In this document: positions 1 to 64,000 of the stretch, piece by piece
Position numbering within the stretch: position 1 is the first letter of the stretch
Layout: each line of letters begins with the position of its first letter
Program-made: the position numbers and the translations under genes
Assembly (NCBI GenBank): GCA_021793215.1
Contig: JAJYTE010000009.1
Span: forward strand, 4,664 to 68,663
Direction: 5' to 3'
DNA length: 64,000 nt
Origin: Bacillota bacterium
GTDB lineage: Bacteria > Bacillota > Sulfobacillia > JAJZYS01 > JAJYTV01
The notes under the pieces: model-generated
Seen by the model: the letters and a program-made list of their open reading frames with translations, nothing else
What the model was told of the DNA's origin: nothing
Database searches by the model: none

Positions 1-470
1 CAGCGCTCGCTCTCCTTCGCGCCGTCCGCCCCGGTTTCGATGCGTGTCCAGATCTTCTGGTGCAGGAGCCCCAGCGGCGTACCGTCGATGCGCCCGGCGA
101 GACAGGAGTGCACAAACAGCCCACGGCTGCCTTCGGGGCCGATCGGACCGAGCCCTTGCGTCGCCTCGTGCGTGTTGAGGCTGACACCGCTCGTGTCCTG
201 CGCCGCGAGCACGATGTTCTGCCCCTTCAGGCGTTCCGCCGTTGCCTTGGCGTGGGCTGCGATGATCGCGTTCGATGTCACCTTCGGGTTATCGAAGAAG
301 CGGTAGCCGGCCTTGACCTGGTGCCAATCCCCCAGTGCCACCGGGATCGACTCGCCGGGGTGCTCCGCCAGTGCCGTTACCAGCCTGATCAGCCGCGGCG
401 TCAAACGCTCGTCACCGAATTCTGCGCTGTTACACTCCTGCGCGGCCCAGAGCAGACCTGCCTGTTCCAT
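1..470 (-). CDS. IS4-family Tn5-like transposase, N-terminal part (partial)
   Basis: Hand translation: MEQAGLLWAAQEC..FGDERLTPRL..SIPVALGDWHQVKAGYRFFDNPKV..VLAAQDTS..GLFVHSCLA..GTPLGLLHQKIWTR..KESERW, all Tn5-type N-terminal and first-Asp motifs; missing from the ORF track because it runs off the edge. Confidence 0.9.
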   Translation of the reverse strand, partial: MEQAGLLWAAQECNSAEFGDERLTPRLIRLVTALAEHPGESIPVALGDWHQVKAGYRFFDNPKVTSNAIIAAHAKATAERLKGQNIVLAAQDTSGVSLNTHEATQGLGPIGPEGSRGLFVHSCLAGRIDGTPLGLLHQKIWTRIETGADGAKESER

Positions 471-569
471 CGTGGCCCCCTGGGCGACTGTCCTATAGAA
501 CCACTTCGGCAATAGGATTGGCATATCCTCCCACTAGCATTTTCTTAATTCTCTTGCTATTACCAGAAA

Positions 570-588
570 ACTTGTGGGTAAAGGTTAG
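570..588 (-). repeat. IS50-like terminal inverted repeat (left end)
   Basis: ACTTGTGGGTAAAGGTTAG on + strand; lies 100 bp upstream of the transposase start and marks the change from AT-rich to coding-like DNA. Confidence 0.75.
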
Positions 589-923
589 GGGCGGGCACCC
601 TGACGGTTGGGACGTGGCACGAGCTTGAGGTGCAGCAAGTATCGGGCGATACCTGGGCGACCTACATTGATGAGGCCGAGGTGAGCCCAACCTTCACCAT
701 GAACGCTAGCTACAACCAATCGGCCGCGACTGGTCTGGAGTACTACAACAGCGACACCATCACGCTCACGGGAAACGCGTACTTTTCGTACAATGAGGTA
801 CGACAACCGTCGACCAGTTCGTGGGAGTACTGGCCAAGTGGCACGAAAGTGATCACGTGGCCCGGTGTCTTCGACTGGTACTGGAGTCAAGACTACATTC
901 ACGGATACGACTACAGGGGGTGA
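589..923 (+). pseudogene. 3' remnant of a probable secreted protein gene, interrupted by the IS
   Basis: Frame is open from the IS end (AGTLTVGTWHELEVQQVSGDTWATYID...) with no RBS/start; rich in Ser/Thr/Tyr/Trp like an extracellular beta-protein. Confidence 0.6.
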
Positions 924-929
924 CCCGGC

Positions 930-1472
930 ATGAAGTTCGGAAGAAGCGGTACCCTGTCGAAGCGAACCGCGATCCTCACGGTCGTGGCGGCAGCTGTGGT
1001 GGTCGTAGCCTTGGGCGTCGGCATCCTGGTCAGGAGCGCTCAGCCGGCGTCGGCTGGTAATCTGTACCCAGGCGCCCCAGCCCCCACTCCGCCGACGCAT
1101 TCAATCCCCAGTTCGCAGCAGTTGCATTACGTGTCTGGACCGTTCATCTCCAAAGCCAAGGCCGAGTCAGTTGCACTCGGCATTGACGCTGGGGGGGCAA
1201 CGGGACCGACGCCTCAAGTGTTCGAGGCCAAGATGGAAAGCGTCGCTGCGGCGAGTGCGGAGCTCGGAGCGAGAGTGGCTGCGATGAACGTGGGTTCCGA
1301 CCGCATGGTATGGGTCGTGGGCATCAAGGGAACCTACCGGACCCCTTGCCCTCCGGTCGGCGCGTGCCCGCCTCCGACCAACGGAGAGTACAACGTTGTC
1401 ATCGACGCGACTACCGGGCTGATACTCTCCTCCGGCCTCTTCAATGCGCCGATCACAGGCGGGAACAACTGA
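930..1472 (+). CDS. Membrane-anchored/secreted protein with a PepSY-like C-terminus
   Basis: Basic N-terminus plus hydrophobic helix; C-terminal VWVV...YNVVIDATTGLIL. Confidence 0.65.
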   Translation: MKFGRSGTLSKRTAILTVVAAAVVVVALGVGILVRSAQPASAGNLYPGAPAPTPPTHSIPSSQQLHYVSGPFISKAKAESVALGIDAGGATGPTPQVFEAKMESVAAASAELGARVAAMNVGSDRMVWVVGIKGTYRTPCPPVGACPPPTNGEYNVVIDATTGLILSSGLFNAPITGGNN

Positions 1473-1536
1473 ACTTCCAAGGGGCATGGTATTCTGTGCC
1501 GATCCTGTGAGTGCCCGCGGAACGGGGGACAGACAG

Positions 1537-1575
1537 ACAAGAGCGCCTGCCGTGGAGAGCGGCAGGCGCTCTTGT
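1537..1575 (+). terminator. Perfect 16-bp hairpin after the 930-1472 gene
   Basis: ACAAGAGCGCCTGCCG / TGGAGAG / CGGCAGGCGCTCTTGT; no long U-tract. Confidence 0.55.
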
Positions 1576-1828
1576 GCACGAGGGGTGACACAGTGCTCTG
1601 TCTATGCAAAAGCGCGCCGTGAAGGGATTTCGCACGATGAGGCCATCCCGCCGCATGCAGATCCGCGACGCCCACTTCATCGAGCAGATGAGGTGGGCGG
1701 CCCACGACATTCCAGTTTATGGGATCGGAGAGGCGAAAAGTGGCGAGTTCGCAAGGATTGCCGTCTCGATCGAAACTTCTAGATGCTAGGGTTTCTTGGC
1801 GCAACAGACTGGCAAATACACAACTTCT

Positions 1829-1866
1829 CTCGTGGTGACGGCTCGTGGTGACGCGGCCCGTCACCA
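1829..1866. repeat. Tandem 12-bp direct repeat plus an inverted partial copy (integrase arm-site-like)
   Basis: CTCGTGGTGACG at 1829-1840 and 1842-1853; CGTCACCA at 1859-1866; about 80 bp from the tRNA 3' end. Confidence 0.45.
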
Positions 1867-1898
1867 ATCCTGCTACGGGTTCCTCTATCGACTTACCA

Positions 1899-1935
1899 AA
1901 ACGTGAAACCCGCTCCCGGAACGGGTTTCACGTTT
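1899..1935 (-). terminator. Intrinsic terminator downstream of tRNA-Arg
   Basis: 14-bp stem AAACGTGAAACCCG/CGGGTTTCACGTTT with T-rich 3' side on the minus strand. Confidence 0.75.
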
Positions 1936-1942
1936 CAAGTTT

Positions 1943-2018
1943 TGGCGCGCCCGGCAGGATTCGAACCTGCGGCCTCTTGCTCCGGAGGCAAGCGCTCTAT
2001 CCACTGAGCTACGGGCGC
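1943..2018 (-). tRNA. tRNA-Arg(CCG)
   Basis: GCGCCCGTAGCTCAGTGGATAGAGCGCTTGCCTCCGGAGCAAGAGGCCGCAGGTTCGAATCCTGCCGGGCGCGCCA: 76 nt cloverleaf, anticodon CCG, encoded CCA. Confidence 0.97.
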
Positions 2019-2259
2019 AAAACGCTACATCAATGTACCATCCGGCCGCGGGAAAGGCAAACTGCTGGCTCGTTGGCAGCACGAACAAGTTCGGAGACAG
2101 ACCCGATCGCGGTTCGGACCGCACAGCAGCGAAGCGTCGACGGCAGGAGTAGGCGACTGCCGGAGGCGAAATGCTCAGCGAAGGCGATGTTCGTCCACGA
2201 AGCCCCATCGCGACGGCGAAGGGGCATTGCGGGCGCTGCGCACGCGAGGAGGAAATGGA

Positions 2260-2688
2260 TTGGATTTGCTCTGGCAGGTTGCCCGCCGGGTCATTCTCTT
2301 TGGTCTTTCACTGGTTTGGCTGATTGCCGCAGTCGCCAAGCTGCATGCGTCCGCCACCTTCTCCTCACAGACTGCGGCGCTCGGACTTCCATCGTGGTTG
2401 CCGATGGGGGCACTGCCGTACGCCGAGATCGCGCTGTTCCTCGTCACAGCGGCCGCCGGCCTCTTCGCGTGGCGCACGCGCCCTATGGCCATCCTGAACG
2501 GCGCGATCTACATCGCGTTCATCGCCTTTCTCGCATGGGAGAAGATCCACAACCTCGGAGCGCTCGGCTGCGGATGCTTCGGCGAGATCCAGCGCGGCAT
2601 CACCGCAGGCGACTTCATCCGCGACGGCGCGCTCGCGATCGTCTCGTTCGCGGTCGCCTACGGGCGCAGTGTGGTCAAGAGTGCTTAG
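2260..2688 (+). CDS. MauE/DoxX-family membrane protein
   Basis: Four TM helices, AAVAKL, LPYAEIAL and GCGCFG motifs; TTG start after GGAGG. Confidence 0.8.
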   Translation: MDLLWQVARRVILFGLSLVWLIAAVAKLHASATFSSQTAALGLPSWLPMGALPYAEIALFLVTAAAGLFAWRTRPMAILNGAIYIAFIAFLAWEKIHNLGALGCGCFGEIQRGITAGDFIRDGALAIVSFAVAYGRSVVKSA

Positions 2689-3346
2689 GGCGCTCCTGAT
2701 CGACTTCGATGGGACGATCCTCGACACCGAGGACGCGGAGTACCGTACCTGGCAGGAGGTCTACGAGCGCTACGGCCAGGTGCTGGATCTTGAGACATGG
2801 GCCACGGTCGTCGGCACATCGGGCGGCAGCTTCGATCCTGTGGCACACCTCGAGCACTTGACCGACAGGGCGCTGCCGCACCGCGACATCCGGCGGCGCC
2901 GTCGCGAGCGCGATCTTGCGCTGACGGGCGCCATGGACGCGCGGCCCGGCGTTCGCAGCCTCGTTGCGCAGGCGCAGGGTGAGGGCATCGCGCTCGCGAT
3001 CGCATCGAGCTCGCGCCACGAGTGGATCGAGGGTCACTTGCGTCGCCTGGGTCTCCTGAAGGCGTTCCAGGTGATCTCCTGCTCGGACGACACCGGGCGC
3101 GGCAAGCCGGACCCCGCGGTCTACCTGCTCGCGCTGCAGCGCCTGGGCATCCGTGCAGCGGAGGCGGTCGCGATCGAGGATTCTCCGAACGGGGCCCTGG
3201 CGGCGTCGCGTGCGGGCGTCGCCTGCCTGGTCGTACCAAACGCCGTCACGGCGAACTTCGAGTTCCCGCCGGTCCGGGCGATGCGTCAGAGCCTCGAAGG
3301 AGTGACGCTCGCCGAGATCGTGGCCCTGCTCGCCGCCGACGCGTAG
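2681..3346 (+). CDS. HAD-superfamily hydrolase (beta-PGM/CbbY-like)
   Basis: DFDGTILDTE, SSS, GKPDP and IEDSPNG motifs. Confidence 0.92.
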   Translation: MLRALLIDFDGTILDTEDAEYRTWQEVYERYGQVLDLETWATVVGTSGGSFDPVAHLEHLTDRALPHRDIRRRRRERDLALTGAMDARPGVRSLVAQAQGEGIALAIASSSRHEWIEGHLRRLGLLKAFQVISCSDDTGRGKPDPAVYLLALQRLGIRAAEAVAIEDSPNGALAASRAGVACLVVPNAVTANFEFPPVRAMRQSLEGVTLAEIVALLAADA

Positions 3347-3356
3347 AAGCACGCGC

Positions 3357-3383
3357 GACGGCCGCCTCGCCGAGGCGGCCGTC
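3357..3383. terminator. GC hairpin between convergent genes
   Basis: GACGGCCGCCTCG-C-CGAGGCGGCCGTC. Confidence 0.55.
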
Positions 3384-3389
3384 GGTGCG

Positions 3390-3737
3390 TCAGTAGCGTT
3401 CCTCGTCCTCGTCCTTGCCCCAACGCGCCTTCTTCCCGCGTTCGCGCGCAGTGTAGATGCGCTCCTCGGAGTACGTGGCGGACGCCTCCTGGACCTCTGC
3501 GGCCGGGATGGACAGGTGCACTGCGCTGCGGGTGATCAGTGCGATGACGTGCCGCGGCAGCATGCGCTGCCCGAGCAGCCCGTGACGGTAGCCGATGCCG
3601 TCGAACACGTCCTCCTCGAGGTCGCCCAGAACGTGCGCCACGTGGCCGATCGTCTGGCCGTCGCTCGACTGGATCGGGGTGCCGGCTTGGAGCGCCATGT
3701 AGGAGATCTCGTCGTCCGGTCCTTCCACGAACGCCAT
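3390..3737 (-). CDS. Hypothetical protein, PRC-barrel-like
   Basis: GTPIQSSDGQTIGHVAHVLGD..FDGI pattern; strong AAGGAGG RBS. Confidence 0.6.
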   Translation of the reverse strand: MAFVEGPDDEISYMALQAGTPIQSSDGQTIGHVAHVLGDLEEDVFDGIGYRHGLLGQRMLPRHVIALITRSAVHLSIPAAEVQEASATYSEERIYTARERGKKARWGKDEDEERY

Positions 3738-3813
3738 CGCGCCGCCTCCTCCTTGTGTTTAGAGTAGTTCGCCGCCGCCGGTGGCTCCTCCTTGCGGACC
3801 GGAGATAGCCGGT

Positions 3814-4992
3814 CTAGGTGGTGGACTGCCTGGCGGCGTGTTCGGGTGCGGCCGGAGTGTGGAGCCTGCGCGCGAGCACCAGGGGAAGTGCGGAGAGGGC
3901 CGAGAGCAGAAGCGGCAGAATGGGCAGCACGCCGAGTGAGAAGTGTGCGATCAGGAGGCCGGAGAGGGGGCCTCCGATCGACGACGCGAGTCCCTCGGCC
4001 GCGTCCAGCACACCCATCGCGGATCCGCTTCGACCGGGCATGGCCTCCGCCACCCCGATCGTCGCGGCCGTGCGGAAGAAGCTGAACGCTGGGATGGAGA
4101 AGACGATCGCAGCCATTGGCACGCTCGGGAAGATGGCCAGAAGACCGTAGCTGGCCGTGTAGACGCCCGAGGTACCAAGCAGCACGCGGCCCGCCCCGTG
4201 GCGATGCGTCGTGCCGGCGGCCAGCCCGTAGAGGGCGAGGCCGAGCGCGGTCGTCGCCACGAGCGAGGCGCTGTAGAGCCAGAACGGACCACCGAGGAAG
4301 CGCGTGAGGTAGACGCCGTAGAAGGCGTAGAACGTCTCGCCGAGCAGAAACTGCAGGAACGTGCCGAGGAAGAGCAGCCAGATGTGCGTAGGCAGGCGCA
4401 GGCGCGGCGCAGCAGAGGTCTGCACGAGGGCGAAATCCGGCGCGCCGGCAGCCGCGGCGCGGGAGAAGAGGAGCGCGCAGAGCGAGGAGGCGATCGCCGT
4501 GAAGCCGAGCAGGCGGAAGACGTCTGAGCCGAGCGCCGTGAAGAGGGACGGCAACGCCGCGCCGACGAGCCAGCCCGCCGCCTCGGCCCGCAGGGCGAGG
4601 GCCAGGGTGCGGTGGCCATCGGCGGCGCGCAGCGCCTGCCACTTCGCCGCGGGCGAGAGGCCAGCCCCGAACATACCGCCGATCGCGAGCGAGAGCAGGA
4701 TGCCGAGGGGGTTCGCGAAAAGGGCTGTTCCGCCTTCCATCGCCGCGTAGCCCAGGAAACCGATGGCTGCAAAGAGGCCCGGCAACTCGACGCGGTCGAG
4801 CAGGCGGCCCCAAACCGGCGCGAAGAGGAGCTGCATGAAGAACGGGATGCCGTAGATGAAGCCGAGCACGACGTAGTTGCGGTCGCCCATGTTCGCGAGC
4901 TGCAGCGGGATGAAGCTGACGATGAGGATCTGGCCGAAGGCGCGCAGGAAGAGGGCGGCCGGCGCGAGCCGGCCGAAGGTTCTCAAGCCCAT
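3814..4992 (-). CDS. MFS transporter
   Basis: About 12 TM helices; WGRLLDRV motif A-like; start taken at MGLRTF after a GAAGGAG RBS. Confidence 0.85.
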   Translation of the reverse strand: MGLRTFGRLAPAALFLRAFGQILIVSFIPLQLANMGDRNYVVLGFIYGIPFFMQLLFAPVWGRLLDRVELPGLFAAIGFLGYAAMEGGTALFANPLGILLSLAIGGMFGAGLSPAAKWQALRAADGHRTLALALRAEAAGWLVGAALPSLFTALGSDVFRLLGFTAIASSLCALLFSRAAAAGAPDFALVQTSAAPRLRLPTHIWLLFLGTFLQFLLGETFYAFYGVYLTRFLGGPFWLYSASLVATTALGLALYGLAAGTTHRHGAGRVLLGTSGVYTASYGLLAIFPSVPMAAIVFSIPAFSFFRTAATIGVAEAMPGRSGSAMGVLDAAEGLASSIGGPLSGLLIAHFSLGVLPILPLLLSALSALPLVLARRLHTPAAPEHAARQSTT

Positions 4993-5124
4993 GATCGCTC
5001 CTTCGCCGGGTAGTCGGGCAGTGCGCTGGCGCCGGTCCGGGGCCAGATCCGGAGCGGGGGCGAACAGGCGCTGAGCACAGTCTGCACCGTGCCGTACCAA
5101 GGGGCAATCGTGAGAGGAGAAGCA

Positions 5125-5586
5125 TCAGAGGGAGCGCAGGCGCCGGTCCTTGGATTCCAGGGCATCGGCGAGGGGACCGAGCGCTTCAATCACCAGTTGG
5201 CGGGTGGGTGAGGGGATTCTCGCCAGCAGGCGCTCGATCTGCTCCTGCAAGGAGACGCGCAGGTGGGCAGCTCTGCGGCGACCGGCAGCCGTGAGGCGTA
5301 CGCGGACGCGGCGGCGATCATCGGGATCGGGTTCGCGATCGAGGAGACCCTCGAGGCGCATGCGCTCGACGACCTGGCTGACCCAGGGAGGATCGGCGCC
5401 TACGCGCAGCGCGAGGGCGGAGATCGAGAGCCCGCGGGCCGGCAGGAGGGCCGCCAGGATCCTGCAGCTCGTCTCGCTCGCCGCTCCGAAGTCTGAAAAC
5501 GCGCTCTTCTCAAGCCGTTCGAACGCTTGTGCCACTCTCCCGAGGTCCCGAAGCGCATCCGGCGACTGTGCCATGAGCATCTCCAC
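5125..5586 (-). CDS. MarR-family regulator
   Basis: wHTH with DPDDRRRVRVRLTAAG; directly upstream of the MFS gene. Confidence 0.9.
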   Translation of the reverse strand: MEMLMAQSPDALRDLGRVAQAFERLEKSAFSDFGAASETSCRILAALLPARGLSISALALRVGADPPWVSQVVERMRLEGLLDREPDPDDRRRVRVRLTAAGRRRAAHLRVSLQEQIERLLARIPSPTRQLVIEALGPLADALESKDRRLRSL

Positions 5587-5707
5587 AACATAATGTGTTA
5601 GTGAAACTATATGCCTAGAGCATCATGGCAGCAAGTAGTGCGACTTGGGCTTGAAAAGGGCTGCGTTGGGGCGATCCTGGCGCAAACGTCGTGGGAGCTG
5701 TGGTTGC

Positions 5708-6019
5708 GTGGAGGACGAGCTCGTCTACGCCGGGGTGCAGGTGGATGGTGCGCTGCGCTGGTGGCGTTACAGTCGGGGCCAGTTCGGGGAGATCGCGCCG
5801 CAGCCCGTCGCTGAACCGGACTGCGTTGCGCGCGCTGTGCTCTCGGATTTCGCGGTGCATGCGCCGGACTGGCTTCAGACGGAGGATGCGGCGACACTGG
5901 CGAGGGACTTCGCGGTGCAGTTCTTCTCCGAGGGCTTCCAGGGGCAGGCGATCTTCGTCGAGGGCCACCGCATTCGCACGTGGATCGCGTTCCTGCGCCT
6001 TTGCGGGCGAGCACGCTGA
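5708..6019 (+). CDS. Hypothetical protein (weak DUF6166-like C-terminus)
   Basis: ARAVLSDF..ATLARDFAVQF..IRTW; family call is tentative. Confidence 0.45.
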   Translation: MEDELVYAGVQVDGALRWWRYSRGQFGEIAPQPVAEPDCVARAVLSDFAVHAPDWLQTEDAATLARDFAVQFFSEGFQGQAIFVEGHRIRTWIAFLRLCGRAR

Positions 6020-6112
6020 CGATCGACGTCAAAGCGCGGCGTGCCAAGGCGCCATGTCTGCATGGCTGCCCGCCTTCGTCGTGTTTCGGTCTGAAAGCGG
6101 CCAGAGCGCGCC

Positions 6113-6140
6113 TTTACTTGTGCCCGGCAGGTGCTATAGT
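6113..6140 (+). promoter_or_regulatory. Sigma-A-type promoter for the riboswitch/kdp transcript
   Basis: TTTACT (6113-6118), 16 bp, TATAGT (6135-6140) with TG extension; lies just 5' of the aptamer. Confidence 0.6.
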
Positions 6141-6151
6141 TGCGCTTGTAT

Positions 6152-6262
6152 CTGGCTGAACCCGGGATCCACCCGGGGCGGGGGAACCGAATGTTGGGGC
6201 GAAGCCGCACCTGCGGCCGGGTGATCTCCCTACCGAGCCCGTCAGCTAACCTCGCAAGCCGA
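6152..6262 (+). ncRNA. c-di-AMP (ydaO/yuaA) riboswitch
   Basis: GCTGAACCC..GGGGGAACC..TTGGGGCGAA..CCGAGCCCGTCAGCTAACCTCGCAAGC matches the family consensus; upstream of K+ transport genes. Confidence 0.92.
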
Positions 6263-6280
6263 AGGGGGGAGGGTTGCAGG

Positions 6281-6697
6281 GTGCCTTCTGAGCCTGGAAC
6301 CGTCCTGGGACGGAAGGGACTCATCGAGAGCGCGATCACCAGTGCCATGGTCCACTACCAGGCGGAACTGATCGGCCACGGGCCGACCGAAGCCAGGACA
6401 TACATTCTCGAGGACATGGTGATCGTTCGCTTCAAGGGGAGCCTGTCGCGGGTGGAGCAGGGACTCGCGCAGCAGTCGGAGGGGCGCAAGCTCATCAAGG
6501 AGATGCGCGTCGTCCTTCGGGAAGGCTGCAGCGAAGAACTACAGGCAATTGTGGCGCAGGAAACGGGATGCCACGTGGTGTCGAGCCACTCGGACATCTC
6601 GACGCGAACGGGGGAGCGGATCGAGATCTACATCCTCGACCGCAACTTCGAGCGCATGGTGCGACGCAGGGACGATCAGCCGGAGGGTAGCCGCTAA
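6281..6697 (+). CDS. DUF2294 (MpsC-like) protein
   Basis: IGHGPTEARTYILEDMVIVRFKGSLSRVEQ..EGRKLIKEMR..VVSSHSDISTRTGERIEIYILD. Confidence 0.88.
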   Translation: MPSEPGTVLGRKGLIESAITSAMVHYQAELIGHGPTEARTYILEDMVIVRFKGSLSRVEQGLAQQSEGRKLIKEMRVVLREGCSEELQAIVAQETGCHVVSSHSDISTRTGERIEIYILDRNFERMVRRRDDQPEGSR

Positions 6698-6716
6698 GCG
6701 GAGACCAGTCGGAGAT

Positions 6717-6761
6717 GGTGCCGGCGTCGGGGTGCAGGAGCACCCTGGCGTCGGCACCTTT
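6717..6761 (+). terminator. 19-bp RNA hairpin (three G-U pairs) followed by TTT, between DUF2294 and the kdp genes
   Basis: GGTGCCGGCGTCGGGGTGC/AGGA/GCACCCTGGCGTCGGCACC then TTT. Confidence 0.55.
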
Positions 6762-6813
6762 GCATATCAGCCGTGGAACTGACGAACCTCAAAAGAGTGC
6801 TTGGAAGGTGGCG

Positions 6814-6909
6814 GTGAGGTTGGGCAACGTGATCGGCCTCCTTGGGACAGTGATCTTCTTTGGAGTGCTCCTGGCCGTCGTACACCGCGGAGGGGGCGAG
6901 TCCCGATGA
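6814..6909 (+). CDS. Small hydrophobic peptide upstream of kdpF (KdpZ/Y-like)
   Basis: MRLGNVIGLLGTVIFFGVLLAVVHRGGGESR; its stop overlaps the kdpF ATG (ATGA). Confidence 0.55.
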   Translation: MRLGNVIGLLGTVIFFGVLLAVVHRGGGESR

Positions 6910-6983
6910 TTGTGATGTTGGTCCTGTCGCTCGTCCTGATGGGCTACCTTGCGTACGCCATGGTGCGTCCGGATCGGTTCTGA
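6906..6983 (+). CDS. kdpF: K+-transporting ATPase subunit F
   Basis: MIVMLVLSLVLMGYLAYAMVRPDRF, with the YLxYAxxxP(E/D)RF motif. Confidence 0.9.
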   Translation: MIVMLVLSLVLMGYLAYAMVRPDRF

Positions 6984-7002
6984 CCGGAAAGGAAGAGAAG
7001 CA

Positions 7003-8700
7003 ATGACCTTCACCGGACTCCTGGGCGACGCCCTGTTCCTCGTTGTGTTGACGGCGGTGGCGGTACCGCTCGGACGGTACATGTACCGCGTGATGGAAGG
7101 TGAGAGGACGTTCCTCGACCGAATCTTCGATCCGGTGGAGCGAGCGATATTCCGCATCTCGGGGATAGACGCGCAAAAGGGCATGGACTGGCGCAAGTAC
7201 GTGATTGCGTTCCTGCTCTCGAACCTTGTGATGGCGGTCCTCGTCTACCTGATCCTCGTCTTCCAGACGTCCTTGCCGCTCAATCCTGCGAAGCTCGGGC
7301 CGATCACACCGACGACCATCTTCAACACCGTCGCGAGTTTCATCGCGAACTGCAACTGGCAGGTCTACGCTGGCGAGACGACCCTGAGCAATTTCAGCCA
7401 ATGGGCGCTCCAGTACCTGCAGTTCACTTCTCCCGCCTCCGGCATGATCGTGGCTGTCGCGTTCGCCCGCGGCTTCGTCGCCAACCGTCCGGACCTCGGC
7501 AACTTCTACCGTGACTTCGTGCGCTCCTTGACGCGGATCTTCCTGCCCATCGCCTTCGTCGCCGCCGTCGTGCTCGTCGCCCTCGGCGTGCCGGACACTC
7601 TCGGTGGACCTGTGGTCGCACACACCCTCTCCGGGCTCACCCAGGTAATCTCGCGCGGGCCGGTCGCAGCCTTCGAGGCGATCAAACAGCTCGGGACGAA
7701 CGGCGGCGGATTCTTCAACGCGAACTCCGCCCATCCGTTCGAGAACCCGGGCCCCTGGACGAACCTGATTGAGGAGTTCCTGATGGCACTCCTGCCGACG
7801 TCGCTCGTCTTTACCTTCGGCCACTACATCAAGAACATCAAGCAGGCATGGGTGCTCTACGGCGTGACGATGTTCCTGTTGGTCGGGTTGCTCGTACTCG
7901 TGTACAGCGCAGAGGCGAGCGGAAACCCGCTGCTGCGCCACGTGCTCGGCGTGGCCGGACCGAACTGGGAGGGCAAGGAGACGCGGTTCGGAATAGCCGG
8001 CTCCAGTCTCTTCACGTCGCTGACGACCGCCTACACGACCGGCGCGGTGAACAACATGCATGACAGTTTGACGCCCCTCGGCGGTCTCGTTCCGCTCTTC
8101 CAGATGATGCTGAACTCGGTCTTCGGCGGCAAAGGCGCGGGTCTGCTCAACATGCTGATGTTCGTGATCATCAGCGTCTTCGTGACGGGCTTGATGGTCG
8201 GGCGGACGCCAGAGCTCTTCGGCAAGAAGATCGAGGCGAAGGAAGTCATCGCGGCGTCGGTCGCCTTCCTCATCCACCCGCTGATCATCCTCTGGCCGAC
8301 GGCCATCGCTCTATCCACCGCCGCAGGGAAGGCGGGCATCCTGAACCCCGGCTTCCACGGCCTCAGCGAGGTCGTCTACGCCTACGCCTCGTCGGCCGCG
8401 AACAACGGCAGCGCCTTCGCCGGGCTCGCCGCGTCCTCGCCCTTCTACGCGATCTCCACCGGCATCGTGATCCTGCTCGGGCGCTATCTCTCGATGATCC
8501 TGATGCTCTACATCGCGGGATCGCTACTTAAGAAGAAGACGGTGCCCGTTTCGCCAGGCACCCTGCGCACCGACACGTGGACGTTCGGGACTGTATTCCT
8601 TGGGGTCGAGCTGATCATGGGAGCTCTGACCTTCTTCCCGGTGGTTGCGCTCGGTCCGATTGCGGAACAGTTGGCCATGTTGGCCGGAAAGGTGTTCTAG
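7003..8700 (+). CDS. kdpA: K+-transporting ATPase subunit A
   Basis: [40 protein letters not shown]. Confidence 0.97.
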
Positions 8701-8702
8701 CC

Positions 8703-10748
8703 ATGCAGCGAGGCATCTCCTACGAAGGCGTCATTGCCCAAGCGTTCCGCGACTCCTTCGCCAAACTCGATCCCCGGATACAGATGCGCAATCCCGTGAT
8801 GTTCGTCGTCGAAGTCGGAACGGTAGTCACCCTCGTGCTGAGCGTTTGGCCCACAGCGTTCGGGCCTGCAGGCGGACCGGAGCGCCTGTACGACATCATC
8901 GTCACGGTGGTGCTGTTCGTCACGCTCCTCTTCGCGAACTTCGCGGAAGGGCTGGCGGAAGGGCGCGGCCGAGCACAAGCTCAAAGCCTGCGTCGCACCA
9001 AGAGCGACACGATCGCCCACCGCATCGATGCGGACGGTCGTTCGCTGGGCGACGCCGTCGCGACGTCCCTGCGCCTTGGCGACATGGTGCGGGTCGAAGC
9101 GGGAGAGATCATCCCGACGGACGGCGAGATCGTCCGTGGAGTCGCCTCGATCGACGAATCCGCGATCACGGGCGAATCGGCCCCGGTGATCCGCGAGGCA
9201 GGCGGTGACTTCTCCTCGGTGACCGGCGGTACGCGCGTGCTGTCCGACTGGATCGAGATGCGCGTCACGGTGGAACCGGGGAAGTCCTTCCTGGACCGCA
9301 TGATCGCCCTGGTCGAAGGCGCGGAGCGCCAGAAGACGCCGAACGAACTCGCGCTCACGGTGCTGCTCGCGGCGCTCACCCTGATCTTCCTCGTCGTCGT
9401 GGACACCCTTGCGCCGATGGCGTCCTTCCTGCACGCCGCCATCCCGATGGCGACGCTGATCGCCCTACTCGTCTGCCTGATCCCCACGACGATCGGCGCG
9501 CTGCTCTCGGCGATCGGCATCGCCGGCATGGACCGCGTGATCCGCTTCAACATCATCGCGAAGTCGGGCAAGGCGGTGGAGGCAGCAGGCGACGTCGACA
9601 CCCTGATCCTCGACAAGACGGGCACGATCACGCTCGGAAACCGCATGGCCGACGCCTTCCTGCCCATGCCAGGGGTGGACGAGGAGGCAATGCTGCGCGC
9701 CTGCCTGCTCGCCTCGTACTACGACGAAACGCCTGAGGGGCGCTCGATCGTGGAACTCGCCCGTAAGCTCGGGCAGGACGCGGCGGAGAGCGAGACGGCA
9801 GGCGCGACGGCGATCGCCTTCTCGGCGGAAACCAGACGCTCTGGGATCGTTCTCGCGGACGGGAAGGAGATCAGCAAGGGCGCGGTCGACGTGATCCGCA
9901 AGCTCGCAGAGCGCGAAGGCGCCCAGATTCCGCCCGAGCTAGACAGCTACACGGCACAGATCGCGCGTTCCGGCGGCACGCCGCTCGCGGTGGTGGCGGA
10001 CGCTCAGCTGCTCGGCGTCATCCACCTCAAGGACATCATCAAGCCAGGCATGAAGGAGCGCTTCGACGCGCTCCGGCGCATCGGGATCCGCACAATCATG
10101 GTGACGGGCGACAACCCGCTGACCGCCGAGACGATCGCGCGCGAGGCCGGCGTCGACGACTTCATCGCGGAGGCCAAGCCCGAGGACAAGATGCGCCGCA
10201 TCCGGGAGGAGCAGGCACAGGGGAAGCTCGTGGCGATGACGGGAGACGGGACGAACGACGCACCGGCGCTGGCGCAGGCGGACGTTGGACTCGCGATGAA
10301 CTCCGGGACGTCCGCGGCGAAAGAGGCCGGCAACATGGTCGACCTGGACTCAGATCCCACGAAGCTGATCGAAGTCGTGTCGATCGGCAAGCAGCTCCTG
10401 ATCACGCGCGGCGCGATCACCACCTTCTCGATCGCGAACGACGTTGCCAAGTACTTCGCGATTATTCCGGCGATGTTCCTCGGCGCCATCCCGGCACTGG
10501 GAGCCCTGAACATCATGCACCTGACTTCGCCGCAGAGTGCCATCCTCTCGGCGCTGATCTTCAACGCCCTGATCATCCCCGCGCTGATCCCGCTCGCGCT
10601 GCGGGGCGTGCGGTACGTGCCGATGGGGGCGACGCAGATGCTGCAGCGCAACATCCTGATCTACGGCTTCGGCGGCGTGATCACGCCGTTCGTCGGCATC
10701 AAGCTGATCGACCTCGCGCTCACGGCGCTCGGACTTGCGCACATCTGA
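8703..10748 (+). CDS. kdpB: K+-transporting ATPase subunit B
   Basis: [23 protein letters not shown]. Confidence 0.98.
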
Positions 10749-10766
10749 CGAAGGGGGGTTCCTGAG

Positions 10767-11360
10767 ATGGTAATGGATATCTGGCGCAACGTGCGCCTCG
10801 CGGTCGTGACCTTCGTGCTCTTCGCCGTCATCTACTCGCTCGCCGTGCTCGGCATCGGGCAGCTCGTGTTCCCCTGGCAGGCGAACGGCTCACTCGAGGT
10901 ACGACAGGGGAAGGTTGTCGGCTCCATGCTGATCGGCCAGAAGGTGACATCCCTCGACCTCTTCCACGGGCGCCCGTCGGCTACCGCGAACCCGGCGACC
11001 GGAAAGCCGGAGCCGTACGCCGCGAACAACTCCGGTGGGTCGAACCTCGGCCCGACGAACAAGGCGCTCGTGCAGGAGGTGAAGGCGAATATCGCGGCGA
11101 TCCGTCCGATGATCGGCAGCGCGCGGCCGCCCGCGAACCTGGTGGAGAGCTCCGGCTCCGGCCTCGACCCGGAGATCACACTGCAAGACGCCATGCTGCA
11201 AGTCCCCGCGATCGCGCGGCGCACCGGCATCGCTACATCGACCCTTCGCCAGCTGGTGCTGCGCGACGCGGAGGGTCCAACCATCGGCCTCTACGGCCCC
11301 TGGAGGGTGAACGTCCTACGGCTGAACCTAGCGCTGCAGAGCCTGATCAACCAGCGATGA
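10767..11360 (+). CDS. kdpC: K+-transporting ATPase subunit C
   Basis: QANGSL, FHGRPSA, SGGSNLGP, SGSGLDP, VNVLRLNLAL. Confidence 0.95.
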   Translation: MVMDIWRNVRLAVVTFVLFAVIYSLAVLGIGQLVFPWQANGSLEVRQGKVVGSMLIGQKVTSLDLFHGRPSATANPATGKPEPYAANNSGGSNLGPTNKALVQEVKANIAAIRPMIGSARPPANLVESSGSGLDPEITLQDAMLQVPAIARRTGIATSTLRQLVLRDAEGPTIGLYGPWRVNVLRLNLALQSLINQR

Positions 11361-12493
11361 GCGAATACCTCAGGCGTACCTCCGAGGAGGTGCTGCGGCA
11401 GATCGAGCATCTGCGCCGGGCGCGGCACAAGATCTTCCTCGGCGCCGCGGCCGGCGTCGGCAAGACGTATGCGATGCTGCTCGAAGCGCGGTCATTGCAC
11501 GAGAGCGGCATCGACGTCGTGGCCGGCGTGATCGACACGCACGGTAGACCCGAGACGATGGCGCTGCTCGAGGGCGTTGAACTCTTGGCGCCGCTGCAGG
11601 TGCCGTACAACGGGATGGTGCGCGAGGAACTGGACGTCGAGGCTGTGCTGCGGCGCCAGCCGGACGTCGTGCTCGTGGACGAACTCGCGCACCAGAACCC
11701 GCCGGGCCTTCGCCATGAGAAGCGCTACGAGGATGTGCAGGAGATCCTCGAGGCAGGCATCAACGTGCACTCCACGCTCAACGTGCAGCACCTGCAGAGT
11801 CTGAACGACATCGTGGCCCAGGTCACGGGCGTGCGGGTCCGGGAGATCGTGCCAGACTCGGTAGTGGCGGACGCAACGGAACTGCGCCTCATCGACCTCG
11901 CGCCGGAGGCACTGGTGGAGCGCATGCGCCAGGGCAAGGTCTATCCTTCCGATCAGGCGAGGCGCGCGCTCGACAACTTCTTCCGTGTCGGCAACCTCAC
12001 AGCGCTGCGCGAACTCGCCCTGCGTACCGTCGCGGACGAGGCGGACAGCGACCTCGACGATTACATGCGCCTGCACCACATCGAGGGCCCATGGCAGACC
12101 AAGGACCGCGTCCTCGTCTGCGTTACCCCGACGCTCAACGGCCAGCTCCTGATCCGCCGCGGCTACCGTATGGCGCGCAGGTTGAAGGGAGACTTCCTCG
12201 TCGCGACTGTCCTGCCGCCGAACAGAACCCCCAGCCTCAAGGAGGCGCAAACGCTGGACCTGAACCTGCGCCTCGCGCGGGAACTCGGCGCGGAGGTGCA
12301 CCGTGCCGAGGACGTCGACGTCGCGCGCAGGCTGGTGAAGATCGCCAAGGAGGTGCGTGCCACGCAGATCATCCTCGGGGAGTCCAGGAAGACGAGGTGG
12401 GAGGAGATGCTCCGGGGTTCGGTGATCGAGCGGATCCTGCGGGAGACGCGTGAGGCTGATGTGCTGATCGTCGCGAATCGTGCTCCGGAGTAG
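11357..12493 (+). CDS. kdpD: Short KdpD (N-terminal KdpD domain + USP domain; no TM or kinase)
   Basis: KIFLGAAAGVGKT, LVDELAH, STLNVQHL, LRELALR, then a USP domain; 378 aa. Confidence 0.9.
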   Translation: MSEYLRRTSEEVLRQIEHLRRARHKIFLGAAAGVGKTYAMLLEARSLHESGIDVVAGVIDTHGRPETMALLEGVELLAPLQVPYNGMVREELDVEAVLRRQPDVVLVDELAHQNPPGLRHEKRYEDVQEILEAGINVHSTLNVQHLQSLNDIVAQVTGVRVREIVPDSVVADATELRLIDLAPEALVERMRQGKVYPSDQARRALDNFFRVGNLTALRELALRTVADEADSDLDDYMRLHHIEGPWQTKDRVLVCVTPTLNGQLLIRRGYRMARRLKGDFLVATVLPPNRTPSLKEAQTLDLNLRLARELGAEVHRAEDVDVARRLVKIAKEVRATQIILGESRKTRWEEMLRGSVIERILRETREADVLIVANRAPE

Positions 12494-12599
12494 GCGGGAC
12501 TGCGGCGGGCTGGGCTTCATAGGAGGTGCGAAACGAGGCCTTCCATGCGGACACGGCGCACTCTCGAGCGTGGCAGGTGCACGGCGGTGCAGGGGTGGG

Positions 12600-12661
12600 G
12601 TGGACATCAAGGCATTTGCCGTCACACCTTCGGCCTCGTGTTCCTGGCCGAGCGCGGTGAC
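12600..12661 (+). pseudogene. Frameshifted 5' fragment of a UPF0016/GDT1 gene
   Basis: VDIKAFAVT/FGLVFLAERGD; 49/60 nt identical to 13507-13566 after removing a 2-nt insertion. Confidence 0.75.
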
Positions 12662-12784
12662 GTGGAGCAGATTGCATTCCGACGGGGCGGACGACTTGGC
12701 CATCAAGTTTGGGATATGAGATGGGCCATGGAGTCAGGGCCGCGCATCGGGATCTGATTGCCGCGGCAGATCGCTCAGGTCCCG

Positions 12785-13265
12785 TCAGGCACGGCGCACC
12801 GCCACGAAGGCTTTGCCAAGGGCACGACTGCCGACGAAGACGCCGAAGCCGATGAGCAATTGCACGATTCCACCCCATAGTGCGCCGGCACCCAGGCGTG
12901 GCAATCCGACTATGTGTGAGGCCGTCACCGCGTCTGCGACCCCAACGGCGATGTTTCCTAGGGCTAGGACGGCGAGCGTGAGGCCCACGAGCCCGAATCC
13001 AAGTGGCGCGATCTCGTCGAGCCCCGGTGCCGTGCGCTGCGGTTCGGCTGCCGGGACCAGTCTTCGTCCAAGCGGTGGTGCTAGAAGCCAGAGCAGGAGC
13101 ACCAGCACGAGACGCACCAGGGTCGCGACGAGCAACGGACCTTGTGTCGCGCCCCCCGGGTTCGAAGACCATCGTGAGCCAATCGGCTAGGCTATTGATG
13201 AACGGGACCACCGCGTAGACCGCGACGCAGCGGATCACGATCTCGACGGTCTTGCTGGATAGCAC
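12785..13265 (-). pseudogene. Membrane protein split by a +1 frameshift in a G6 tract
   Basis: First frame VLSSKTVEIVIRCVAVYAVVPFINS..FEPGG joins ATQGPLLVATLVRLVLVLLLW.. if one G is removed from the tract at 13152-13157. Confidence 0.6.
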
Positions 13266-13506
13266 GGAAGTTGCCCCCAAAGGCGCCTCTTTTCACAGGG
13301 TACGCTTTGCGCGTTGGCCAGTCTACGGGATGCGACGGGCAGCACGGGAGGATGAGTCGGCGACTTCCGGACTCCTGTTGCCTAGGACAAACTTGACTCT
13401 GTTTACCGCTGGGACCGCACGGGGCCCGGTGCTAGGGGCAGTCGCCGTCCCGCTTCTACCAACGTGTCCGGGCAGCATAGCCTGCACCCGGAGGGTGGGG
13501 ACGCAC

Positions 13507-13782
13507 TTGGACCTCAAGGCCTTCGCCGTCACCTTTGGCCTTGTCTTTCTGGCTGAACTCGGTGACAAGACGCAGCTGACCACCATGATGCTCGCGGCAC
13601 GCACGCGAGCACCGCTGCTGATCTTCATCGCCGCGGCGCTTGCCCTCGTACTGTCGTCGGTAATCGGCGTGGTGTTCGGCGAGGCGCTCACTCGACTCGT
13701 GCCGCTGCGCTACATCCAGGTCGGAGCCGGCGTGGCGTTCGTCCTGATCGGCGGCGTGCTGCTGCTGGGCAAGGCCGCGTGA
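13507..13782 (+). CDS. Half-size TMEM165/GDT1 (UPF0016) Mn2+/Ca2+ transporter
   Basis: One ELGDKTQL motif, three TM helices, 91 aa. Confidence 0.9.
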   Translation: MDLKAFAVTFGLVFLAELGDKTQLTTMMLAARTRAPLLIFIAAALALVLSSVIGVVFGEALTRLVPLRYIQVGAGVAFVLIGGVLLLGKAA

Positions 13783-13988
13783 TGGCTCGGAGCTGCGCGC
13801 CGGCGTAGGGGGCAGTGGGCGACCGTAGCCGTAGAATGCCGACAATCACCCCCGGCGGAGGACGCCGCGGGGGAGTAGACCCTTGGGTGGGAGTCGGGCA
13901 GAGCCTGCGTCCTCTCCGCCGAGGAGCCGTAGCCTACCCGCGGCGCGGGGGCGGTTCGTATTCTCCCCCGCGCAGTAGTCGCCCCGCG

Positions 13989-15209
13989 CTAGGCGAGCGT
14001 GCGCACGGCGCCCAGCAGTCGCTCCACCTCGTCCATCAGTACGTAAGGCGCCATGCCGATCCGCACGACGCCACCCGTCTCCGCGAGGTCGAGCTGCGCG
14101 ATCAGCGATACGGCGTAGAAGTCGCCGTCCCAGACGAAGAAGCCCTTCTCGCCCAGCCTGCGGGCGACATCTTCCGGAGACAGGCCCGCGACGCGGAACG
14201 AGACGGTGGGTGCGCGCAGCGCGTCTCCCACCGGTGGACCGTAGAGCGTGACGCCAGGGATCTCCGAGAGGCCCTGCCACAAGCGGCGCGCGAGCCCGTG
14301 CTCGTAAGGGTAGATCTCCGCGAAGGCGGAGGCGATGCGCTCACGCAGGGAGCCGCCAGCGCCCTGCGCCGCGATCGTCTCGATCGCGGCCGTGACGCCT
14401 GCGAGCGCCGCATGGTTCAAGGTGCCGGTCTCGATGCGCGTTGGAGCGCTCGGGTCCTGGGGACGGACGCGGTCCGTCGGGAGCTCGTCGAGCGCGCCGG
14501 GGCGGCTGTAGAGGAGCCCAACGTGGGGACCGAAGAACTTGTAGGCCGAGCAGAGCAGGAAGTCGCAGTCGAGCGCCGTGACATCGATCAGCGCGTGCGG
14601 CGCGAAGTGCACCGCGTCGATCGAGACCGTGGCGCCGGCGGCGTGAGCCCAGCCGATGATCCGGGCGACGTCGTTCACCGTTCCGACGGCGTTCGAAGCG
14701 TATCCCACCGCGACGTGGCGGGTCTTCTCGCCGATCATGGCACGCATCGCATCCATGTCGAGCGTGCACGTGTCGAGATGCACGGGGCAGGAGCGCACGA
14801 CGACGCCCAACTCCTGCAGCCCGAGCCATGGAGATACGTTCGCCTCATGGTCGAGGTCGGTGACGATCACCTCGTCGCCGGGTCGGAGCGTCCGCCCGAC
14901 CGCTCTCGCGAGGAAGAAGCTGAGGGTCGTCATGTTCTGGCCGAACGAGACCGTCTTCGGCCCTGTCGCTCCGAGGAAGGCCGCCGCAGCCGTGCGCGCC
15001 GCGCGCACCGTTTCGTCCGCGCCGCGGCTCGTTGCGAACTGGCCGTGGACGTTCGCGTTCGCGCGCAGGTAGTAGTCGCGCTGGGCGTCGATCACGGATT
15101 GCGGGACCTGGCTGCCCCCCGGGCCGTCGAAGAACGCGGCGGGCTGGCCGTTCACCTCCATGGAGAGCGAAGGGAACAGGCTGCGGAACGGTCTGGGATC
15201 GAACGGCAC
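13989..15209 (-). CDS. Cysteine desulfurase-like class V aminotransferase (VC1184-type)
   Basis: FFDGPGGSQVP, DHEANVSPW, DAVHFAPH, CSAYKFFGPH, ETGT. Confidence 0.9.
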   Translation of the reverse strand: MPFDPRPFRSLFPSLSMEVNGQPAAFFDGPGGSQVPQSVIDAQRDYYLRANANVHGQFATSRGADETVRAARTAAAAFLGATGPKTVSFGQNMTTLSFFLARAVGRTLRPGDEVIVTDLDHEANVSPWLGLQELGVVVRSCPVHLDTCTLDMDAMRAMIGEKTRHVAVGYASNAVGTVNDVARIIGWAHAAGATVSIDAVHFAPHALIDVTALDCDFLLCSAYKFFGPHVGLLYSRPGALDELPTDRVRPQDPSAPTRIETGTLNHAALAGVTAAIETIAAQGAGGSLRERIASAFAEIYPYEHGLARRLWQGLSEIPGVTLYGPPVGDALRAPTVSFRVAGLSPEDVARRLGEKGFFVWDGDFYAVSLIAQLDLAETGGVVRIGMAPYVLMDEVERLLGAVRTLA

Positions 15210-15221
15210 GAAGACTCCTCC

Positions 15222-15863
15222 TTACTTCGGGTTGACGCTTCCCTGCCGGTAGGCGGGGCAGTAGGGCGCCAAAGGGCAGCGCAGGCATTCCGGCCCGCGC
15301 GCGTGGCAGATCTGACGGCCGTGGTGGATCAGCCAGTGGTGCGCCTGGGACCAGTCGCGCCGCGGGATGCGCCGGCGCAGCTCCCGCTCCACCTTCTCCG
15401 GCGTTTGGCCGCTCGCGAGGCCGAGGCGGCGCGCGACGCGGAAGACGTGCGTATCGACGGCGATCGCAGGTACCGAGAACGCGTTCGAGAGCACTACGTT
15501 TGCGGTTTTGCGACCGACGCCCGGCAACCCTTCGAGCGCCGCCATCGTCCGCGGCACCTCGCCGCCGTGCCGCGCGACGAGCGCCTCGCACGCGCCGAGG
15601 ATGTTCTTCGCCTTCGACCGGAAGAGCCCGCAGTCGTGGATCAGATCCTCCAACTGCTCCTTGGTGAGCGAGAGCATCGCCTGCGGCGTGGGGTAGCGGG
15701 GGAAGAGGCGCGGCGTGATCATGTTGACCCGCTCGTCGGTGCACTGGGCCGAGAGAATCGTGGCGATCAGCAGTTCAAACGGCGAGGTGAAGTCGAGGGC
15801 GCAGCGCGCGTCGGGGTACATGGTTCGCAGGAGCGAGAGGATGCGGCCGGTCTCAACGCGCAG
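15222..15863 (-). CDS. nth: Endonuclease III
   Basis: SAQCTDERVN, LPGVGRKTANVV (HhH), VDTHV, CxxxxxxCxxCxxxxxC 4Fe-4S; start uncertain (CTG after GAGGTG, or ATG at 15821). Confidence 0.93.
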   Translation of the reverse strand: MRVETGRILSLLRTMYPDARCALDFTSPFELLIATILSAQCTDERVNMITPRLFPRYPTPQAMLSLTKEQLEDLIHDCGLFRSKAKNILGACEALVARHGGEVPRTMAALEGLPGVGRKTANVVLSNAFSVPAIAVDTHVFRVARRLGLASGQTPEKVERELRRRIPRRDWSQAHHWLIHHGRQICHARGPECLRCPLAPYCPAYRQGSVNPK

Positions 15864-15947
15864 TTTCGGCCACCTCGCGCGGGAAAGGATGAGCGCCCAT
15901 CGCCTTGGTTCGCTCCGCGGCCGGCGAGACCTGCGGTGGAGCCCTGG

Positions 15948-18014
15948 TCAGTCGGCTCCGACGTCGCCGAGCTCTTCGGCCTCGCGGTACTGCAGGCGGT
16001 AAAGATCCCAGTAGAGTCCCCTGCGCACGAGCAGTTCCTCGTGCGTACCGCGCTCCACGATGCGGCCGTGGTGCATGACGAAGATCTGGTCGCAGTTCCG
16101 GATCGTCGAGAGCCGGTGCGCCACAATGAGGCTGGTGCGATCGCGCGAGACGCGCTGCAGGGCCTGTTGGATCAGGGTTTCCGTCTCTGTGTCGATGCTC
16201 GCCGTCGCCTCGTCGAGTACGAGGATCGCAGGATCGTGCGCCAGCACGCGGGCGAAGGCCACCAGCTGTCGCTGGCCCGCGGAGAATGTCGCGCCGCGCT
16301 CCTGGACAGCCTCGTCGTATTTCGCGGGCAGCCGCTCGATGAACTGTGCGGCGTGCACGTGCCGCGCCGCCTCCTCGACGTCCCCGTCGGAGACCGGATC
16401 GCCCAGGCGGATGTTGTCGCGGATGTTGCCGGCGAATAGGAACACGTCCTGCTGCACGACGCCGATCGCCCGCCGGAGTTCCTGCTGGGGCACCCGCGAC
16501 ACGTCCTGTCCGTCGAGCAGGATGCGCCCGCGCTGCACGTCGTAGAAGCGGCCCAGAAGGTTGACGATCGAACTCTTGCCGGCGCCCGTCGCGCCGACGA
16601 AGGCGACCGACTGCCCAGGTGCCACGGTGAAGTCCACGTCCTTCAGGACGTAGTTCTCGCCATCGTACGCGAACCAGACGTGCTCGAACCGGATCTCGCC
16701 GCGCGGCCGCGGCGGCAGCGCTTGCAAAGAGACGGCATCCGTCACCTCCGCGGGGGTGTCGAGCACCTGGAAGATCCGCTCGGAGGCCGCCATCGCGGAC
16801 TGCATGATCTGGTACTTGTCGGCCATGTCCTGGATCGGCTGGAAGAACTGCTGCGCGTAGCCGACGAAGGCGTAGAGGACGCCGAACGTCACGACGCTCT
16901 CCAGAACGCTCGCGCCGCCCCACCAGAGCAGCGCCGCGACGGTGGCGTTGTAGAGGAAGTTCATCGTCGGGCGGAACACGGCGAAGATCGTCAGCTCGCG
17001 GATGCCGGCCCGAAGGTAGCCACTGTTGTCGACGTCGAAGCGCTGTTGCTGCATTCGCTCCTGGCGCATGACCTGCACGACGCGCATGCCGGAGAAGTTC
17101 TCCGAGAGGAACGCGTTCAGGCGCGCGAGGCGCATCCGCACGGTGCGGTACGCGTCGCGCGCGAAGCGCGTGTAGAGGGCCGTCACCAGGACGAGCACCG
17201 GAATCACGGCGTAGCTGACGTAGGCGAGCAGGTGGTTCATCGTGAACATCACGACGATGGCGCCCACAAGCATGAAGAAGTCCTTGAAGATGTTGATCAT
17301 CACCGAGGTGTACATCTCGTTGAGCGCCTCGGTGTCGTTCGTGACGCGCGTCACGAGGCGGCCTATCGGGTTCTTGTCGAAGTAGCCGAGGTGCATGCGC
17401 TCGACGTGGGTGAAGATCGCCTTGCGCACGTCGAAGATGATGCGCTGGCCCGCGAGTTCAAGGATGTAGGTCTGGGCGTAGTTCGCGGCGAACGCGACCA
17501 GCACCACGAGCGCGTAGATTAGGCCCAGGAGCTCGAGACCGTGGATGAAGGGCGCGCGGAACGCGTTCACCGAGGACCTCGTGAGGCGCTGCTGCGGCAA
17601 CGTGCCGCCGCCCGAGGTGGCCTGACCCGAGACGAACTTGAGCGCCTTGCCCGGCGTGACGCCGCTGACGAGGTAGGTGACACCGCCCGACGAGACGATC
17701 TGCGCCCATGCGCCGTGGCGGCCCTTCACGTCGTGCTGCGGCACGTACTCGCTGCCCCGGTAGTAGATGCCGCCGGGCAGCTCGGCCGATGCGGGGTAGA
17801 CCGCGAGCGGCTGGTACATCGCGCTGATGTCGTTGTCGATCGCGAGCGCGGAGAGGTACGGCGGTGCGAGGTCCGAACCTGTGACCAGCGCGACGAGCGC
17901 CGCGGCGGCGAGGATCGGGCCCCAGTAGGGCTTGGCGAAGCGAAGCAGGCGGCGGACCAGGCGGCCGCTGAAGGCCCTGCCGAGGGCTTCCTCCTCGCGG
18001 AAGTCGTCGTCCAT
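15948..18014 (-). CDS. ABC exporter, BmrD/YheH-like half with large extracellular domain
   Basis: TMD with long loop after TM1, GATGAGKS, degenerate signature FSAGQRQL, DEAT. Confidence 0.9.
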   Translation of the reverse strand: MDDDFREEEALGRAFSGRLVRRLLRFAKPYWGPILAAAALVALVTGSDLAPPYLSALAIDNDISAMYQPLAVYPASAELPGGIYYRGSEYVPQHDVKGRHGAWAQIVSSGGVTYLVSGVTPGKALKFVSGQATSGGGTLPQQRLTRSSVNAFRAPFIHGLELLGLIYALVVLVAFAANYAQTYILELAGQRIIFDVRKAIFTHVERMHLGYFDKNPIGRLVTRVTNDTEALNEMYTSVMINIFKDFFMLVGAIVVMFTMNHLLAYVSYAVIPVLVLVTALYTRFARDAYRTVRMRLARLNAFLSENFSGMRVVQVMRQERMQQQRFDVDNSGYLRAGIRELTIFAVFRPTMNFLYNATVAALLWWGGASVLESVVTFGVLYAFVGYAQQFFQPIQDMADKYQIMQSAMAASERIFQVLDTPAEVTDAVSLQALPPRPRGEIRFEHVWFAYDGENYVLKDVDFTVAPGQSVAFVGATGAGKSSIVNLLGRFYDVQRGRILLDGQDVSRVPQQELRRAIGVVQQDVFLFAGNIRDNIRLGDPVSDGDVEEAARHVHAAQFIERLPAKYDEAVQERGATFSAGQRQLVAFARVLAHDPAILVLDEATASIDTETETLIQQALQRVSRDRTSLIVAHRLSTIRNCDQIFVMHHGRIVERGTHEELLVRRGLYWDLYRLQYREAEELGDVGAD

Positions 18015-19783
18015 CAGGCGCCCTCCTCTCCGCGGTGCATGATGCTCTCCTCGAGCAGCTGGCGCTCGTAGAGGTCCCGGTAGTGGCCGCCCTCGCGCAT
18101 GAGATCCTCATGGTTGCCGCGCTCGACTACCTGTCCGTCCTCGAGCATCAGGATGAGGTCCGCGTGCATGACGGCCGAGATGCGGTGGGCGATCACGATG
18201 TTGGAACGACCCTGGCGCTGGCGGCGCAGGCCTCCGAGGATCTCCGACTCGGTCTGCGTGTCGACCGCCGAAAGGCTGTCGTCCAGCAGCAGCACGGGTG
18301 GGTCCTGGATCAGGGCGCGGGCGATCGCGACGCGCTGCTTCTGGCCGCCGGAGAGCGTGACGCCGCGCTCGCCGACGAGCGTTTGGTATCCCTTCGGGAA
18401 GTCGACGACATTGTCGTGCACCGCTGCCGCCTTGGCGGCGTCCTCGACGAGGTCCTGCGACGCGTCGGGCCGCGCGAAGGCGATGTTGCCCGAGATCGTG
18501 TCCGAGAAGAGGAACGCCTCCTGCGGCACGTAGCCGAACGCGGCGCGCAGGTCGTCGGCGCGGACGTCCAAGAGGTCGACGCCGTCTACGAAGATCGTCC
18601 CCCGCGGCGGCTCGTAGAGGCGCAGCAGGAGGCTTGCGAGCGTCGACTTGCCGCTCCCGATTCGCCCGATGACGCCCACGGTCTGCCCGGGCTCCAGGTC
18701 GAAACTCACGTCGCGCAGGGCAGGTGGGAGGTTCGGGGCGTAGGCGAAGGTCAAGTGGCGGACGGAGATGCCGCCGCGCGGCGACGGCAGGGTCACGGCG
18801 TTCGGCGCGTCCCAGATCTCGGGCTTCACGTCGAAGATGCGGTTCAACCGCTCCATCGAGGCGGCGCCGCGCTGCAGCACGTTGATCACCCAGCCTGCCG
18901 CCATCATCGGTCCGCGCAGCTGGCCGAGGTAGAAGAGGAACGCGACGTACTCGCCGAGGTTCAGCTGCCCCTGCAGCACGAGGTAGCCGCCGTACGCCGT
19001 CGCGACGGCGAAGGAGAAGCCGCCGATCATGTCGACCAGCGGATCGAAGAGGCCCCAGACGCGCACGAGGTGCATGTTGCGCCGGACGTACGCACCGCTG
19101 CGGTCGAGGAACTTGCGCTCCTCGGCCTGCTCCTGGGCGAACCCCTTGACGACGCGGATGCCGGAGAAGTTCTCTTGCACCGTGTCGGTCATGTCGGAGA
19201 AAGCTGCCTGCACGCGGACGAAGCGCCGGTGGATCGTCTTGCCGAGCGAGCTCGCGACGATCGCGGAGATCGGCAGGGGCAGCAGAGCCCAGATCGAAAG
19301 CGGGAGCGAGATCGTCTGCACCATGATCACGACGGTCGAAACGATCAGCACGAGCGAGTCGACCGTGGCGACGATGCCCATCGCGAACGACATGCGCACA
19401 GCCTGCACGTCGTTGGTCGCGTGCGCCATCAGGTCGCCAACCTTGTGCGCGTTGAAGAAGTTCGCCGAGAGGCCCGTAAGGTGGCCGAACAGCTTGCGGC
19501 GCAGGCGGTACTCGATGCGGCGCGACGCACCGAAGCAGTAGGTGCGCCAGAAGAAGCGGAAGACGAGGATCAGCACGCCTGCTGCGAGCATCGCGAGCGC
19601 GTAGGGCAGAAGTGCGCGCAGCGCGGCGCCAGGCGTCTGGATCGTGTCGACGAACAGGCGGAGGATCTGCGGCGTGATGAGCTGCAGCGCGTCTGCCAGC
19701 ACGAGGGCCGTCAGTCCAAGGACGTAGGCGCGGAGCTCCGGGCGGACTAGGTCCCGGATGCGCAGGAATTCCCGGATGGCCAA
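18014..19783 (-). CDS. ABC exporter, BmrC/YheI-like half
   Basis: TMD + GRIGSGKS, LSGGQKQR, degenerate Walker B LLLDDS. Confidence 0.9.
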   Translation of the reverse strand: MAIREFLRIRDLVRPELRAYVLGLTALVLADALQLITPQILRLFVDTIQTPGAALRALLPYALAMLAAGVLILVFRFFWRTYCFGASRRIEYRLRRKLFGHLTGLSANFFNAHKVGDLMAHATNDVQAVRMSFAMGIVATVDSLVLIVSTVVIMVQTISLPLSIWALLPLPISAIVASSLGKTIHRRFVRVQAAFSDMTDTVQENFSGIRVVKGFAQEQAEERKFLDRSGAYVRRNMHLVRVWGLFDPLVDMIGGFSFAVATAYGGYLVLQGQLNLGEYVAFLFYLGQLRGPMMAAGWVINVLQRGAASMERLNRIFDVKPEIWDAPNAVTLPSPRGGISVRHLTFAYAPNLPPALRDVSFDLEPGQTVGVIGRIGSGKSTLASLLLRLYEPPRGTIFVDGVDLLDVRADDLRAAFGYVPQEAFLFSDTISGNIAFARPDASQDLVEDAAKAAAVHDNVVDFPKGYQTLVGERGVTLSGGQKQRVAIARALIQDPPVLLLDDSLSAVDTQTESEILGGLRRQRQGRSNIVIAHRISAVMHADLILMLEDGQVVERGNHEDLMREGGHYRDLYERQLLEESIMHRGEEGA

Positions 19784-19845
19784 GTACCTCCTCGCGTGCG
19801 TACCAAGACGAAGCCGCCGGTCCTCAAGGAATTGGGCATGCTTTC

Positions 19846-20346
19846 ATGCGGAGCGCCAATTCGACGAGGGGGGGGCTCGGGTTGCTGTTGCCGATGCTGT
19901 TGCTGCGGCTTCTGGTGGCGGCTCCGGTGCTGCCTGCGGGAACGCAGGCGCCGCCCGTCGCGCTGCGCCGGGCGGACGGAAGAGAAGTACACCTTCGGCT
20001 AAAGGGTCGCCCGCACCTTCTGCTGTTCTTCTCCACCTGGTGCAGGCGGTGTCCTGCATACGTCTCCTATGTTACTAGATACTCCGGACTTGAGCGACAG
20101 AACGTTGCGCTTGTCCCGATCGACCTCCTGCCGTCGGAGTTGCCGGGCGACGCGCAGGCGCTGTGGAAGCGGATCGGGCATGCGCACACGCTCTACTTCG
20201 ATCGCTACGGCGAGGTGACCCAGGCCTACCGCGTGACCGATCTGCCGACGGCAGTGCTCGTCGACGGGAAGGGACGCGTCGCGGGAGTGCTCGTGGGGGC
20301 GCAGGGCAGGAAGAGCCTTGATCACCTGCTGCGTCAGGCGCGCTAG
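19846..20346 (+). CDS. TlpA-like thioredoxin-fold protein
   Basis: Signal/anchor, FFSTWCRRC, YRVTDLPTAVLVD. Confidence 0.85.
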   Translation: MRSANSTRGGLGLLLPMLLLRLLVAAPVLPAGTQAPPVALRRADGREVHLRLKGRPHLLLFFSTWCRRCPAYVSYVTRYSGLERQNVALVPIDLLPSELPGDAQALWKRIGHAHTLYFDRYGEVTQAYRVTDLPTAVLVDGKGRVAGVLVGAQGRKSLDHLLRQAR

Positions 20347-20384
20347 GCGCCGCAGGTGCCCTCGGTCCGCTTCGCGAAGAGTAG

Positions 20385-21758
20385 GTGGCGGCGTCCACGC
20401 CGTGCCAGTTCTACCAGCGGAGGCGAACCGATCTGCGGCCGAATTTCCGGGTTCTGTCCATCTACCTTGCAGGCGTGTTCGTCGGCGCGCTCGACATGGG
20501 CATCGTGAGTCCCGCGTTCCCCCTGATCGCCAGGACCTTTCACATCACGCTCGCCTGGATGGCCTGGACCGTCACGACCTACACCGTCACCTACGTCGCC
20601 TCCACGGTGCTCTCCGGTGCGGCCGGGGACCGCTACGGCAGACGACTTCTGTTCCGGTCGGGCGTCGCGGCGTTCGGCGTCGCCTCGCTGATCGCCGCGC
20701 TCTCGCACAGCTTCGCCATCTTCCTCCTCGCCCGCGCCGTGCAGGGGCTCGGCGCCGGCGCTGTGTACCCGAACGCCCAGGCGGAGGGCGTGCGCTTCTT
20801 CCCGCCGGAGCGTCGCGGGCTAGCGCTCGGGATCTTCGGTGCCGTGTTTGGCGTTGCGAGCATGGTCGGACCGGTGATCGGCGGTGTTCTCGCGCAGTAC
20901 TTCGGCTGGCCGGCGATCTTCCTCGTGAACATCCCGATCGCCGCGCTGGTGCTGCTCGTCTCCCTGCGCCTCCCCGCGTCGGAGCGGACCGATCGCGCGG
21001 CACCCGACTTCCTCGCGGGCGTCGTGTTCGCCGTATTCCTGGCGACCGTCTTGCTCACGCTCGAGGTGGGAGGCCCCCTGCGCTGGGTGCTGCTCCTGGC
21101 CGCAGCCGCGACACTCGCCCTCTTCATCGTGCGCGAGCGGCGTCCGCGGGGCGCACCGTTCCTTGACCCGCGTGCATTCTCGGGCGTGCGCGGCGCGGCG
21201 CTCGTCCTGACCTCCGCGGTGATCGGCGTCGACATGTCGGCCGCCGTGTTCGTGCCGACGCTGGCGCAGCGCGTGCTGGGCTTCTCCACGCTGGGCTCTG
21301 GACTGTCGGTGCTGCCGGCGGCGTTCTCGGGCGCGCTGCTTTCGGGCGTCGGTGGCGTGCTCACCGACCGCCGCGGTGGACGCGTCGTGCTGCAGACCGG
21401 CCTCGCCTTCGCGCTCGTGGGTGGGGTGCTCCTCGCGCTCCCTGGGATGACGCTCTGGCGCTTCATCCTCGCGATGCTCGCCTTCGGGGTGGGGACTGCC
21501 TTCACCATGGGTGCGCCGCTCAACCGGCTGGCGCTCGCGCTGCACAGCGACGCGCAGGCGGGGGAGGCGCTCGCAAGTGTCGCCGTGTTCCGGTCCGTCG
21601 GCCTCGCGGCGGGCCCCGTCCTGCTGACGCTGGCGATGGCGTTCCATGGCTTCGAGGGCATGTTCCTCGGCGTTGCCGCCCTCTCGCTCGTCGGGGGGGT
21701 CTCGGTCCTCCTCGTGCCCGACAGCCGTACCCACGCGCGCCCCACGGGCAAGGCGTAG
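20385..21758 (+). CDS. DHA2-type (14-TM) MFS efflux transporter
   Basis: GDRYGRRLLF, ARAVQGLGAG, GPVIGG, WPAIFLVNIP. Confidence 0.9.
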   Translation: MAASTPCQFYQRRRTDLRPNFRVLSIYLAGVFVGALDMGIVSPAFPLIARTFHITLAWMAWTVTTYTVTYVASTVLSGAAGDRYGRRLLFRSGVAAFGVASLIAALSHSFAIFLLARAVQGLGAGAVYPNAQAEGVRFFPPERRGLALGIFGAVFGVASMVGPVIGGVLAQYFGWPAIFLVNIPIAALVLLVSLRLPASERTDRAAPDFLAGVVFAVFLATVLLTLEVGGPLRWVLLLAAAATLALFIVRERRPRGAPFLDPRAFSGVRGAALVLTSAVIGVDMSAAVFVPTLAQRVLGFSTLGSGLSVLPAAFSGALLSGVGGVLTDRRGGRVVLQTGLAFALVGGVLLALPGMTLWRFILAMLAFGVGTAFTMGAPLNRLALALHSDAQAGEALASVAVFRSVGLAAGPVLLTLAMAFHGFEGMFLGVAALSLVGGVSVLLVPDSRTHARPTGKA

Positions 21759-21854
21759 CTCCTGTGGCGAAAAGCTTCACACAACCTTCGCGAGACGAGC
21801 CGAAGCGCGTCGTATGATGAAGGTTGCAAGGACGAGAGGGCAGGAGGTGCAGCG

Positions 21855-22532
21855 ATGCCGAGGCCTCACGCGGCGCAGTTGGGATCAGGCGGGCTCTTGA
21901 TCGCAGTCGAGGGCTGCGACGGGTCCGGCAAGAGCACGCAGATCCAGCTGCTCTACCGCTACCTTTGGCGCCTGCGCTGGCCGGTGCACCTCACCAGCTG
22001 GAACTCGAGTCCATCGGTCCACCCCCTGCAGCGCAGGGCGAAGCGCGAGCGCCTGCTGACGCCGTTGACGTTCTCGATCGTCAACGCGGCGGACTTCGCC
22101 GACCGGTACGAGCGGGAGATCCAGCCGCGCCTCGCGCTCCGCCAGATCGTGCTGTGCGACCGCTACGTCGGCACGGCGTACGCGCGCGACGGTGCCCGCG
22201 GACTGGACCCGGGGTGGGTGGAGCGCGTCTACTCCTTCGCGCGCCCGGCCGATCTCACACTGTTCTTCCACGCCCCGGTCGAGATCGCGGCAGCCCGCAT
22301 CATGGCCGCACGCCGCGTGCCGAGTTACTACGAGGCGGGGATGGACCTCGGGCTCTCGGAGGACCCGGTAGAGAGTTTCAAGATCTTTCAGGGCCGAGTG
22401 CTGCGCCGCTACGAGCAGATCGAGGCGGGCATGGGCTACGTCCGGATCGATGCGACACGCCCGATGCGCGAGCAGCAGCGGATGGTCCGCTCCCGCGTCC
22501 TCGGCCTCCTCAAAGGGGGCGAGGCGAAGTGA
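21855..22532 (+). CDS. Thymidylate-kinase-like protein, intact P-loop (PPK3-like catalytic subunit candidate)
   Basis: EGCDGSGKSTQ, DRY, YYEAGMDLG; first of a tandem pair in a polyphosphate cluster. Confidence 0.8.
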   Translation: MPRPHAAQLGSGGLLIAVEGCDGSGKSTQIQLLYRYLWRLRWPVHLTSWNSSPSVHPLQRRAKRERLLTPLTFSIVNAADFADRYEREIQPRLALRQIVLCDRYVGTAYARDGARGLDPGWVERVYSFARPADLTLFFHAPVEIAAARIMAARRVPSYYEAGMDLGLSEDPVESFKIFQGRVLRRYEQIEAGMGYVRIDATRPMREQQRMVRSRVLGLLKGGEAK

Positions 22533-23188
22533 GCGGCCTTTTGATCGCGATCGAGGGCCCGGATGGCGCGGGCCGCACGAGCCAAGCCAGGGCGCTGGCC
22601 GCTTGGCTCGAACACCGGGGGCGGGAGGTGAAGCTCCTGCGCCTCAAGCACTCGAGCCTCGCGCGGGTGACGCTCCAGGGGCTGCAGCGGCGCATGGACA
22701 TCTCGGAGCGCGCGCTCTTCCTGCTCTACGCAGCGGACCTCGCCGACCTCTGGTACGCCGAGGCAGAGCCCGCGCTCGCGGCGGGGAAGATCGTCCTCTT
22801 TGACCGCTACACGCTGACACCGCGCGTGCGGGCGAGCATTCACGGCGTGGACCCTGACTGGCTGCGCGATGCGCTCGGGTTCGTGCCGATGGCAGACCTG
22901 ACGCTTCTCCTGGAGGCGCCAGCCCGTGAGCGCCTGCGCCGCCTCTTGGCTCGCCGGCGCTTTCTGCAGCCGCGCGAGACGGGTGCACTCGCGCCGACCC
23001 CCGAGCTGATGACCCACGCGCTTCGCTACCAGCGAAGGCTCGGGCGCCTGTACGCGGAGGCCGGCGATCACGCGGGCGTCGTGCGCATCGACGCGTCGAG
23101 ATCCCCGCAGGCGGTGCAGGAGGAGGCCAGGCGCGCGGTGCAGCGCCTCCTGCGGCGCAGGTCGCGACGCGAGGAGACGCCGTCGTGA
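22529..23188 (+). CDS. Thymidylate-kinase-like paralogue, degenerate P-loop
   Basis: EGPDGAGRTSQ (K to R), FDRY; GTGA overlap with the previous gene. Confidence 0.8.
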   Translation: MSGLLIAIEGPDGAGRTSQARALAAWLEHRGREVKLLRLKHSSLARVTLQGLQRRMDISERALFLLYAADLADLWYAEAEPALAAGKIVLFDRYTLTPRVRASIHGVDPDWLRDALGFVPMADLTLLLEAPARERLRRLLARRRFLQPRETGALAPTPELMTHALRYQRRLGRLYAEAGDHAGVVRIDASRSPQAVQEEARRAVQRLLRRRSRREETPS

Positions 23189-23775
23189 GCGTCGCAGAGC
23201 GCCTCGCGGACTTCGACAGCGATGTGCTCGCGGTGTGCCGGAAGTACGCCTGCGACCTCGAGCACTCGCAGCACGTCGCGAACCTCGCCGACATCCTCTT
23301 CGACGCCTTCCTGCCGCTGCACGCCCTTTCGGACGAGGAGCGCGTCGTGCTGCGGCACGCAGCGCTCTTGCACGACATCGGCTACTTCGTCGACCGCAAG
23401 GGGCACCACCGCCACGGCGCCTACCTCGTGCGCAGCGACGAACACCTGTCGGATTACCCTTTGGACCTTCGCGACCTGTGCGCCGGAGTGGTGCGCAACC
23501 ATCGACGCCGTGCCAGGCCGGGGCCGAAGGCGATGGGCCGGCAACGGCGCGAGGCCGTGCGCTGGCTGAGCGCGCTGCTGCGCGTGGCGGACGCGCTCGA
23601 CTACGAGCACGAGCAGCGCGCCGCGATCGCGGGCGTACGGGCGCGTGGCCGCGGCTTCGAGATCCAGGTCGCGGGCCTCGACCCCTTGCGCCTTGGAGAC
23701 CGACTGCAGGCGAAGGCGGATCTCTTGGCGCAGGCGGCGGGCGGCCCGGTGCACTTCGAGAGGGAGGGCGCGTGA
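23185..23775 (+). CDS. Stand-alone HD-domain protein resembling the Ppx/GppA C-terminal domain
   Basis: HSQHVANLA, AALLHDIGYFV..GHHRHGAYL, LRVADALD. Confidence 0.85.
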   Translation: MSVAERLADFDSDVLAVCRKYACDLEHSQHVANLADILFDAFLPLHALSDEERVVLRHAALLHDIGYFVDRKGHHRHGAYLVRSDEHLSDYPLDLRDLCAGVVRNHRRRARPGPKAMGRQRREAVRWLSALLRVADALDYEHEQRAAIAGVRARGRGFEIQVAGLDPLRLGDRLQAKADLLAQAAGGPVHFEREGA

Positions 23776-25283
23776 GCGGGGTGGAGCGCAGCGCCGTGAT
23801 CGACCTCGGATCGAACTCGGTGCGCATGATGGTCGTGGAGGTCGCGCGCTCGGGCGCGTGGCGGGTGCTGGACGAGGAGCGCGCGATTCTCCGCCTCGGC
23901 GACGCCCTTGCGAGAAGGGGCGTGCTCGCGGAGGACCTCGCGCGCGCGCAGTACGTCTTCAGCGCGCTCGTGGCGCGCGCGCGCTCCCTCGGCGCGAGTC
24001 GGATCGCGGCCGTCGGGACGGCGGCCCTGCGCGACGCCCGCGACGGCGCGGCGTTCAGCGCGGCGCTGGCGCGCCAATCGAATGTGCCGATCCGCATCCT
24101 CGAAGGGGTGGAGGAGGCGGAACTCGGCTTCCTTGGCGCCATGCACACGCTCGCGGTGCACAGTGGCAACCTCGTCGACGTCGGCGGAGCGAGCAGCGAG
24201 ATCAGCCAGTTCGAGGCGCGTGCACTGCGCCGCGCCGCCAGCGCGCCCGTCGGCGCCGTGACGCTGACGCGTCGCGTGCTGCGGTCGGATCCGCCGGCGA
24301 AGGCGGAGATCGACGCGATGAAGGCGATCGCGGACGAGGCGGTGCGCGCGGCGATGCCGGACCCGGCGCAGGGGCTTCCGCTCGTCGCGCTCGGTGGCAG
24401 CTTCCGCTCGATCGCGAAGATGCACCGTGCCCAGGTCGGGTACAGCTTCCCGAGCCTTCACAACTACCGCATGCCGCCCACCGCGATCACGGAGCTGCGC
24501 GAGCGCGTTCTCAGACTGCCGCAGCACCAGCGCCTCGTCGTGCCGGGGCTCGCCGTGCACCGTGCCGAGACCGCGGCGGCGGCGTTGACGCTCGCGCAGG
24601 CGATCTCCGACCACCTGGCGCCGAGCGAGATCGTGATCAGCGGGTCCGGCCTTCGGGAGGGCATGCTTTACCAGCGCATCCTACCGGGGCAGCGCGAGAT
24701 CCCGGACGACGTCTTCGCCCCGAGCGTGCGAAACGTGCTGTTCCAGCTCGGCGAGCAGCCGGACGAGGACGTCCTGGCCTGGGCGGAGCAGCTGCTCGCG
24801 GCGCTCTCGCCGCTCCTGGGACAGGGGGAGCCCGGCATCGGCGGCGCCGCCGCGCAGCTCCGAGGCATCGGTAGGCGCGTGAACTTCTACGACCGCAACC
24901 GCCACACGTTCACGCTCGTCGCGAGCGCCCGCATCTTCGGCCTGACACACAAGCAGCAGCTCGTGCTGGCCGCCAGCGCTTCCTACGAGGGCCCGCGCCA
25001 TACGCGCGACCGCATGCAGGGCTTCGGCACGCTCGTGGACCGCGCCGACATCCTGCTTGCGCAGAGGATTGGCCTGACGGTGGCCTACGCGGAGGCGATG
25101 GCGCGCCAGGCCCCGCTATCGAGGCCGCGCATCACCGCCACGATTGAGCCGGCGCGCATCGAGCTGCGCCTCTCTGGCGTCGAGCGCCCGCCGGACGTCC
25201 CGTTCGACGAGGCGGCGCGACTTGGCGGCCAGTTCGGCAAGGTGTTCGGTCGCAAGCTCGCGGTGCGCCACGTCGACGACTAG
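23772..25283 (+). CDS. ppx: Ppx/GppA exopolyphosphatase
   Basis: IDLGSNSVRM, EEAELG, DVGGASSE, SGLREG. Confidence 0.9.
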   Translation: MSGVERSAVIDLGSNSVRMMVVEVARSGAWRVLDEERAILRLGDALARRGVLAEDLARAQYVFSALVARARSLGASRIAAVGTAALRDARDGAAFSAALARQSNVPIRILEGVEEAELGFLGAMHTLAVHSGNLVDVGGASSEISQFEARALRRAASAPVGAVTLTRRVLRSDPPAKAEIDAMKAIADEAVRAAMPDPAQGLPLVALGGSFRSIAKMHRAQVGYSFPSLHNYRMPPTAITELRERVLRLPQHQRLVVPGLAVHRAETAAAALTLAQAISDHLAPSEIVISGSGLREGMLYQRILPGQREIPDDVFAPSVRNVLFQLGEQPDEDVLAWAEQLLAALSPLLGQGEPGIGGAAAQLRGIGRRVNFYDRNRHTFTLVASARIFGLTHKQQLVLAASASYEGPRHTRDRMQGFGTLVDRADILLAQRIGLTVAYAEAMARQAPLSRPRITATIEPARIELRLSGVERPPDVPFDEAARLGGQFGKVFGRKLAVRHVDD

Positions 25284-26083
25284 GTCGTCAGCGCTTCGAT
25301 CTCCTCGCCGGCCGGCGGCCAGTCCATCTTGAGGTCCTCCAGCGCCTTGACGAGCACCTGCGCGACGCAGAGGTTTCGGTACCATTTGTGGTCCGCGGGG
25401 ATCACGTACCACGGGGCGTGCTGCGTGCTCGTGCGGCGCATCGCGTCCTCGTAGGCGGCCTGGTACTCGTCCCAGCGCTTGCGTTCCGCGAAGTCGGAGG
25501 CGCTGAGCTTCCAGTGCTTGCCCGGCTGGTCCAAACGCTCCTTGAGGCGCCGTTCCTGCTCGTCCTTCGAGATGTGCAGGAAGAACTTGCGGATCACGAC
25601 GTCCTCGTCGGCGAGGTGTCGCTCGAAGTGCCGGATCGCGCGCAACCTCTGGTGCGCCTTCTTCTCCGAGATCTCGCCGTGCACGCGCACGATCAGGACG
25701 TCCTCGTACTGCGAGCGGTTGAAGATGCCGATCGTGCCGCGCGGCGGTACGCGCCGGTGGATGCGCCAGAGGAAGTCGTGCGCGAGTTCCTCCGCGCTCG
25801 GCTGCTTGAACGAGTTCACGACTGTTCCCTGCGGCGAAAGGCCCTGCAGGACGTGGCGGATCGTGCCGTCCTTGCCGCTCGTGTCCATGCCCTGCAGCAC
25901 GACGAGCAGTGCCTTGCTCTGGTTGGCGTAGAGGAGGTCGTGCAGCTCCGAAAGGCGCTTGACGTCCTTCGCCAGCGCCTCCTTCGCGTCGTCCTCCGTC
26001 ATGCCCGAGGTGTCGGAGGGGTCGACCTCGCCAAGCGAAACCTTCTCCCCCACGGGATCCGTCCGAAGCGTTCGCTTTCCCAT
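25280..26083 (-). CDS. ppk2: Polyphosphate kinase 2 (class III-like)
   Basis: LQGMDTSGKDGTI, FKQPS..HDFLWR, FNRSQYEDVL, PWYVIPADHKWYRN. Confidence 0.93.
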   Translation of the reverse strand: MGKRTLRTDPVGEKVSLGEVDPSDTSGMTEDDAKEALAKDVKRLSELHDLLYANQSKALLVVLQGMDTSGKDGTIRHVLQGLSPQGTVVNSFKQPSAEELAHDFLWRIHRRVPPRGTIGIFNRSQYEDVLIVRVHGEISEKKAHQRLRAIRHFERHLADEDVVIRKFFLHISKDEQERRLKERLDQPGKHWKLSASDFAERKRWDEYQAAYEDAMRRTSTQHAPWYVIPADHKWYRNLCVAQVLVKALEDLKMDWPPAGEEIEALTT

Positions 26084-26120
26084 CCCATCGCCTCCATGGT
26101 TCAGTATCGGCGGCGGCGAC

Positions 26121-26657
26121 TCATCGCCGCGCACTCGTCCCGCTGTAGCGCAAGCGGTGGCGCCGGTCGTACCGCTGCGCGCAGATCGCGCACGATACGG
26201 CCTTGCGCCCCGGGTGGCGCGTGAGCCAGTGCTCATGGCCAGCGGGACAAAGGTAAAGGTGGCGCAGGCGAGGGGACGCGGCAGCGATCCGCCGCATCAG
26301 CTCGCGGTCCGGGAAGCGTTCGAATCCCCACTCCCGCTGTAGCGCGCGAAAGAGCGGTCCGTGGCCTGCGCGCGGATGGCCCTTCTCCGCGAGATGGTAG
26401 TGGGCGAGCTCGTGGCGCAGCAGGTCCTCGCGCTGCGCCGAGCTTGCCTGCTCTAGGTAGCGTGCACTGAGCACGATGAGGTGCTTCCCGTCAGCGCAGC
26501 GGTAGTGGCCCGCAGTGCGCGCCCTCATGCGCGCCGAGCGCAGCACGATCGCGGCGCAATCCTCGCCGGTGAGGGAGCGGTAGATCGCATGCGCCTGCGC
26601 CGTGAGGTCCGGCGCGAGGCGCTGGCCGCGACCCGCGGGAGCGTCAGATCGCGGCAC
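26121..26657 (-). CDS. SprT-family metalloprotease with Zn ribbon
   Basis: RHELAH..GHGPLF; YLCPAGH..CAIC. Confidence 0.85.
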   Translation of the reverse strand: MPRSDAPAGRGQRLAPDLTAQAHAIYRSLTGEDCAAIVLRSARMRARTAGHYRCADGKHLIVLSARYLEQASSAQREDLLRHELAHYHLAEKGHPRAGHGPLFRALQREWGFERFPDRELMRRIAAASPRLRHLYLCPAGHEHWLTRHPGRKAVSCAICAQRYDRRHRLRYSGTSARR

Positions 26658-27285
26658 TGCGGTCGTCTCCCGTCGCGGCGTGAACGGTGCGGTCGATCTT
26701 GCGAAGCCGCAGTCCGTCGCCACCGTCCCGGGACTCGAGCAGGAGGACGCTCGCGTTCGGCATGCCAAGCAGGCGCCCGTCCGCGTCGCGCAGCCGGCCG
26801 AGGTGCCAGAGCAGGCTGCGCAGCGTGTGCTGGTGCGTGAAGAGCACGAGCGGCTGCGCGGGTGGCGCCTCCGCGCAGAGGCTGGAGATCAAGGTGCGGG
26901 TGCGCGCGAGGACGGCCTCGAGCGACTCGCCGCCCGGTGGCGCGATCTCGGGCTCAATGCGCCAGCGCTGGTAGACGGGATCGGCGGAGAGTTGCTCGGG
27001 GCCGCGGCCGTCCCACGCGCCGACCTCCACCTCGCGCAGCGCGCCCTCGGACTCGATGCGCGCCCCGATGCGCGCGGCGAAGGCGGACGCGGTCTCCTGC
27101 GTGCGGCGGAAGGGACTCGCGTAGACGACGGTGGGGGCGAGGTCCCACCCGGTGAGGAGATCCGCAAGGCGCCGCGCCTGCAGCGCTCCGAGGGCCGTGA
27201 GCGGGGCTCCTGGCGGCGTCGAGTCGAACCGGCGATCGACGTTCGCCTCGCTCTCGGCGTGCCGCACTACGTATATGTCGCGCAA
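26644..27285 (-). CDS. Histidine phosphatase family protein
   Basis: YVVRHAES, SPFRRTQETA, LREVEVGAWDG, GGES, FTH. Confidence 0.9.
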   Translation of the reverse strand: MRDIYVVRHAESEANVDRRFDSTPPGAPLTALGALQARRLADLLTGWDLAPTVVYASPFRRTQETASAFAARIGARIESEGALREVEVGAWDGRGPEQLSADPVYQRWRIEPEIAPPGGESLEAVLARTRTLISSLCAEAPPAQPLVLFTHQHTLRSLLWHLGRLRDADGRLLGMPNASVLLLESRDGGDGLRLRKIDRTVHAATGDDRSAAI

Positions 27286-27401
27286 ACGCACACCTCGCTT
27301 CGCTCGGCTACAGTCCGCTTCCGTTCCTGCAGGGCAAGATCCTGCAGGAACGGCGCTCGCCCGCCTCCAGGTAGAAGGAGGTGGGCGAGCGGGAGCGCGC
27401 A

Positions 27402-27938
27402 TTACACGAAAACGAGCAGGTGCATGAGGATGGGCGCGCCGGACGCCTCCACGCGAATCTCAAACAGGCTCGCCTTCGCCGATGCGCCAGCGAGCGCGGC
27501 GGTCGACTCGACGATCGCGGCCTGCATGTCGACGGTGGAGACGGGCGGAGCCGGCACGCCGGCAGGGGCGGCGAACCGCTCCAGCGCGGCGAGGTAGCGG
27601 GCAGCGACGATCATGCCGACCTCGCGGCAGGCGTCGAGCAGTCGTTCCTGCGGTGCGTCGCCCTCGCCGAGCAGATCGCCGACCCGGCGCGCGTCCTGCG
27701 GACGCAGAAGGAGCAAAAGGCACCCGGTCGCAGGTGCTCCCGCCGTGACGAGTACCCCGACCTCTGGCTCCTCCGGCGTTTTGGAGAACTCCTCGGCCTG
27801 CGCGATCGCCGGCAGACCGCGTCGAAGTTCGCGCGTGCGCACCGGCACGGCGAATAGATCCGTGAGCGCGTGGTCGAGATCCTGCAGGTCGTCGCGGCGC
27901 CCGGGGAGGAACGCGATGTCGGCCGTGCCGAGGACCAC
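27402..27938 (-). CDS. Orphan CheC-like protein (start uncertain)
   Basis: DACREVGMIVAARYLAAL and PVSTVDMQAAIV resemble CheC SALKEIGNILAGSYLNAL and VDMAGAIL. Confidence 0.6.
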   Translation of the reverse strand: MVLGTADIAFLPGRRDDLQDLDHALTDLFAVPVRTRELRRGLPAIAQAEEFSKTPEEPEVGVLVTAGAPATGCLLLLLRPQDARRVGDLLGEGDAPQERLLDACREVGMIVAARYLAALERFAAPAGVPAPPVSTVDMQAAIVESTAALAGASAKASLFEIRVEASGAPILMHLLVFV

Positions 27939-28041
27939 CCTTCGAAGCGCATCTGCGGAGAACTTACACTCGCCGCACGCGAATCCTGCCGAACGCCCCC
28001 GGGAACACGGGTGCGTTCGAGCCAACGAGGCATCCCGCCCC

Positions 28042-28980
28042 TCAGTTTCCTCCCGAGGCTCGCTGCGGCGCGACCTGCATGGAGAAGTAGGCGATGACGC
28101 CGAACAGCACCGTCATGAGCACGATGTGGATCATCACCGAACCGAGGGTGATGCCCGTTGAGACGAGGTACCAGCCGGAGAGCGCCTGCAGCAGGATCAG
28201 CACGAGCCCCCAGCGCGACGCGGCCCGCAGGTCCGGGCGCCCCTCGAGGCGCCGCGCCCAAAGGTAGATCCAAAGGAGCAGCAGCATGGCCACAAGCGCT
28301 GCGACGCGGTGCAGGTAGGGGATCCAGAGCTGGCCCTGCAGATGTGGCACGAGCGATCCCTGGCAGAGCGGCCAGGCGCCGCACATCAGGCCCGTATCGG
28401 TGTGCGCCACGAGCGCGCCCAGGTAGACGAGGCCGATGAAGTAGGCGCCGGTGATCCAGACGAGCAGAGAGAAGCTGCTCGGCACGCGGCGGGCGCGCCA
28501 CGTCCAGTCACGCTCGCCCGATGGTCCCTGCTGCGCCGCCTGGTGCAGGCGCACGTCGAGGAGCAGGGTTCCGGCGAACGCGACGAGCGAGATGCCGAAG
28601 TGGGTCGCAAGGATGAACGGCGACGTGGGGAAGAGCACCGCTTCCGCGCCCAGCAGCGCCTGCACGTAGGTGAAGACGAGCATCACGATCGCGGCGACCT
28701 TCACCTCGGGCGCACGGCGCAGCGCCCGCCAAGCCCAGATGGCGAGCCAAAGCACCAGGATGCCCTCGATGCTCGAGATGAAGCGATGCCCGTACTCGAC
28801 GAACCCGTGCAGATCGAAGGGCGGCGTGAAGTTGCCGTCGCACAGCGGCCAGTGGCGACCGCAGCCCTGGGCCGAACCCGTCTCGGTGACGAGGAAGCCG
28901 GCCATCAGCACGACGAACATCACGATGTTGGTCAGGCGGGCGAGCCAGAGGAGTCCTCTCGTCGGGGGTTTTGACTGCAT
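28042..28980 (-). CDS. ctaA: Heme A synthase
   Basis: GCGRHWPLC, EYGHR, CGAWPLC, YLHR, two further His residues. Confidence 0.92.
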   Translation of the reverse strand: MQSKPPTRGLLWLARLTNIVMFVVLMAGFLVTETGSAQGCGRHWPLCDGNFTPPFDLHGFVEYGHRFISSIEGILVLWLAIWAWRALRRAPEVKVAAIVMLVFTYVQALLGAEAVLFPTSPFILATHFGISLVAFAGTLLLDVRLHQAAQQGPSGERDWTWRARRVPSSFSLLVWITGAYFIGLVYLGALVAHTDTGLMCGAWPLCQGSLVPHLQGQLWIPYLHRVAALVAMLLLLWIYLWARRLEGRPDLRAASRWGLVLILLQALSGWYLVSTGITLGSVMIHIVLMTVLFGVIAYFSMQVAPQRASGGN

Positions 28981-28981
28981 G

Positions 28982-29434
28982 TCAGTGGCCCAGGATCGCC
29001 CGCATGATGTTGGTCGTCGGACCCGGCGGGAAGACGATGTAGAGCATCAGGAAGACTGTGAGGCCCATGCCGGCCGCGACGAACCAGGAGACGGCGGTCC
29101 AGGGCGCGATGCGCCGATGCTTCGCGAAGTTCTCGCGCAGCGCGTAGCGCAGCGTGATGATGCCCAGCACGGCCGCGGCCGTCGCAAGGATCGTGTGGAT
29201 CTGCAGGAAGGTGAGGTAGGGCACGCGCCAGCCTGCGGGACCACCGAAGCTCGTGTCACCGACAAGGAACGTGTGCAACGCGTAGCTGACGAAGAAGGCC
29301 GCCGCGAGGTAGGCCCCGGTCAGCATGTAGCGCCGGTGGACGGCGCGTCGCCCTCGGCGGATGTTGTACCAGCCGAGGGCGACGCTGACGGCGCTGAGCA
29401 GCATGAACGTCTCGTTTAGGTATGCGATCCCCAA
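28982..29434 (-). CDS. DUF420 protein (oxidase assembly associated)
   Basis: HRRYM, FFVSY, IHTILA, HRRIAPWT. Confidence 0.88.
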   Translation of the reverse strand: MGIAYLNETFMLLSAVSVALGWYNIRRGRRAVHRRYMLTGAYLAAAFFVSYALHTFLVGDTSFGGPAGWRVPYLTFLQIHTILATAAAVLGIITLRYALRENFAKHRRIAPWTAVSWFVAAGMGLTVFLMLYIVFPPGPTTNIMRAILGH

Positions 29435-29484
29435 GCCGGACCCTCCTCAGGAGATGTCCCAGGTGCGCTGGTCAGAGGGTACTG

Positions 29485-30399
29485 CTAGAACGACCGCACG
29501 TTCAAGACCATCGCCGCGAACAGCACGGTGAGGTAGAGGAGCGAGTAGCCGAACGTTCGCCGGGCGAGTTGGGTGCTCGGCGCGTGTTCGCGCAGCAGCA
29601 GGACCGTCATCACCAGGAAGCCGACCGAGAGTGCGACGGCGACGCCGAGGTAGATGACACCGACGACGCCCGTGAAGTAGAGGGCGACCGATGCGGCCAA
29701 AAGGAGCACGGTGTAGGAGATCATCTGCAGCTTCGTCGAGCGCTCGCCGCGCACGACGGGCATCATCGGCACGCCGGCGCGCCGGTAGTCGTCCTGGCGG
29801 TAGAGCGCGAGCGACCAGAAGTGCGGTGGCGTCCAGAAGAAGACGATCAGGAACATCAGCACCGCGGCGACCCCGACCTGGCCGGTGACAGCCGCCCATC
29901 CGATCAGGGGAGGGAAGGCGCCGGCGCCGCCGCCGATCACGATGTTCTGCGGCGTCGAACGCTTGAGCCACATCGTGTAGACGAGGACGTAGTAGAGGAA
30001 TCCGCCCAGAGCGAGCAGCGCCGTGAGCAGGTTGACCGTCACGAGGAGCAGCACGAGCGACACGGCCATTAAGGAGATGCCGAGCACAAGCGAGCGCCCG
30101 GCAGGGACCCTGCCCTGCGGCACCGGGCGGTCGCTGGTGCGGGCCATGACGGCGTCGATGTCCTGGTCGTACCACATGTTCACCGCATGGGCGCCGCCGG
30201 CGGAGAGCGCGAGGCCCAAGAGCGTGTACAGCGACAGGAAGAAGGGCGGCAGTCCGTGCGCCGCGACGACCATCGCGCAGTACGCGGTGATCACGAGCAG
30301 CAGGATGATGCGGGGCTTGAGTAGCTGCACGTAGTCGCCGAGGGAGGCAGTCGTCGCCCGGGCGGCAACCTTCGCTTGGATGGGCATTGGATTCGCCAT
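29485..30399 (-). CDS. ctaB: Protoheme IX farnesyltransferase
   Basis: LLKPRI, DQDIDAVMARTSDRP, YTMWLKRSTPQNIVIGG, FWTPPHFW. Confidence 0.96.
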   Translation of the reverse strand: MANPMPIQAKVAARATTASLGDYVQLLKPRIILLLVITAYCAMVVAAHGLPPFFLSLYTLLGLALSAGGAHAVNMWYDQDIDAVMARTSDRPVPQGRVPAGRSLVLGISLMAVSLVLLLVTVNLLTALLALGGFLYYVLVYTMWLKRSTPQNIVIGGGAGAFPPLIGWAAVTGQVGVAAVLMFLIVFFWTPPHFWSLALYRQDDYRRAGVPMMPVVRGERSTKLQMISYTVLLLAASVALYFTGVVGVIYLGVAVALSVGFLVMTVLLLREHAPSTQLARRTFGYSLLYLTVLFAAMVLNVRSF

Positions 30400-30501
30400 G
30401 TCAGGACAACTCCCGCTCTAGACTCGGGTCCAGTGCGCAGCCGCGCGCTCGCGCAGGCTCCTATACCGAAGGTTGGTGCAGAGGGCCTGGCGACGCCGCC
30501 G

Positions 30502-30819
30502 TCACGCCCACTGCTGGATCAGGATCATCAGCGACGTCGCGAAGAGGATCGCGATGCTCGCGCCACCGAGGAAGAAGACGGTGTAGAGGCTGCGGCTGCC
30601 GCGCAGGTGCATGTAGAGGAACGCCTGCAGGGCGACCTGGACGACGGCCATCGCCCCGAGCAGCGGCAGGAGGAGACTGGTCGCGACGTGGATCTCGACG
30701 AGGAACACCGCGATCAGCGTGAGGATCAGCATCGCGGCGCCGATCCCCACGTAGAGGGGCGTGCGTGACGCCTGGGCCTGCTGCGCCTCCTCGGTCGGTG
30801 CGTGCGTGTGCATGCTCAT
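30502..30819 (-). CDS. ctaF: Cytochrome c oxidase subunit IV
   Basis: Three TM helices, QAFLYMHL; follows ctaE. Confidence 0.85.
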   Translation of the reverse strand: MSMHTHAPTEEAQQAQASRTPLYVGIGAAMLILTLIAVFLVEIHVATSLLLPLLGAMAVVQVALQAFLYMHLRGSRSLYTVFFLGGASIAILFATSLMILIQQWA

Positions 30820-30821
30820 GG

Positions 30822-31436
30822 TCAGCCCACCTTCCCGGCGAGGTAGACGAGGGTGAAGAGTACGACCCAGACGACGTCGACGAAGTGCCAGTAGAGGCTC
30901 ATCACGAAGACCTTCGAGGTGCGCTCCTCGTTGATGCCGTGCTTCACCGACTGGAAGAGGAGCAGAAGGATCCAGAAGACGCCGAACAGGACGTGCAACC
31001 CGTGGAAGCCGGTGAGCGTGAAGAACGCAGATCCGAAGGCGCTCGTGTGCAGGGTGAGGCCGGAGTTGTAGAACGTGTAGAACTCGTAGCCCTGGAACTC
31101 GAGGAAGAAGAGGCCCAGAAGCGCCGTGATCCAGAGCCAGATCTGCATGCCGCGCGCGTCGCGGCGCTGCATCGCCTGCACGCCGAGCACCACGGTGAGC
31201 GAGCTCGAGAGCAGGATCAGCGTCGCGATCGTCGTCAGCGGCAGGTCGAAGATCTGCTGGCCAGTGGGACCGTGCAGCGTCGCGGTGTGCAGCCCAAGGT
31301 ACGTCCCGATCAGGGAGGCGAAGAACGCACACTCGCCGGCGAGGAAGACCCAGAGGCCAAGGACCCTATTGTCCTTCGGCAGCTGCAGCTCGGTCGCGGG
31401 CGCGGCGTGCACCGCGACGTGGGTTTGGGTGCTCAC
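30822..31436 (-). CDS. ctaE: Cytochrome c oxidase subunit III
   Basis: GLWVFLAGE, FFTLTGFHGLHV, YWHFVDVVW. Confidence 0.95.
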   Translation of the reverse strand: MSTQTHVAVHAAPATELQLPKDNRVLGLWVFLAGECAFFASLIGTYLGLHTATLHGPTGQQIFDLPLTTIATLILLSSSLTVVLGVQAMQRRDARGMQIWLWITALLGLFFLEFQGYEFYTFYNSGLTLHTSAFGSAFFTLTGFHGLHVLFGVFWILLLLFQSVKHGINEERTSKVFVMSLYWHFVDVVWVVLFTLVYLAGKVG

Positions 31437-33292
31437 TGCGCCTCACCTCCGACGTGCGGTGTGACGTGGAAGCCGTGGTCCTCCGCGAGCAGCGCCCGTC
31501 CGATCTGGACGAAGGTCAGCAGGAGGAAGAGACCGCCGATGATCGTCGAGTGCAGCACCGCCCCGTAGCCTGCGAGCACGATCGTGAGGGCGATGCCGAG
31601 CGGGGCGAGCGAAGGCGAGGGCATGTGGATCGGTCCGGCCGGCTCAGCCGGCTGCAGCTTGCCGTCGCCCTCCCGCTTCTCGAGCCAGTAGGCGTCGCGC
31701 CCACGGACGAGCGGGGTCTGCGCGAAGTTGTACTCCGGGGCAGGCGACGTGAGCGACCATTCGAGTGCGCGGCCGTCCCACGGGTCGGCGGGGGCGTCCG
31801 CCGGGTGCAGGAAGGTCTGGATGAGGTTGTAGAGCAGGATCAGCATGCCGGCCAGCAGGATGAACGCTCCGATCGTGGAGATCTGGTTCCAGATCGTCCA
31901 GCCGTTGCCGGGGGCGTAGGTCGAGATGCGTCGTGGCATCCCGAGGAGTCCAGAGATGTGCATCGGGAAGAACGTCACGTTGAACCCGATGAACACGAGC
32001 CAGAAGTTCCACTTGCCGAGTTTCTCGTTCAGCATGCGTCCCCACATCTTCGGGAACCAGTAGTAGAGCGCTGCGAGCGCGCCCATCAGGGTGCCGCCGA
32101 ACAGCACGTAGTGGAAGTGGGCGACGACGAAGTAGCTGTCGTTGTACTGCAGGTCGGCCGGCGCCATCGCGAGCATGATGCCGCTGACGCCGCCGATCAC
32201 GAACAGCGGGATGAAGCTCAGTGCGTAGAGCATCGCGCTCGTGAAGTGGATCTTGCCACCCCACAGCGTCGCCAGCCAGTTGAAGATCTTGATGCCGGTC
32301 GGCACCGCGATCAGCATCGAGGTAATCGCGAAGAGCGAGTTGACCACGGGGCCGAGACCGTCGGCGAACATGTGGTGCGTCCAGACCATGAAGGAGAGGA
32401 ACGCGATCACCGAGAGCGCCATCGCCATCGACTCGTAGCCGAAGAGGACCTTCTTGGCGAAGACTGGGATGATCTCGGAGATGATCCCGAAGGCCGGCAG
32501 GATGACGATGTAGACCTCCGGATGCCCGAAGATCCAGAAGAGGTTCTGCCACAAGAGAGCGCTGCCGCCGTTGCCGACGACGAAGAAGTTCGCGCCGAAC
32601 AGGCGGTCGAACATCTGAAGGATCAGGTTGACGGTGATCGGCGGGAAGGCGAAGAGGATCAGCAGCATCGTGATCAGCGCGGACCAGGTGAAGAGCGGCA
32701 TCCGAAGGAGCCGCATGCCCGGGGCCCGCATGTTGAGGATCGTTACGAGGAAGTTGATGCCGGTCATCAGCGTGCCGAAGCCGCTGATCTGCAGCCCGAT
32801 GTCGTAGAAGTCGACGCCGAGCCCCTTGCTGAAGGCGAGTTCCGACAGCGGCGCGTTGTTGAACCAGCCGGCGTCCGGCATCGACCCGAAGAGGAAGCTC
32901 GAGTAGAGGAAGAGACCGCCCAACACGAACAGCCAGAGCGAGAGGGCGTTCATGCGGGGGAAGGCGACGTCGCGCGCTCCGATCTGCAGCGGGACGATCG
33001 CGTTGATGAAGCCGATCAGGATCGGCATGGCGACGAGGAAGATCATCGTGACACCGTGCATGGTGAACAGCTGGTTGAACGTCTCGGCCGAGACGACGTG
33101 GCTGTTCGGAGCCCACAGCTGCAGGCGGATGATCAGCGCCTCCGCGCCGCCGAAGGCCATGAAGAAGAGGCCGGCGAGGATGTACATGATGCCGATCCGC
33201 TTGTGGTCGACGGTCGCGAGCCAGGACCAGATGCCGGTGTAGGTGCGGCTCTCGCTGTGGACAGCGACGAGCCGCTCGGGGATTGCCGCCAT
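31433..33292 (-). CDS. ctaD: Cytochrome c oxidase subunit I (type A1)
   Basis: DHKRIG, TMHG, GHPEVY, WTHH, AHFHY. Confidence 0.98.
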   Translation of the reverse strand: MAAIPERLVAVHSESRTYTGIWSWLATVDHKRIGIMYILAGLFFMAFGGAEALIIRLQLWAPNSHVVSAETFNQLFTMHGVTMIFLVAMPILIGFINAIVPLQIGARDVAFPRMNALSLWLFVLGGLFLYSSFLFGSMPDAGWFNNAPLSELAFSKGLGVDFYDIGLQISGFGTLMTGINFLVTILNMRAPGMRLLRMPLFTWSALITMLLILFAFPPITVNLILQMFDRLFGANFFVVGNGGSALLWQNLFWIFGHPEVYIVILPAFGIISEIIPVFAKKVLFGYESMAMALSVIAFLSFMVWTHHMFADGLGPVVNSLFAITSMLIAVPTGIKIFNWLATLWGGKIHFTSAMLYALSFIPLFVIGGVSGIMLAMAPADLQYNDSYFVVAHFHYVLFGGTLMGALAALYYWFPKMWGRMLNEKLGKWNFWLVFIGFNVTFFPMHISGLLGMPRRISTYAPGNGWTIWNQISTIGAFILLAGMLILLYNLIQTFLHPADAPADPWDGRALEWSLTSPAPEYNFAQTPLVRGRDAYWLEKREGDGKLQPAEPAGPIHMPSPSLAPLGIALTIVLAGYGAVLHSTIIGGLFLLLTFVQIGRALLAEDHGFHVTPHVGGEAQ

Positions 33293-33311
33293 ACGCTCCT
33301 CCTCCTCGTGC

Positions 33312-34319
33312 CTACTTGAGGGTTTCCAGGAAGGCCACGAGCGACTGGATCTGGGTCTGTGACAGGTTGAGGTTCGGCATCAGGGCTCCTGGCTTGACCC
33401 CAGGCGGATTGTGCAGCCACTTCGCGAGGTTCGCCGGCGTGTTCGTCAGCGTGCCAGCCGCGATCGTCGGACGCGTCATCAACTCGGTGAGGTTCGGGCC
33501 GACCTTGCCGTTGAACGACGTGCCGCCGACTGTGTGGCATGTCGAGCAGTCCTGCTTGAAGAGGGCCATGCCGGCCTTCTGCTCAGACGTCGTCACGCTC
33601 ACCGTCGGGTGCTGCATCGCGGAGACCCACGCCTGGTAAGCCGCCGGGGTCTGCACGACCACCTCGAACTTCATGTAGGCGTGGCCCGGTCCGCACAGCT
33701 GCGCACACTGGCCGTAGAACGTACCCGTCTTGCTCGCCTCGAGAAGGAGGTGGTTGACGCGGCCTGGGATCAGGTCCGTCTTGCCGCCGAGTTCCGGCAC
33801 CCAGAAGGAGTGGATGACGTCCGCGGATGTGAGCACGAAGTTGATCTTCGTGTTGACCGGGATGTGCACGATGTTGGCCGTCGTGACCTTGCTTCCCGGG
33901 TAGTCGAACTCCCACCAGTACTGGTGGCCGACGACGTCGACCTTCATCGCCGTCGCCGGCGCCTGGAACGCGAACGAGTAGTGCACCGTCGGGATCGCGA
34001 GGAACACGAGGAGGATGATCGGGATGATCGTCCATACAATCTCGAGCGTCGTGTTGCCGTGCACCTGCTTCGGCAGTTCGTTGTCACCCGGCCGCGCGCG
34101 GAAGCGGATGATCGAGTAGAGGAAGACGGCTGCCACCACGATGAAGATTCCAGTCATGATCGCGAGAGATTCCCAGAACATGCCGAGCTGCGCGCTGGCC
34201 ACGGGACCGGCCGGCGAAAGAGTGGACTGCTTGCCGAGCCCGCAGCCACTGAGGAGTGCCGCCGCCGAAAGCGCCAGGAGAGGGAGTGTTACCCGAAAGC
34301 CGCGCTGCGTCCACCTCAA
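33312..34319 (-). CDS. ctaC: Cytochrome c oxidase subunit II with fused cytochrome c (caa3)
   Basis: Lipobox LLSGC; DVIHSFW; CAQLCGPGHAYM; CSTCH. Confidence 0.95.
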   Translation of the reverse strand: MRWTQRGFRVTLPLLALSAAALLSGCGLGKQSTLSPAGPVASAQLGMFWESLAIMTGIFIVVAAVFLYSIIRFRARPGDNELPKQVHGNTTLEIVWTIIPIILLVFLAIPTVHYSFAFQAPATAMKVDVVGHQYWWEFDYPGSKVTTANIVHIPVNTKINFVLTSADVIHSFWVPELGGKTDLIPGRVNHLLLEASKTGTFYGQCAQLCGPGHAYMKFEVVVQTPAAYQAWVSAMQHPTVSVTTSEQKAGMALFKQDCSTCHTVGGTSFNGKVGPNLTELMTRPTIAAGTLTNTPANLAKWLHNPPGVKPGALMPNLNLSQTQIQSLVAFLETLK

Positions 34320-34613
34320 ATGGTCCCGCCCTCCGATCTTCAGCAGGCTTCACCCGGTTCAGGACAGTGATCGGTGCTTACGCGGGCCGTCCACATGGCC
34401 CTGAGCCCACGTCCATTGGACCTTGGCCAGATGGCGCCATTTGTTCTTCGCAAGGATACCGAAAAAGAGCCGGATTGCCAAGTGAAACGGTCACCAGCAG
34501 TATTGAAACGAAGGAAGGGGAACAAGTGCGCGCCTGGGATCCCAGGTGACGCGCGCGCAGAGGCGCAGCGCCAATCGCACAATGGCCGCGACGCGCTCAG
34601 GAGGTGGTCAAAG

Positions 34614-35429
34614 ATGCCTGACTGGCCGATCCATCCCGCCCTCGGCGCGGCGCCGGACGCGCTCGCGCTGACCCGAGGAGACGACGTGCAGCTGCCGCAG
34701 CCCCAAAGCCCGCTGCACGCCGCATGGCTTGAGGAGGCGCGAACGCTGCGTGAAGCGCCGCCTGTCCCCCTGCCGCTCGAGGATGCGCCACGCCTGGAAC
34801 GGGCGCTGCGCGCCGAGGTCGGCGGGCTTGGCGCGGCGCGCATCGTCGGCGTGTACGGCGCCGCAGGAAGCGGGCGCACGAGCGTCCTGCTCGGCCTCGC
34901 CAAGGCGTTCGGGCGGCGGGGAGACCGCGTGGCGCTGCTCGACGCCGACGTCGCCGCACCGTCCTTGCGCCGCAGGCTCGGCGGCGAGGATCCCCCGATC
35001 GTCGTGGAGGGCCTCGTGTTGCCATACGTCGTGGCGGACATGAGGATGCAGGGCATCGACGCGTTCTGGCCGCTGCCGGGTCCCCTTCCCTGGCAGGGCG
35101 GGGAACTGCGTCGCGTGCTCGAGCGTTTCCGCGAGGATGTGCTGTGGGCCCAACCGGACGTTCTGCTGGTCGACATGCCGCCGCTCGGCGATCCGCGTCT
35201 TGGCGAGGTCGCCTCCTGCTTCGACGGCGCGTTCGTTCATGTGATGGGGCCCTTTGAGACAGCCGTCGAGGGGCCGCGCGCGGCGTGCACGGTGCGCAAC
35301 GGGGCGCGGGGCGCCGCCGACGCCCTCTTGCCTTACGTCGAGACGGAGGACTTGTCTGAGACTTTCTCCACGCGGCTTTTCGACCTGACGTCGCGGCTCG
35401 GGGAGAAGGGATCCTCGAGCTCGAGCTGA
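34614..35429 (+). CDS. Divergent Mrp/ApbC-like P-loop protein
   Basis: GAAGSGRTS, ALLDADVAAPS, WAQPDVLLVDMPP. Confidence 0.7.
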   Translation: MPDWPIHPALGAAPDALALTRGDDVQLPQPQSPLHAAWLEEARTLREAPPVPLPLEDAPRLERALRAEVGGLGAARIVGVYGAAGSGRTSVLLGLAKAFGRRGDRVALLDADVAAPSLRRRLGGEDPPIVVEGLVLPYVVADMRMQGIDAFWPLPGPLPWQGGELRRVLERFREDVLWAQPDVLLVDMPPLGDPRLGEVASCFDGAFVHVMGPFETAVEGPRAACTVRNGARGAADALLPYVETEDLSETFSTRLFDLTSRLGEKGSSSSS

Positions 35430-36568
35430 CCTCGGCGCGCCGCGAGCCGACCCCGCGCGTACACCTCCGCCACCGAGAGGTCGTCGTCGAGCGCGACGAG
35501 GTCGGCCGCTCCGCCGACCTCGATGCGTCCGGCGCCTTTCATGCCGAGCGCATTCGCCACGTTGCGCGTCACGGCGGGCAGGGCCCGCTCGAGTGGCACG
35601 TGCTGCTCGAGCACCGCGCGGCGCAGCGCCCAGTGCAGGCGCCCCGGAGCACCCACGCCGATGCCCACGAGCCGACCTTTGTCGTCGAACACCGGCGAGG
35701 AGCCGTTCCCGTCGGAGCTCATCGTGACGCGGGCGGCATCGCCCTCCCGCAGCACGTGCGCCAGCGCCTCGGCGGGATCGACGGGCCTTTGGTCGCCAGG
35801 TGCGGGGAAGATGTCGGCCGTGAGGTCGGCGTAGGCGCCGCGGCGCGTTAGGTCGGGCGCCTCCGCGAGGAGGTCCGGGTTACGGTTGAGGTGGGTCGCG
35901 GAGAAGAGGTCGTTCGGCAGCGCGCTCCGCCGCAGCAGCGCGTGCAGCGAGGCGAGACGGCGCACGCCGTCTCCGACGTGCATGTGGAGCAGGCCCTTCT
36001 TGCCGGCGAGAAGCGCGCCGACCCGCACCTCGGACGCGATCTCCAGGAGGTCGCGTCCGGTCGGGTGGCTGCCCCGGTCGTCCGCGATCGCGATCTCGCC
36101 AGCGCCGAGCACCTCGGGGATGAAGACGAGGTCGGAGCGCACGCTGCCGGTGAGCGTGCGGGTCGGCAGCTCGTACGCCCCGGTCAGTATGAAGGCCGAG
36201 AGCCCGAGCGCCGTGAGGCGCCGTGCCTCGGCGAGCAGCTCCGCGATGGAGCGCGTGACGGCGTCCGTTCCCAGGAGGCCGACGACGCGCGTCGTGCCGT
36301 GGGGCGCGAGGGCCTGCATCTGCACCGGCGACGTCCGATGCTGGAAGCCGCCCTCGCCGCCGCCGCCCGCGATGTGGACGTGGGCGTCGATGAAGCCCGG
36401 CACCAGCGTCAGCCCATGAAGCCTGTGCACGTCGAGCCCTGGCAGGCTGCGGCTCGTCAGGACGATGCGCGGCGCGATCCGGGCGATGCGGTCGCCCGCG
36501 ATCAGAACGTCCTTCCTCCCCAGCGGCTCGGGCGCGTAGACCTCGGCGCCGCGCAGCAGCAGGAACAC
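35333..36568 (-). CDS. iadA: Isoaspartyl dipeptidase (beta-aspartyl peptidase)
   Basis: PGFIDAHVHIAGGGGEGG, GLLGTD, GEIAIADDR, SSDGNGS. Confidence 0.92.
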   Translation of the reverse strand: MFLLLRGAEVYAPEPLGRKDVLIAGDRIARIAPRIVLTSRSLPGLDVHRLHGLTLVPGFIDAHVHIAGGGGEGGFQHRTSPVQMQALAPHGTTRVVGLLGTDAVTRSIAELLAEARRLTALGLSAFILTGAYELPTRTLTGSVRSDLVFIPEVLGAGEIAIADDRGSHPTGRDLLEIASEVRVGALLAGKKGLLHMHVGDGVRRLASLHALLRRSALPNDLFSATHLNRNPDLLAEAPDLTRRGAYADLTADIFPAPGDQRPVDPAEALAHVLREGDAARVTMSSDGNGSSPVFDDKGRLVGIGVGAPGRLHWALRRAVLEQHVPLERALPAVTRNVANALGMKGAGRIEVGGAADLVALDDDLSVAEVYARGRLAARRGQLELEDPFSPSRDVRSKSRVEKVSDKSSVST

Positions 36569-36678
36569 GGAACGCACCTCCACAGGCGCAGTCTGCCCCC
36601 GGTGCGACATGCCGACGCGCCCGATCGGTGGTATCATTGACGACAAGGGATTCAGGCGGGTTTCGGGGAGGGACGGAC

Positions 36679-37389
36679 GTGGGACTGATGTCTCGCATGT
36701 CGACGATCTTCAAGTCGAAGGTCAACTCGGCACTGGACTCGGTTGAGGATCCGCGCCAGACACTCGACTACTCGTACGAGCGGCAGATGGAACTGCTGCA
36801 GAAGGTCAAGCGCAGCCTCGCGGACGCGGTTACCTCGCGCAAGCAGATCGAACTGCAGAAGGTGCGCCTGGAGAGCGACGCCCAGAAGTACCAGACGGAG
36901 GCGGAGGCGGCCCTGAAGGCGGGCCGCGAGGACCTGGCGCGCGAGGCGCTCGAGCGCAAGCAGTCGCTCCTGGCCCAGGGCCAGGGGCTTGACGCGCAGA
37001 TCGCCGACCTGCAGCAGCAGGAGGGCAAGATGGCGGAGACGGCGCGCCGTCTCGAGACGAAGATCGCCTCCTTCCGGGCGCAAAAGGAGGTTCTTAAGGC
37101 GCAGTACACGACCGCGCAGGCGCAGGTCAAGATGGGCGAGGCCACGACCGGCATCTCCGAGGAGATGGCCGACGTCGGCCTCGCGGTGCAGCGGGCCCAG
37201 GACAAGACGGAGCGCATGCGCGCCCGCGCCATGGCGATCGACGAGCTGCAGGACAAGGGAGTGCTGGAGGACGCGATGGCGCCGGGGCAGGACCCGATCG
37301 AGCGCGAACTGCAGAAGACGCAGCAGAGTGCGCAGGTCGACGCGGACCTCGCGGCGCTGAAGGCGAAGATCGGGGGCGACGGGAAGTGA
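36679..37389 (+). CDS. pspA: PspA/IM30-family protein
   Basis: MGLMSRM..EDPRQTLDYSYE; long coiled coil; AGREDLAREAL. Confidence 0.93.
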   Translation: MGLMSRMSTIFKSKVNSALDSVEDPRQTLDYSYERQMELLQKVKRSLADAVTSRKQIELQKVRLESDAQKYQTEAEAALKAGREDLAREALERKQSLLAQGQGLDAQIADLQQQEGKMAETARRLETKIASFRAQKEVLKAQYTTAQAQVKMGEATTGISEEMADVGLAVQRAQDKTERMRARAMAIDELQDKGVLEDAMAPGQDPIERELQKTQQSAQVDADLAALKAKIGGDGK

Positions 37390-37652
37390 TCGTGCGCATC
37401 CTGCACGAAGGGCAGTACGAGCTCGGCGCCGACTCGCTCACGCGCCTGTACAAGCTCGACGAGGACCTGATGGAGGCCGTCGCGGCGGGCGACGAGTTCG
37501 CGTTCGTCGCGCGGCGAGACGCCCTGATCGGTCTGGTGCGCGCCGAGGGACAGTCGGTCGCGGCGCAAGTGCTGCGCGAGTCGGACCTCGTGCTGCCGCC
37601 TTCGGACATGACACTTGACGAAGCCCAGGAGATGTTCACCCGGCACAGCTGA
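37386..37652 (+). CDS. PspA-associated protein PspAA
   Basis: MIVRILHEGQYEL..SDLVLPPSD; GTGA overlap with pspA. Confidence 0.85.
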   Translation: MIVRILHEGQYELGADSLTRLYKLDEDLMEAVAAGDEFAFVARRDALIGLVRAEGQSVAAQVLRESDLVLPPSDMTLDEAQEMFTRHS

Positions 37653-37750
37653 CGGGGATCTCCGAACGCGTTGCCCGCTGCTCGCACGGCCGCAGCCTGC
37701 GGCAGGACGTTCCGGCATCGAAGTGGAATGTCCTCGCGGGAGGAACGCTT

Positions 37751-38851
37751 TTGCGCAAGATGCCCGTGACACGGGCCCTGATCGGCAAGGTCGCCGCGAA
37801 GACTGTACATGCCCCCAGTGGCACCCTGCCGCTTGTCATTCGAGGCGCGACCATCACCGCAGCGACGGTGGAGGCCTTGTGCCGTCGCGGCATTCCGGCG
37901 CTCTGGGTGGTGGATTCCCTCTTCCCGGACTTCGAAGCGCAAGAGGTGATCCGGGAGGATACGCGCAACCTCGTGCGCAGGTCGGTGCAGGAGATCTTCG
38001 AGGTGGCGGGATCCGCGAAGCGGCGTCGCGCCTCGAACCTGACCGAGAGCCGGTTGTCCGAAGCCGTCGGCAAGCTCGTCGACGACGTCGTGGACAACCA
38101 GGACGTCGTGGCCAACCTCGGACGGGTTCGTTCGTGGGACAACTACACGTTCGAGCACTCCGTGCAGGTCGCCACCCTGGCGGTGGTGATCGGCAAACGC
38201 ATGCTGATGACGGAAGACCAGCTCATCCGCCTCGGCACCGGGGCGATCCTGCACGACGTCGGGAAGGTCACCGTGCCGCTGGAGATCCTCCAGAAGCCTG
38301 ACCGGCTGACGCCGAGCGAGTACGAAGTGATGAAGGGGCACGCGCGGGCTGGGTGGGACATCGTGCATGAGGGCTTCCAGAACATCATGCCGACCTCCTC
38401 GATCGTCGTGCTGCAGCACCATGAGCGCCTCGATGGCTCGGGCTACCCGCAGGGACTGAAGTCCGAGCGCATCTACATCTTCTCCAAGGTCGCGGCGGTC
38501 GCCGACGTGCTGGACGCCGTCCGGGCAGAGCGAGACTACAGGCAGAACCATCGGCCCGCAGAGGTTCTGCGCATCATGCAGCAGGACGCCGGCGTCAAGC
38601 TCGATGCAACTGCGGTCAAGATCGCCTTGCGCCACATCTCTCTCGTCGCGGTGGGCGAGATCGTCCGGCTGACGAACGGACTCCTGGGCATGGTCACAGC
38701 CCTCAACGAGGGTGAACCGCTCCAGCCGGTCGTGACCCTCGTGGCCGACGACCGGGACAAGCCGGTCGCGCGCGAACAGCTCGATCTGATGGGTTCGGAG
38801 CTTCAGGTCGCGGAGGTGCTCGACGACTGGCCGCAGGGGTTGGGAGGGTAG
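37751..38851 (+). CDS. HD-GYP phosphodiesterase
   Basis: YTFEHSVQV, LHDVGK, HHERLDGSGYP. Confidence 0.92.
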   Translation: MRKMPVTRALIGKVAAKTVHAPSGTLPLVIRGATITAATVEALCRRGIPALWVVDSLFPDFEAQEVIREDTRNLVRRSVQEIFEVAGSAKRRRASNLTESRLSEAVGKLVDDVVDNQDVVANLGRVRSWDNYTFEHSVQVATLAVVIGKRMLMTEDQLIRLGTGAILHDVGKVTVPLEILQKPDRLTPSEYEVMKGHARAGWDIVHEGFQNIMPTSSIVVLQHHERLDGSGYPQGLKSERIYIFSKVAAVADVLDAVRAERDYRQNHRPAEVLRIMQQDAGVKLDATAVKIALRHISLVAVGEIVRLTNGLLGMVTALNEGEPLQPVVTLVADDRDKPVAREQLDLMGSELQVAEVLDDWPQGLGG

Positions 38852-38855
38852 CATC

Positions 38856-39971
38856 GTGCGCAAGGCGCTGGTCTCCGATGCGATCCTTGGCAAGTTCGCG
38901 GCGCGCGAGGTTCCGGGGCCGCATCCGTCCCGCCCATTGCTTCGCAAAGGCGCCCGGATCAACGAGGACGTTCTGTCCGCGATCGAGCGGTACGGCCTCA
39001 ACGTGATCTGGATCAGCGATGAACTCCTGCCGGACGTCGAGACCAAGGAGGGCGTGCGGATCGAGACCCGCGAGGCGGCGCGAAACGCCTTCCGCGGCGC
39101 CTACGAGGCGGCTGAGCGGTGGCAGGAGGACAAGACTCCTCCCAAATCGGACGACGGCTCGCGCATCATGAGCTCCGTCCGCATGCTGGTCGCCGATGTC
39201 ACGAGCAACCGCGATGTGCTCAGCAACCTCAGCTTCATCCGCGCCTGGGACGATTACACCTTCGAGCACTCGGTGCAGGTCGCGACCGCATCGCTCCTGC
39301 TGGGCAAGCAGATCGGCCTGGATGAGGATGCGCTGCACCGGCTCGGCATCGGAGCGATGCTGCACGACGTAGGCAAGGCGCTGATCCCCCAGGAGATCCT
39401 GCGCAAGCCCGGTAGGCTCACAGACGAGGAGTTCGCGGTCATGCGCATGCACCCGCAGCTTGGCTGGGAGTTCCTGCGCGCGGGCTTCCCGACGATCATG
39501 CCGACCTCTTCGGTGGTGGCGCTGCAGCACCATGAGCGCCTCGACGGCTCGGGCTACCCGTTCGGCCGCCGCGAGCACGAGATCTACCTCTTTTCCCAGA
39601 TCGTCGCCGCCGCCGACGTGTTCGACGCGCTCCGCGCGCAGCGGGCCTACAGGTCGGACCTGAGCCCCGCCGAGGTGGCCGCGACGATGCGGCGGGAAGC
39701 GGGCGCCCACCTGCGCCAAGACCTCGTGGAGATCCTTCTCTCCCACGTCGCCCTGGCACCGGTCGGAAGCGTCGTCCAACTCTCCGACGGCAGGTACGGC
39801 ATGGTTACGAGCGTACGGCCGCAGGCGCCGCTGCATCCGGTCGTCCGCGTCGTGTCACACGACGGGGAACGCAGGCTGCGCGACGACGAGGTCGACCTTG
39901 CAGAGGACCACCTCGAGATCACGCAGCTCCTGGACGGATGGCCGGACGAGGTCCTCTCGCAGGCGCGGTGA
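38856..39971 (+). CDS. HD-GYP phosphodiesterase (tandem paralogue)
   Basis: YTFEHSVQV, LHDVGK, HHERLDGSGYP, ADVFDAL. Confidence 0.92.
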   Translation: MRKALVSDAILGKFAAREVPGPHPSRPLLRKGARINEDVLSAIERYGLNVIWISDELLPDVETKEGVRIETREAARNAFRGAYEAAERWQEDKTPPKSDDGSRIMSSVRMLVADVTSNRDVLSNLSFIRAWDDYTFEHSVQVATASLLLGKQIGLDEDALHRLGIGAMLHDVGKALIPQEILRKPGRLTDEEFAVMRMHPQLGWEFLRAGFPTIMPTSSVVALQHHERLDGSGYPFGRREHEIYLFSQIVAAADVFDALRAQRAYRSDLSPAEVAATMRREAGAHLRQDLVEILLSHVALAPVGSVVQLSDGRYGMVTSVRPQAPLHPVVRVVSHDGERRLRDDEVDLAEDHLEITQLLDGWPDEVLSQAR

Positions 39972-39999
39972 CGCGTCGCCGTGACGCCGGAAACCAAGT

Positions 40000-40034
40000 C
40001 GCGCGGAGCCGGTCCACTGGGCCGGCTCCGCGCG
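40000..40034. terminator. Hairpin between convergent genes
   Basis: CGCGCGGAGCCGGTCC/ACT/GGGCCGGCTCCGCGCG. Confidence 0.6.
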
Positions 40035-40086
40035 GCGTAACGGACGGGTCGAGGGAGTCGGCGGACATGGGACCCTGGTCAGGGCC

Positions 40087-41028
40087 TCAGGGCGCGGCGA
40101 CGGCGAACAGCGGATCGTCCTCCCCGATCGCGAGGGATCGCGCGGTGAAGAGCACCTCGCCGCGCTCGGGCGAGCGCACCTCGTGCAGCGTGTCGCCGTA
40201 CGCGTCGTGCAGGACCCCTGCGACCTCGCCGGCCGAGACCGTGGTGCCCGGATGTACGCGGGGGCGCCAGAGGCCGGCTTCGGGCGCGCGGCGCCAGACG
40301 AACCGCGTGTACACGGTAGGGTCTGGCTTCGGAGGCGGGCCGCCCGGAAGCATCCCGAGCGCTCTCAGAACGTTCTGGACGCCGTGTACGTGGATCGCCT
40401 GCGAAACGGGGTCGAGCTCCCCGCCCTGGCCGGCTTCGGGCAGGATCGCCGGGACGCCGAGTTCGGCGGCTGCTGCGTAGCTCCCGCCGGCAACGCTCGC
40501 GGAGCGCACGAGGCGAGGGATGCCGTACGCCGCAGCCATCTCGGCGGCGCGGCTGCGCACGTCGTCTTGGCCCCGGTCGGAGAAGATCGTGAACGGCACG
40601 AGTTCCTCGTGGATGTCGCCGCCATGCATGTCGATCCAGGCGTTGGCCTCATGCAGGACCCCGATGACGCGCGCCGCGATGCGCTCCGACGCCGTGCCTT
40701 CGGCGTCGCCCGGGAAGCAGCGATTGAGGTTCTTGCCGTCGAGCGGTGTGTAGTACTGGCTCTTCGCCCAGAACGCGGGCGGGTTCGTGAGGTGGAGCAC
40801 GATCACGCGCCCTCGCAGGGAAGCGGGGTCGAGCGTCCGCGCCAATTCGATGGCAGCTGCGATGCCTGGGTACTCGCCACCGTGCACGCCGCCCGAGACC
40901 AGCAGGGTCGGCCCATCGGTCGCGCCGCGCAGATCGGTGTAGGGGATCTCCACCGCGGTGCCCGGCACCGCGAGGACGCCGCGCAGCCTACTGCCCTCCA
41001 TCGCGCCTCGCAGGATGCCCATCGCCAT
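40087..41028 (-). CDS. Succinylglutamate desuccinylase/aspartoacylase (M14-like) family protein
   Basis: GGVHGGEY, NLNRCFPG, IDMHGG, EAG; C-terminal biotinyl-like domain. Confidence 0.9.
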   Translation of the reverse strand: MAMGILRGAMEGSRLRGVLAVPGTAVEIPYTDLRGATDGPTLLVSGGVHGGEYPGIAAAIELARTLDPASLRGRVIVLHLTNPPAFWAKSQYYTPLDGKNLNRCFPGDAEGTASERIAARVIGVLHEANAWIDMHGGDIHEELVPFTIFSDRGQDDVRSRAAEMAAAYGIPRLVRSASVAGGSYAAAAELGVPAILPEAGQGGELDPVSQAIHVHGVQNVLRALGMLPGGPPPKPDPTVYTRFVWRRAPEAGLWRPRVHPGTTVSAGEVAGVLHDAYGDTLHEVRSPERGEVLFTARSLAIGEDDPLFAVAAP

Positions 41029-41085
41029 CATTCCTCCTTGGGCACCGCTCGCCATGCGCAGATCGGATCCGATCCCGCCGCGCCG

Positions 41086-42885
41086 CTACCGCACCCGCCA
41101 GACGAGCACGCCGTCCGGCGATTCGGTGATCGGTGGACCCAGGGCGCCATTGAGTGCCCTGAGCGCAGCCGGCGACAAGGACGTGGCGCCATAGCTCGGC
41201 CGCGGGATGAAGACGAGGCGGCGCACGTGCAGCGTCCGAAGGTCCGCCGTCACGATGCCGGCGTAGACATCCGGCGACAGCGAGGGGGTCAGCAGGCCGT
41301 CGACGCCGGTGAGATCCTGCAAACGCGCCGCGTCGTTCGCGGTGTGGCCATAGGTGTTCGCGACCGGGAAGGCGTAGCCGGTCTCTTGCAGTGCCTGCAT
41401 CACCTCGGGGAACGCCACTGTGAGGACGTAGGTCGGCTGGCCGCGCAGCGCGCGCACGACGGGGGTGCCCGGCGCGAAGGCGCCGGTCGCCTGCGGCAGG
41501 GGGCTGTTCGTGTAGGGGATGAGCGGCAGCCAGGTGGCGACGACGGCCGCAAGCCACCAGAGCGGCCTTCTCCCGGTTCCTGCGCCCTGCCGCAGCCAGT
41601 CTTCTATCCCAAGGATCAGCAGCGACGCGACGGCCAGGTCCGCGTACAGCATTAGCCGTGCAGGCAGGAGGTCCTTGACGAAGGGCAGTTGATCGAAGAG
41701 CCACCAGGGCAGAGGGATCGGCGACGTCCATCCGAGGACGTGCAGCGTGCTGCCGAGGGAGAGGAGCGCGACGACGCCGCTGGTCCATGCGAGAATGCGT
41801 GCCAACGTCTGGGGCCACAGGCGCCGCAGCGACCAGATCAGCAGCAGGATCGCCGGGATGCCCAGGTAGCCGTTGTCCTCGGCGAAGTTGCCGGTGAACC
41901 AGTTCGCCGGGTCGACGAAGGGGATGTGCACGCTGAAGGCGCCGGTCGGAAGGATGAAGTTGAACAGGTCGGTGACGTAGACGTTCGGCGGCTGCACCGA
42001 GTGGAAGACGCGGTAGGGACCGAGCAGCAGTTCGTAAAGGCCCGGAGCGGCGAGAACGACGAAGACCGCGGCCGCCGCGATCCAGAACCGAGGCGGAGCA
42101 CGCCGCAGCACGCGCCGCAGCGCTTCGGAGTCCACGAGCGCCGCGACGGCCAGGCCGAGCACGAGGACCACCACGAAACTCACCAGTACCTCGACCAGCG
42201 TGTAGAACTGCACCGCCGCTGCGAGACCGAGCAGCGCCCCGAGAACCGCCGGCCGCCTGCCTTGGCCCTTCGCGACAATCGTGAGGATGAGCAGGGCGAC
42301 GAGCAGCGGTGCCGTGGTGACGAGGCTGATGTGCGAGAGGGACTGCGTCGTGATGTACGGCAGCATCGCGACGAGGCAGCCCCCGATGATCTGCAGCGAT
42401 TGGCGCACGCCGAGCCGGGCGAAGATCTGCTGGGCGAGTGCGCCCGCAGCCAAGATGTTCAGCCCGAACCAGACGTTGTACGCCGCCGCCGAGTTCATCA
42501 CCGCGAGCAGCGGACCGAGCGCGATGGACTCGGCGAGGATCGAGGTGTTCCACATGAGGTTCATGCCGTAGGGGTAGTTCATCAGGCGGGTGATGAAGGG
42601 GTTATGCCCGCCCGCGAGCGCGTGCCAGAACAGCCCGAGGTACCACATGTACTGTTCGGCGTCGCCGGGGTGTCCTGGGAATGTGCTGCCGGGCAGGACG
42701 ATCGAACGCCCGAGGAACAAAGCCGCGATCACGAGGTAGACGATGAGGCCCAGGCCCACGCCGTACGGCGTGGGCCTGGGCAGCGAGAGTTCCGGCCGGC
42801 GGCGCTCAGCCACTGCGCGGGCGAGGCGGCGCAGCATCGCGAGGATGCGCCTGGGGGCGCTCTGCGCCTTGACGACTCTCTGCAC
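41086..42885 (-). CDS. Polytopic membrane protein, probable GT-C glycosyltransferase
   Basis: First loop GDAEQYMW..HNPFITRLMNYPYGMNLMWNTS; more than 10 TM helices; extracellular C-terminal domain. Confidence 0.6.
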   Translation of the reverse strand: MQRVVKAQSAPRRILAMLRRLARAVAERRRPELSLPRPTPYGVGLGLIVYLVIAALFLGRSIVLPGSTFPGHPGDAEQYMWYLGLFWHALAGGHNPFITRLMNYPYGMNLMWNTSILAESIALGPLLAVMNSAAAYNVWFGLNILAAGALAQQIFARLGVRQSLQIIGGCLVAMLPYITTQSLSHISLVTTAPLLVALLILTIVAKGQGRRPAVLGALLGLAAAVQFYTLVEVLVSFVVVLVLGLAVAALVDSEALRRVLRRAPPRFWIAAAAVFVVLAAPGLYELLLGPYRVFHSVQPPNVYVTDLFNFILPTGAFSVHIPFVDPANWFTGNFAEDNGYLGIPAILLLIWSLRRLWPQTLARILAWTSGVVALLSLGSTLHVLGWTSPIPLPWWLFDQLPFVKDLLPARLMLYADLAVASLLILGIEDWLRQGAGTGRRPLWWLAAVVATWLPLIPYTNSPLPQATGAFAPGTPVVRALRGQPTYVLTVAFPEVMQALQETGYAFPVANTYGHTANDAARLQDLTGVDGLLTPSLSPDVYAGIVTADLRTLHVRRLVFIPRPSYGATSLSPAALRALNGALGPPITESPDGVLVWRVR

Positions 42886-42891
42886 GCACCC

Positions 42892-43929
42892 TCAGCCCCG
42901 CAGCCAGCGCGTGAGCATGGTGCGCGCGAAGCGGTAGCCGTAGACGAAGTCGTTGCCCTTCTTGCTCTGCCCTGCGAGCCGGCGCTGCACGGAGATCGGC
43001 GCCTCGACGATCTTCAGCCCCTGGCGGCGCACCAGCATGATCGTCTCCGCGGTGTGGTACTGGCTCTCCGACGTCTCGAGGTGTCGCAAGCGGTACACGT
43101 TGAAGGCGCGGAAGCCGGACGAGCAATCGGTGAGGTGCGTCGCCAACAGAAGGTTCAGGAAGAAGTTGAAGAACGAGAGCCCCAGAGAGCGCATCGCACT
43201 CACGCGCTCGAAGCTGCCGAGTCGGCGAGAGCCGATGACGAAGTCGGCGTCGCCGTCGAGCAGCGGGTGCACAAGCCCCGGGATGTCCTCAGGGCTGTGT
43301 TGCCCATCGGCGTCCATCGTGACGACGACGCGCGCACCGGCGCGCGCGGCGTAGTTGTATCCGATGCGGATCGCCGCACCACCGCCCATGTTGATCGGCA
43401 GATCGAGCACTGCGGCGCCGGCGCGCCGGGCGACGGCGGCCGTCTGGTCCGAGCAGCCGTCCGCGACGACGATCGGCGTGACCGCGAGGCCGAGAACCTC
43501 GCGCGGCAACCCCTCGATCACCTGCGCCACCGACTCCTCCTCGTCGAAGGCGGGCATGACGATGGCCACGCCATCGATCTCGACCGGGGCGCTGCTCGCC
43601 GCGATGCGTGCGACGAGGGCCTCCATCTGCTCCGCGGCGGTCTCCTGCCGCCGCCGCCGCTGGTCTGACGTCCAGACGGTGTACAGCCAGAGCACGAGGT
43701 TCGAGACCACGAGCAGCATGAACAGGCGCCGGCGCGGCGTCGCACCGAGTCGAAGGACCTCCGTCGGGAGGTTCGCGAGCCACGGGAAGAGCGAGACGAG
43801 CAGCAGCACGAGTGCGGCAGCGAAGCCGAGGCCGTCCGCTGCCGTCGGCGCACGGCGGGAAAGCCGGCGAAGGACTATCGAGGCGAGCGCCAGGGCGACC
43901 AGTACGCCGCCGATGCGAAGCGGGCTCAT
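42892..43929 (-). CDS. DUF2304-like membrane domain fused to a DPM1-like GT2
   Basis: Three-TM N-terminus, then VMPAFDEE, DGCSD, TMDADGQH, IGSR, DCSSGFRA. Confidence 0.85.
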   Translation of the reverse strand: MSPLRIGGVLVALALASIVLRRLSRRAPTAADGLGFAAALVLLLVSLFPWLANLPTEVLRLGATPRRRLFMLLVVSNLVLWLYTVWTSDQRRRRQETAAEQMEALVARIAASSAPVEIDGVAIVMPAFDEEESVAQVIEGLPREVLGLAVTPIVVADGCSDQTAAVARRAGAAVLDLPINMGGGAAIRIGYNYAARAGARVVVTMDADGQHSPEDIPGLVHPLLDGDADFVIGSRRLGSFERVSAMRSLGLSFFNFFLNLLLATHLTDCSSGFRAFNVYRLRHLETSESQYHTAETIMLVRRQGLKIVEAPISVQRRLAGQSKKGNDFVYGYRFARTMLTRWLRG

Positions 43930-43943
43930 CGTTCACAACCTCT

Positions 43944-44879
43944 CTATGAAGTGGAGGACAGCAGGTGGGGCGACGTCTTGAAGGACAGCCCGCCGACAAT
44001 CAGGGACATGACGAGCAGCGACACGTGGACGCCGATCGCGGCGACCGCTGCGATCGACCAAGGCGTGCCGAACAGCCGCAGGATCATGATCCACCAGACT
44101 TCCACGGTGCCGATACCGGCCACTCCCTGGACGGGCAGCACCAGCAGCAGGGCGGCGAGGGCGCCGCCTACGGACGCCTCACCCAACGTGACGGGAGCGC
44201 CGAAGCCGCGCAGCGCCAGCCAGTAGGAGAGGATCGAGAGGAGGCGCAGGCCGAAGGTCGAGGCCCAACTCGGCGCGTTGTACACCATGCCGTGCAGGCG
44301 TACGTCGGTATCGGTCAGGAATGAGTGCAGCTTCGGCCATGGTAGCGGCCGTAGCATGCGGAAGAAGAAACGCCGAAACCGCGGGATGAAGACGACCGTC
44401 GCGCCGAGCGCCGTGACGAGCATCGACGCGCCGAGCAGGTAGTACGAGGTCGCGGGCAGCGCAGATACGGTGAACCCGGCGACGCCGAGGATCACGAGCC
44501 AGGAGAGGAGATCCTGCACCCGCGCGACCGCCATCGCCGCCGTGGCGTGCGGCAGCCCGCCAGGGGCGTTGCGGTAGAGAAGCGGCATGGAGACCTCACC
44601 GATCCCGCCGGGCAGCACTTGGCAGGCGGCCGTGTACAGCCAGCCGATCGAAACGGTCACGGACCATGCCTGGCCATCCCGCAGCAGCTGGCGGAAACGC
44701 AGGCCGCGCAGCGCCGCGAACACCGGGTAGACGACGGCCAACGCCGCGAGCAGGCGCCAGTCCGGATGGACGTGCGAGAGAACGGCGAAGGAGCCGAGGC
44801 TCTTCAGCACTGCGTACACGCCGGCGAGGGAGAAGACGATGGGCACGCCCCAGGTCAAGATGCGCCGGTCCACGCCCAT
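43944..44879 (-). CDS. Lysylphosphatidylglycerol-synthase TM / UPF0104 flippase-like protein
   Basis: RFRQLL, LPGGIGE, ARVQDL, PVQGVAGIGTVE. Confidence 0.85.
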   Translation of the reverse strand: MGVDRRILTWGVPIVFSLAGVYAVLKSLGSFAVLSHVHPDWRLLAALAVVYPVFAALRGLRFRQLLRDGQAWSVTVSIGWLYTAACQVLPGGIGEVSMPLLYRNAPGGLPHATAAMAVARVQDLLSWLVILGVAGFTVSALPATSYYLLGASMLVTALGATVVFIPRFRRFFFRMLRPLPWPKLHSFLTDTDVRLHGMVYNAPSWASTFGLRLLSILSYWLALRGFGAPVTLGEASVGGALAALLLVLPVQGVAGIGTVEVWWIMILRLFGTPWSIAAVAAIGVHVSLLVMSLIVGGLSFKTSPHLLSSTS

Positions 44880-44915
44880 CGCCCTCCTTCCCGCACTGCG
44901 CCCGGGATTCCAAGT

Positions 44916-46064
44916 CTACCGCCAGGACACGTTCGGCATGATGACGTCGCGGTCCACGCGGTCCACGCGCTCTGACGCCCAGCGCAGCATCTGCTGCAGC
45001 ACCTCGATCGTGAGGAGCCGAGGCTTCATGCCGAGCGCGACGAGCCCGCTGTTCTTCGGGTTGTAGTGGTGCTGCTCGGACTCCACGCGCGGATTCGGGA
45101 TCTCGCGCGCCTCGGCCCGGATGCCGAGCGGTTGCGCCGCCTCCACCACGAGGTTGCCCAGCTGCTGCACCGTGAACGACTCGGTGAACTGGTTGAACAC
45201 GCGGAACTCGCCGGGGGCGGCCGGGTTCAACGCCGAGAGCTCGACGCACTGCAGGGTGTCGCGAATGTTGAGGAACGCCCGCTTCTGCCCGCCCGTGCCG
45301 TAGAGCGTGATCGGGACGCCTGCGACAGCCTGCGTCACGAACCGGTTGATCACGGTGCCGAACCAGCCGTCGTAATGGAAGCTCGTTGCGAGCATGGGGT
45401 CGAGGATCGTCTCGTCCGTCTCCGTGCCGTAGACGACGCCTTGGTTGAGGTCGGTGACCCTGAGGTTCCAGAGCTTCGTCGCCAGCATCAGGTTGTGGCT
45501 GTCATGCACCTTCGAGAGGTGGTAGAACGAGCCCGGGCTCTTCGGGAACGGCAGGCGGTCCTTTCGCCCGTTGTGCTCGAACTCGAGGTAGCCTTCCTCG
45601 ATGTCGATGTTCGGCGTGCCGTACTCGCCCATCGTACCCAGCTTGATGAGGTGCGCGTCCGGCGTCAGATCATGCATCGCGAACGCGAGCTGCAGCGTTC
45701 CGAGCACGTTGTTCGCCTGGGAGAGGATCGCGTGCTTCGCGTCGATCATCGAGAAGGGAGCCGACGGCTGCTCGCCGTAGTGAACGACCGCTTCGGGACG
45801 GAAGGATGATAGCACGCCGCGGATGGTCGCCTCGTCGCCGACGTCGCCGAGGTGCACCTCGATGCTGTGGCCGGTTCTCTGCTGGAACGTCTCCGAACGG
45901 TCCTGCAGCGAGGCGATCGGCGCGAGCGGAGCGACGCCGAGCTCAGCCTCCCACTTGCGCTTGAGCAGGTTGTCTAGGACCGCGACCTGGTGCCCGCGAC
46001 TCGCGAAATGCATCGCGGTCGGCCACCCGAGGTAACCGTCGCCGCCGATGATCAGGATGCGCAA
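44916..46064 (-). CDS. sqdB: UDP-sulfoquinovose synthase
   Basis: GGDGYLGWPTA, HYGEQPSAPFSM, KLGTMGEYGTP, GSFYHLSKVHDS, TDLNQGVVYG, FGTVINRF, VFNQFTE. Confidence 0.95.
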   Translation of the reverse strand: MRILIIGGDGYLGWPTAMHFASRGHQVAVLDNLLKRKWEAELGVAPLAPIASLQDRSETFQQRTGHSIEVHLGDVGDEATIRGVLSSFRPEAVVHYGEQPSAPFSMIDAKHAILSQANNVLGTLQLAFAMHDLTPDAHLIKLGTMGEYGTPNIDIEEGYLEFEHNGRKDRLPFPKSPGSFYHLSKVHDSHNLMLATKLWNLRVTDLNQGVVYGTETDETILDPMLATSFHYDGWFGTVINRFVTQAVAGVPITLYGTGGQKRAFLNIRDTLQCVELSALNPAAPGEFRVFNQFTESFTVQQLGNLVVEAAQPLGIRAEAREIPNPRVESEQHHYNPKNSGLVALGMKPRLLTIEVLQQMLRWASERVDRVDRDVIMPNVSWR

Positions 46065-46235
46065 CGAATGAGATCCCCCTTCGGCGCATGTGCCATGCGC
46101 TGCCTGGATGCAAACTACAACCAATTCGCTCCGGTTTGTGCGGTCCCTTCAGACCGCATGACCGTTGTACCAATCCGTAGGATAGCGCATCTCGATGAGA
46201 GCGGTGTACGAAATAGCGTAGAACCTTCTAAGAAT

Positions 46236-47363
46236 TCACCCGGCGAAGAACCAGTGCGCGTACGAGATCCAAAGGAAGACCTGAAACGCGCCGGAGAGGC
46301 CGATGGCCCAGCGCCACTGGTTCTCGCGCAGCCGCGCGGCGAACGTGAGGAACACCGGGAAGTACGGCATGATCAGCCGCGTGGCGCTCATCAGGACGAA
46401 GCCGTTCGGGATCGACGGATCGACGAGCGTCGAGAGCACACCGAAGAAGACGTAGAGTTTGTCTCCGAGAGAGAGAATGCCCCGGTCGAAGGCCAGGGCG
46501 AGAAGAAAGACGATCGGCATCCCGAGGTCGACGGCCGAGAGCGGCAGACCCTGGTTGTAGAACGCGTGGATCAGGCCGTAGCCGAGCGCGAAACCGCCTC
46601 CGGTGAAGTGGCGGTACCAAGTCGCCTGCTGCGCGACGAACTCGAGCGGGTTCCCGACCTTCACGTAGCTGAAGGCGAGGTAGGTCCCGAGCGCGGCGAC
46701 CGGCAAGAGGCACCAGAGCGCCCGTCGCCAGAAGAGCGCGTCCATGCGGCGGGCGGACGACTCCCAGGCGAACGCCAAGAGCGGCAGCACGAGCAGGATG
46801 CCGTTCGCCCGCTCGACAGAGGCGAGCGCGATCAGCGCCGCCGCAAAGCCCCACCTTCCCTTGCGCAGCAGCAGGTAGGCACCGACCGAGAGCAGGAGGT
46901 AGAGCGACTCGGCGTACATCGTGACGAGGAAGAAGGCGGAAGGGTAGGCGAGCAGGAGCACCAGCGCGCGTCGCATCAGCACCTCGCCCGCCTGCTCGCG
47001 CCAGAGCCGGGCGAGCAGCACGATCGCCGCGAGGTCCGCAGCCCATGAGGAGACGATGCCCGCGGTGACGAACGGCAGCCGCGTCACGGCATGCAAAGTA
47101 TGCACGACGAGCGGGTAGAGCGGGAAGAAGACGTACGCCGCCGGGCGGAAGTAGCCGTACACCGCGATCCGGTAGTACCACGCGGAGTCCCAGCGCGCGA
47201 ACGGCGAGAGCGGCCACCAGACGGGAGGCGTCCAATGGCCGTGGACCGGTGCAACGCGCACGCCGATGATCCCAATCACTAGGATGACGAGCAGGCTGAC
47301 GGCGAAGCCGAGCGCGGCGAACCGTGCGTCTGCGCGCCATGGCGGGGTGAAGGGACGCCGCAT
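46236..47363 (-). CDS. PIG-V/GT76-like GT-C glycosyltransferase
   Basis: RWDSAWYYRIAVYGY..FFPLYP, YPSAFFL..YAESLYL, RANGILL. Confidence 0.85.
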   Translation of the reverse strand: MRRPFTPPWRADARFAALGFAVSLLVILVIGIIGVRVAPVHGHWTPPVWWPLSPFARWDSAWYYRIAVYGYFRPAAYVFFPLYPLVVHTLHAVTRLPFVTAGIVSSWAADLAAIVLLARLWREQAGEVLMRRALVLLLAYPSAFFLVTMYAESLYLLLSVGAYLLLRKGRWGFAAALIALASVERANGILLVLPLLAFAWESSARRMDALFWRRALWCLLPVAALGTYLAFSYVKVGNPLEFVAQQATWYRHFTGGGFALGYGLIHAFYNQGLPLSAVDLGMPIVFLLALAFDRGILSLGDKLYVFFGVLSTLVDPSIPNGFVLMSATRLIMPYFPVFLTFAARLRENQWRWAIGLSGAFQVFLWISYAHWFFAG

Positions 47364-47365
47364 GC

Positions 47366-48484
47366 CTAACGCCGCATGCTGCGTTCGGTCTGCAGGGCCG
47401 GCTTCTGCTCCAGGTAGGTCCAGCGGTCGTTCAGGCGGTAGGTGAGCAGCACCGCCGCCACGATGCCGACCAACTGGTCAACCAAGCTGTACTCGAGGCC
47501 GAGTCCACGTAGGACGAAGAGCACTGTAGTCGTCAAAAGCGCGCCGAACTCCGCGACGACGAGGTAGCGCAAGGCATGGCGCCAGAGCTGATCGGACCGC
47601 ACGCGGTCGCGCCATGTGATGCTCGTGTTCCAGATGAAGTTCCAGAGCACCGCCACCTGCGTGGCGATCAGGGACGCGAGCAGCGTGCCATTCGGCACGA
47701 GGTCCAGGTAGCCGCTTGTCATCAAAGCGAACAGCGCGGCGTTGACTGCGACGCCGGTTGCACCGATCAGAGCGAACAGCAGAAAGCGAGTGTTGTCCGG
47801 GTTGACCGTGACGAGGTCCAGGAGTTGGCGCAGGTAGTCGAGCTGCGTCTGCCAGCCGAGCTTGGACTGGCCGGCACCGCGCGGTGCGAACGCGTAGGGC
47901 ACGTCGGTCGCGCGCTGCACGTCGCCGCGCACGAGCAGCTCGAGCAGGATCTTGAACCCCTTGGGCCGCGCGCTCAGGATCGGCGCCGCAGCCGCCCGGG
48001 TGACGAGGAAGCAGCCCGACATCGGGTCGCTCGTCACGCGGCTCTCGCGCAGCAGGATGTGCGCGAGGGCACGTCCGCCGAGCGACAGGAGGCGACGCAC
48101 GCCCGACAGGCCGCCGGGGTCTCCGCCGGGCATGTAGCGGCTTGGCACGACGATGTCCGCCCGCGTCTCGCGCTGCGCGCGCAGGAGATGGGCGAGCATC
48201 TCGGGCGGGTGCTGCAGGTCGCCGTCGATCACGGCGAGCAGGTCGCCGCGCGCGATGTTGAACCCGTCGATGACAGCCGTCGCCAAGCCGCGCTCCATGC
48301 GGCGCAGCAGGCGCACCCTGGAGTCCTCGGCGCAGAGCTTGCGGATCTCGTCCGGCGTGTCGTCGTGGCTGTCGTCCACGAATACGATCTCGAAGTCCTC
48401 GCCGTCCAGGGTGTCAACCACACGGCGGTAGAGGCTGCGCACGTTCTCGCGTTCGTTGTAGGTAGGCACCACCAATGAGAGCAA
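47366..48484 (-). CDS. Polyprenol-phosphate glycosyltransferase (GT2) with C-terminal GtrA domain
   Basis: VPTYNEREN, VDDS, DGDLQHPP, SDPMSG, GFKILLE; C-terminal FALIGATGVAVN..WNFIWN..W. Confidence 0.92.
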   Translation of the reverse strand: MLSLVVPTYNERENVRSLYRRVVDTLDGEDFEIVFVDDSHDDTPDEIRKLCAEDSRVRLLRRMERGLATAVIDGFNIARGDLLAVIDGDLQHPPEMLAHLLRAQRETRADIVVPSRYMPGGDPGGLSGVRRLLSLGGRALAHILLRESRVTSDPMSGCFLVTRAAAAPILSARPKGFKILLELLVRGDVQRATDVPYAFAPRGAGQSKLGWQTQLDYLRQLLDLVTVNPDNTRFLLFALIGATGVAVNAALFALMTSGYLDLVPNGTLLASLIATQVAVLWNFIWNTSITWRDRVRSDQLWRHALRYLVVAEFGALLTTTVLFVLRGLGLEYSLVDQLVGIVAAVLLTYRLNDRWTYLEQKPALQTERSMRR

Positions 48485-48630
48485 GTGCGCCCTCCTCGTC
48501 CTGAAATCCACGGCTAAGTATATCATCGGCTTCCGGCGAGGCTCCTGAGAGGCGCCTAAATGTGAGCGGGTTTAGCCTGCCCCACCGGAGACGAGGTACA
48601 TGCCCAGCGCAAGGTCAGTCGAGGAAGACG

Positions 48631-49194
48631 CTAGATCGGGCTCTGCCAGATCGGGTACCATCGCCCGAGATCCGGCTCGATCGGCAGGATGTCGGAAAGC
48701 ATCGCCTGCAACTGCAGTTCCCGGGCTTCCTCCCGATCCCTGCCGGTGGTTGGACGGAACGGGTAGTAGGTGGCCCGCTTGTAGTTGTAGACGAGGTAGG
48801 TGACGCCGCCGCGGTCCTGGAGGCGGAACAGGGCGGCGAGCAGTGCGCCTCCGTATCCCTGGCCCTCCAGCGTGTCTCCGGCGGCGTGCAGCCCGGTGAT
48901 GATGTCGTCGGGCCCGCCGCCCGCGAGAACGAGCCAGCGGAAACCCTCGGAGTCGAGTGGCGCATCGAGCGTGAGAGAGTGCTCCTGCGCGTAGAGCTGC
49001 GCGATTTGCTGCGCGTTGCTGAACGCGTCGGTGAATGCCTGCTCCTCCGACGGCCGGCAGCAGATGCCCGCCTTGGCGTCGAGTGGGACGCCCTTCGCCT
49101 CGAGGTCGGGCGCGACCGCCGCGAGTCGGAAGAGTGCATCGAACTTCGGCTTCTTGAGGCGCGTGCGCCCGAAGAGCGCATCGAAGAAGCTCAA
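48631..49194 (-). CDS. PspA-associated protein PspAB
   Basis: MSFFDALFGRT..DALF..YLVYNYKRATYYPFRP..RELQL..LPIEPDLGRWYPIW; downstream of htpX. Confidence 0.85.
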   Translation of the reverse strand: MSFFDALFGRTRLKKPKFDALFRLAAVAPDLEAKGVPLDAKAGICCRPSEEQAFTDAFSNAQQIAQLYAQEHSLTLDAPLDSEGFRWLVLAGGGPDDIITGLHAAGDTLEGQGYGGALLAALFRLQDRGGVTYLVYNYKRATYYPFRPTTGRDREEARELQLQAMLSDILPIEPDLGRWYPIWQSPI

Positions 49195-50072
49195 CGGTTG
49201 ATCTCCTGCTCAAGCCGGCGCAGGCGCTCGAGGCGGTGCTCCAGGGTCGGGTGCGTCTGGAAGAGTTCGTAGATCGAACCCTTGGCGACGGCGGGCATGA
49301 TGAACAACGCCTGCAGCGTCTCGGTGTGCCGCAGGTCCCGACGCGGGATGCGGCTCGCTTGGTGAAGTTTGACGAGCGCGGACATCAGTTGCGAGGGCTG
49401 CCCCGTGAGGATCGCGCTGCCGCGGTCCGCGGCGTACTCGCGGTAGCGCGAGAAGGCGCGGATGAGGAAGAACGAGATGATCCAGACCACCAGCGACGCG
49501 AGGTAGACGAGCAGGATGTTCTGCTCCTCGTCGCGGTCTCCGCCGCCGAACGGCATGAACCAGAATGCCATCTGGACGATGTAGCTCGCCACCGTGGCGA
49601 AGAAGCTGGCCATGGTCATCAGCGCCATGTCGCGGTTGTGCACGTGGGTGATCTCGTGCGCCAGCACCGCCTCCACCTCCGGCTGAGAGAGGCGGTCCAG
49701 GAGACCCGTCGTCGCCGCGACGACCGCGTGCCGCGGGTCGCGGCCGGTCGCGAACGCGTTCGGCATGTCGGTCCGCACGAGTGCCACCTTCGGCTTCGGG
49801 ATGTCTGCGAGCTGCGCGAGGCGGCCGACCATCTGCTGCAGTTCCGGCTCCTCGCCGTCGCGCAGCACGCGCGCACCCATCGACATGAGGATCAGTCGAT
49901 CGGAGAAGTAGTACTGCACGAGCAGCATGCCGCCCGCAATCACCACGATGCCGAGGAAGCCGACGCCAGCCCGCAGCAAGACCGCCACGAACAAGAGGTA
50001 GAGCGCTCCGAGCAGCACAAGCGAAAGCGTCATGCGCAGGGTCAGTCCGATGTCAGGGCGCAGTCGCCGCAC
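49191..50072 (-). CDS. htpX: Zinc metalloprotease HtpX
   Basis: PNAFATGR, AHEITH, SRYREYAADRG, FQTHP. Confidence 0.93.
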   Translation of the reverse strand: MRRLRPDIGLTLRMTLSLVLLGALYLLFVAVLLRAGVGFLGIVVIAGGMLLVQYYFSDRLILMSMGARVLRDGEEPELQQMVGRLAQLADIPKPKVALVRTDMPNAFATGRDPRHAVVAATTGLLDRLSQPEVEAVLAHEITHVHNRDMALMTMASFFATVASYIVQMAFWFMPFGGGDRDEEQNILLVYLASLVVWIISFFLIRAFSRYREYAADRGSAILTGQPSQLMSALVKLHQASRIPRRDLRHTETLQALFIMPAVAKGSIYELFQTHPTLEHRLERLRRLEQEINR

Positions 50073-50140
50073 ACGCATCCCTCCATACCACGCGATGGTC
50101 GTTTCCGTCACACCTATTCTGCTCTCCTTGAGCCAGGCGC

Positions 50141-50605
50141 TCAAGGCGAATGCAGGCGACGTCCCTTCGGGTTCCTCCCGCGCGATACGCGCGTGAACTC
50201 ATAGAGCGAACGCACGGTCTCCTTTAGATGGAAGAACTCCTGGTCGGTGGCCGCGCCGATGAAGACGTGCACCGTCGCCTGTTCGCCTTCGACCGTCGAA
50301 GCGGTGAAGCCGTTGCGGCGGAGCGAGCCGAGAAAGTGGCCGAGCTCCGCGGCATCCGGGTCGAACGCGTAGACGAGCATGTGCTCACCGCGCTCGGACG
50401 GACCGTGCGGCTGCTCCGGCGCCTCCTGCAGGATCATCTCGCACTTTGCCAGGAGCTCGATCGCCTGGTCATCCGCGTCGGCGAGCAGCGCATCGATGCG
50501 GTCGGCCTCGTCGAACGGCAGCGCGTCGCCCTGCGTCAGCCGCTGCAGACGCTGCCACTCCGCCTCGTCCAGGGCGGCGCGCAACCGGCTTGCCCGTTGA
50601 TCCAC
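50141..50605 (-). CDS. Hypothetical protein
   Basis: RBS AAGGAGGGGG, genome-typical codon use; no recognised family. Confidence 0.6.
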   Translation of the reverse strand: MDQRASRLRAALDEAEWQRLQRLTQGDALPFDEADRIDALLADADDQAIELLAKCEMILQEAPEQPHGPSERGEHMLVYAFDPDAAELGHFLGSLRRNGFTASTVEGEQATVHVFIGAATDQEFFHLKETVRSLYEFTRVSRGRNPKGRRLHSP

Positions 50606-50632
50606 ACGACCGCCCCCTCCTTCGTTCAGTCC

Positions 50633-51973
50633 TCAGTCTTTCCGCGCGGCGCCGTGATCCTCCTGCGGTCCGGACGCCGCTCCGCCTTCCTCCGCTTCCT
50701 CGCCGAGACGCTGCGCGATGGCGCCCGCGCGCAGTTCGTGCTCCTTGGCTTCGGCCGGCGAGCGTGCGCGCATCGCCTCGGCGACCAGCCGCTCCGGCAG
50801 GCTGCTGCTGCGTGCGCGCGCCGCCACCTCCGTCGCGCGCGCGACGTCGCCGTCGGCCAGAAGCAGGCGCGTCTCGAGCGTGATCGCGTCGGGTCGCCCG
50901 CGCAGCAGGGTCGGCGTGAGGCGGCGGAGGCGCGGCCAGTTGCCCGCCGTGAGCGCCGCCCGGCGCGCCGCGAGCAGCGCGCGCCCGTCTCCCACGAGCG
51001 CCGCGCGGCGCATGAGCAGCTCGGCGCGCAGCGCCTCGCGCCCTTCGCAGGCCGCGAGCATCTCGGAAAGCGCCGCCTCCCGCTGATCGGGCGGCAGCTG
51101 CTCGGCGCAGCGCAGTGCCCACACGATGGCCCTGCCCAGTCTGCCGCAGGACGCAGCGGCCGAAAGAAGCGCCTCCAAGACCTCGGGGTGGTCGCGTAGG
51201 AGGCTATGAAGCGCCCAGTAGGCAGCGCCGGGCGCCTGTCGTGCTGCGACGCGGGCGACGCCTCGCAGGCGATCCCCGCCGATCGCCGCGCAACTCCAGA
51301 GCGCGGCGAGGAGCGCGGACTGGAGACCCTCCGGCCACTCCTCGGGCTCAACCCTGCGGAGGGGGTCCAGCCAGGCGTCGGGTGCCCCGAGGTAGAGGCG
51401 CAGCCACGCCCCGGGCTCGCGGGCAAGGTCCGAGAGCCACGTCTGCGCGAGATCCCGCAGAGGGCCCTCGCGGGCCCGGCCCAACAGGGCGAGCAAGAGA
51501 CCCTCCGTATCAGATGAGGCCTGGAGCGCCTCCTCTACGCGCAGCACCGCCAGTTCGTCGGGCAGGGAGGCGAGGTCCTCGGCGCGTTCGGGCGGGAGCG
51601 AAAACGCCTCCAGGAGGTCCTCGCCCAACGCGGCTGCGACGAGCGGTGCGCGGCGGGGCTCTGAGAGGAACTGGTCGATCGCGGCGTCGGCATCCTTCGC
51701 GCTGACCTTGCGGGCATAGTACGCCTGCAGGATCGCCGCGGCGTGGCGGCAGTGCGGGCGCCCGCAGCTACAGGCGCTCACCCGAGATTCGCTCATCTCG
51801 CAGCGCGCCCAGTAGTCGTCGCGCACGCCCAGCACCTTGCCAGCGAGCGAATGGCCCGCGCGCCGCAGGTCCCGCACGCGCTCCTGCAGCACGTAGTCCT
51901 CTCCGGCGGCCCATGCCGAAGGGGTGAACGACCGCTCCAGCACGTCGAGCGGCGGCAGTGCTGGGATGTTCAT
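50633..51973 (-). CDS. SWIM zinc-finger protein with helical repeats
   Basis: AGEDY..CSCGRPHCRHAAA. Confidence 0.8.
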   Translation of the reverse strand: MNIPALPPLDVLERSFTPSAWAAGEDYVLQERVRDLRRAGHSLAGKVLGVRDDYWARCEMSESRVSACSCGRPHCRHAAAILQAYYARKVSAKDADAAIDQFLSEPRRAPLVAAALGEDLLEAFSLPPERAEDLASLPDELAVLRVEEALQASSDTEGLLLALLGRAREGPLRDLAQTWLSDLAREPGAWLRLYLGAPDAWLDPLRRVEPEEWPEGLQSALLAALWSCAAIGGDRLRGVARVAARQAPGAAYWALHSLLRDHPEVLEALLSAAASCGRLGRAIVWALRCAEQLPPDQREAALSEMLAACEGREALRAELLMRRAALVGDGRALLAARRAALTAGNWPRLRRLTPTLLRGRPDAITLETRLLLADGDVARATEVAARARSSSLPERLVAEAMRARSPAEAKEHELRAGAIAQRLGEEAEEGGAASGPQEDHGAARKD

Positions 51974-52003
51974 CGCAGGCCCTCTGCAGGAGTTTGCGGA
52001 ACT

Positions 52004-52924
52004 ATGTCGGAAATGCGTAGTCTGAGTCGTTCTGTCGATCTGCAGGGAGGGGTCCCACTGGAGCGCGACTTCACGGTTGCCACCTTCCGGCTCCCCCCGT
52101 TCGCCGCCGCCGACGCCGCCTCCTTCGGCAGGGGCCTCGTGGAGGCCGCCGCCGCGGCAGCCAAGCGGTCGGAACCTGATCTCTACGTCTTTCCCGGCCT
52201 ACTGGCCATGTCACTGTGCCCCGCGTTCGACCCGGCCGCCCCGGACGCCGCGGCCATCGATGGGGGAGCGCGCGAGGCGTACATCGCCGCGGGTTCCTAC
52301 GCCGCCCGAACGCTCGGGGCCTGCGTCGTTCCGGGCAGCATCTACGTGCGCTCCGGCGATGACAGGATACAGGAGTACGCCGCTGTCTTCGACCGCCAGG
52401 GGAACCTCGTGGGCGAGCAGCGCCAGACGCACGCGAACCCGCCGGCGATCTCCGTGAGCGATGAGCTCGCGACGATCGCGGTCGAGGAAGGGGTCAAGAT
52501 CGGACTGCTGCTCGGTCGCGACGCCTGGTTCCCGGAGGCGAGCCGCATCCTCGCGCTCTCCGGTGCCGACGTGCTCGTCGCCCCGCTTGCTCCGGCAGCC
52601 CCCTACCCCGCAGAGGAGGCTCTTTGGGGCATGTGGCAGGAGGTGCAGCAGAACCAGACCTTCGGAGTGGAATCGGGCCTGGCCGGTCAGGTCGGATCGC
52701 AGCGCTACGACGGGCGCGCGGCCGTGTTCGCTCCGTGCGAGATCACGCCCGAAGCATCCGGCTTCCTGCCGCAACCGGGGTACTACGTCGGCACGGGCGC
52801 GCAGGTGGCGACACTGAAGGTGGAAGACCTCCGGCGGATCCGGCGCGACTACCCGGTCTTCCGCCACCTCAACCCGGCGCTCTACCGCAAGCACTTCCCG
52901 ATGCTCTACAGGAGGCCGCGATGA
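52004..52924 (+). CDS. Carbon-nitrogen hydrolase fold protein, catalytic triad lost (start uncertain)
   Basis: VFPG (no Glu), QRQTH (no Lys), LLGRDAWFPE (no Cys). Confidence 0.8.
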   Translation: MSEMRSLSRSVDLQGGVPLERDFTVATFRLPPFAAADAASFGRGLVEAAAAAAKRSEPDLYVFPGLLAMSLCPAFDPAAPDAAAIDGGAREAYIAAGSYAARTLGACVVPGSIYVRSGDDRIQEYAAVFDRQGNLVGEQRQTHANPPAISVSDELATIAVEEGVKIGLLLGRDAWFPEASRILALSGADVLVAPLAPAAPYPAEEALWGMWQEVQQNQTFGVESGLAGQVGSQRYDGRAAVFAPCEITPEASGFLPQPGYYVGTGAQVATLKVEDLRRIRRDYPVFRHLNPALYRKHFPMLYRRPR

Positions 52925-53979
52925 ACCCGCGCGAGGTCGGCCTGCAGCTGATGCTTCGGTTCCGCTCGCGTCCGGGCCGGATCCAGCGCCGGCTGCGACG
53001 GCGCGGCTTCCGGCACAAGGCGCGCACGCCCGAGGTGGGCGTCGTGCGCGCCGCCGCCGTGCAGCTGGAGTTCCAGCTCTGCGAGACGGCTGAGCAGTTC
53101 ACCGACATCATGTACACCCGCGTGCGCGAGGCGGTTCTCGAGGGCGCCGAACTGATCGCGTTCCCCGAGGACACCGCGAGCCTGATCGCCGGTATCATGC
53201 CCGGCCTCGGGCCGAAGCTGCGCACCCACTCGGTTGAGGAAGCGCTCGCGGAGGTGGGCGAGGGTGCGACCGTCGCGGAACTCTTCCGCCTGATGGGCAA
53301 CGCGACGCGGCGGATCTACGAGACCACCTTCCGTACGCTCGCGGTCGGCTTCGACGTGCACATCGCTGCGGGGTCGGCGATGCTGCCGACGCAGGACGGA
53401 CGCGTACTGAACGTCGGACACCTGTTCACGTCGGAGGGAGACATCCTGCGCCAGCCGAAGTGCCACCTGCTGCCGCTGGAGGCGGATTGGGGCCTCACGC
53501 CGGGCGAGGAACTCGAGGTGTTCGACGCGTCGGTCGGCCGCGTTGGAATTCCCGTGTGCATGGACGCGACCTACTTCGAGACGTTCCGGATCCTGCGCCT
53601 GCAGGGCGCGGACATCGTGGTCGTGCCGATCGCGGACCAGGAGCATCCCTACAACCACTGGAAGGCGCTGCGGGGGATCTGGCCGAGGGTACAGGAGTCG
53701 CAGGTGTTCGGCGTGCAGGCGGCGCTGGTCGGAAACGCCCTCGGCATGCGGCTGACCGGGCGCGCCGGCATCTACGCGCCGCTGGCGCTGACGCCGCGCC
53801 GCGACGGGATGCTGGCCATCTCGTCGGAGCCGGAGGGCGAGACGATCGTCGTCGCAGACCTCGACATCGCCGCACTGCACCGCTACCGTCAGGAGAACCC
53901 GCTGCTGATGAACCCAGCGCTCTACGAGCACTACTTCCCGCGCGTCTACTCCGGTTTCTGGCGAGGAGGGGCAAGCTGA
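52921..53979 (+). CDS. Carbon-nitrogen hydrolase family protein, triad intact
   Basis: AFPED, QPKCHL, PVCMDATYFE. Confidence 0.9.
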   Translation: MNPREVGLQLMLRFRSRPGRIQRRLRRRGFRHKARTPEVGVVRAAAVQLEFQLCETAEQFTDIMYTRVREAVLEGAELIAFPEDTASLIAGIMPGLGPKLRTHSVEEALAEVGEGATVAELFRLMGNATRRIYETTFRTLAVGFDVHIAAGSAMLPTQDGRVLNVGHLFTSEGDILRQPKCHLLPLEADWGLTPGEELEVFDASVGRVGIPVCMDATYFETFRILRLQGADIVVVPIADQEHPYNHWKALRGIWPRVQESQVFGVQAALVGNALGMRLTGRAGIYAPLALTPRRDGMLAISSEPEGETIVVADLDIAALHRYRQENPLLMNPALYEHYFPRVYSGFWRGGAS

Positions 53980-54452
53980 TGGCGGAGGACGGCGTCTGGC
54001 GCGACGACGGGTACTGCGTCGTCTGCGGTCCCGACAACGCTTCGGGGATGCATCTTCACTTCGAACACAGCGCCGAGGGGGCCCGCGCCCACGGAGAGGT
54101 GCCTGCGCACCTGCAGGGATACGCGGGTACGGCGCACGGCGGGATCGTCAGCGCGATCCTGGACGAGGCGATGTACTACGCGGTCGCGGCCCAGGGCATG
54201 CCAGGCGTAGCCACCGGGGAACTCATGGTGCGCTACCGCGCCCCGCTCCGCACCGCGACGCCGTTCACGGTCGAGGCGGCGTGCGAGCGGCGCACGCGTC
54301 GCTTCGCAAAGGCCCGCTCGCGCATCGTCGCGGAGGGACAGGTGGTCGCCGAGGCAGAGGGTCTCTTTCTGCCGGTGAAGGCCGAGTTCCGCGCGGACGA
54401 CGCGCGGCGACGCTCCGTGGCCGCGAAGGAGGGGAATCATGAAGACGCGTGA
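53979..54452 (+). CDS. PaaI-family thioesterase
   Basis: CVVCGPDN..G, QGYAGTAHGGIVSAILDE. Confidence 0.9.
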   Translation: MAEDGVWRDDGYCVVCGPDNASGMHLHFEHSAEGARAHGEVPAHLQGYAGTAHGGIVSAILDEAMYYAVAAQGMPGVATGELMVRYRAPLRTATPFTVEAACERRTRRFAKARSRIVAEGQVVAEAEGLFLPVKAEFRADDARRRSVAAKEGNHEDA

Positions 54453-54990
54453 CGAGTCGTGGACCCTTCTGACCGAGTGGACGAAGTCGCCGCAGCTCCT
54501 CAAGCACGCGCTCGCCGTCGAGGCGAGCATGCGCCACTACGCAATCGTGCTGGGCGGCGACCCCGAGCGCTTCGGCACGGCGGGGCTCCTGCACGACATG
54601 GACTACGAGCGCTACCCAAGCCTCGACGACCATCCCTACAAGGCGGCCGAAGTGCTGCGCCGAGAGGGGTACGACGAGGAGATCGTCACCGCGATCCTGG
54701 GGCATGGGAACCACACCGGCGTCGCCAGAACGACCGACATGGCGAGAGCGCTCTTCGGCGTGGACGAGCTCTCTGGGTTCGTCGGGGCGGTGGCTCTGGT
54801 GCGCCCGGAGCGCCTCGACGGTCTCGAGGCGCGCTCCGTCAAGAAGAAGTTGAAGGACAAGGCGTTCGCGCGCGGTGTGAACCGCGACGACATCACGCAA
54901 GGGACCGAGGAGCTCGGCATCCCGCTGGACGAGCACATCGCGCACGTGATCACCGCGCTTCAGGGAGCCAAGGACCGGCTGGAACTGTAG
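54439..54990 (+). CDS. HDIG-type HD-domain phosphohydrolase
   Basis: KHALAVE, GLLHDMDYE, DELSG, KKKLKDKAFARGVNR. Confidence 0.88.
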   Translation: MKTRDESWTLLTEWTKSPQLLKHALAVEASMRHYAIVLGGDPERFGTAGLLHDMDYERYPSLDDHPYKAAEVLRREGYDEEIVTAILGHGNHTGVARTTDMARALFGVDELSGFVGAVALVRPERLDGLEARSVKKKLKDKAFARGVNRDDITQGTEELGIPLDEHIAHVITALQGAKDRLEL

Positions 54991-55089
54991 CCGACCTAGG
55001 ACGCCCCGTGTGTCGCTGCGCGACTCCACGTAACCTACGGGCGCTTGGTTCGGTCCGTCTCGACAGTCACGCTCCTGGGAGGTTGGACC

Positions 55090-55271
55090 GTGGACCTGCT
55101 GAGTCCAGTCCATGTGGCCACGCTCCTCATCCTGGTGGCGACCGGTTCGGCCCGATCCTCCTCTTCCTTCGCAGCCGCGCCCAACGCTGGACGCGGTGTC
55201 CGCTGTGCCTCAGCCCGATCCGGGCCGGTGCCACGAGATGTCCGCAGTGCCATGGCGACATCTCGCGGTGA
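55090..55271 (+). pseudogene. Small TM + zinc-ribbon protein, frameshifted
   Basis: GGGAGG RBS; MDLLSPVHVATLLILVAT, a stray GG, then FGPILLFLRSRAQRWTRCPLCLSPIRAGATRCPQCHGDISR. Confidence 0.6.
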
Positions 55272-55282
55272 ACGCGTGACCG

Positions 55283-56326
55283 CTACGGCGAGCGGCCGAA
55301 ACGGCTCAGCGCTGTGACGGCCCGGCTCACGGGACCGCCTGTGATCAACAGCTGGCGAGCCTTGGGCTGCAGCACGCCGTCCACCTTGCGGTCCGAGAGG
55401 TAGAAGCCGAGCAGACCTCGCGCGACGTAGCGGTGGAAGGCTGCGTCGGTCAGTCGCTCTCCCGCTCTGTCGGTCTCGCGGAACAGCCGCTGCAGGCCGG
55501 GCACGACCGAAGTCTCGTCAGGGTAGCAGCGGATGAAGTTGAAGTCGCCGCCTTGCGCGTCCTCGGCCTGGTCGATGAAGTAGTCGAGCAGGATGTGCAG
55601 GCCCGACATCCAGGGGAAGTAGCAGCCGAACACGTCCCTGACGCGCCCAGGGTCGGGCCGCTCCGAGAGCGCCTCGTGCAGCAGCGCGAAGATGCCGAGC
55701 GTCGACCCGGTCGCCGCCGCGTACTCCCACCAGCCGATCCGCGAATCCTCGGCGCCGTACTGGAGGAAGCCGCGGCGCAGATTGTCCGCGCGCCGCTCGA
55801 CCATCGGGTCGTGCTTGCCGACCTGCAGGTCGACGTAGCGCTCGACGAGCCACCGCACGCGCTCGCGCACCGCCGCGCGTCCGGGGAGGGACGCGAGCGC
55901 CGCACGGGACTCATCGACCAGCCAGGTAGCGTAGCCGCCGTCGTCGCAGGGGTGCGTCGCGAAATACCCGCCGCGCGGCGGCGAGAGGTCGTCGACAGCG
56001 TCCAGCAGGGCGCGGTGGAGGCGCCGCACGGTCGCGCGCGGGACGCGCGGCCCGCGATCCGTGAGGGTGTCGAGGTAGTCGCAGAGCGTCTGGTAGGCCG
56101 CGACGAAGCGGATGAGGCGCGGCTCCGCGCGCGTCAGCACGGCGCCTCCCTCGCAGTGGAAGCGCTTGCGCTCGAGCGAGGAGAGGGCGAGTTCGCGCGG
56201 CGTCGGATCCTCGATCGCCTTCGCCCGCCGCTCGACGCGGCGCAAGGAGCGCGAGATGCGCGGACGCACCTGCGCGAAGTAGGCAGCGGACCAAAGGGAG
56301 CCGCGCGCGATGTCGCCGAGAAGCAT
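55283..56326 (-). CDS. ytpB: Tetraprenyl-beta-curcumene synthase (DUF2600)
   Basis: KRFHCEGG, FVAAYQTLCDYLDTLTD, WWEYAAATGSTLG, YFPWMSGLHILLDYFIDQAED..GDFNF. Confidence 0.9.
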   Translation of the reverse strand: MLLGDIARGSLWSAAYFAQVRPRISRSLRRVERRAKAIEDPTPRELALSSLERKRFHCEGGAVLTRAEPRLIRFVAAYQTLCDYLDTLTDRGPRVPRATVRRLHRALLDAVDDLSPPRGGYFATHPCDDGGYATWLVDESRAALASLPGRAAVRERVRWLVERYVDLQVGKHDPMVERRADNLRRGFLQYGAEDSRIGWWEYAAATGSTLGIFALLHEALSERPDPGRVRDVFGCYFPWMSGLHILLDYFIDQAEDAQGGDFNFIRCYPDETSVVPGLQRLFRETDRAGERLTDAAFHRYVARGLLGFYLSDRKVDGVLQPKARQLLITGGPVSRAVTALSRFGRSP

Positions 56327-56607
56327 TCCGGTCCCTCCGACGGAAGTTTGCCCAATCCTTCACAGCGCGAAAGGCGTTCTGCGCGATGAAGCGGCCTGGC
56401 AGCTTCTGCAGATCGACCCATCAATCCGCCGCCGACAGGTGAGCCGTTCCCTTGTCATTGCGCGCGTCGCTGCGGTACGGTACTCGTAGTCCGTTCGGGC
56501 GCCTGTCCCGGCGCCCGAACCGCGCAGGAAACCCAAGTGGTCTGCATGAGGCGCGGCGGTCCTGCACCGCGGCGCACCGGCCAAAGTCAGGAACTGGGGG
56601 CGAACGC

Positions 56608-57477
56608 ATGCCCGAAGCGCTACAGCAGTTGACGTGGGTGCAGTGGGTCGAGCCGGACGTGCTGATCTCGCTGTTGCCGTTCGCCGCCGCCTACCTTTGG
56701 GTGGTCGGCCCCCAGGGCCGCAAGCACTTCCGCGGCAGCGCCCCGGTGCCCGCTGGACAACTGGTCGCGTTCCTCATCGGCCTCGCCTTCATCTACGTTG
56801 GCTTCGGTGGTCCGCTCGACGTGCTCGCCGACGGCTACCTCTTCACGGCGCACATGACGCAGCATGCGCTGCTCACGATGGTCTCGGCACCGCTGCTGTT
56901 GATCGGCACGCCGGCGTGGCTCGTGGAGCCTCTGCTCGACTGGCGCCCGACCCGCGGGATCGTGACGTTCCTGACCCGCCCGCTCATCGGGTCCGCCTTC
57001 TTCGCGATCATGCTCTGCCTCTCGATCTGGCCGCCGTTCTACGACCTCACGGAGTTGAGTCCGCCGGCGCACTTCCTGGAGCACGCCTTCTATCTGATCG
57101 CAGCGCTCGCGCTCTGGTGGCCGGTATGGAGCCAGACGGAGCGCCTGCCGCGGCTGCAGCCGATCAAGCGCATGCTCTACCTCTTCCTGAACACCCTGCC
57201 GATGATCACGCCGCTCCTGCTCGTGATCTTCCAGACCCACCCGATCTACCCGTACTACGACCATACGCCGCGCCTTTTTGGACTGACGCAGCTCGGTGAC
57301 CAGCAGCTCGGCGCGAACGTGATGGCAGTGATCATGCACATCTCGCTGATCGGCTCGTTCGCCGTGACGTTCATCCAGTGGGCGCGCTCCGAGCGCGCCC
57401 TGGAACCCCACCCGCGCCCGCAGCTCCGCGTCGTGCCTCCCCTGCATCCGGACGCGGGCGGCGCGCGCAGATCCTGA
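56608..57477 (+). CDS. ctaG: caa3 oxidase assembly factor CtaG
   Basis: YLFTAHMTQH..APLLLIGTP, HFLEH, DQQLGA. Confidence 0.9.
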   Translation: MPEALQQLTWVQWVEPDVLISLLPFAAAYLWVVGPQGRKHFRGSAPVPAGQLVAFLIGLAFIYVGFGGPLDVLADGYLFTAHMTQHALLTMVSAPLLLIGTPAWLVEPLLDWRPTRGIVTFLTRPLIGSAFFAIMLCLSIWPPFYDLTELSPPAHFLEHAFYLIAALALWWPVWSQTERLPRLQPIKRMLYLFLNTLPMITPLLLVIFQTHPIYPYYDHTPRLFGLTQLGDQQLGANVMAVIMHISLIGSFAVTFIQWARSERALEPHPRPQLRVVPPLHPDAGGARRS

Positions 57478-57497
57478 TCCAAGGGGAGGGGCGAGGC

Positions 57498-58637
57498 ATG
57501 TCGCATCGCGCACGGCGGGGCCGATCGCCGCTGCACCTCGCAGTGGTCGCGCTGTGCGCCGTGGTCCTACTCGCCGGATGCGGTGCGGCCGCGTCGCCGT
57601 CTCCTCCTCCGTCCGCGAGCCGGCCGAACCCAGGCAACCTGCTGATGGGGCGAAGCAGCCTCGGGATGACCACGGCGCCAAACTTCACCCTGACGAACCA
57701 GTTCGACCAGAGCGTCTCGCTCTCGGACTTCCACGGCAAAGTCGTGCTGCTCGCCTTCACCGACAGCCAGTGCACGACGATCTGCCCGCTCACGACGGCC
57801 AACATGGTCTCCGCGGTGCACATGCTCGGGAAGGCGGGGCAGGACGTTCAGATCGTCAACATCGACGCGAACCCGCAGGCGATCAGCGTAAAGGACGTCT
57901 ACGACTACGCCTCCGCGCACGGCATCCTGCACACCTCCGACTTCCTGACCGGCAGCCTCTCGCAGCTCAAGCACGTCTGGAAGCTCTACCACATCGACGT
58001 CCAGATCGTCCAGGGCAACATCGACCACACACCTGCGCTCTTCCTGATCGACCAGCAGGGGCGTGAGCGCTACCTCTACCTCACGAACGCGCGCTACGGC
58101 GTCCTTGGGCAGGAGTCCCGCATCCTCGCCTATGACATCGCGCACGTTCTGCCGAAGGGCACGGCGAAGGCGCCTCGGCTGCCGCGAAGCACCGCGGACC
58201 CGCGCCAATCGCCCGCCGCGTCGGTCACGCTGCCCGCGCTCACGCCTGGAACGCAGCCGACGACGCTTGCGAAGGGCAAGCCAAGGGTCGTCGTCCTGTT
58301 CGCCTCGTGGGTGCCGGACGCGGTCACGCAGCTACGGTCCCTCGAGGCGTACGCGACCTGGGCGCGCCAGCACGGCGGGCCTGAGCTTGTGGTGATCGAC
58401 GAACTGCAGACCGAACCGTCGCTCGCCACCGCACGTTCTCGGCTCCACGGGCTCGGCGTGTCGTTCCCGGTGCTACTCGACAGGACAGGAACTGTCGCCG
58501 ACGCCTACCGCGCCCAGGACATGCCGTGGTTCTCCCTCGTCTCCGCGAAGGGGAAGATCATCGACAGCCACGACGGGTGGGTGAGCGGGTCGCAGCTGAT
58601 CTCGCGCGTGGAGAAGGATTACGCGATTCAACCGTGA
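57498..58637 (+). CDS. SCO lipoprotein fused to a TlpA-like domain lacking CxxC
   Basis: LLAGC lipobox; CTTICP (CxxxC); IDHTPALFLID; second domain LFASWVPDA. Confidence 0.85.
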   Translation: MSHRARRGRSPLHLAVVALCAVVLLAGCGAAASPSPPPSASRPNPGNLLMGRSSLGMTTAPNFTLTNQFDQSVSLSDFHGKVVLLAFTDSQCTTICPLTTANMVSAVHMLGKAGQDVQIVNIDANPQAISVKDVYDYASAHGILHTSDFLTGSLSQLKHVWKLYHIDVQIVQGNIDHTPALFLIDQQGRERYLYLTNARYGVLGQESRILAYDIAHVLPKGTAKAPRLPRSTADPRQSPAASVTLPALTPGTQPTTLAKGKPRVVVLFASWVPDAVTQLRSLEAYATWARQHGGPELVVIDELQTEPSLATARSRLHGLGVSFPVLLDRTGTVADAYRAQDMPWFSLVSAKGKIIDSHDGWVSGSQLISRVEKDYAIQP

Positions 58638-58665
58638 TCGGCGCCAAGGCAAGATGAGATACAAA

Positions 58666-58693
58666 GGAGGGCGCCGGTTTCCCGGCGCCCTCC
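58666..58693. terminator. Bidirectional hairpin terminator
   Basis: GGAGGGCGCCGG/TTTC/CCGGCGCCCTCC between convergent genes. Confidence 0.7.
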
Positions 58694-58709
58694 TCGTCGA
58701 CTGTCGATG

Positions 58710-59153
58710 CTACTGGCTTGCCTCCCCGGATTCCTGCGGCAGGCAACGTTCCGGCAGGAGCTGACGGCCGTCGAAGCCTTCAAGCGGCGTGTGGTAGTGG
58801 CGGAGGGCGTCTTCACCCAGCTTCCAGCAGAGCAGGATGTCCTGGTCGTCGACCTTGCCCGGGAAATCCACGAGCCCGAGTTCGACGCTCTTCAGCTGGC
58901 AGCCGGTGCGGTTTATGTCTGCGATGCGCGCGTTCGCCTCGGCCACGGAGCGGTCGAACGACTCGCGAGTGTCCTGGAAGTCGCGCTGGAGGATGAGCTT
59001 GCCGTCCGGCTTGTAGCCGACCGCCTTGATCTGCTCCATCTCTTCGAAGTGGGACTGGGCCTGGCGCTGGAGCTCCTGAAGTCGGCGGAGGTGGCCTTCG
59101 AGGAACGGAACGAGAGCGTTCGCCTCGGACACCGTGAACAGCCGGTTGGCCAT
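58710..59153 (-). CDS. DUF2203 protein
   Basis: FTVSEANAL..GCQLKSVELGLVDFP..LLCWKLGE..YH..GFDGRQ. Confidence 0.88.
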   Translation of the reverse strand: MANRLFTVSEANALVPFLEGHLRRLQELQRQAQSHFEEMEQIKAVGYKPDGKLILQRDFQDTRESFDRSVAEANARIADINRTGCQLKSVELGLVDFPGKVDDQDILLCWKLGEDALRHYHTPLEGFDGRQLLPERCLPQESGEASQ

Positions 59154-59394
59154 TGCGGAGCACCTCCCACTGCGCGCTCTGGAACTTCAGGCAGGAGCGC
59201 CCCAAAGTTCCTTGCCGTGCATTTTACTAAACGCACCGCGCGTTCGTACAGGAGATTTCTCTGGAACCTGGGTCGGCACCTGCCGCACCGCTGCGAGTTT
59301 CTCTCCGAGGCGCGCGGGTCCTGCGCTTGGCCATGGGCGATGGCCCGGCGCAGGACCTCGTGCTACAATGGTCCGGAGTTCGGGAGGTGGGGAG

Positions 59395-59562
59395 TTGCGT
59401 CGCTGGCTGTTCACACTCGTCTTCTTCGCATCGATGGCATTTGGACAGGTCGCGATGGCGGCCACTGAGAATTCGCCGTACGCCAGCCCCGGAGTCATCT
59501 TCATCCTCGTCGGCGTGCTGACGGTCGCCATCTTCCTCTGGATCTACAGCTTCATCGCCTAG
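59395..59562 (+). CDS. 55-aa small protein: signal peptide + single TM
   Basis: GGGAGG RBS and TTG start; MRRWLFTLVFFASMAFGQVAMAATENSPYASPGVIFILVGVLTVAIFLWIYSFIA; TGCTACAAT extended -10 upstream; terminator downstream. Confidence 0.7.
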   Translation: MRRWLFTLVFFASMAFGQVAMAATENSPYASPGVIFILVGVLTVAIFLWIYSFIA

Positions 59563-59596
59563 CGCAGCGGGCCTCGTACGGGTTCGCTGCGCGCGT

Positions 59597-59627
59597 CGCC
59601 GTCCTCCGCAGGGGGGGCGGCGTTTCT
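59597..59627 (+). terminator. Intrinsic terminator after the small protein gene
   Basis: CGCCGTCCTCC/GCA/GGGGGGGCGGCG then TTTCT. Confidence 0.6.
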
Positions 59628-59641
59628 GCGTCCTCGGGCGC

Positions 59642-59670
59642 TTGACGCCTGCGGAGGAGGGACCTATACT
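59642..59670 (+). promoter_or_regulatory. Sigma-A promoter of the mutagenesis cassette
   Basis: TTGACG, 17 bp, TATACT. Confidence 0.85.
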
Positions 59671-59676
59671 CGATAC

Positions 59677-59690
59677 AGAACAAGTGTTCT
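59677..59690. promoter_or_regulatory. Gram-positive LexA (SOS/Cheo) box
   Basis: AGAACAAGTGTTCT = GAAC-N4-GTTC at the predicted transcription start. Confidence 0.88.
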
Positions 59691-59708
59691 AATTCGGGGG
59701 GAGAGCCC

Positions 59709-60833
59709 ATGCTGGTCTACGTCGAGGTGCTCGGCTTGCGAACGCAGGTTCTGCAGGCACGTGAGCCGGCGCTGCGCGATCGGGCGCTGGTGGTGCTCGA
59801 GGGACGGCGCGTCGCCGACCTCACGGCGCAGGCGGCGGCCGCCGGCCTGCGCAGTGGAGACGAGCTTTCGCCCGCCGCACTGCTGAGCACCGGTGCGCTT
59901 TGGCGCCGCGACCCCGGCGCCGAGGCCTGCCAGGACCTGCAGGATGCGCTGGGGGAGCGCCTCCTGCTGCACGCCCGCAGCTGGATGGACTGCGGCATCG
60001 GTGCGGCGGCGGCGGAGATCTGGCCGGGGACGAACCCTCAGGCGCTGCTTTTGGACCTGCGCGGGCTCGGTTGGTGGGCGCGCGTCGCCCTTGGACGCAG
60101 CCTGTATGAGACCCAGGCGCTGGCGCGGGGCGGAGCGCGCCGTCTCGCCGAGGGCGGGGAGATCTGCGGCGGCGAGCGCGCGGAACTGTCGCTCGGCGCG
60201 CTCGCCTGGCTGCCCGCCGCCGCGGCCCGCCGCCTGGAGCGGCTCGGGCTGACGCATGTCGGCGACCTGCAGGCGATCGGTGTCGGGACGCTCTGGGAGC
60301 AGATCGGTCCAATCGCGCAGGAACTCTCGGCCTTCGCCCGCGGTGAAGAGGCGAGTGGTTACCGGCCGATGGCGCAGGCGCCGGACCTCGGCTGGCGCAG
60401 ACGGTACGACAGCGCGCCGTGCATGACCCAGGCAGAGATCGTCCGCGCCGTTTGCGAGGGGCTCGAGGCGCTCTCCGCGCGACCGGGCGGCATCCCGGCG
60501 ATCGGGGCGGTGGAGGTCGGCATCGTGGGCGAGGACGACCGGGAGGCGCGCAGCCGGCGCGAGCTCCTGCGTCCCACGCGCCAGCGCGCCCGCCTCGAGG
60601 CGACCGCCCTCGGGCTCGCGTTGATGGCGGTGCGCGGACCGGTGCGCGAGATCTCCTTGCAGCTTAGTCCGTCGCGCGCGCAGGCGCTGCCCCAGGCCGA
60701 ACCTGGTCTCTTCTACCCGGTCCGCACCCGGCCGGTGCGGCCGCGGATTGCCGCGCCGCTGCAGTTGCCCGCGCGCGAGCGACGCCTCGCCTTCTTCGAT
60801 CCCTACCGCCGGTCGGCGGACGCACTGCGCTGA
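59709..60833 (+). CDS. Catalytically degenerate Y-family polymerase (ImuB-like)
   Basis: Y-family layout (AAAAGLRSGD, LAWLP..ARRLERLGLTHVGDL) without acidic catalytic motifs; LexA-controlled; upstream of dnaE2. Confidence 0.75.
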   Translation: MLVYVEVLGLRTQVLQAREPALRDRALVVLEGRRVADLTAQAAAAGLRSGDELSPAALLSTGALWRRDPGAEACQDLQDALGERLLLHARSWMDCGIGAAAAEIWPGTNPQALLLDLRGLGWWARVALGRSLYETQALARGGARRLAEGGEICGGERAELSLGALAWLPAAAARRLERLGLTHVGDLQAIGVGTLWEQIGPIAQELSAFARGEEASGYRPMAQAPDLGWRRRYDSAPCMTQAEIVRAVCEGLEALSARPGGIPAIGAVEVGIVGEDDREARSRRELLRPTRQRARLEATALGLALMAVRGPVREISLQLSPSRAQALPQAEPGLFYPVRTRPVRPRIAAPLQLPARERRLAFFDPYRRSADALR

Positions 60834-60846
60834 GGAGGGAACCGCG

Positions 60847-61092
60847 ATGTCGCGTCTCGTCAACCGGCCGATCCAGGTCGCGGCACGGCCGGATGGGGCA
60901 CCGATCCTCTTCCGCTACCGCGATCAGCACCGCGTCTCGCGGATCCTCGAGGTGTGGCGCGAGGCCGGGGAGTGGTGGGAGGGCAAGGGGGACCGACAGG
61001 TCTACCGCGTGGAGACGGAAGGCGGCGGCGTCTTCGAACTGCTCTTCGACCTTGGCCGCCGCGACTGGACCCTGACGCGCAACTACGACTGA
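60847..61092 (+). CDS. DUF6504-like small protein
   Basis: PIQV..GAPILFRY..RILEVWREAGEWW..YRVE..GGVFEL..W. Confidence 0.8.
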   Translation: MSRLVNRPIQVAARPDGAPILFRYRDQHRVSRILEVWREAGEWWEGKGDRQVYRVETEGGGVFELLFDLGRRDWTLTRNYD

Positions 61093-61122
61093 AACTACTT
61101 CTGCCGGGCGGGAGGCGGCGTG

Positions 61123-64000
61123 ATGGTGCACCTGCACGTGCACTCCGCCTTCTCGCTGCTCGACGGCACGGCGCGGCCGGAAGCGCTGGTAGGGCGGGCG
61201 GCCGAGCTCGGCTTCACGGCGCTGGCCCTCACCGACCGCGCAAGCGTCAGCGGCGTCGTCTCGCTGCATCGCGCCGCCGAAGGGGCCGGCATCCGGCCGA
61301 TCGCCGGGGCCGAGGTGGAGATGGAGGACGGCACGCACCTGACGCTGCTCGCGACGGGGCCGGCCGGCTACGCCGGCCTGTGCCGCGCCCTGACGGCTGC
61401 GCACTTCGGTTCGCCGCGCAGCCGCCCGCGCATGCCCCTCTCCGCGCTGCGGCGCGAGGAGGGGCTGATCGCGCTCTCCGGCTGTCGCCAGGGAGCGGCG
61501 GCGCAGGCGCTGCTCGCCCGCTCCGAGGAGCGGGCGCAGGCGGCACTTCGCACGCTGCGCGACGCCTTCCCGGACCGCTTCTACGTCGAGATCCAGCGCG
61601 GCTACCTGCCGGGGGACGCGGCGCTCGAGGCGGGCCTCCTCCAGCTTGCGCGGCGCCTCTCGATCCCCGCGGTGGCGAGCTGCGACGTGCACCACCTGAG
61701 CCGGGAGGATTTCTGGGTGCACGACCTTTTGACGTGCGTTCGCCTGGGGATCACGGTCGACCAGCTGCACCCGGAGCGCCCGCTGAACGGGGAGCGCTAC
61801 CTGCTCTCGCCGCAGGAGATGGCGGAGCGTTTTCGGGACCAGCCGGAGCTGCTGGCGGCGACGGACGAGGTCGCGGCGCGCTGCGCGCCGGCCCTCAGCT
61901 TCGGCGCCCGGCTCTACCCCGCCTTCGCGCTCGGGCCTGGGAGGACGCCGGACGGCGAACTGCACCGCCTCACCTACGAGGGGGCGCAGCGCCGCTACGG
62001 CAGGACGGACGGCGCGGTGCACCAGCGCATCGCGCACGAGCTCGAGACGATCGAGGACCTCGGGTTCGCGGACTACTTCCTGCTCGTCTGGGATGTCGTG
62101 CGCTTCGCGCAGCGCGAGGGCATCCGCTTCGCCGGCCGGGGCTCCGCGGCGGACTCCGCCGTCGCCTACTGCCTCGGCATCACGGAGGTGGACCCGATCG
62201 CGCGCCGCCTGCTGTTCGAGCGCTTTCTGAGCCGCGAGCGCGCCGAGCGGCCCGACATCGACCTCGACTTCGACCATCGCGCCCGCGACCGCGTCGCCGA
62301 GTACCTCTTCCGCACCTACGGGCAGGAGCACGTCGCCGGCGTCGCGACCTACCAGACGTTTCAGGCGCGCTCGGCCGTGCGCGACCTCGGCAAGGCGCTC
62401 GGGTTCCCCGAGGCGGAACTCAAGGAGGTGCAGGGCAGGCTGCCCTGGCTGCCGGCCGACGCGATCGCCGAGCGCTGGGACCTCTTCCCCGAGCTCCAGG
62501 CGTCGCCGATCGGGCCGCAGCGCCTTGGACTCCTGCTGCGGGCCTGCGCGGCCGTGGCCGGACTGCCGCGCCACCTCGGCACGCACCTCGGCGGCCTCGT
62601 CGTCAGCCGCGGACCGCTCAGCGACGTCGCGCCGCGCCAGCGATCGGCGAAAGGGGTCGCGATCGTACCGTTCGACAAGGTGGACGTCGAGGATCTCGGC
62701 CTCCTGAAGTTCGACCTGCTGAGCCTGCGCACGCTCGCGGCGCTCGACGAGGCGTACAAGGCGGCGCCGGAGCTGCGCGACGCCAAGGCCGACCAGGATC
62801 CTGCGGCGATCGGGATCGTCGCGCGGGGGGAGACGATGGGGCTCTTCCAACTGGAGAGCCCCGCGCAGCGCACGTTGCAGGGCAAGATGGCCGCGCGCGG
62901 ATTCGAGGACATCGTCCATGCGATCGCCATCATCCGGCCAGGGCCGATCAAGGGCAACATGGTCGGGCCCTACCTTCGGCGGCGGGCTGGCCAGGAGGAA
63001 GTGACCTACCTCGACGAACGCCTTCGCCCGATCCTCGAGAAGACGTACGGCGTCGTCCTGTTCCAGGAGCAGGTGATCGAGATCGCGACGACGATCGGCG
63101 GCCTGCCGCCGGGGGAGGCGGACCAACTGCGCCGGGTCATGACCCATGCGCGCTCGACGCGCGAGATGGCGGCGATCGGCGAGCGGTTCGTCGCGCGGGC
63201 GACGGCGGGCGGCACCGATGAGGGTGTCGCGCGCGAGATCTTCCGCATGCTGGAGGGGTATGCCAGCTACGGGTTCCCGGAGGCGCATGCGGCGGCCTTC
63301 GCCCACACGGCGCTGCGTACGGCGCAGCTCTCGGCGCGGCGGCCGGACGCGCTCTTCGCGGCGCTCCTCTCGCAGCAGCCGATGGGCTACTACCCGCCGC
63401 ACATCCTGGTCGCCGAGGCGCTGCGGCGCGGCGTACGCTTCGCGCCGCTCGACATCATGCGCTCGGACGACCTCTACCACGTCGAGGGCGACGGGAGGGT
63501 GCGGGTCGGGCTGTGCGCCGTGCGCGGGCTGGGGCAGGCCGGTCGGCAGGCGATCCTCGCGGCGCGCGGCGACGGCCCCTTCCGCTCCCTCGCGGATCTC
63601 GCGCAGCGAACCGGGCTCCGTGCGGCCGAGCTGCAGGCGCTCGTCGACGCGGGGGCACTCGACCGGCTGGACCGCAACCGGCGTCGCCTGCTGTGGCAGG
63701 CGGGCCGGCTCAGCCAGCGCGGGGAGCTCTTCGCCGCGGAGCCCCCAGACATCTCCGACTTCCCGCCCCGGCAGCGCTTCTGGCGCCAGGAGGCCGTGCT
63801 CGGCCTGCGCGGTCCCGCCCACCTGATGCGCACGCTGCGCGCCGAGATGCAGGAGAAGGGCATCGCGTCCGTCGCGCAGGTGCGGCGACTGCGCCACCGC
63901 GCGGACGTCCTGGTGGCAGGCGTGCTCTTTCGCCCGCACCGGCCGCCGACGCGCAGCGGACGGGTGATCGCCTTCTTCATGCTCGAGGACGAGACGGGGC
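61123..64000 (+). CDS. dnaE2: Error-prone DNA polymerase III alpha (DnaE2/ImuC), partial
   Basis: HLHVHSAFSLLDG, GRGSAADSAVAYCLGITEVDP, LLFERFL, PDIDLDF, HLGTHLGG, KFDLLSL, YGFPEAHA, QQPMGYYP; open to the window end. Confidence 0.93.
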   Translation, partial: MVHLHVHSAFSLLDGTARPEALVGRAAELGFTALALTDRASVSGVVSLHRAAEGAGIRPIAGAEVEMEDGTHLTLLATGPAGYAGLCRALTAAHFGSPRSRPRMPLSALRREEGLIALSGCRQGAAAQALLARSEERAQAALRTLRDAFPDRFYVEIQRGYLPGDAALEAGLLQLARRLSIPAVASCDVHHLSREDFWVHDLLTCVRLGITVDQLHPERPLNGERYLLSPQEMAERFRDQPELLAATDEVAARCAPALSFGARLYPAFALGPGRTPDGELHRLTYEGAQRRYGRTDGAVHQRIAHELETIEDLGFADYFLLVWDVVRFAQREGIRFAGRGSAADSAVAYCLGITEVDPIARRLLFERFLSRERAERPDIDLDFDHRARDRVAEYLFRTYGQEHVAGVATYQTFQARSAVRDLGKALGFPEAELKEVQGRLPWLPADAIAERWDLFPELQASPIGPQRLGLLLRACAAVAGLPRHLGTHLGGLVVSRGPLSDVAPRQRSAKGVAIVPFDKVDVEDLGLLKFDLLSLRTLAALDEAYKAAPELRDAKADQDPAAIGIVARGETMGLFQLESPAQRTLQGKMAARGFEDIVHAIAIIRPGPIKGNMVGPYLRRRAGQEEVTYLDERLRPILEKTYGVVLFQEQVIEIATTIGGLPPGEADQLRRVMTHARSTREMAAIGERFVARATAGGTDEGVAREIFRMLEGYASYGFPEAHAAAFAHTALRTAQLSARRPDALFAALLSQQPMGYYPPHILVAEALRRGVRFAPLDIMRSDDLYHVEGDGRVRVGLCAVRGLGQAGRQAILAARGDGPFRSLADLAQRTGLRAAELQALVDAGALDRLDRNRRRLLWQAGRLSQRGELFAAEPPDISDFPPRQRFWRQEAVLGLRGPAHLMRTLRAEMQEKGIASVAQVRRLRHRADVLVAGVLFRPHRPPTRSGRVIAFFMLEDETG

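Follow-up and report, generated by a model that had tools for sequence, protein, structure and literature searches.

A tandem pair of thymidylate-kinase-like genes in a Bacillota polyphosphate locus as a probable bacterial family-3 polyphosphate kinase

Family-3 polyphosphate kinase (PPK3) of Sulfolobus acidocaldarius is a heteromer formed by a catalytic subunit, Saci_2019, and a regulatory subunit, Saci_2020 (Hofmann et al., J Biol Chem 2026, PMC12995831; preprint 10.1101/2024.08.28.610084). The α2β2 complex carries out reversible phosphotransfer between ATP and polyphosphate (polyP), with Saci_2019 making polyP from ATP and ATP from ADP plus polyP, showing no dTMP kinase activity, and the enzyme making weak use of GDP (PMC12995831). 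Saci_2019 has some activity alone, and Saci_2020 forms a complex with it and stimulates it, raising the kcat of the catalytic subunit several-fold; the inactivity of the regulatory subunit (rPPK3) is itself explained by loss of the arginine of the DRX motif (PMC12995831). The genes at the S. acidocaldarius locus run in the order ppx, a 213-aa catalytic gene and an overlapping 210-aa partner gene. A homologue of the catalytic subunit, STK_15430, has been crystallised, and most carriers of PPK3 are without PPK1 and PPK2 (PMC12995831). The family has been described in “a few taxonomically scattered bacteria”, bacterial operons have already been predicted to encode it, and histidine phosphatases of the SixA/PhoE type are among the polyphosphate-operon neighbours listed for it (PMC12995831).

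The locus considered here lies in what we call the window, the whole 64-kb stretch of Bacillota DNA that was analysed, and its genes are collected in Table 1. Four plus-strand genes, encoding A, B, an HD protein and an exopolyphosphatase (ppx), form a chain in which each junction is a 4-nt GTGA overlap of stop and start, and a Shine-Dalgarno-like GGAGG, GAGGAG or GGGAGGG stands 4–12 nt before each start. The stop codons of ppx and ppk2 overlap within one CTAG. A preliminary description of this DNA had reported a coupled pair of genes with the fold of thymidylate kinase (TMK), one with an intact GSGKST and one with a degenerate GAGRTS P-loop, chained to an HD protein and ppx and abutted by ppk2, and each element of that picture was borne out, with PF02223 matched by both members of the pair. 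The polyphosphate genes comprise ppx, within the overlapping chain, and ppk2, which is adjacent to it along with a gene of the His_Phos_1 family. No PPK1 was found among the large ORFs elsewhere in the 64-kb window, nor any third TMK-like gene within it. Several other large ORFs in the window, which match no family, are probably spurious frames of high-GC DNA.

Table 1. Genes of the polyphosphate locus and its flanks, with coordinates given as positions in the window.
Feature	Coordinates	Strand	Remarks
AhpC/TSA-like redoxin	19846..20346	+	Conserved upstream of A (eight related Bacillota loci)
MFS transporter	20385..21758	+	Directly upstream of A; conserved there in the eight loci as well
Gene A: cPPK3-like catalytic subunit, 225 aa	21855..22532	+	ATG start; P-loop GSGKST, DRY, PF02223
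Gene B: rPPK3-like partner subunit, 219 aa	22529..23188	+	GTG start overlapping A stop; GAGRTS, DRY
HD protein, 196 aa	23185..23775	+	Ppx-GppA domain III plus HD; overlaps B and ppx, with translational coupling to both
ppx: Ppx/GppA-family exopolyphosphatase, 503 aa	23772..25283	+	Ppx-GppA Pfam match, 155 bits
ppk2: single-domain PPK2, class-III-like, 267 aa	25280..26083	-	PF03976 and TIGR03709; convergent with ppx
Histidine phosphatase (His_Phos_1)	26644..27402	-	Context gene; also present in L002

Judging by their overlaps, the four chained genes are probably co-transcribed. The MFS gene is separated from A by a 96-nt gap, and because a consensus scan detected no sigma-70-like promoter upstream of A, the operon may begin at the conserved MFS or AhpC genes, both of which may be co-transcribed with it. 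The scan also returned two terminator-like matches, both inside genes and at the frequency expected by chance. In public runs labelled RNA-Seq, contigs span the whole 8-kb region evenly, neighbouring genes included; with coverage this flat, the reads may be DNA and say nothing on co-transcription. The runs in which the sequence is present come from mine tailings, mine drainage and aquifers.

One explanation would make A and B a duplicated pair of ordinary dTMP kinases, standing beside polyphosphate genes by happenstance. Both proteins do match the Pfam family Thymidylate_kin (PF02223; 63 bits for A and 74 bits for B), their homologues carry the name “dTMP kinase” in public databases, and a structural model of B superposes on the A. 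aeolicus TMK nearly as well as on an archaeal PPK3 relative (5h70). However, both score below the cut-off of the TIGR00041 dTMP kinase equivalog (62.3 and 62.4 bits for A and B, respectively, against 83.25), and the dTMP site has been replaced throughout. When 19 A-type and 19 B-type proteins were aligned with 25 canonical ones, the R-E-P-G-G motif, found in 22–24 of the 25 canonical enzymes, reads S-W-N-S-S in A and is likewise absent from B; E. coli R78 (24/25) is replaced by F81 in A and by L71 in B, and Y108-Q109, invariant in the canonical set (25/25), is R111-D112 in A and R101-A102 in B. R78, Y108 and Q109 are established dTMP-contacting residues of TMK. B also lacks the P-loop lysine.

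The same division was recovered from trees and searches. In a maximum-likelihood tree, the 25 canonical Tmks were split from the 38 A and B proteins with 99% SH-aLRT support, and a clade of A-type proteins, also with 99% SH-aLRT support, held the window's A together with Saci_2019 and STK_15430; the B-type proteins, including the window's B and Saci_2020, were basal and did not resolve within the PPK3 side. A reverse search of the PDB with E. coli Tmk (b1098, from NC_000913.3) found 36 distinct canonical TMK sequences at E ≤ 1e-5, and STK_15430 was not among the matches at that threshold. The preliminary description had looked to reciprocal search and phylogeny against archaeal PPK3 and true Tmk, and both place A with STK_15430 and Saci_2019 and apart from the canonical enzymes. 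Moreover, the characterised orthologue is without dTMP kinase activity (PMC12995831). Canonical dTMP kinase (TIGR00041 / EC 2.7.4.9) was rejected for A and for B on the sub-cut-off scores and the absence of R78, Y108, Q109 and REPGG from both, and a chance placement of duplicated dTMP kinases is considered extremely improbable.

By sequence, A is an orthologue-grade relative of the PPK3 catalytic subunit. Its best match among solved structures is STK_15430 of Sulfurisphaera tokodaii (2plr/5h70; 168.6 bits, E 1.3e-48), while every solved canonical TMK scores ≤52 bits, and it is 43% identical to Saci_2019. Against profiles built leaving out the window's close relatives, A scores 277 bits with the catalytic, 168 with the partner and 87 with the canonical profile. 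Its P-loop, G-C-D-G-S-G-K-S-T, carries the lysine (K26), the DRY motif is intact (R103), and the nucleotide-site residues K26, D22, D102 and R103 are all kept. It also bears the signature of catalytic subunits (W49-N-S-S, F81, R84 and R111-D112), and it has every one of the basic residues that set the A family apart (K63, R84, R87, R111, R153 and R212), with K/R opposite them in Saci_2019. The predicted activity of A is read across from this 43% identity to one characterised enzyme.

B departs from A at its P-loop, G-P-D-G-A-G-R-T-S, in which an arginine (R16) occupies the lysine position, and its DRY motif is intact (R93). The best match among solved structures is again STK_15430, here at 86 bits, and the profile scores are 159 bits for partner, 126 for catalytic and 92 for canonical. 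Identity to Saci_2020 is 34% across 146 residues. An AlphaFold2 model of B (pLDDT 90.6) has TMK topology, with 5h70 as its top structural match (TM 0.83). Comparison with three relatives gave dN/dS values of 0.22–0.43 for B and 0.13–0.21 for A, figures that indicate purifying selection and are rough because dS is near saturation. On this evidence, B folds and is under constraint.

In GTDB species genomes, a scan yielded 143 confirmed stretches, of which 80 loci were kept for synteny counts, and at E ≤ 1e-30 a library-wide HMMER search matched 140 clusters (50% identity). In 76 of the 80 loci, the A-type gene is directly followed by a second gene with the TMK fold, usually with ppx adjacent, so the tandem arrangement is not due to chance. 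The closest relatives of the window's locus are found in uncultured Bacillota MAGs, at 80% identity; other carriers include many Acidobacteriota (Acidiferrales), along with Thermoplasmata, Chloroflexota, Binataceae, Geobacteraceae and Planctomycetota. The order of catalytic gene then partner, with ppx adjacent, is also seen in S. acidocaldarius and Nitrososphaera. Among the 80 loci, the complete A-B-HD-ppx order is confined to a high-GC Bacillota clade (L002–L011 and L036), in which a convergent ppk2 occurs in six loci and the AhpC-like and MFS genes stand upstream in eight.

The altered P-loop of B proved to be shared by its family. The lysine position is Arg in 72 of 76 partners and Cys in the other four, which rules out the notion that B's degenerate P-loop is a local oddity, and all but a few partners keep DRY; that of Nitrososphaera (L085), for example, combines an Arg P-loop with DRY just as B does. 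Replacement of the P-loop lysine by arginine is, across the sequences compared, a conserved signature of partner subunits. The published disabling feature, replacement of the DRX arginine, is absent in B, which is instead without the P-loop lysine. Since 72 of 76 partners have the Lys-to-Arg change with DRY kept, loss of the DRX arginine appears to be specific to Saci_2020, the sole Sulfolobales partner compared, and not family-defining. A conserved arginine at this position suggests to us a site that continues to bind phosphate or nucleotide but does not catalyse, and because the DRY arginine is retained, B might keep some activity or bind nucleotide.

These features of B lend some weight to a second explanation, in which A alone is a polyP kinase and B is a phosphate- or nucleotide-binding protein, such as a sensor of ATP/ADP or polyP, or a weak kinase for another substrate. 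B keeps DRY, the near-uniform arginine looks like selection rather than decay, and Saci_2019 is partly active by itself (PMC12995831). A and B genes, however, are strictly adjacent and often overlapping across phyla, natural fusions of the two exist, and in S. acidocaldarius the partner complexes with and stimulates the catalytic subunit (PMC12995831). Independent action of A is regarded as unlikely, and an activating partner remains the preferred role for B.

Fusions also bear on the third gene of the chain. The HD protein aligns to residues 344–523 of a solved 535-aa exopolyphosphatase (E 2e-21) and matches Ppx-GppA domain III plus HD in Pfam, making it a free-standing version of the module (Ppx-GppA domain III/IV) that forms the C-terminus of exopolyphosphatases; its H...HD...D motif is intact. 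Domain III at the C-terminus of the PPX encoded next to it is divergent, with a weak Pfam match and LRGIG where the stand-alone HD protein has LHDIG, and direct BLASTP of the HD protein against the PPX C-terminus gave no significant match. In other genomes, the three modules occur in single proteins of 621–696 aa (P0131, P0139, P0148 and P0161, mutually divergent cluster representatives), which run from an A-like domain through a B-like domain with a degenerate P-loop to an HD domain, the same order as the window's genes; P0127 is an A-B fusion. Altogether, A-B and A-B-HD fusions fall into at least four divergent clusters, and an ORF identical to P0131 was present in two independent samples. 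Joined in one chain, the modules argue for physical cooperation of A, B and HD, the A-B fusions lend indirect support to a heteromeric assembly, and the HD protein probably belongs to the PPK3 system and is not a bystander.

A third explanation is that the A/B pair acts on guanosine polyphosphate or another nucleotide and not on polyP. Hydrolysis of pppGpp is within the range of Ppx/GppA enzymes, HD domains are known from (p)ppGpp hydrolases, and the window's ppx falls below the “exo_poly_only” cut-off (240 versus 307 bits). Yet the matches of the HD protein in Pfam, NCBIfam and solved structures include the PPX C-terminal module and no family of the RelA/SpoT type, and cPPK3-like domains elsewhere are fused to SPX, inorganic pyrophosphatase and NUDIX domains, which point to phosphate or polyP chemistry. 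A PPK2 also lies at the locus: ppk2 (P0005) scores 258.5 bits with PF03976 (cut-off 22.3) and 373.1 bits with TIGR03709 (cut-off 247.2), and its nearest structures were deposited as polyphosphate:AMP phosphotransferases, among them 5lc9 (274.6 bits), which we take to be the class III PPK2 of Meiothermus ruber. Finally, the archetype PPK3 uses polyP (PMC12995831). A guanosine-nucleotide role for the pair is therefore judged very unlikely, and polyP is retained as the expected substrate.

The favoured interpretation, to which we assign a probability of roughly 80%, is that A and B form a bacterial PPK3, with A as the catalytic subunit and B as its activating partner, encoded with the HD protein and PPX and with PPK2 at the same locus. 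The preliminary description had already proposed as much, pointing to the heteromeric PPK3 that S. acidocaldarius makes from a TMK-annotated pair, and that enzyme is documented (Hofmann et al., PMC12995831). Its reading of the pair as a PPK3-type kinase is supported by the margin between archaeal and canonical structures (168.6 versus ≤52 bits), the 99% SH-aLRT split, the lost dTMP site and the 76/80 synteny; its warning about mis-annotation is justified by the names that homologues carry; and its pairing of PPK3 with PPK2 at one locus appears sound, given a ppk2 above both family cut-offs beside the pair.

Homology, clade placement, motif pattern, synteny, purifying selection and gene fusions are what the analysis establishes; we infer the activity of the complex, its stoichiometry, its direction in vivo and the role of the HD protein. 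A would have a TMK fold with P-loop lysine and DRY arginine in which a basic cleft replaces the dTMP pocket, and it would move the terminal phosphate between ATP/ADP and polyP. By analogy with SaPPK3, a low ATP/ADP ratio would favour ADP + polyP(n) → ATP + polyP(n-1), and a high ratio would favour polyP synthesis. B, as a catalytically impaired paralogue with its P-loop Lys-to-Arg change, would assemble with A, scaffold it and activate it. The HD module and PPX would handle the polyP chain, completing an operon for synthesis, mobilisation and degradation, and the class-III-like PPK2 would add polyP-driven phosphorylation of AMP/ADP. Work on the C-terminal domains of E. coli PPX is the basis for proposing that the HD module could bind the polyP chain. 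It is tempting to go further and suggest that PPK3 in this Bacillota lineage is a three-part machine of A, B and HD, in which the Arg P-loop of B has been selected to bind ATP/ADP or the polyP end without turnover and so sets the direction of the reaction, and in which HD holds, feeds or trims the chain; this extension is tentative, and we think it more doubtful than probable. Were it true, the single-chain A-B-HD proteins would mark a PPK3 architecture not recognised before.

The pair is less novel than the preliminary description assumed, because bacterial PPK3 operons had already been predicted (PMC12995831). Both the family and its bacterial operons are known, and the window's pair would be a further bacterial PPK3 and not a new kind of enzyme (PMC12995831). 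Three points go beyond the PPK3 paper: the partner signature of a P-loop Lys-to-Arg change with DRY, to which the DRX loss of Saci_2020 is the exception; the natural A-B-HD fusions that tie the HD protein to PPK3; and a Bacillota clade that carries a class-III-like PPK2 at the locus. What is added is a well-defined clade of bacteria, a corrected partner signature and a probable third component. Biochemistry of PPK3 has so far come from one thermoacidophilic archaeon, and the locus offers a clear bacterial example from a Bacillota organism of mine tailings. The 143 stretches and 140 clusters suggest that the family is broader than reported, and as dTMP kinase is the routine annotation for its members, the polyphosphate metabolism of these genomes is under-called. 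Direct, inexpensive hypotheses on how the regulatory subunit and an accessory polyP-binding module work follow from the partner's Lys-to-Arg P-loop and from the A-B-HD fusions. Enzymes of the PPK type are used for ATP regeneration, which lends practical interest to bacterial PPK3 variants.

Among described systems, canonical Tmk shares with A and B the P-loop kinase fold, the DRY/DRX motif and the lid region. Its dTMP-binding REPGG, R78 and Y108-Q109 are missing from A and B, and the PPK3-clade proteins differ from it further by an extra insertion of ~12 residues after the lid (YYEAGMDLGLSEDP in A). The class III PPK2 5lc9 resembles the neighbouring ppk2; its family is not that of A and B. The top solved relative of both A and B is STK_15430 (ST1543; 2plr, 4nzy, 4rzx and 5h70), which was deposited as “dTMP kinase”; it is an archaeal catalytic subunit crystallised alone, without a solved partner or a polyP complex. 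SaPPK3 resembles the window's pair in fold, in its overlapping catalytic-then-partner genes beside ppx, in the A-family basic residues and in loss of the dTMP site. The two differ in the partner, since Saci_2020 keeps a GKT P-loop (GKTT) and has DGY for DRY, whereas B has GRT and DRY. They differ also in surroundings, with SixA and CHAD as neighbours in S. acidocaldarius and the HD protein, PPX and PPK2 as neighbours in the window, where tblastn found no homologue of CHAD or SixA. The host of SaPPK3 is archaeal, and that of the window is a bacterium with an additional PPK2, so PPK3 is not required here as the sole polyP:nucleotide enzyme; as most PPK3 carriers are without PPK1 and PPK2 (PMC12995831), the high-GC Bacillota clade with PPK2 is in the minority. 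Also similar are the predicted PPK3 operons of other bacteria and archaea, including Nitrososphaera (L085), Acidobacteriota, Thermoplasmata and Chloroflexota, whose partners share with B the G-R-[ST]-T plus DRY signature. Compared with predicted PPK3 operons elsewhere, those of the high-GC Bacillota clade have an additional, separate HD gene, placed between B and ppx.

Domain III of the window Ppx protein (residues ~359–431) is divergent and lacks the HD dyad, reading LRGIG, while a separate gene just upstream of ppx encodes an intact copy of the PPX C-terminal module. The PPX C-terminus thus looks to have undergone duplication or fission in this clade.

A module of this kind recurs in fused PPK3-like proteins among the cluster representatives of a library-wide HMMER search. 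In four cluster representatives (P0131, P0139, P0148 and P0161), one polypeptide joins a cPPK3-like domain to an rPPK3-like domain whose P-loop is degenerate and to a PPX-domain-III/HD region; another, P0127, is a two-domain fusion of A-like (catalytic) and B-like (partner) parts. In L167, the single-chain fusion gene is preceded by two CotH genes and followed by an MgtC/DUF4956 gene, and no ppx was called in its fetched flanks (5 kb upstream and ~3.7 kb downstream). Further HMMER hits (P0159, P0164, P0188, P0190 and P0265) are large multidomain proteins in which the cPPK3-like domain occurs in a set that also includes SPX, DUF2252, MFS, inorganic pyrophosphatase (InPase), NUDIX and ART-PolyVal domains, partners that are mostly phosphate-related.

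Features of the window and of a fusion-encoding locus
Feature	Location	Strand	Remark
AhpC/TSA-like redoxin + MFS transporter	window 19846-21758		directly upstream of PPK3 genes
ppx	window 23772-25283	+	
SprT-like metallopeptidase ORF	window 26121-26768	-	
His_Phos_1 phosphatase ORF	window 26644-27402	-	
single-chain fusion gene	L167:5001-7091		also in L168

Upstream, the redoxin and MFS pair is kept next to the PPK3 genes in eight related Bacillota loci. Only 96 nt separate the end of the MFS gene from gene A, the probable catalytic-subunit gene, and a promoter-like site was not found in this interval. At the other end, the TAG stops of the convergent ppx and ppk2 genes overlap in the palindrome CTAG (25280-25283), so a terminator could not fit between the two genes. 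Beyond ppk2, the SprT-like and His_Phos_1 ORFs as listed have ~125 nt in common, and one or the other is therefore probably shorter than listed; both genes also occur in the related locus L002.

Near-identical matches to window 21855-25283 were present in public runs X1-X8, from mine-tailings, mine-drainage and aquifer metagenomes, an indication that this uncultured high-GC Bacillota lineage lives in the subsurface, in acid or metal-rich settings.

Finally, rPPK3s have been published as lacking the DRX arginine (PMC12995831). Saci_2020 (L082:5621-6253), the rPPK3 of Sulfolobus acidocaldarius, agrees with this loss, whereas most of the partners compared here (from loci L002-L081, L085 and L086) do not: 72 of 76 replace the P-loop Lys with Arg and keep DRY, and the four with Cys in place of that Lys are all from Bacillota.

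Follow-up and report, generated by a model that had tools for sequence, protein, structure and literature searches.

A cluster of six genes from a Thermaerobacter-like, thermophile-related member of the Bacillota from mine tailings is read as comprising two lipid-carrier glycosylation modules, the second of which (module B) consists of sqdB, a UPF0104 gene, a GT2 gene and a GT-C gene. We give slightly better than even credence to the reading that SqdB produces UDP-sulfoquinovose (UDP-SQ), from which the GT2 forms polyprenyl-phosphate-sulfoquinovose, to be flipped by the UPF0104 protein and attached by the GT-C protein to an unknown acceptor in the envelope. This route, which the initial annotation of the window (the whole 64,000-nt stretch of DNA analysed) had put forward, was supported by all computational tests run, while its product and acceptor are inferred and have not been demonstrated. 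In the literature, we found no biochemical evidence for polyprenyl-phosphate-sulfoquinovose in any organism, no report of a sulfoquinovose-bearing bacterial envelope polymer and no paper describing such a system. If the proposal is true, the envelope would carry a permanently anionic, phosphate-free sulfonate decoration, and the occurrence of the sqdB-GT2 pair in several phyla points to an undescribed surface use of sulfoquinovose.

Organization of the cluster

The six genes are tightly packed and co-oriented on the minus strand, just as had been annotated (Table 1), with GC3 values of 0.86-0.90, which are of the coding type in all six. From the first gene of module A (47366-48526) to the GT-C gene (41086-42885), the gaps are 2, 171, 36, 14 and 6 nt; the PIG-V-like gene starts 2 nt past the preceding stop, and sqdB, the UPF0104 gene, the GT2 gene and the GT-C gene are nearly contiguous, the last starting 6 nt past the GT2 stop. 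On that strand, 30 nt beyond the GT-C gene, lies a gene for an AstE/AspA-like deacylase, a doubtful member of the cluster; because the Thermaerobacter locus L082, syntenic in other respects, lacks it, it was placed outside the conserved unit.

Table 1. Features of the cluster and its immediate surroundings, in window positions
Feature	Position	Strand	Basis
DPMS-type GT2 with C-terminal 4-TM GtrA/DPMS domain, 386 aa (module A, gene 1)	47366..48526	-	PF00535, PF04138, 5mlz
PIG-V-like (GT76-like) GT-C membrane glycosyltransferase, 375 aa (module A, gene 2)	46236..47363	-	PF04188
Intergenic spacer between module A and sqdB, 171 nt	46065..46235	-	sequence reading
sqdB, UDP-sulfoquinovose synthase, 382 aa from TTG (predicted)	44916..46064	-	SQD1 (1i24) match, motifs
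UPF0104/LPG_synthase_TM protein, 311 aa, candidate flippase (lipid-linked sugar)	43944..44879	-	PF03706
Membrane-anchored Dpm1/PpgS-type GT2, DUF2304-GT2 fusion family, 345 aa	42892..43929	-	PF00535, NCBIfam, AF2
GT-C-fold protein (predicted), DUF6311 (GT87-like), 599 aa	41086..42885	-	AF2 and Foldseek
AstE/AspA-like zinc deacylase	40087..41055	-	PF24827, E 6.2e-32

The open frame of sqdB extends to 46124. A ribosome-binding site, GAAGGGGGA, at 46082-46074 is followed by a TTG at 46064, which is likely the start codon judging from the sequence, and the orthologue in L082 was also called at 382 aa. The 171-nt spacer 5′ of sqdB may contain an internal promoter; it gave no Rfam match, and no consensus promoter was found in it.

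In module A, the first gene matches PF00535 (E 4.8e-30) and PF04138 (E 3e-18), and its product aligns over its full length with the dolichyl-phosphate mannose synthase of Pyrococcus furiosus, 5mlz (E 1.8e-61; residues 15-370 against 24-371). The GT2 and GtrA domains originally assigned to this gene are both present, but the full-length match identifies the latter as the membrane part of an enzyme of the DPMS type and not necessarily as a separate flippase; the product is predicted to be a polyprenyl-phosphate hexose synthase, the hexose probably being mannose. The PIG-V-like protein has at least six hydrophobic segments and scores above the gathering threshold of PF04188, Mannosyl_trans2 (E 4.7e-7; 29.9 bits against 22.4). 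Both genes also occur as a pair in the Thermaerobacter MAG L082. Module A would probably follow the same lipid-carrier route, its sugar being a hexose (most likely mannose) and its acceptor perhaps the same one. The suggestion of two separate GT2/GT-C sets is borne out by a relative, L083, in which only sqdB-UPF0104-GT2 and a YfhO-like GT-C are present and the DPMS/PIG-V pair is missing.

Proteins of the sqdB module and the proposed route

The assignment of sqdB proved genuine, with strong support by homology for a predicted UDP-SQ synthase: SqdB aligns with Arabidopsis SQD1 (1i24) at E 3.6e-141 and 52% identity across 385 ungapped residues, and the motifs GxxGxxG, GTMGEYG (Thr145 position) and YHLSK (Tyr182/Lys186) are intact. 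Its NF041015 score, 445 bits, is under the 575-bit equivalog cut-off of that model.

The GT2 at 42892-43929 matches PF00535 (E 4.9e-20), and its best NCBIfam matches were PpgS (2.1e-31), AglJ (1.8e-25), dolichyl-phosphate hexose transferase (1.7e-18) and ArnC (5e-11). Its profile retrieved DPMS from the PDB (4.8e-26), then ArnC and GtrB, and its AF2 model (pLDDT 81.9), with three N-terminal TM helices and a GT-A domain, is nearest in fold to ArnC, DPMS, GtrB and GpgS. Placement in the polyprenyl-phosphate group is therefore upheld by both sequence and fold, DPMS, ArnC, GtrB and PpgS being the best matches, although the likeness to GpgS, which uses a soluble phospho-acceptor, counts against this reading. 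Orthology to PpgS was ruled out since the score of 109 bits is far under the PpgS equivalog cut-off of 370. Residues D157, D206xD208xQ210H211, R235 and D268xxSGFR274 are invariant, and the DxDxQH, GSR and DxxSGF motifs are common to this GT2 and the DPMS-type enzyme of the window. The label DUF2304-GT2 fits the family, with Pfam DUF2304 found in 44 of 67 full-length-alignable members, but the window's GT2 itself gave no DUF2304 match at E<0.01. The N-terminal three-TM domain of the family is, on sequence grounds, homologous to DUF2304, a family that includes GacJ and Rv3632, the proteins by which GacI and PpgS are stimulated (bioRxiv 10.1101/180810).

The UPF0104 protein (PF03706, E 1.3e-13; 51.5 bits, the cut-off being 33.4) is homologous to the flippase domain of MprF. 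For the 599-aa protein, the GT87 match was just below the cut-off (E 2.4e-5) and the precomputed Pfam assignment is DUF6311. In its AF2 model (pLDDT 93.6, pTM 0.91), it is predicted to have a GT-C fold, and the top 24 Foldseek matches in the PDB were all GT-C enzymes (AftD, STT3, DPY19, AftA, AglB, PglB, Pmt4, ALG3, EmbB), which bears out the earlier description of a second large GT-C-like protein. Asp75, near-invariant, lies directly after TM1 in the first external loop, which is inferred to face outward because the N-terminus is basic; residues 440-599 form a C-terminal alpha/beta domain.

With UDP-SQ supplied by SqdB, the membrane-anchored inverting GT2 would use polyprenyl (undecaprenyl) phosphate at the inner face as the sugar acceptor and form beta-sulfoquinovosyl-phosphoryl-polyprenol, a step inferred from family membership and the conserved linkage to sqdB. 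Transfer of this lipid into the outer leaflet is assigned to the UPF0104 protein by inference from its MprF homology and recurrent adjacency. The DUF6311 GT-C would then move sulfoquinovose to an extracytoplasmic acceptor, which may be a lipoglycan, a wall polymer or a surface protein; for this step the fold is supported by the model, whereas donor and acceptor are inferred.

Conservation of the sqdB-GT2 pair

The GT2 served as the sole query for recruiting metagenome contigs, and full-length family members with adequate flanks were counted. sqdB lay beside the GT2 in 25 of 31 such members and in 0 of 17 generic GT2 matches (Fisher p 2e-8, relatedness not corrected for). The pairing extends over Bacillota, Chloroflexota, Actinomycetota and other lineages. 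The neighbourhood check called for at the outset thus found the pairing strongly kept across phyla, with GT-C and UPF0104 genes recurring in unrelated lineages. No sqdB was near the GT2 in the other 6 of these 31 members or in L165 and L168, and members without sqdB were scattered across the GT2 tree. In the SqdB tree, all GT2-linked SqdBs (31/31) fell in a 44-row set that a support of 95 separates from a 60-row clade holding the SqdX-linked SqdBs (7/7).

Loci with full-length members of the GT2 family contained no SqdX-like protein. Within the window, an HMM built from five SqdX proteins matched nothing and no GT4 or GT8 was present among the scanned genes of at least 200 aa, so that the claimed absence of SqdX and SqdD from the window holds.

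UPF0104 genes adjoin this GT2 in L001, L082, L083, L087 (E 3e-26), L165 and L167. The GT-C beside the GT2 varies by lineage among three Pfam families: the window and L082 have DUF6311, L083 (a weak match) and L099 have YfhO near the sqdB-GT2 pair, and PMT_2 adjoins the GT2 in L066, L165, L167 and L168. Several large polytopic neighbours at other loci gave no Pfam match and no hhalign similarity to the DUF6311 profile. In five related, very high-G+C metagenome contigs (L100, L106, L109, L110, L113), no GT-C or flippase adjoins sqdB-GT2; the pair stands alone there, so that in those contigs the pathway may end with the GT2 product.

Alternative explanations

Such isolated pairs, seen in several lineages, favour the possibility, which we regard as unlikely, that the GT2 is a new sulfolipid synthase placing sulfoquinovose on an end-product membrane lipid, e.g. 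to give beta-sulfoquinovosyl diacylglycerol or a different glycolipid, with the UPF0104 protein flipping this lipid outward in the manner of MprF and the GT-Cs serving other sugars. Among relatives of UPF0104 only MprF is characterised, and its substrate is a glycerolipid (lysyl-PG) and not a polyprenyl-linked sugar, which counts against the polyprenyl route, and GT2s that glycosylate diacylglycerol exist, such as cyanobacterial MgdA. However, all of the closest characterised or solved relatives of the GT2 are polyprenyl-phosphate transferases, GT-Cs of three families directly adjoin it, including across the 6-nt junction in the window, and classical alpha-linked SQDG is impossible for an inverting enzyme. 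The DUF2304 partner domain is moreover known only with undecaprenyl- or polyprenyl-phosphate enzymes (bioRxiv 10.1101/180810).

It is improbable that the GT2 instead acts in the cytoplasm on a lipid-pyrophosphate-linked oligosaccharide, extending it by sulfoquinovose, and that the GT-C is the polymerase, ligase or oligosaccharyltransferase of the finished glycan. The dolichol-linked N-glycan of Sulfolobus, fed by Agl3 and UDP-SQ (PMC4388408), offers a precedent, and the oligosaccharyltransferases STT3, AglB and PglB are among the best fold matches of the GT-C. Nevertheless, no STT3 Pfam match was detectable in the GT-C, the locus lacks a priming phosphoglycosyltransferase, a Wzx/ABC exporter and further cytoplasmic glycosyltransferases, and the GT2 family groups with monosaccharide-phosphate-lipid synthases.

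We also find it doubtful, to a similar degree, that the co-location is incidental, ordinary hexoses being the substrates of both GT2/GT-C pairs and an sqdX or sqdD at another place in the genome leading from the SqdB product to classical SQDG. The absence of these genes covers only the window and not the rest of the genome, and in some cyanobacteria sqdX is not linked to sqdB (PMC13436972). Against this stand the pairing kept across phyla, the separation of GT2-linked from SqdX-linked SqdBs and the lack of SqdX at all loci with a full-length family member.

That SqdB here does not form UDP-SQ is very improbable: its place apart from the SqdX-linked clade and its sub-threshold equivalog score would allow this, whereas the ungapped identity to SQD1 and the retention of all checked motifs argue otherwise. 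Agl3 is a more distant relative of SQD1 than the SqdB of the window (a relationship not measured here). Even so, Agl3 makes UDP-SQ (PMC4388408).

Comparison with known systems

The proposed route follows a known three-component glycosylation scheme. One close parallel is GacI/GacJ/GacK/GacL of Streptococcus pyogenes, which provides the GlcNAc side chain of the group A carbohydrate (bioRxiv 10.1101/180810): the GT2 GacI and the DUF2304 membrane protein GacJ make a beta-sugar-phosphoryl-undecaprenol, a flippase turns it outward, and the GT-C GacL passes the sugar on to a wall polymer. In the window, by contrast, the sugar is proposed to be sulfoquinovose from a dedicated SqdB rather than GlcNAc, DUF2304 is fused to the GT2 at the family level, the candidate flippase is UPF0104 rather than Wzx, the GT-C is of the DUF6311 type and the acceptor is unknown. 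DUF2304 is likewise fused to GacI homologues in some deltaproteobacteria (bioRxiv 10.1101/180810).

PpgS (Rv3631)/Rv3632/Rv3779 of Mycobacterium tuberculosis, which places GalN on arabinogalactan, contains the protein that the window's GT2 matches best in NCBIfam, PpgS, but the sugar nucleotide differs and the mycobacterial GT-C gene is unlinked. In this system, too, a GT-C uses the polyprenyl-phosphate sugar outside the membrane. Rv3632 is the DUF2304 protein that stimulates PpgS (bioRxiv 10.1101/180810).

The classical sulfolipid pathways (SqdB/SqdX in cyanobacteria, SQD1/SQD2 in plants, SqdB/SqdD/SqdC/SqdA in Rhodobacter and Sinorhizobium) share the first enzyme, UDP-SQ synthase. They differ in that the window has no GT4 (SqdX/SQD2) or GT8 (SqdD), the linked transferase being an inverting GT2 of the polyprenyl-phosphate type, and in the position of the GT2-linked SqdBs in the tree. 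In the general understanding of the Sulfolobus system, the cytoplasm is where sulfoquinovose joins a dolichol-pyrophosphate-linked glycan, which AglB then transfers, and we know of no Dpm1-type sulfoquinovosyl-phosphate-lipid step or UPF0104 partner in the Agl3 system. Agl3 N-glycosylation in S. acidocaldarius, although archaeal, resembles the proposed route in that sulfoquinovose obtained via an SqdB homologue reaches a surface glycoconjugate and not a sulfolipid (PMC4388408).

The same succession of GT2, small flippase and GT-C underlies GtrA/GtrB/Gtr(type), ArnC/ArnE-F/ArnT and CsbB/GtcA/YfhO, and ArnC and GtrB are among the solved structures nearest to the window's GT2. Compared with these systems, the proposed module would have a new sugar and a new candidate flippase family, and it encodes the precursor synthase within itself.

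Two putative glycosylation modules in one compact cluster

Six nearly contiguous minus-strand ORFs, separated in transcription order by 2, 171, 36, 14 and 6 nt, occupy positions 41086-48526 of the window (see the table). Their codon-position GC is typical of real genes (GC3 0.86-0.90), with a G+C content of about 68% near the locus and 61-74% across the window in 2-kb steps. The ORFs, the coding GC pattern and the Pfam and NCBIfam families confirmed the co-oriented cluster described in the initial annotation. A GtrA component had also been read in gene 1; this domain is present, but because the protein matches the Pyrococcus dolichyl-phosphate mannose synthase (DPMS; 5mlz) along its whole length (E 1.8e-61), it is the DPMS-type enzyme's own membrane domain.

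The comparison locus L083 keeps sqdB-UPF0104-GT2 together with a YfhO-like protein and lacks the DPMS/PIG-V pair. The six window genes accordingly fall into two modules, A (genes 1 and 2) and B (genes 3-6), in keeping with the two GT2/GT-C sets suggested earlier. The closest named relative, a Thermaerobacter sp. MAG (GCA_021793645.1; locus L082), is fully syntenic, with a GT2 86% identical to that of the window and the common order M48 peptidase, PspAB, GT2-GtrA, PIG-V-like, SqdB, UPF0104, GT2, DUF6311. Near-identical sequence was found in metagenomes from mine tailings, mine drainage and aquifers. Scans of the region for promoters and terminators and with Rfam gave nothing useful. Mine-tailings runs labelled "RNA-Seq" span the locus and its gene junctions; because it is uncertain whether these assembled contigs derive from RNA or DNA, they were not taken as evidence of co-transcription.

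Coordinates of the cluster genes, of flanking genes in the window and of features in comparison loci
Feature	Location	Coordinates	Strand	Assignment
Gene 1	window	47366-48526	minus	GT2 + GtrA/DPMS membrane domain (Pfam, NCBIfam)
Gene 2	window	46236-47363	minus	PIG-V-like GT-C (Pfam, NCBIfam)
Gene 3 (sqdB)	window	44916-46064	minus	SDR enzyme; sole strong family UDP-sulfoquinovose synthase (Pfam, NCBIfam)
Gene 4	window	43944-44879	minus	LPG_synthase_TM (UPF0104) protein (Pfam, NCBIfam)
Gene 5 (second GT2)	window	42892-43929	minus	GT2; best matches PpgS, AglJ, dolichyl-phosphate (Dol-P) hexose transferase, ArnC
Gene 6	window	41086-42885	minus	599-aa polytopic protein; GT87 match marginal
Deacylase gene	window	40087-41055	minus	AstE/AspA-type
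Upstream envelope-stress genes	window	48631-50144	minus	PspAB, HtpX-like M48 peptidase
Downstream envelope-stress gene	window	36628-37389	plus	PspA
Tandem paralogues	window	37751-39971		HD_5 (HD-GYP-like), 366 and 371 aa
Two upstream genes	window	50141-51973		154 and 446 aa
Respiratory genes	window	28045-34319; 56452-58634		caa3-type cytochrome oxidase and assembly
Acidobacterial sqdB loci (examples)	L035; L018	6663-8708; 3674-4843
SAM methyltransferase region	L165	8108-9895
SAM methyltransferase region	L166	8504-9220
Methyltransferase/sulfotransferase genes	L167	8047-9042; 12069-12968

SqdB and the absence of a classical sulfolipid synthase from the window

SqdB aligned over its full length with Arabidopsis SQD1 (1i24; E 3.6e-141), without gaps and with 52% identity across 385 residues. 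In SQD1 the catalytic triad is Thr145, Tyr182 and Lys186, and a GxxGxxG motif together with Thr/Tyr/Lys defines SQD1 and Agl3 (PMC4388408). The window protein carries the NAD site as GGDGYLG and the triad motifs as GTMGEYG and FYHLSKVHD, aligned to those of SQD1. It also matched NCBIfam NF041015 over its full length (445.2 bits, E 1.9e-133), under the 575-bit equivalog cut-off and far above any other family. The most likely start is the TTG at 46064, 20 codons downstream of the start of a 402-aa ORF and preceded by a strong ribosome-binding site, GAAGGGGGA; this yields 382 aa, the length also called in the nearest relative. Without an enzyme assay, it is very likely from these similarities that SqdB makes UDP-sulfoquinovose (UDP-SQ) from UDP-glucose and sulfite.

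For the classical sulfolipid (SQDG) synthases, an SqdX HMM was built from the gene beside sqdB in three cyanobacteria, Alicyclobacillus and Salinicoccus (five proteins, 41-79% mutually identical). It found no match in any frame of the window, and among the larger window genes scanned with Pfam, a set that leaves out the rest of the genome, there was neither GT4 (SqdX) nor GT8 (SqdD). The reported lack of both synthases thus holds for the window.

The second GT2 and a distinct SqdB lineage

Of the 80 genomic loci recruited by SqdB, 7 have an orthologue of the second GT2 close to sqdB: one in Bacillota (L001, with the window's order sqdB-UPF0104-GT2), two in Chloroflexota, two in Acidimicrobiia and two in unclassified MAGs. 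To avoid recruitment bias, an alignment of the second GT2 alone was used to scan metagenome contigs, and hits of at least 250 bits were taken as full-length family members (n = 41). Among these, sqdB was adjacent in 25 and absent in 6 with adequate flanks, and in the other 10 the locus was truncated at a contig end. Of the 39 generic GT2 hits with lower scores, none had sqdB beside it. Restricted to adequate flanks, the counts were 25/31 for family members versus 0/17 for generic hits (Fisher p 2e-8, uncorrected for relatedness). Members without sqdB were scattered over the GT2-family tree and formed no separate clade. In a FastTree phylogeny of 104 SqdBs, all 31 GT2-linked proteins fell in one set of 44; a split with support 95 sets it apart from a clade of 60 that contains all seven SqdX-linked SqdBs (from cyanobacteria, Alicyclobacillus, Salinicoccus and one acidobacterium). 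From the GT2-recruited linkage and the two trees, we infer that a distinct SqdB lineage has the second GT2 as its specific and conserved partner.

Most acidobacterial sqdB loci (within L003-L079) have neither SqdX nor a DUF2304-GT2 within 10 kb. Instead, 32 loci share a PMT_2 GT-C of about 680 aa and 29 a GT21-like gene (ceramide/DAG glucosyltransferase type) in a divergent position, an arrangement that may represent a third, different SQ route.

Family and fold of the second GT2

The best NCBIfam matches of the second GT2 each scored under their equivalog cut-offs. Its family profile retrieved DPMS first from the PDB (4.8e-26), followed by ArnC and GtrB. In the AlphaFold model (pLDDT 81.9), a long helix connects three N-terminal TM helices with a GT-A domain; the nearest folds in Foldseek are ArnC, DPMS and GtrB, as well as the soluble GpgS. 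The family is invariant at D157, D206-A-D208-G-Q210-H211, G233-S-R235 and D268-C-S-S-G-F-R274, and the D157, DxDxQH, GSR and DxxSGF motifs recur in the DPMS-type enzyme encoded by gene 1. The second GT2 thus shows the features expected of a polyprenyl-phosphate GT2 (GT-A fold, DxD metal site, DxDxQ(H/N), GSR, DxxSGF). Residues P142, T204, G238, R274, E295 and K324 separate the family from generic relatives; a contact between the sulfonate and R274 or K324 is no more than a guess.

The label DUF2304-GT2 given in the initial annotation stands for the family: 44 of the 67 full-length-alignable homologues match Pfam DUF2304 (PF10066), but the window protein itself has no match at E<0.01. By way of these homologues, its N-terminal domain is assigned as homologous to DUF2304. 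The DUF2304 family includes GacJ and Rv3632, which bind the Und-P/polyprenyl-P enzymes GacI and PpgS and stimulate them, and DUF2304 fusions to GacI homologues have already been noted (bioRxiv 10.1101/180810).

GT-C and UPF0104 partners

The 599-aa protein scored 24.7 bits against GT87, for which the cut-off is 25, and its precomputed Pfam entry lists PF09594 and PF19830 (DUF6311). Its AF2 model (pLDDT 93.6, pTM 0.91) was compared with the PDB by Foldseek: the top 24 matches were all GT-C, among them AftD, STT3, DPY19, AftA, AglB, PglB, Pmt4, ALG3 and EmbB, with probability 1.00 in the first 17 and TM-scores of at most 0.51. The GT-C catalytic acid sits in the first external loop, and Asp75, at least 90% conserved among 50 homologues, lies in that loop between TM1 (40-62) and the helix at 75-91.

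Elsewhere, the gene beside the GT2 encodes other GT-C families, namely YfhO in L083 (weak) and L099 and PMT_2 in L066, L165, L167 and L168. To our knowledge, GT-C enzymes use only polyprenyl-phosphate sugar donors, so such swaps around a constant GT2 are expected if the GT2 product is a donor of this kind. Four Pfam-less polytopic neighbours (L101, L025, L099, L085) gave no hhalign signal with the DUF6311 profile and were not counted as GT-C.

The window UPF0104 protein matched PF03706 over residues 32-296 with 51.5 bits (gathering score 33.4). UPF0104 genes also occur near the GT2 in L001, L082, L083, L087 (E 3e-26), L165 and L167; a home-made UPF0104 HMM reached close relatives only, and those in L087, L165 and L167 were detected by Pfam. 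Sequence searches of the PDB with the UPF0104 and PIG-V-like proteins found no match. Recurrent adjacency to the GT2 is the only support for a role of UPF0104, and lipid translocation is inferred. Conservation of the sqdB, GT2, UPF0104 and GT-C neighbourhood, which had been put forward as a check on the original proposal, was borne out by the linkage counts and by the recurrence of UPF0104 and GT-C genes near the GT2.

In distant GT2-family loci, SAM methyltransferase genes (L165, L166, L167) and a sulfotransferase gene (L167) are interleaved with GT2, UPF0104 and PMT_2 genes, which suggests that the carried sugar is modified further.

A proposed route for sulfoquinovose to the cell envelope

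In the pathway that we propose for module B, SqdB would make UDP-SQ, the second GT2 would load SQ onto polyprenyl phosphate (the lipid product being inferred), the resulting polyprenyl-phosphate-SQ would be flipped, with UPF0104 as the candidate, and SQ would be transferred to an unidentified envelope acceptor. Module A would follow the same scheme with a hexose, probably mannose. There is no biochemistry for this chain, and as a whole we favour it only slightly over its being wrong. Several observations count against the chain: for some GT2-family members no sqdB lies within 7-8 kb, the sqdB-GT2 pair stands alone amid housekeeping genes in five related very high-G+C metagenome contigs, many polytopic neighbours lack a Pfam match, and the one characterised UPF0104 relative that we know of flips a glycerolipid.

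With that glycerolipid substrate and the solitary pairs in mind, the GT2 could instead make a sulfoglycolipid as its end product; set against the polyprenyl-phosphate relatives of the GT2 and the recurring GT-C genes, this seems unlikely. Addition of SQ in the cytoplasm to a lipid-PP-linked glycan we consider distinctly improbable. To the same degree we doubt that the linkage is incidental and SQDG is made elsewhere, a reading left room by searches confined to the window and opposed by the 25/31 adjacency and the separate SqdB lineage. A UDP-sugar other than UDP-SQ is very unlikely in view of the identity to SQD1 and the retained catalytic motifs.

Transfer by way of polyprenyl-phosphate-SQ would be of the same mechanism type as the three-component glycosylation systems of GtrB, GacIJKL, PpgS and ArnC, and would differ from them in that the sugar is new, its precursor has a dedicated synthase and the flippase candidate is new. 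SQ is commonly regarded as a sugar of photosynthetic sulfolipids. Full-text literature searches (SQ with polyprenyl or undecaprenyl, GT-C, DUF2304, sqdB with GT2, and Thermaerobacter lipids) found no such pathway described, and a 2026 review presents SQ biosynthesis as SqdB-SqdX only (PMC13436972). We raise, tentatively and as somewhat more likely wrong than right, the broader hypothesis of an undescribed, phylum-spanning bacterial pathway in which DUF2304-GT2 enzymes make polyprenyl-phosphate-SQ, UPF0104 proteins form a new flippase class for polyprenyl-phosphate sugars, and diverse GT-Cs place SQ on envelope polymers or proteins. The surface of non-photosynthetic bacteria, in this case one living in mine tailings, would thereby be anionic without phosphate and stay charged at any pH. 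By our own inference, this points to a sulfonate counterpart of teichuronic acid, with which the wall would gain anionic groups while saving phosphate. If true, it would add a new bacterial lipid intermediate, give the widespread DUF2304-GT2 family its first function and orphan UPF0104 proteins and DUF6311 GT-C enzymes a testable role, and imply an unrecognised SQ pool in soils and sediments and a new SQ source from non-phototrophs in soils, aquifers and mine wastes.

Genes surrounding the cluster

The deacylase gene follows the GT-C gene on the same strand after 30 nt. It was rejected as a cluster member because it is absent from the syntenic Thermaerobacter locus, and for the same reason it could have been inserted recently or be an addition specific to this lineage. 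Envelope-stress genes surround the cluster: directly upstream, PspAB and the M48 peptidase share its strand, and 4 kb downstream PspA is encoded on the opposite one; this arrangement also occurs in the Thermaerobacter locus. The two HD_5 paralogues adjoining the cluster correspond there to one full and one truncated copy. Two genes upstream of the M48 peptidase, for which Pfam gave no match, also keep their position in that relative. Further out, a caa3-type cytochrome oxidase and the factors that assemble it are encoded on both sides of the cluster (CtaA, UbiA/CtaB, COX1, COX2-cyt c, CtaG, SCO1).
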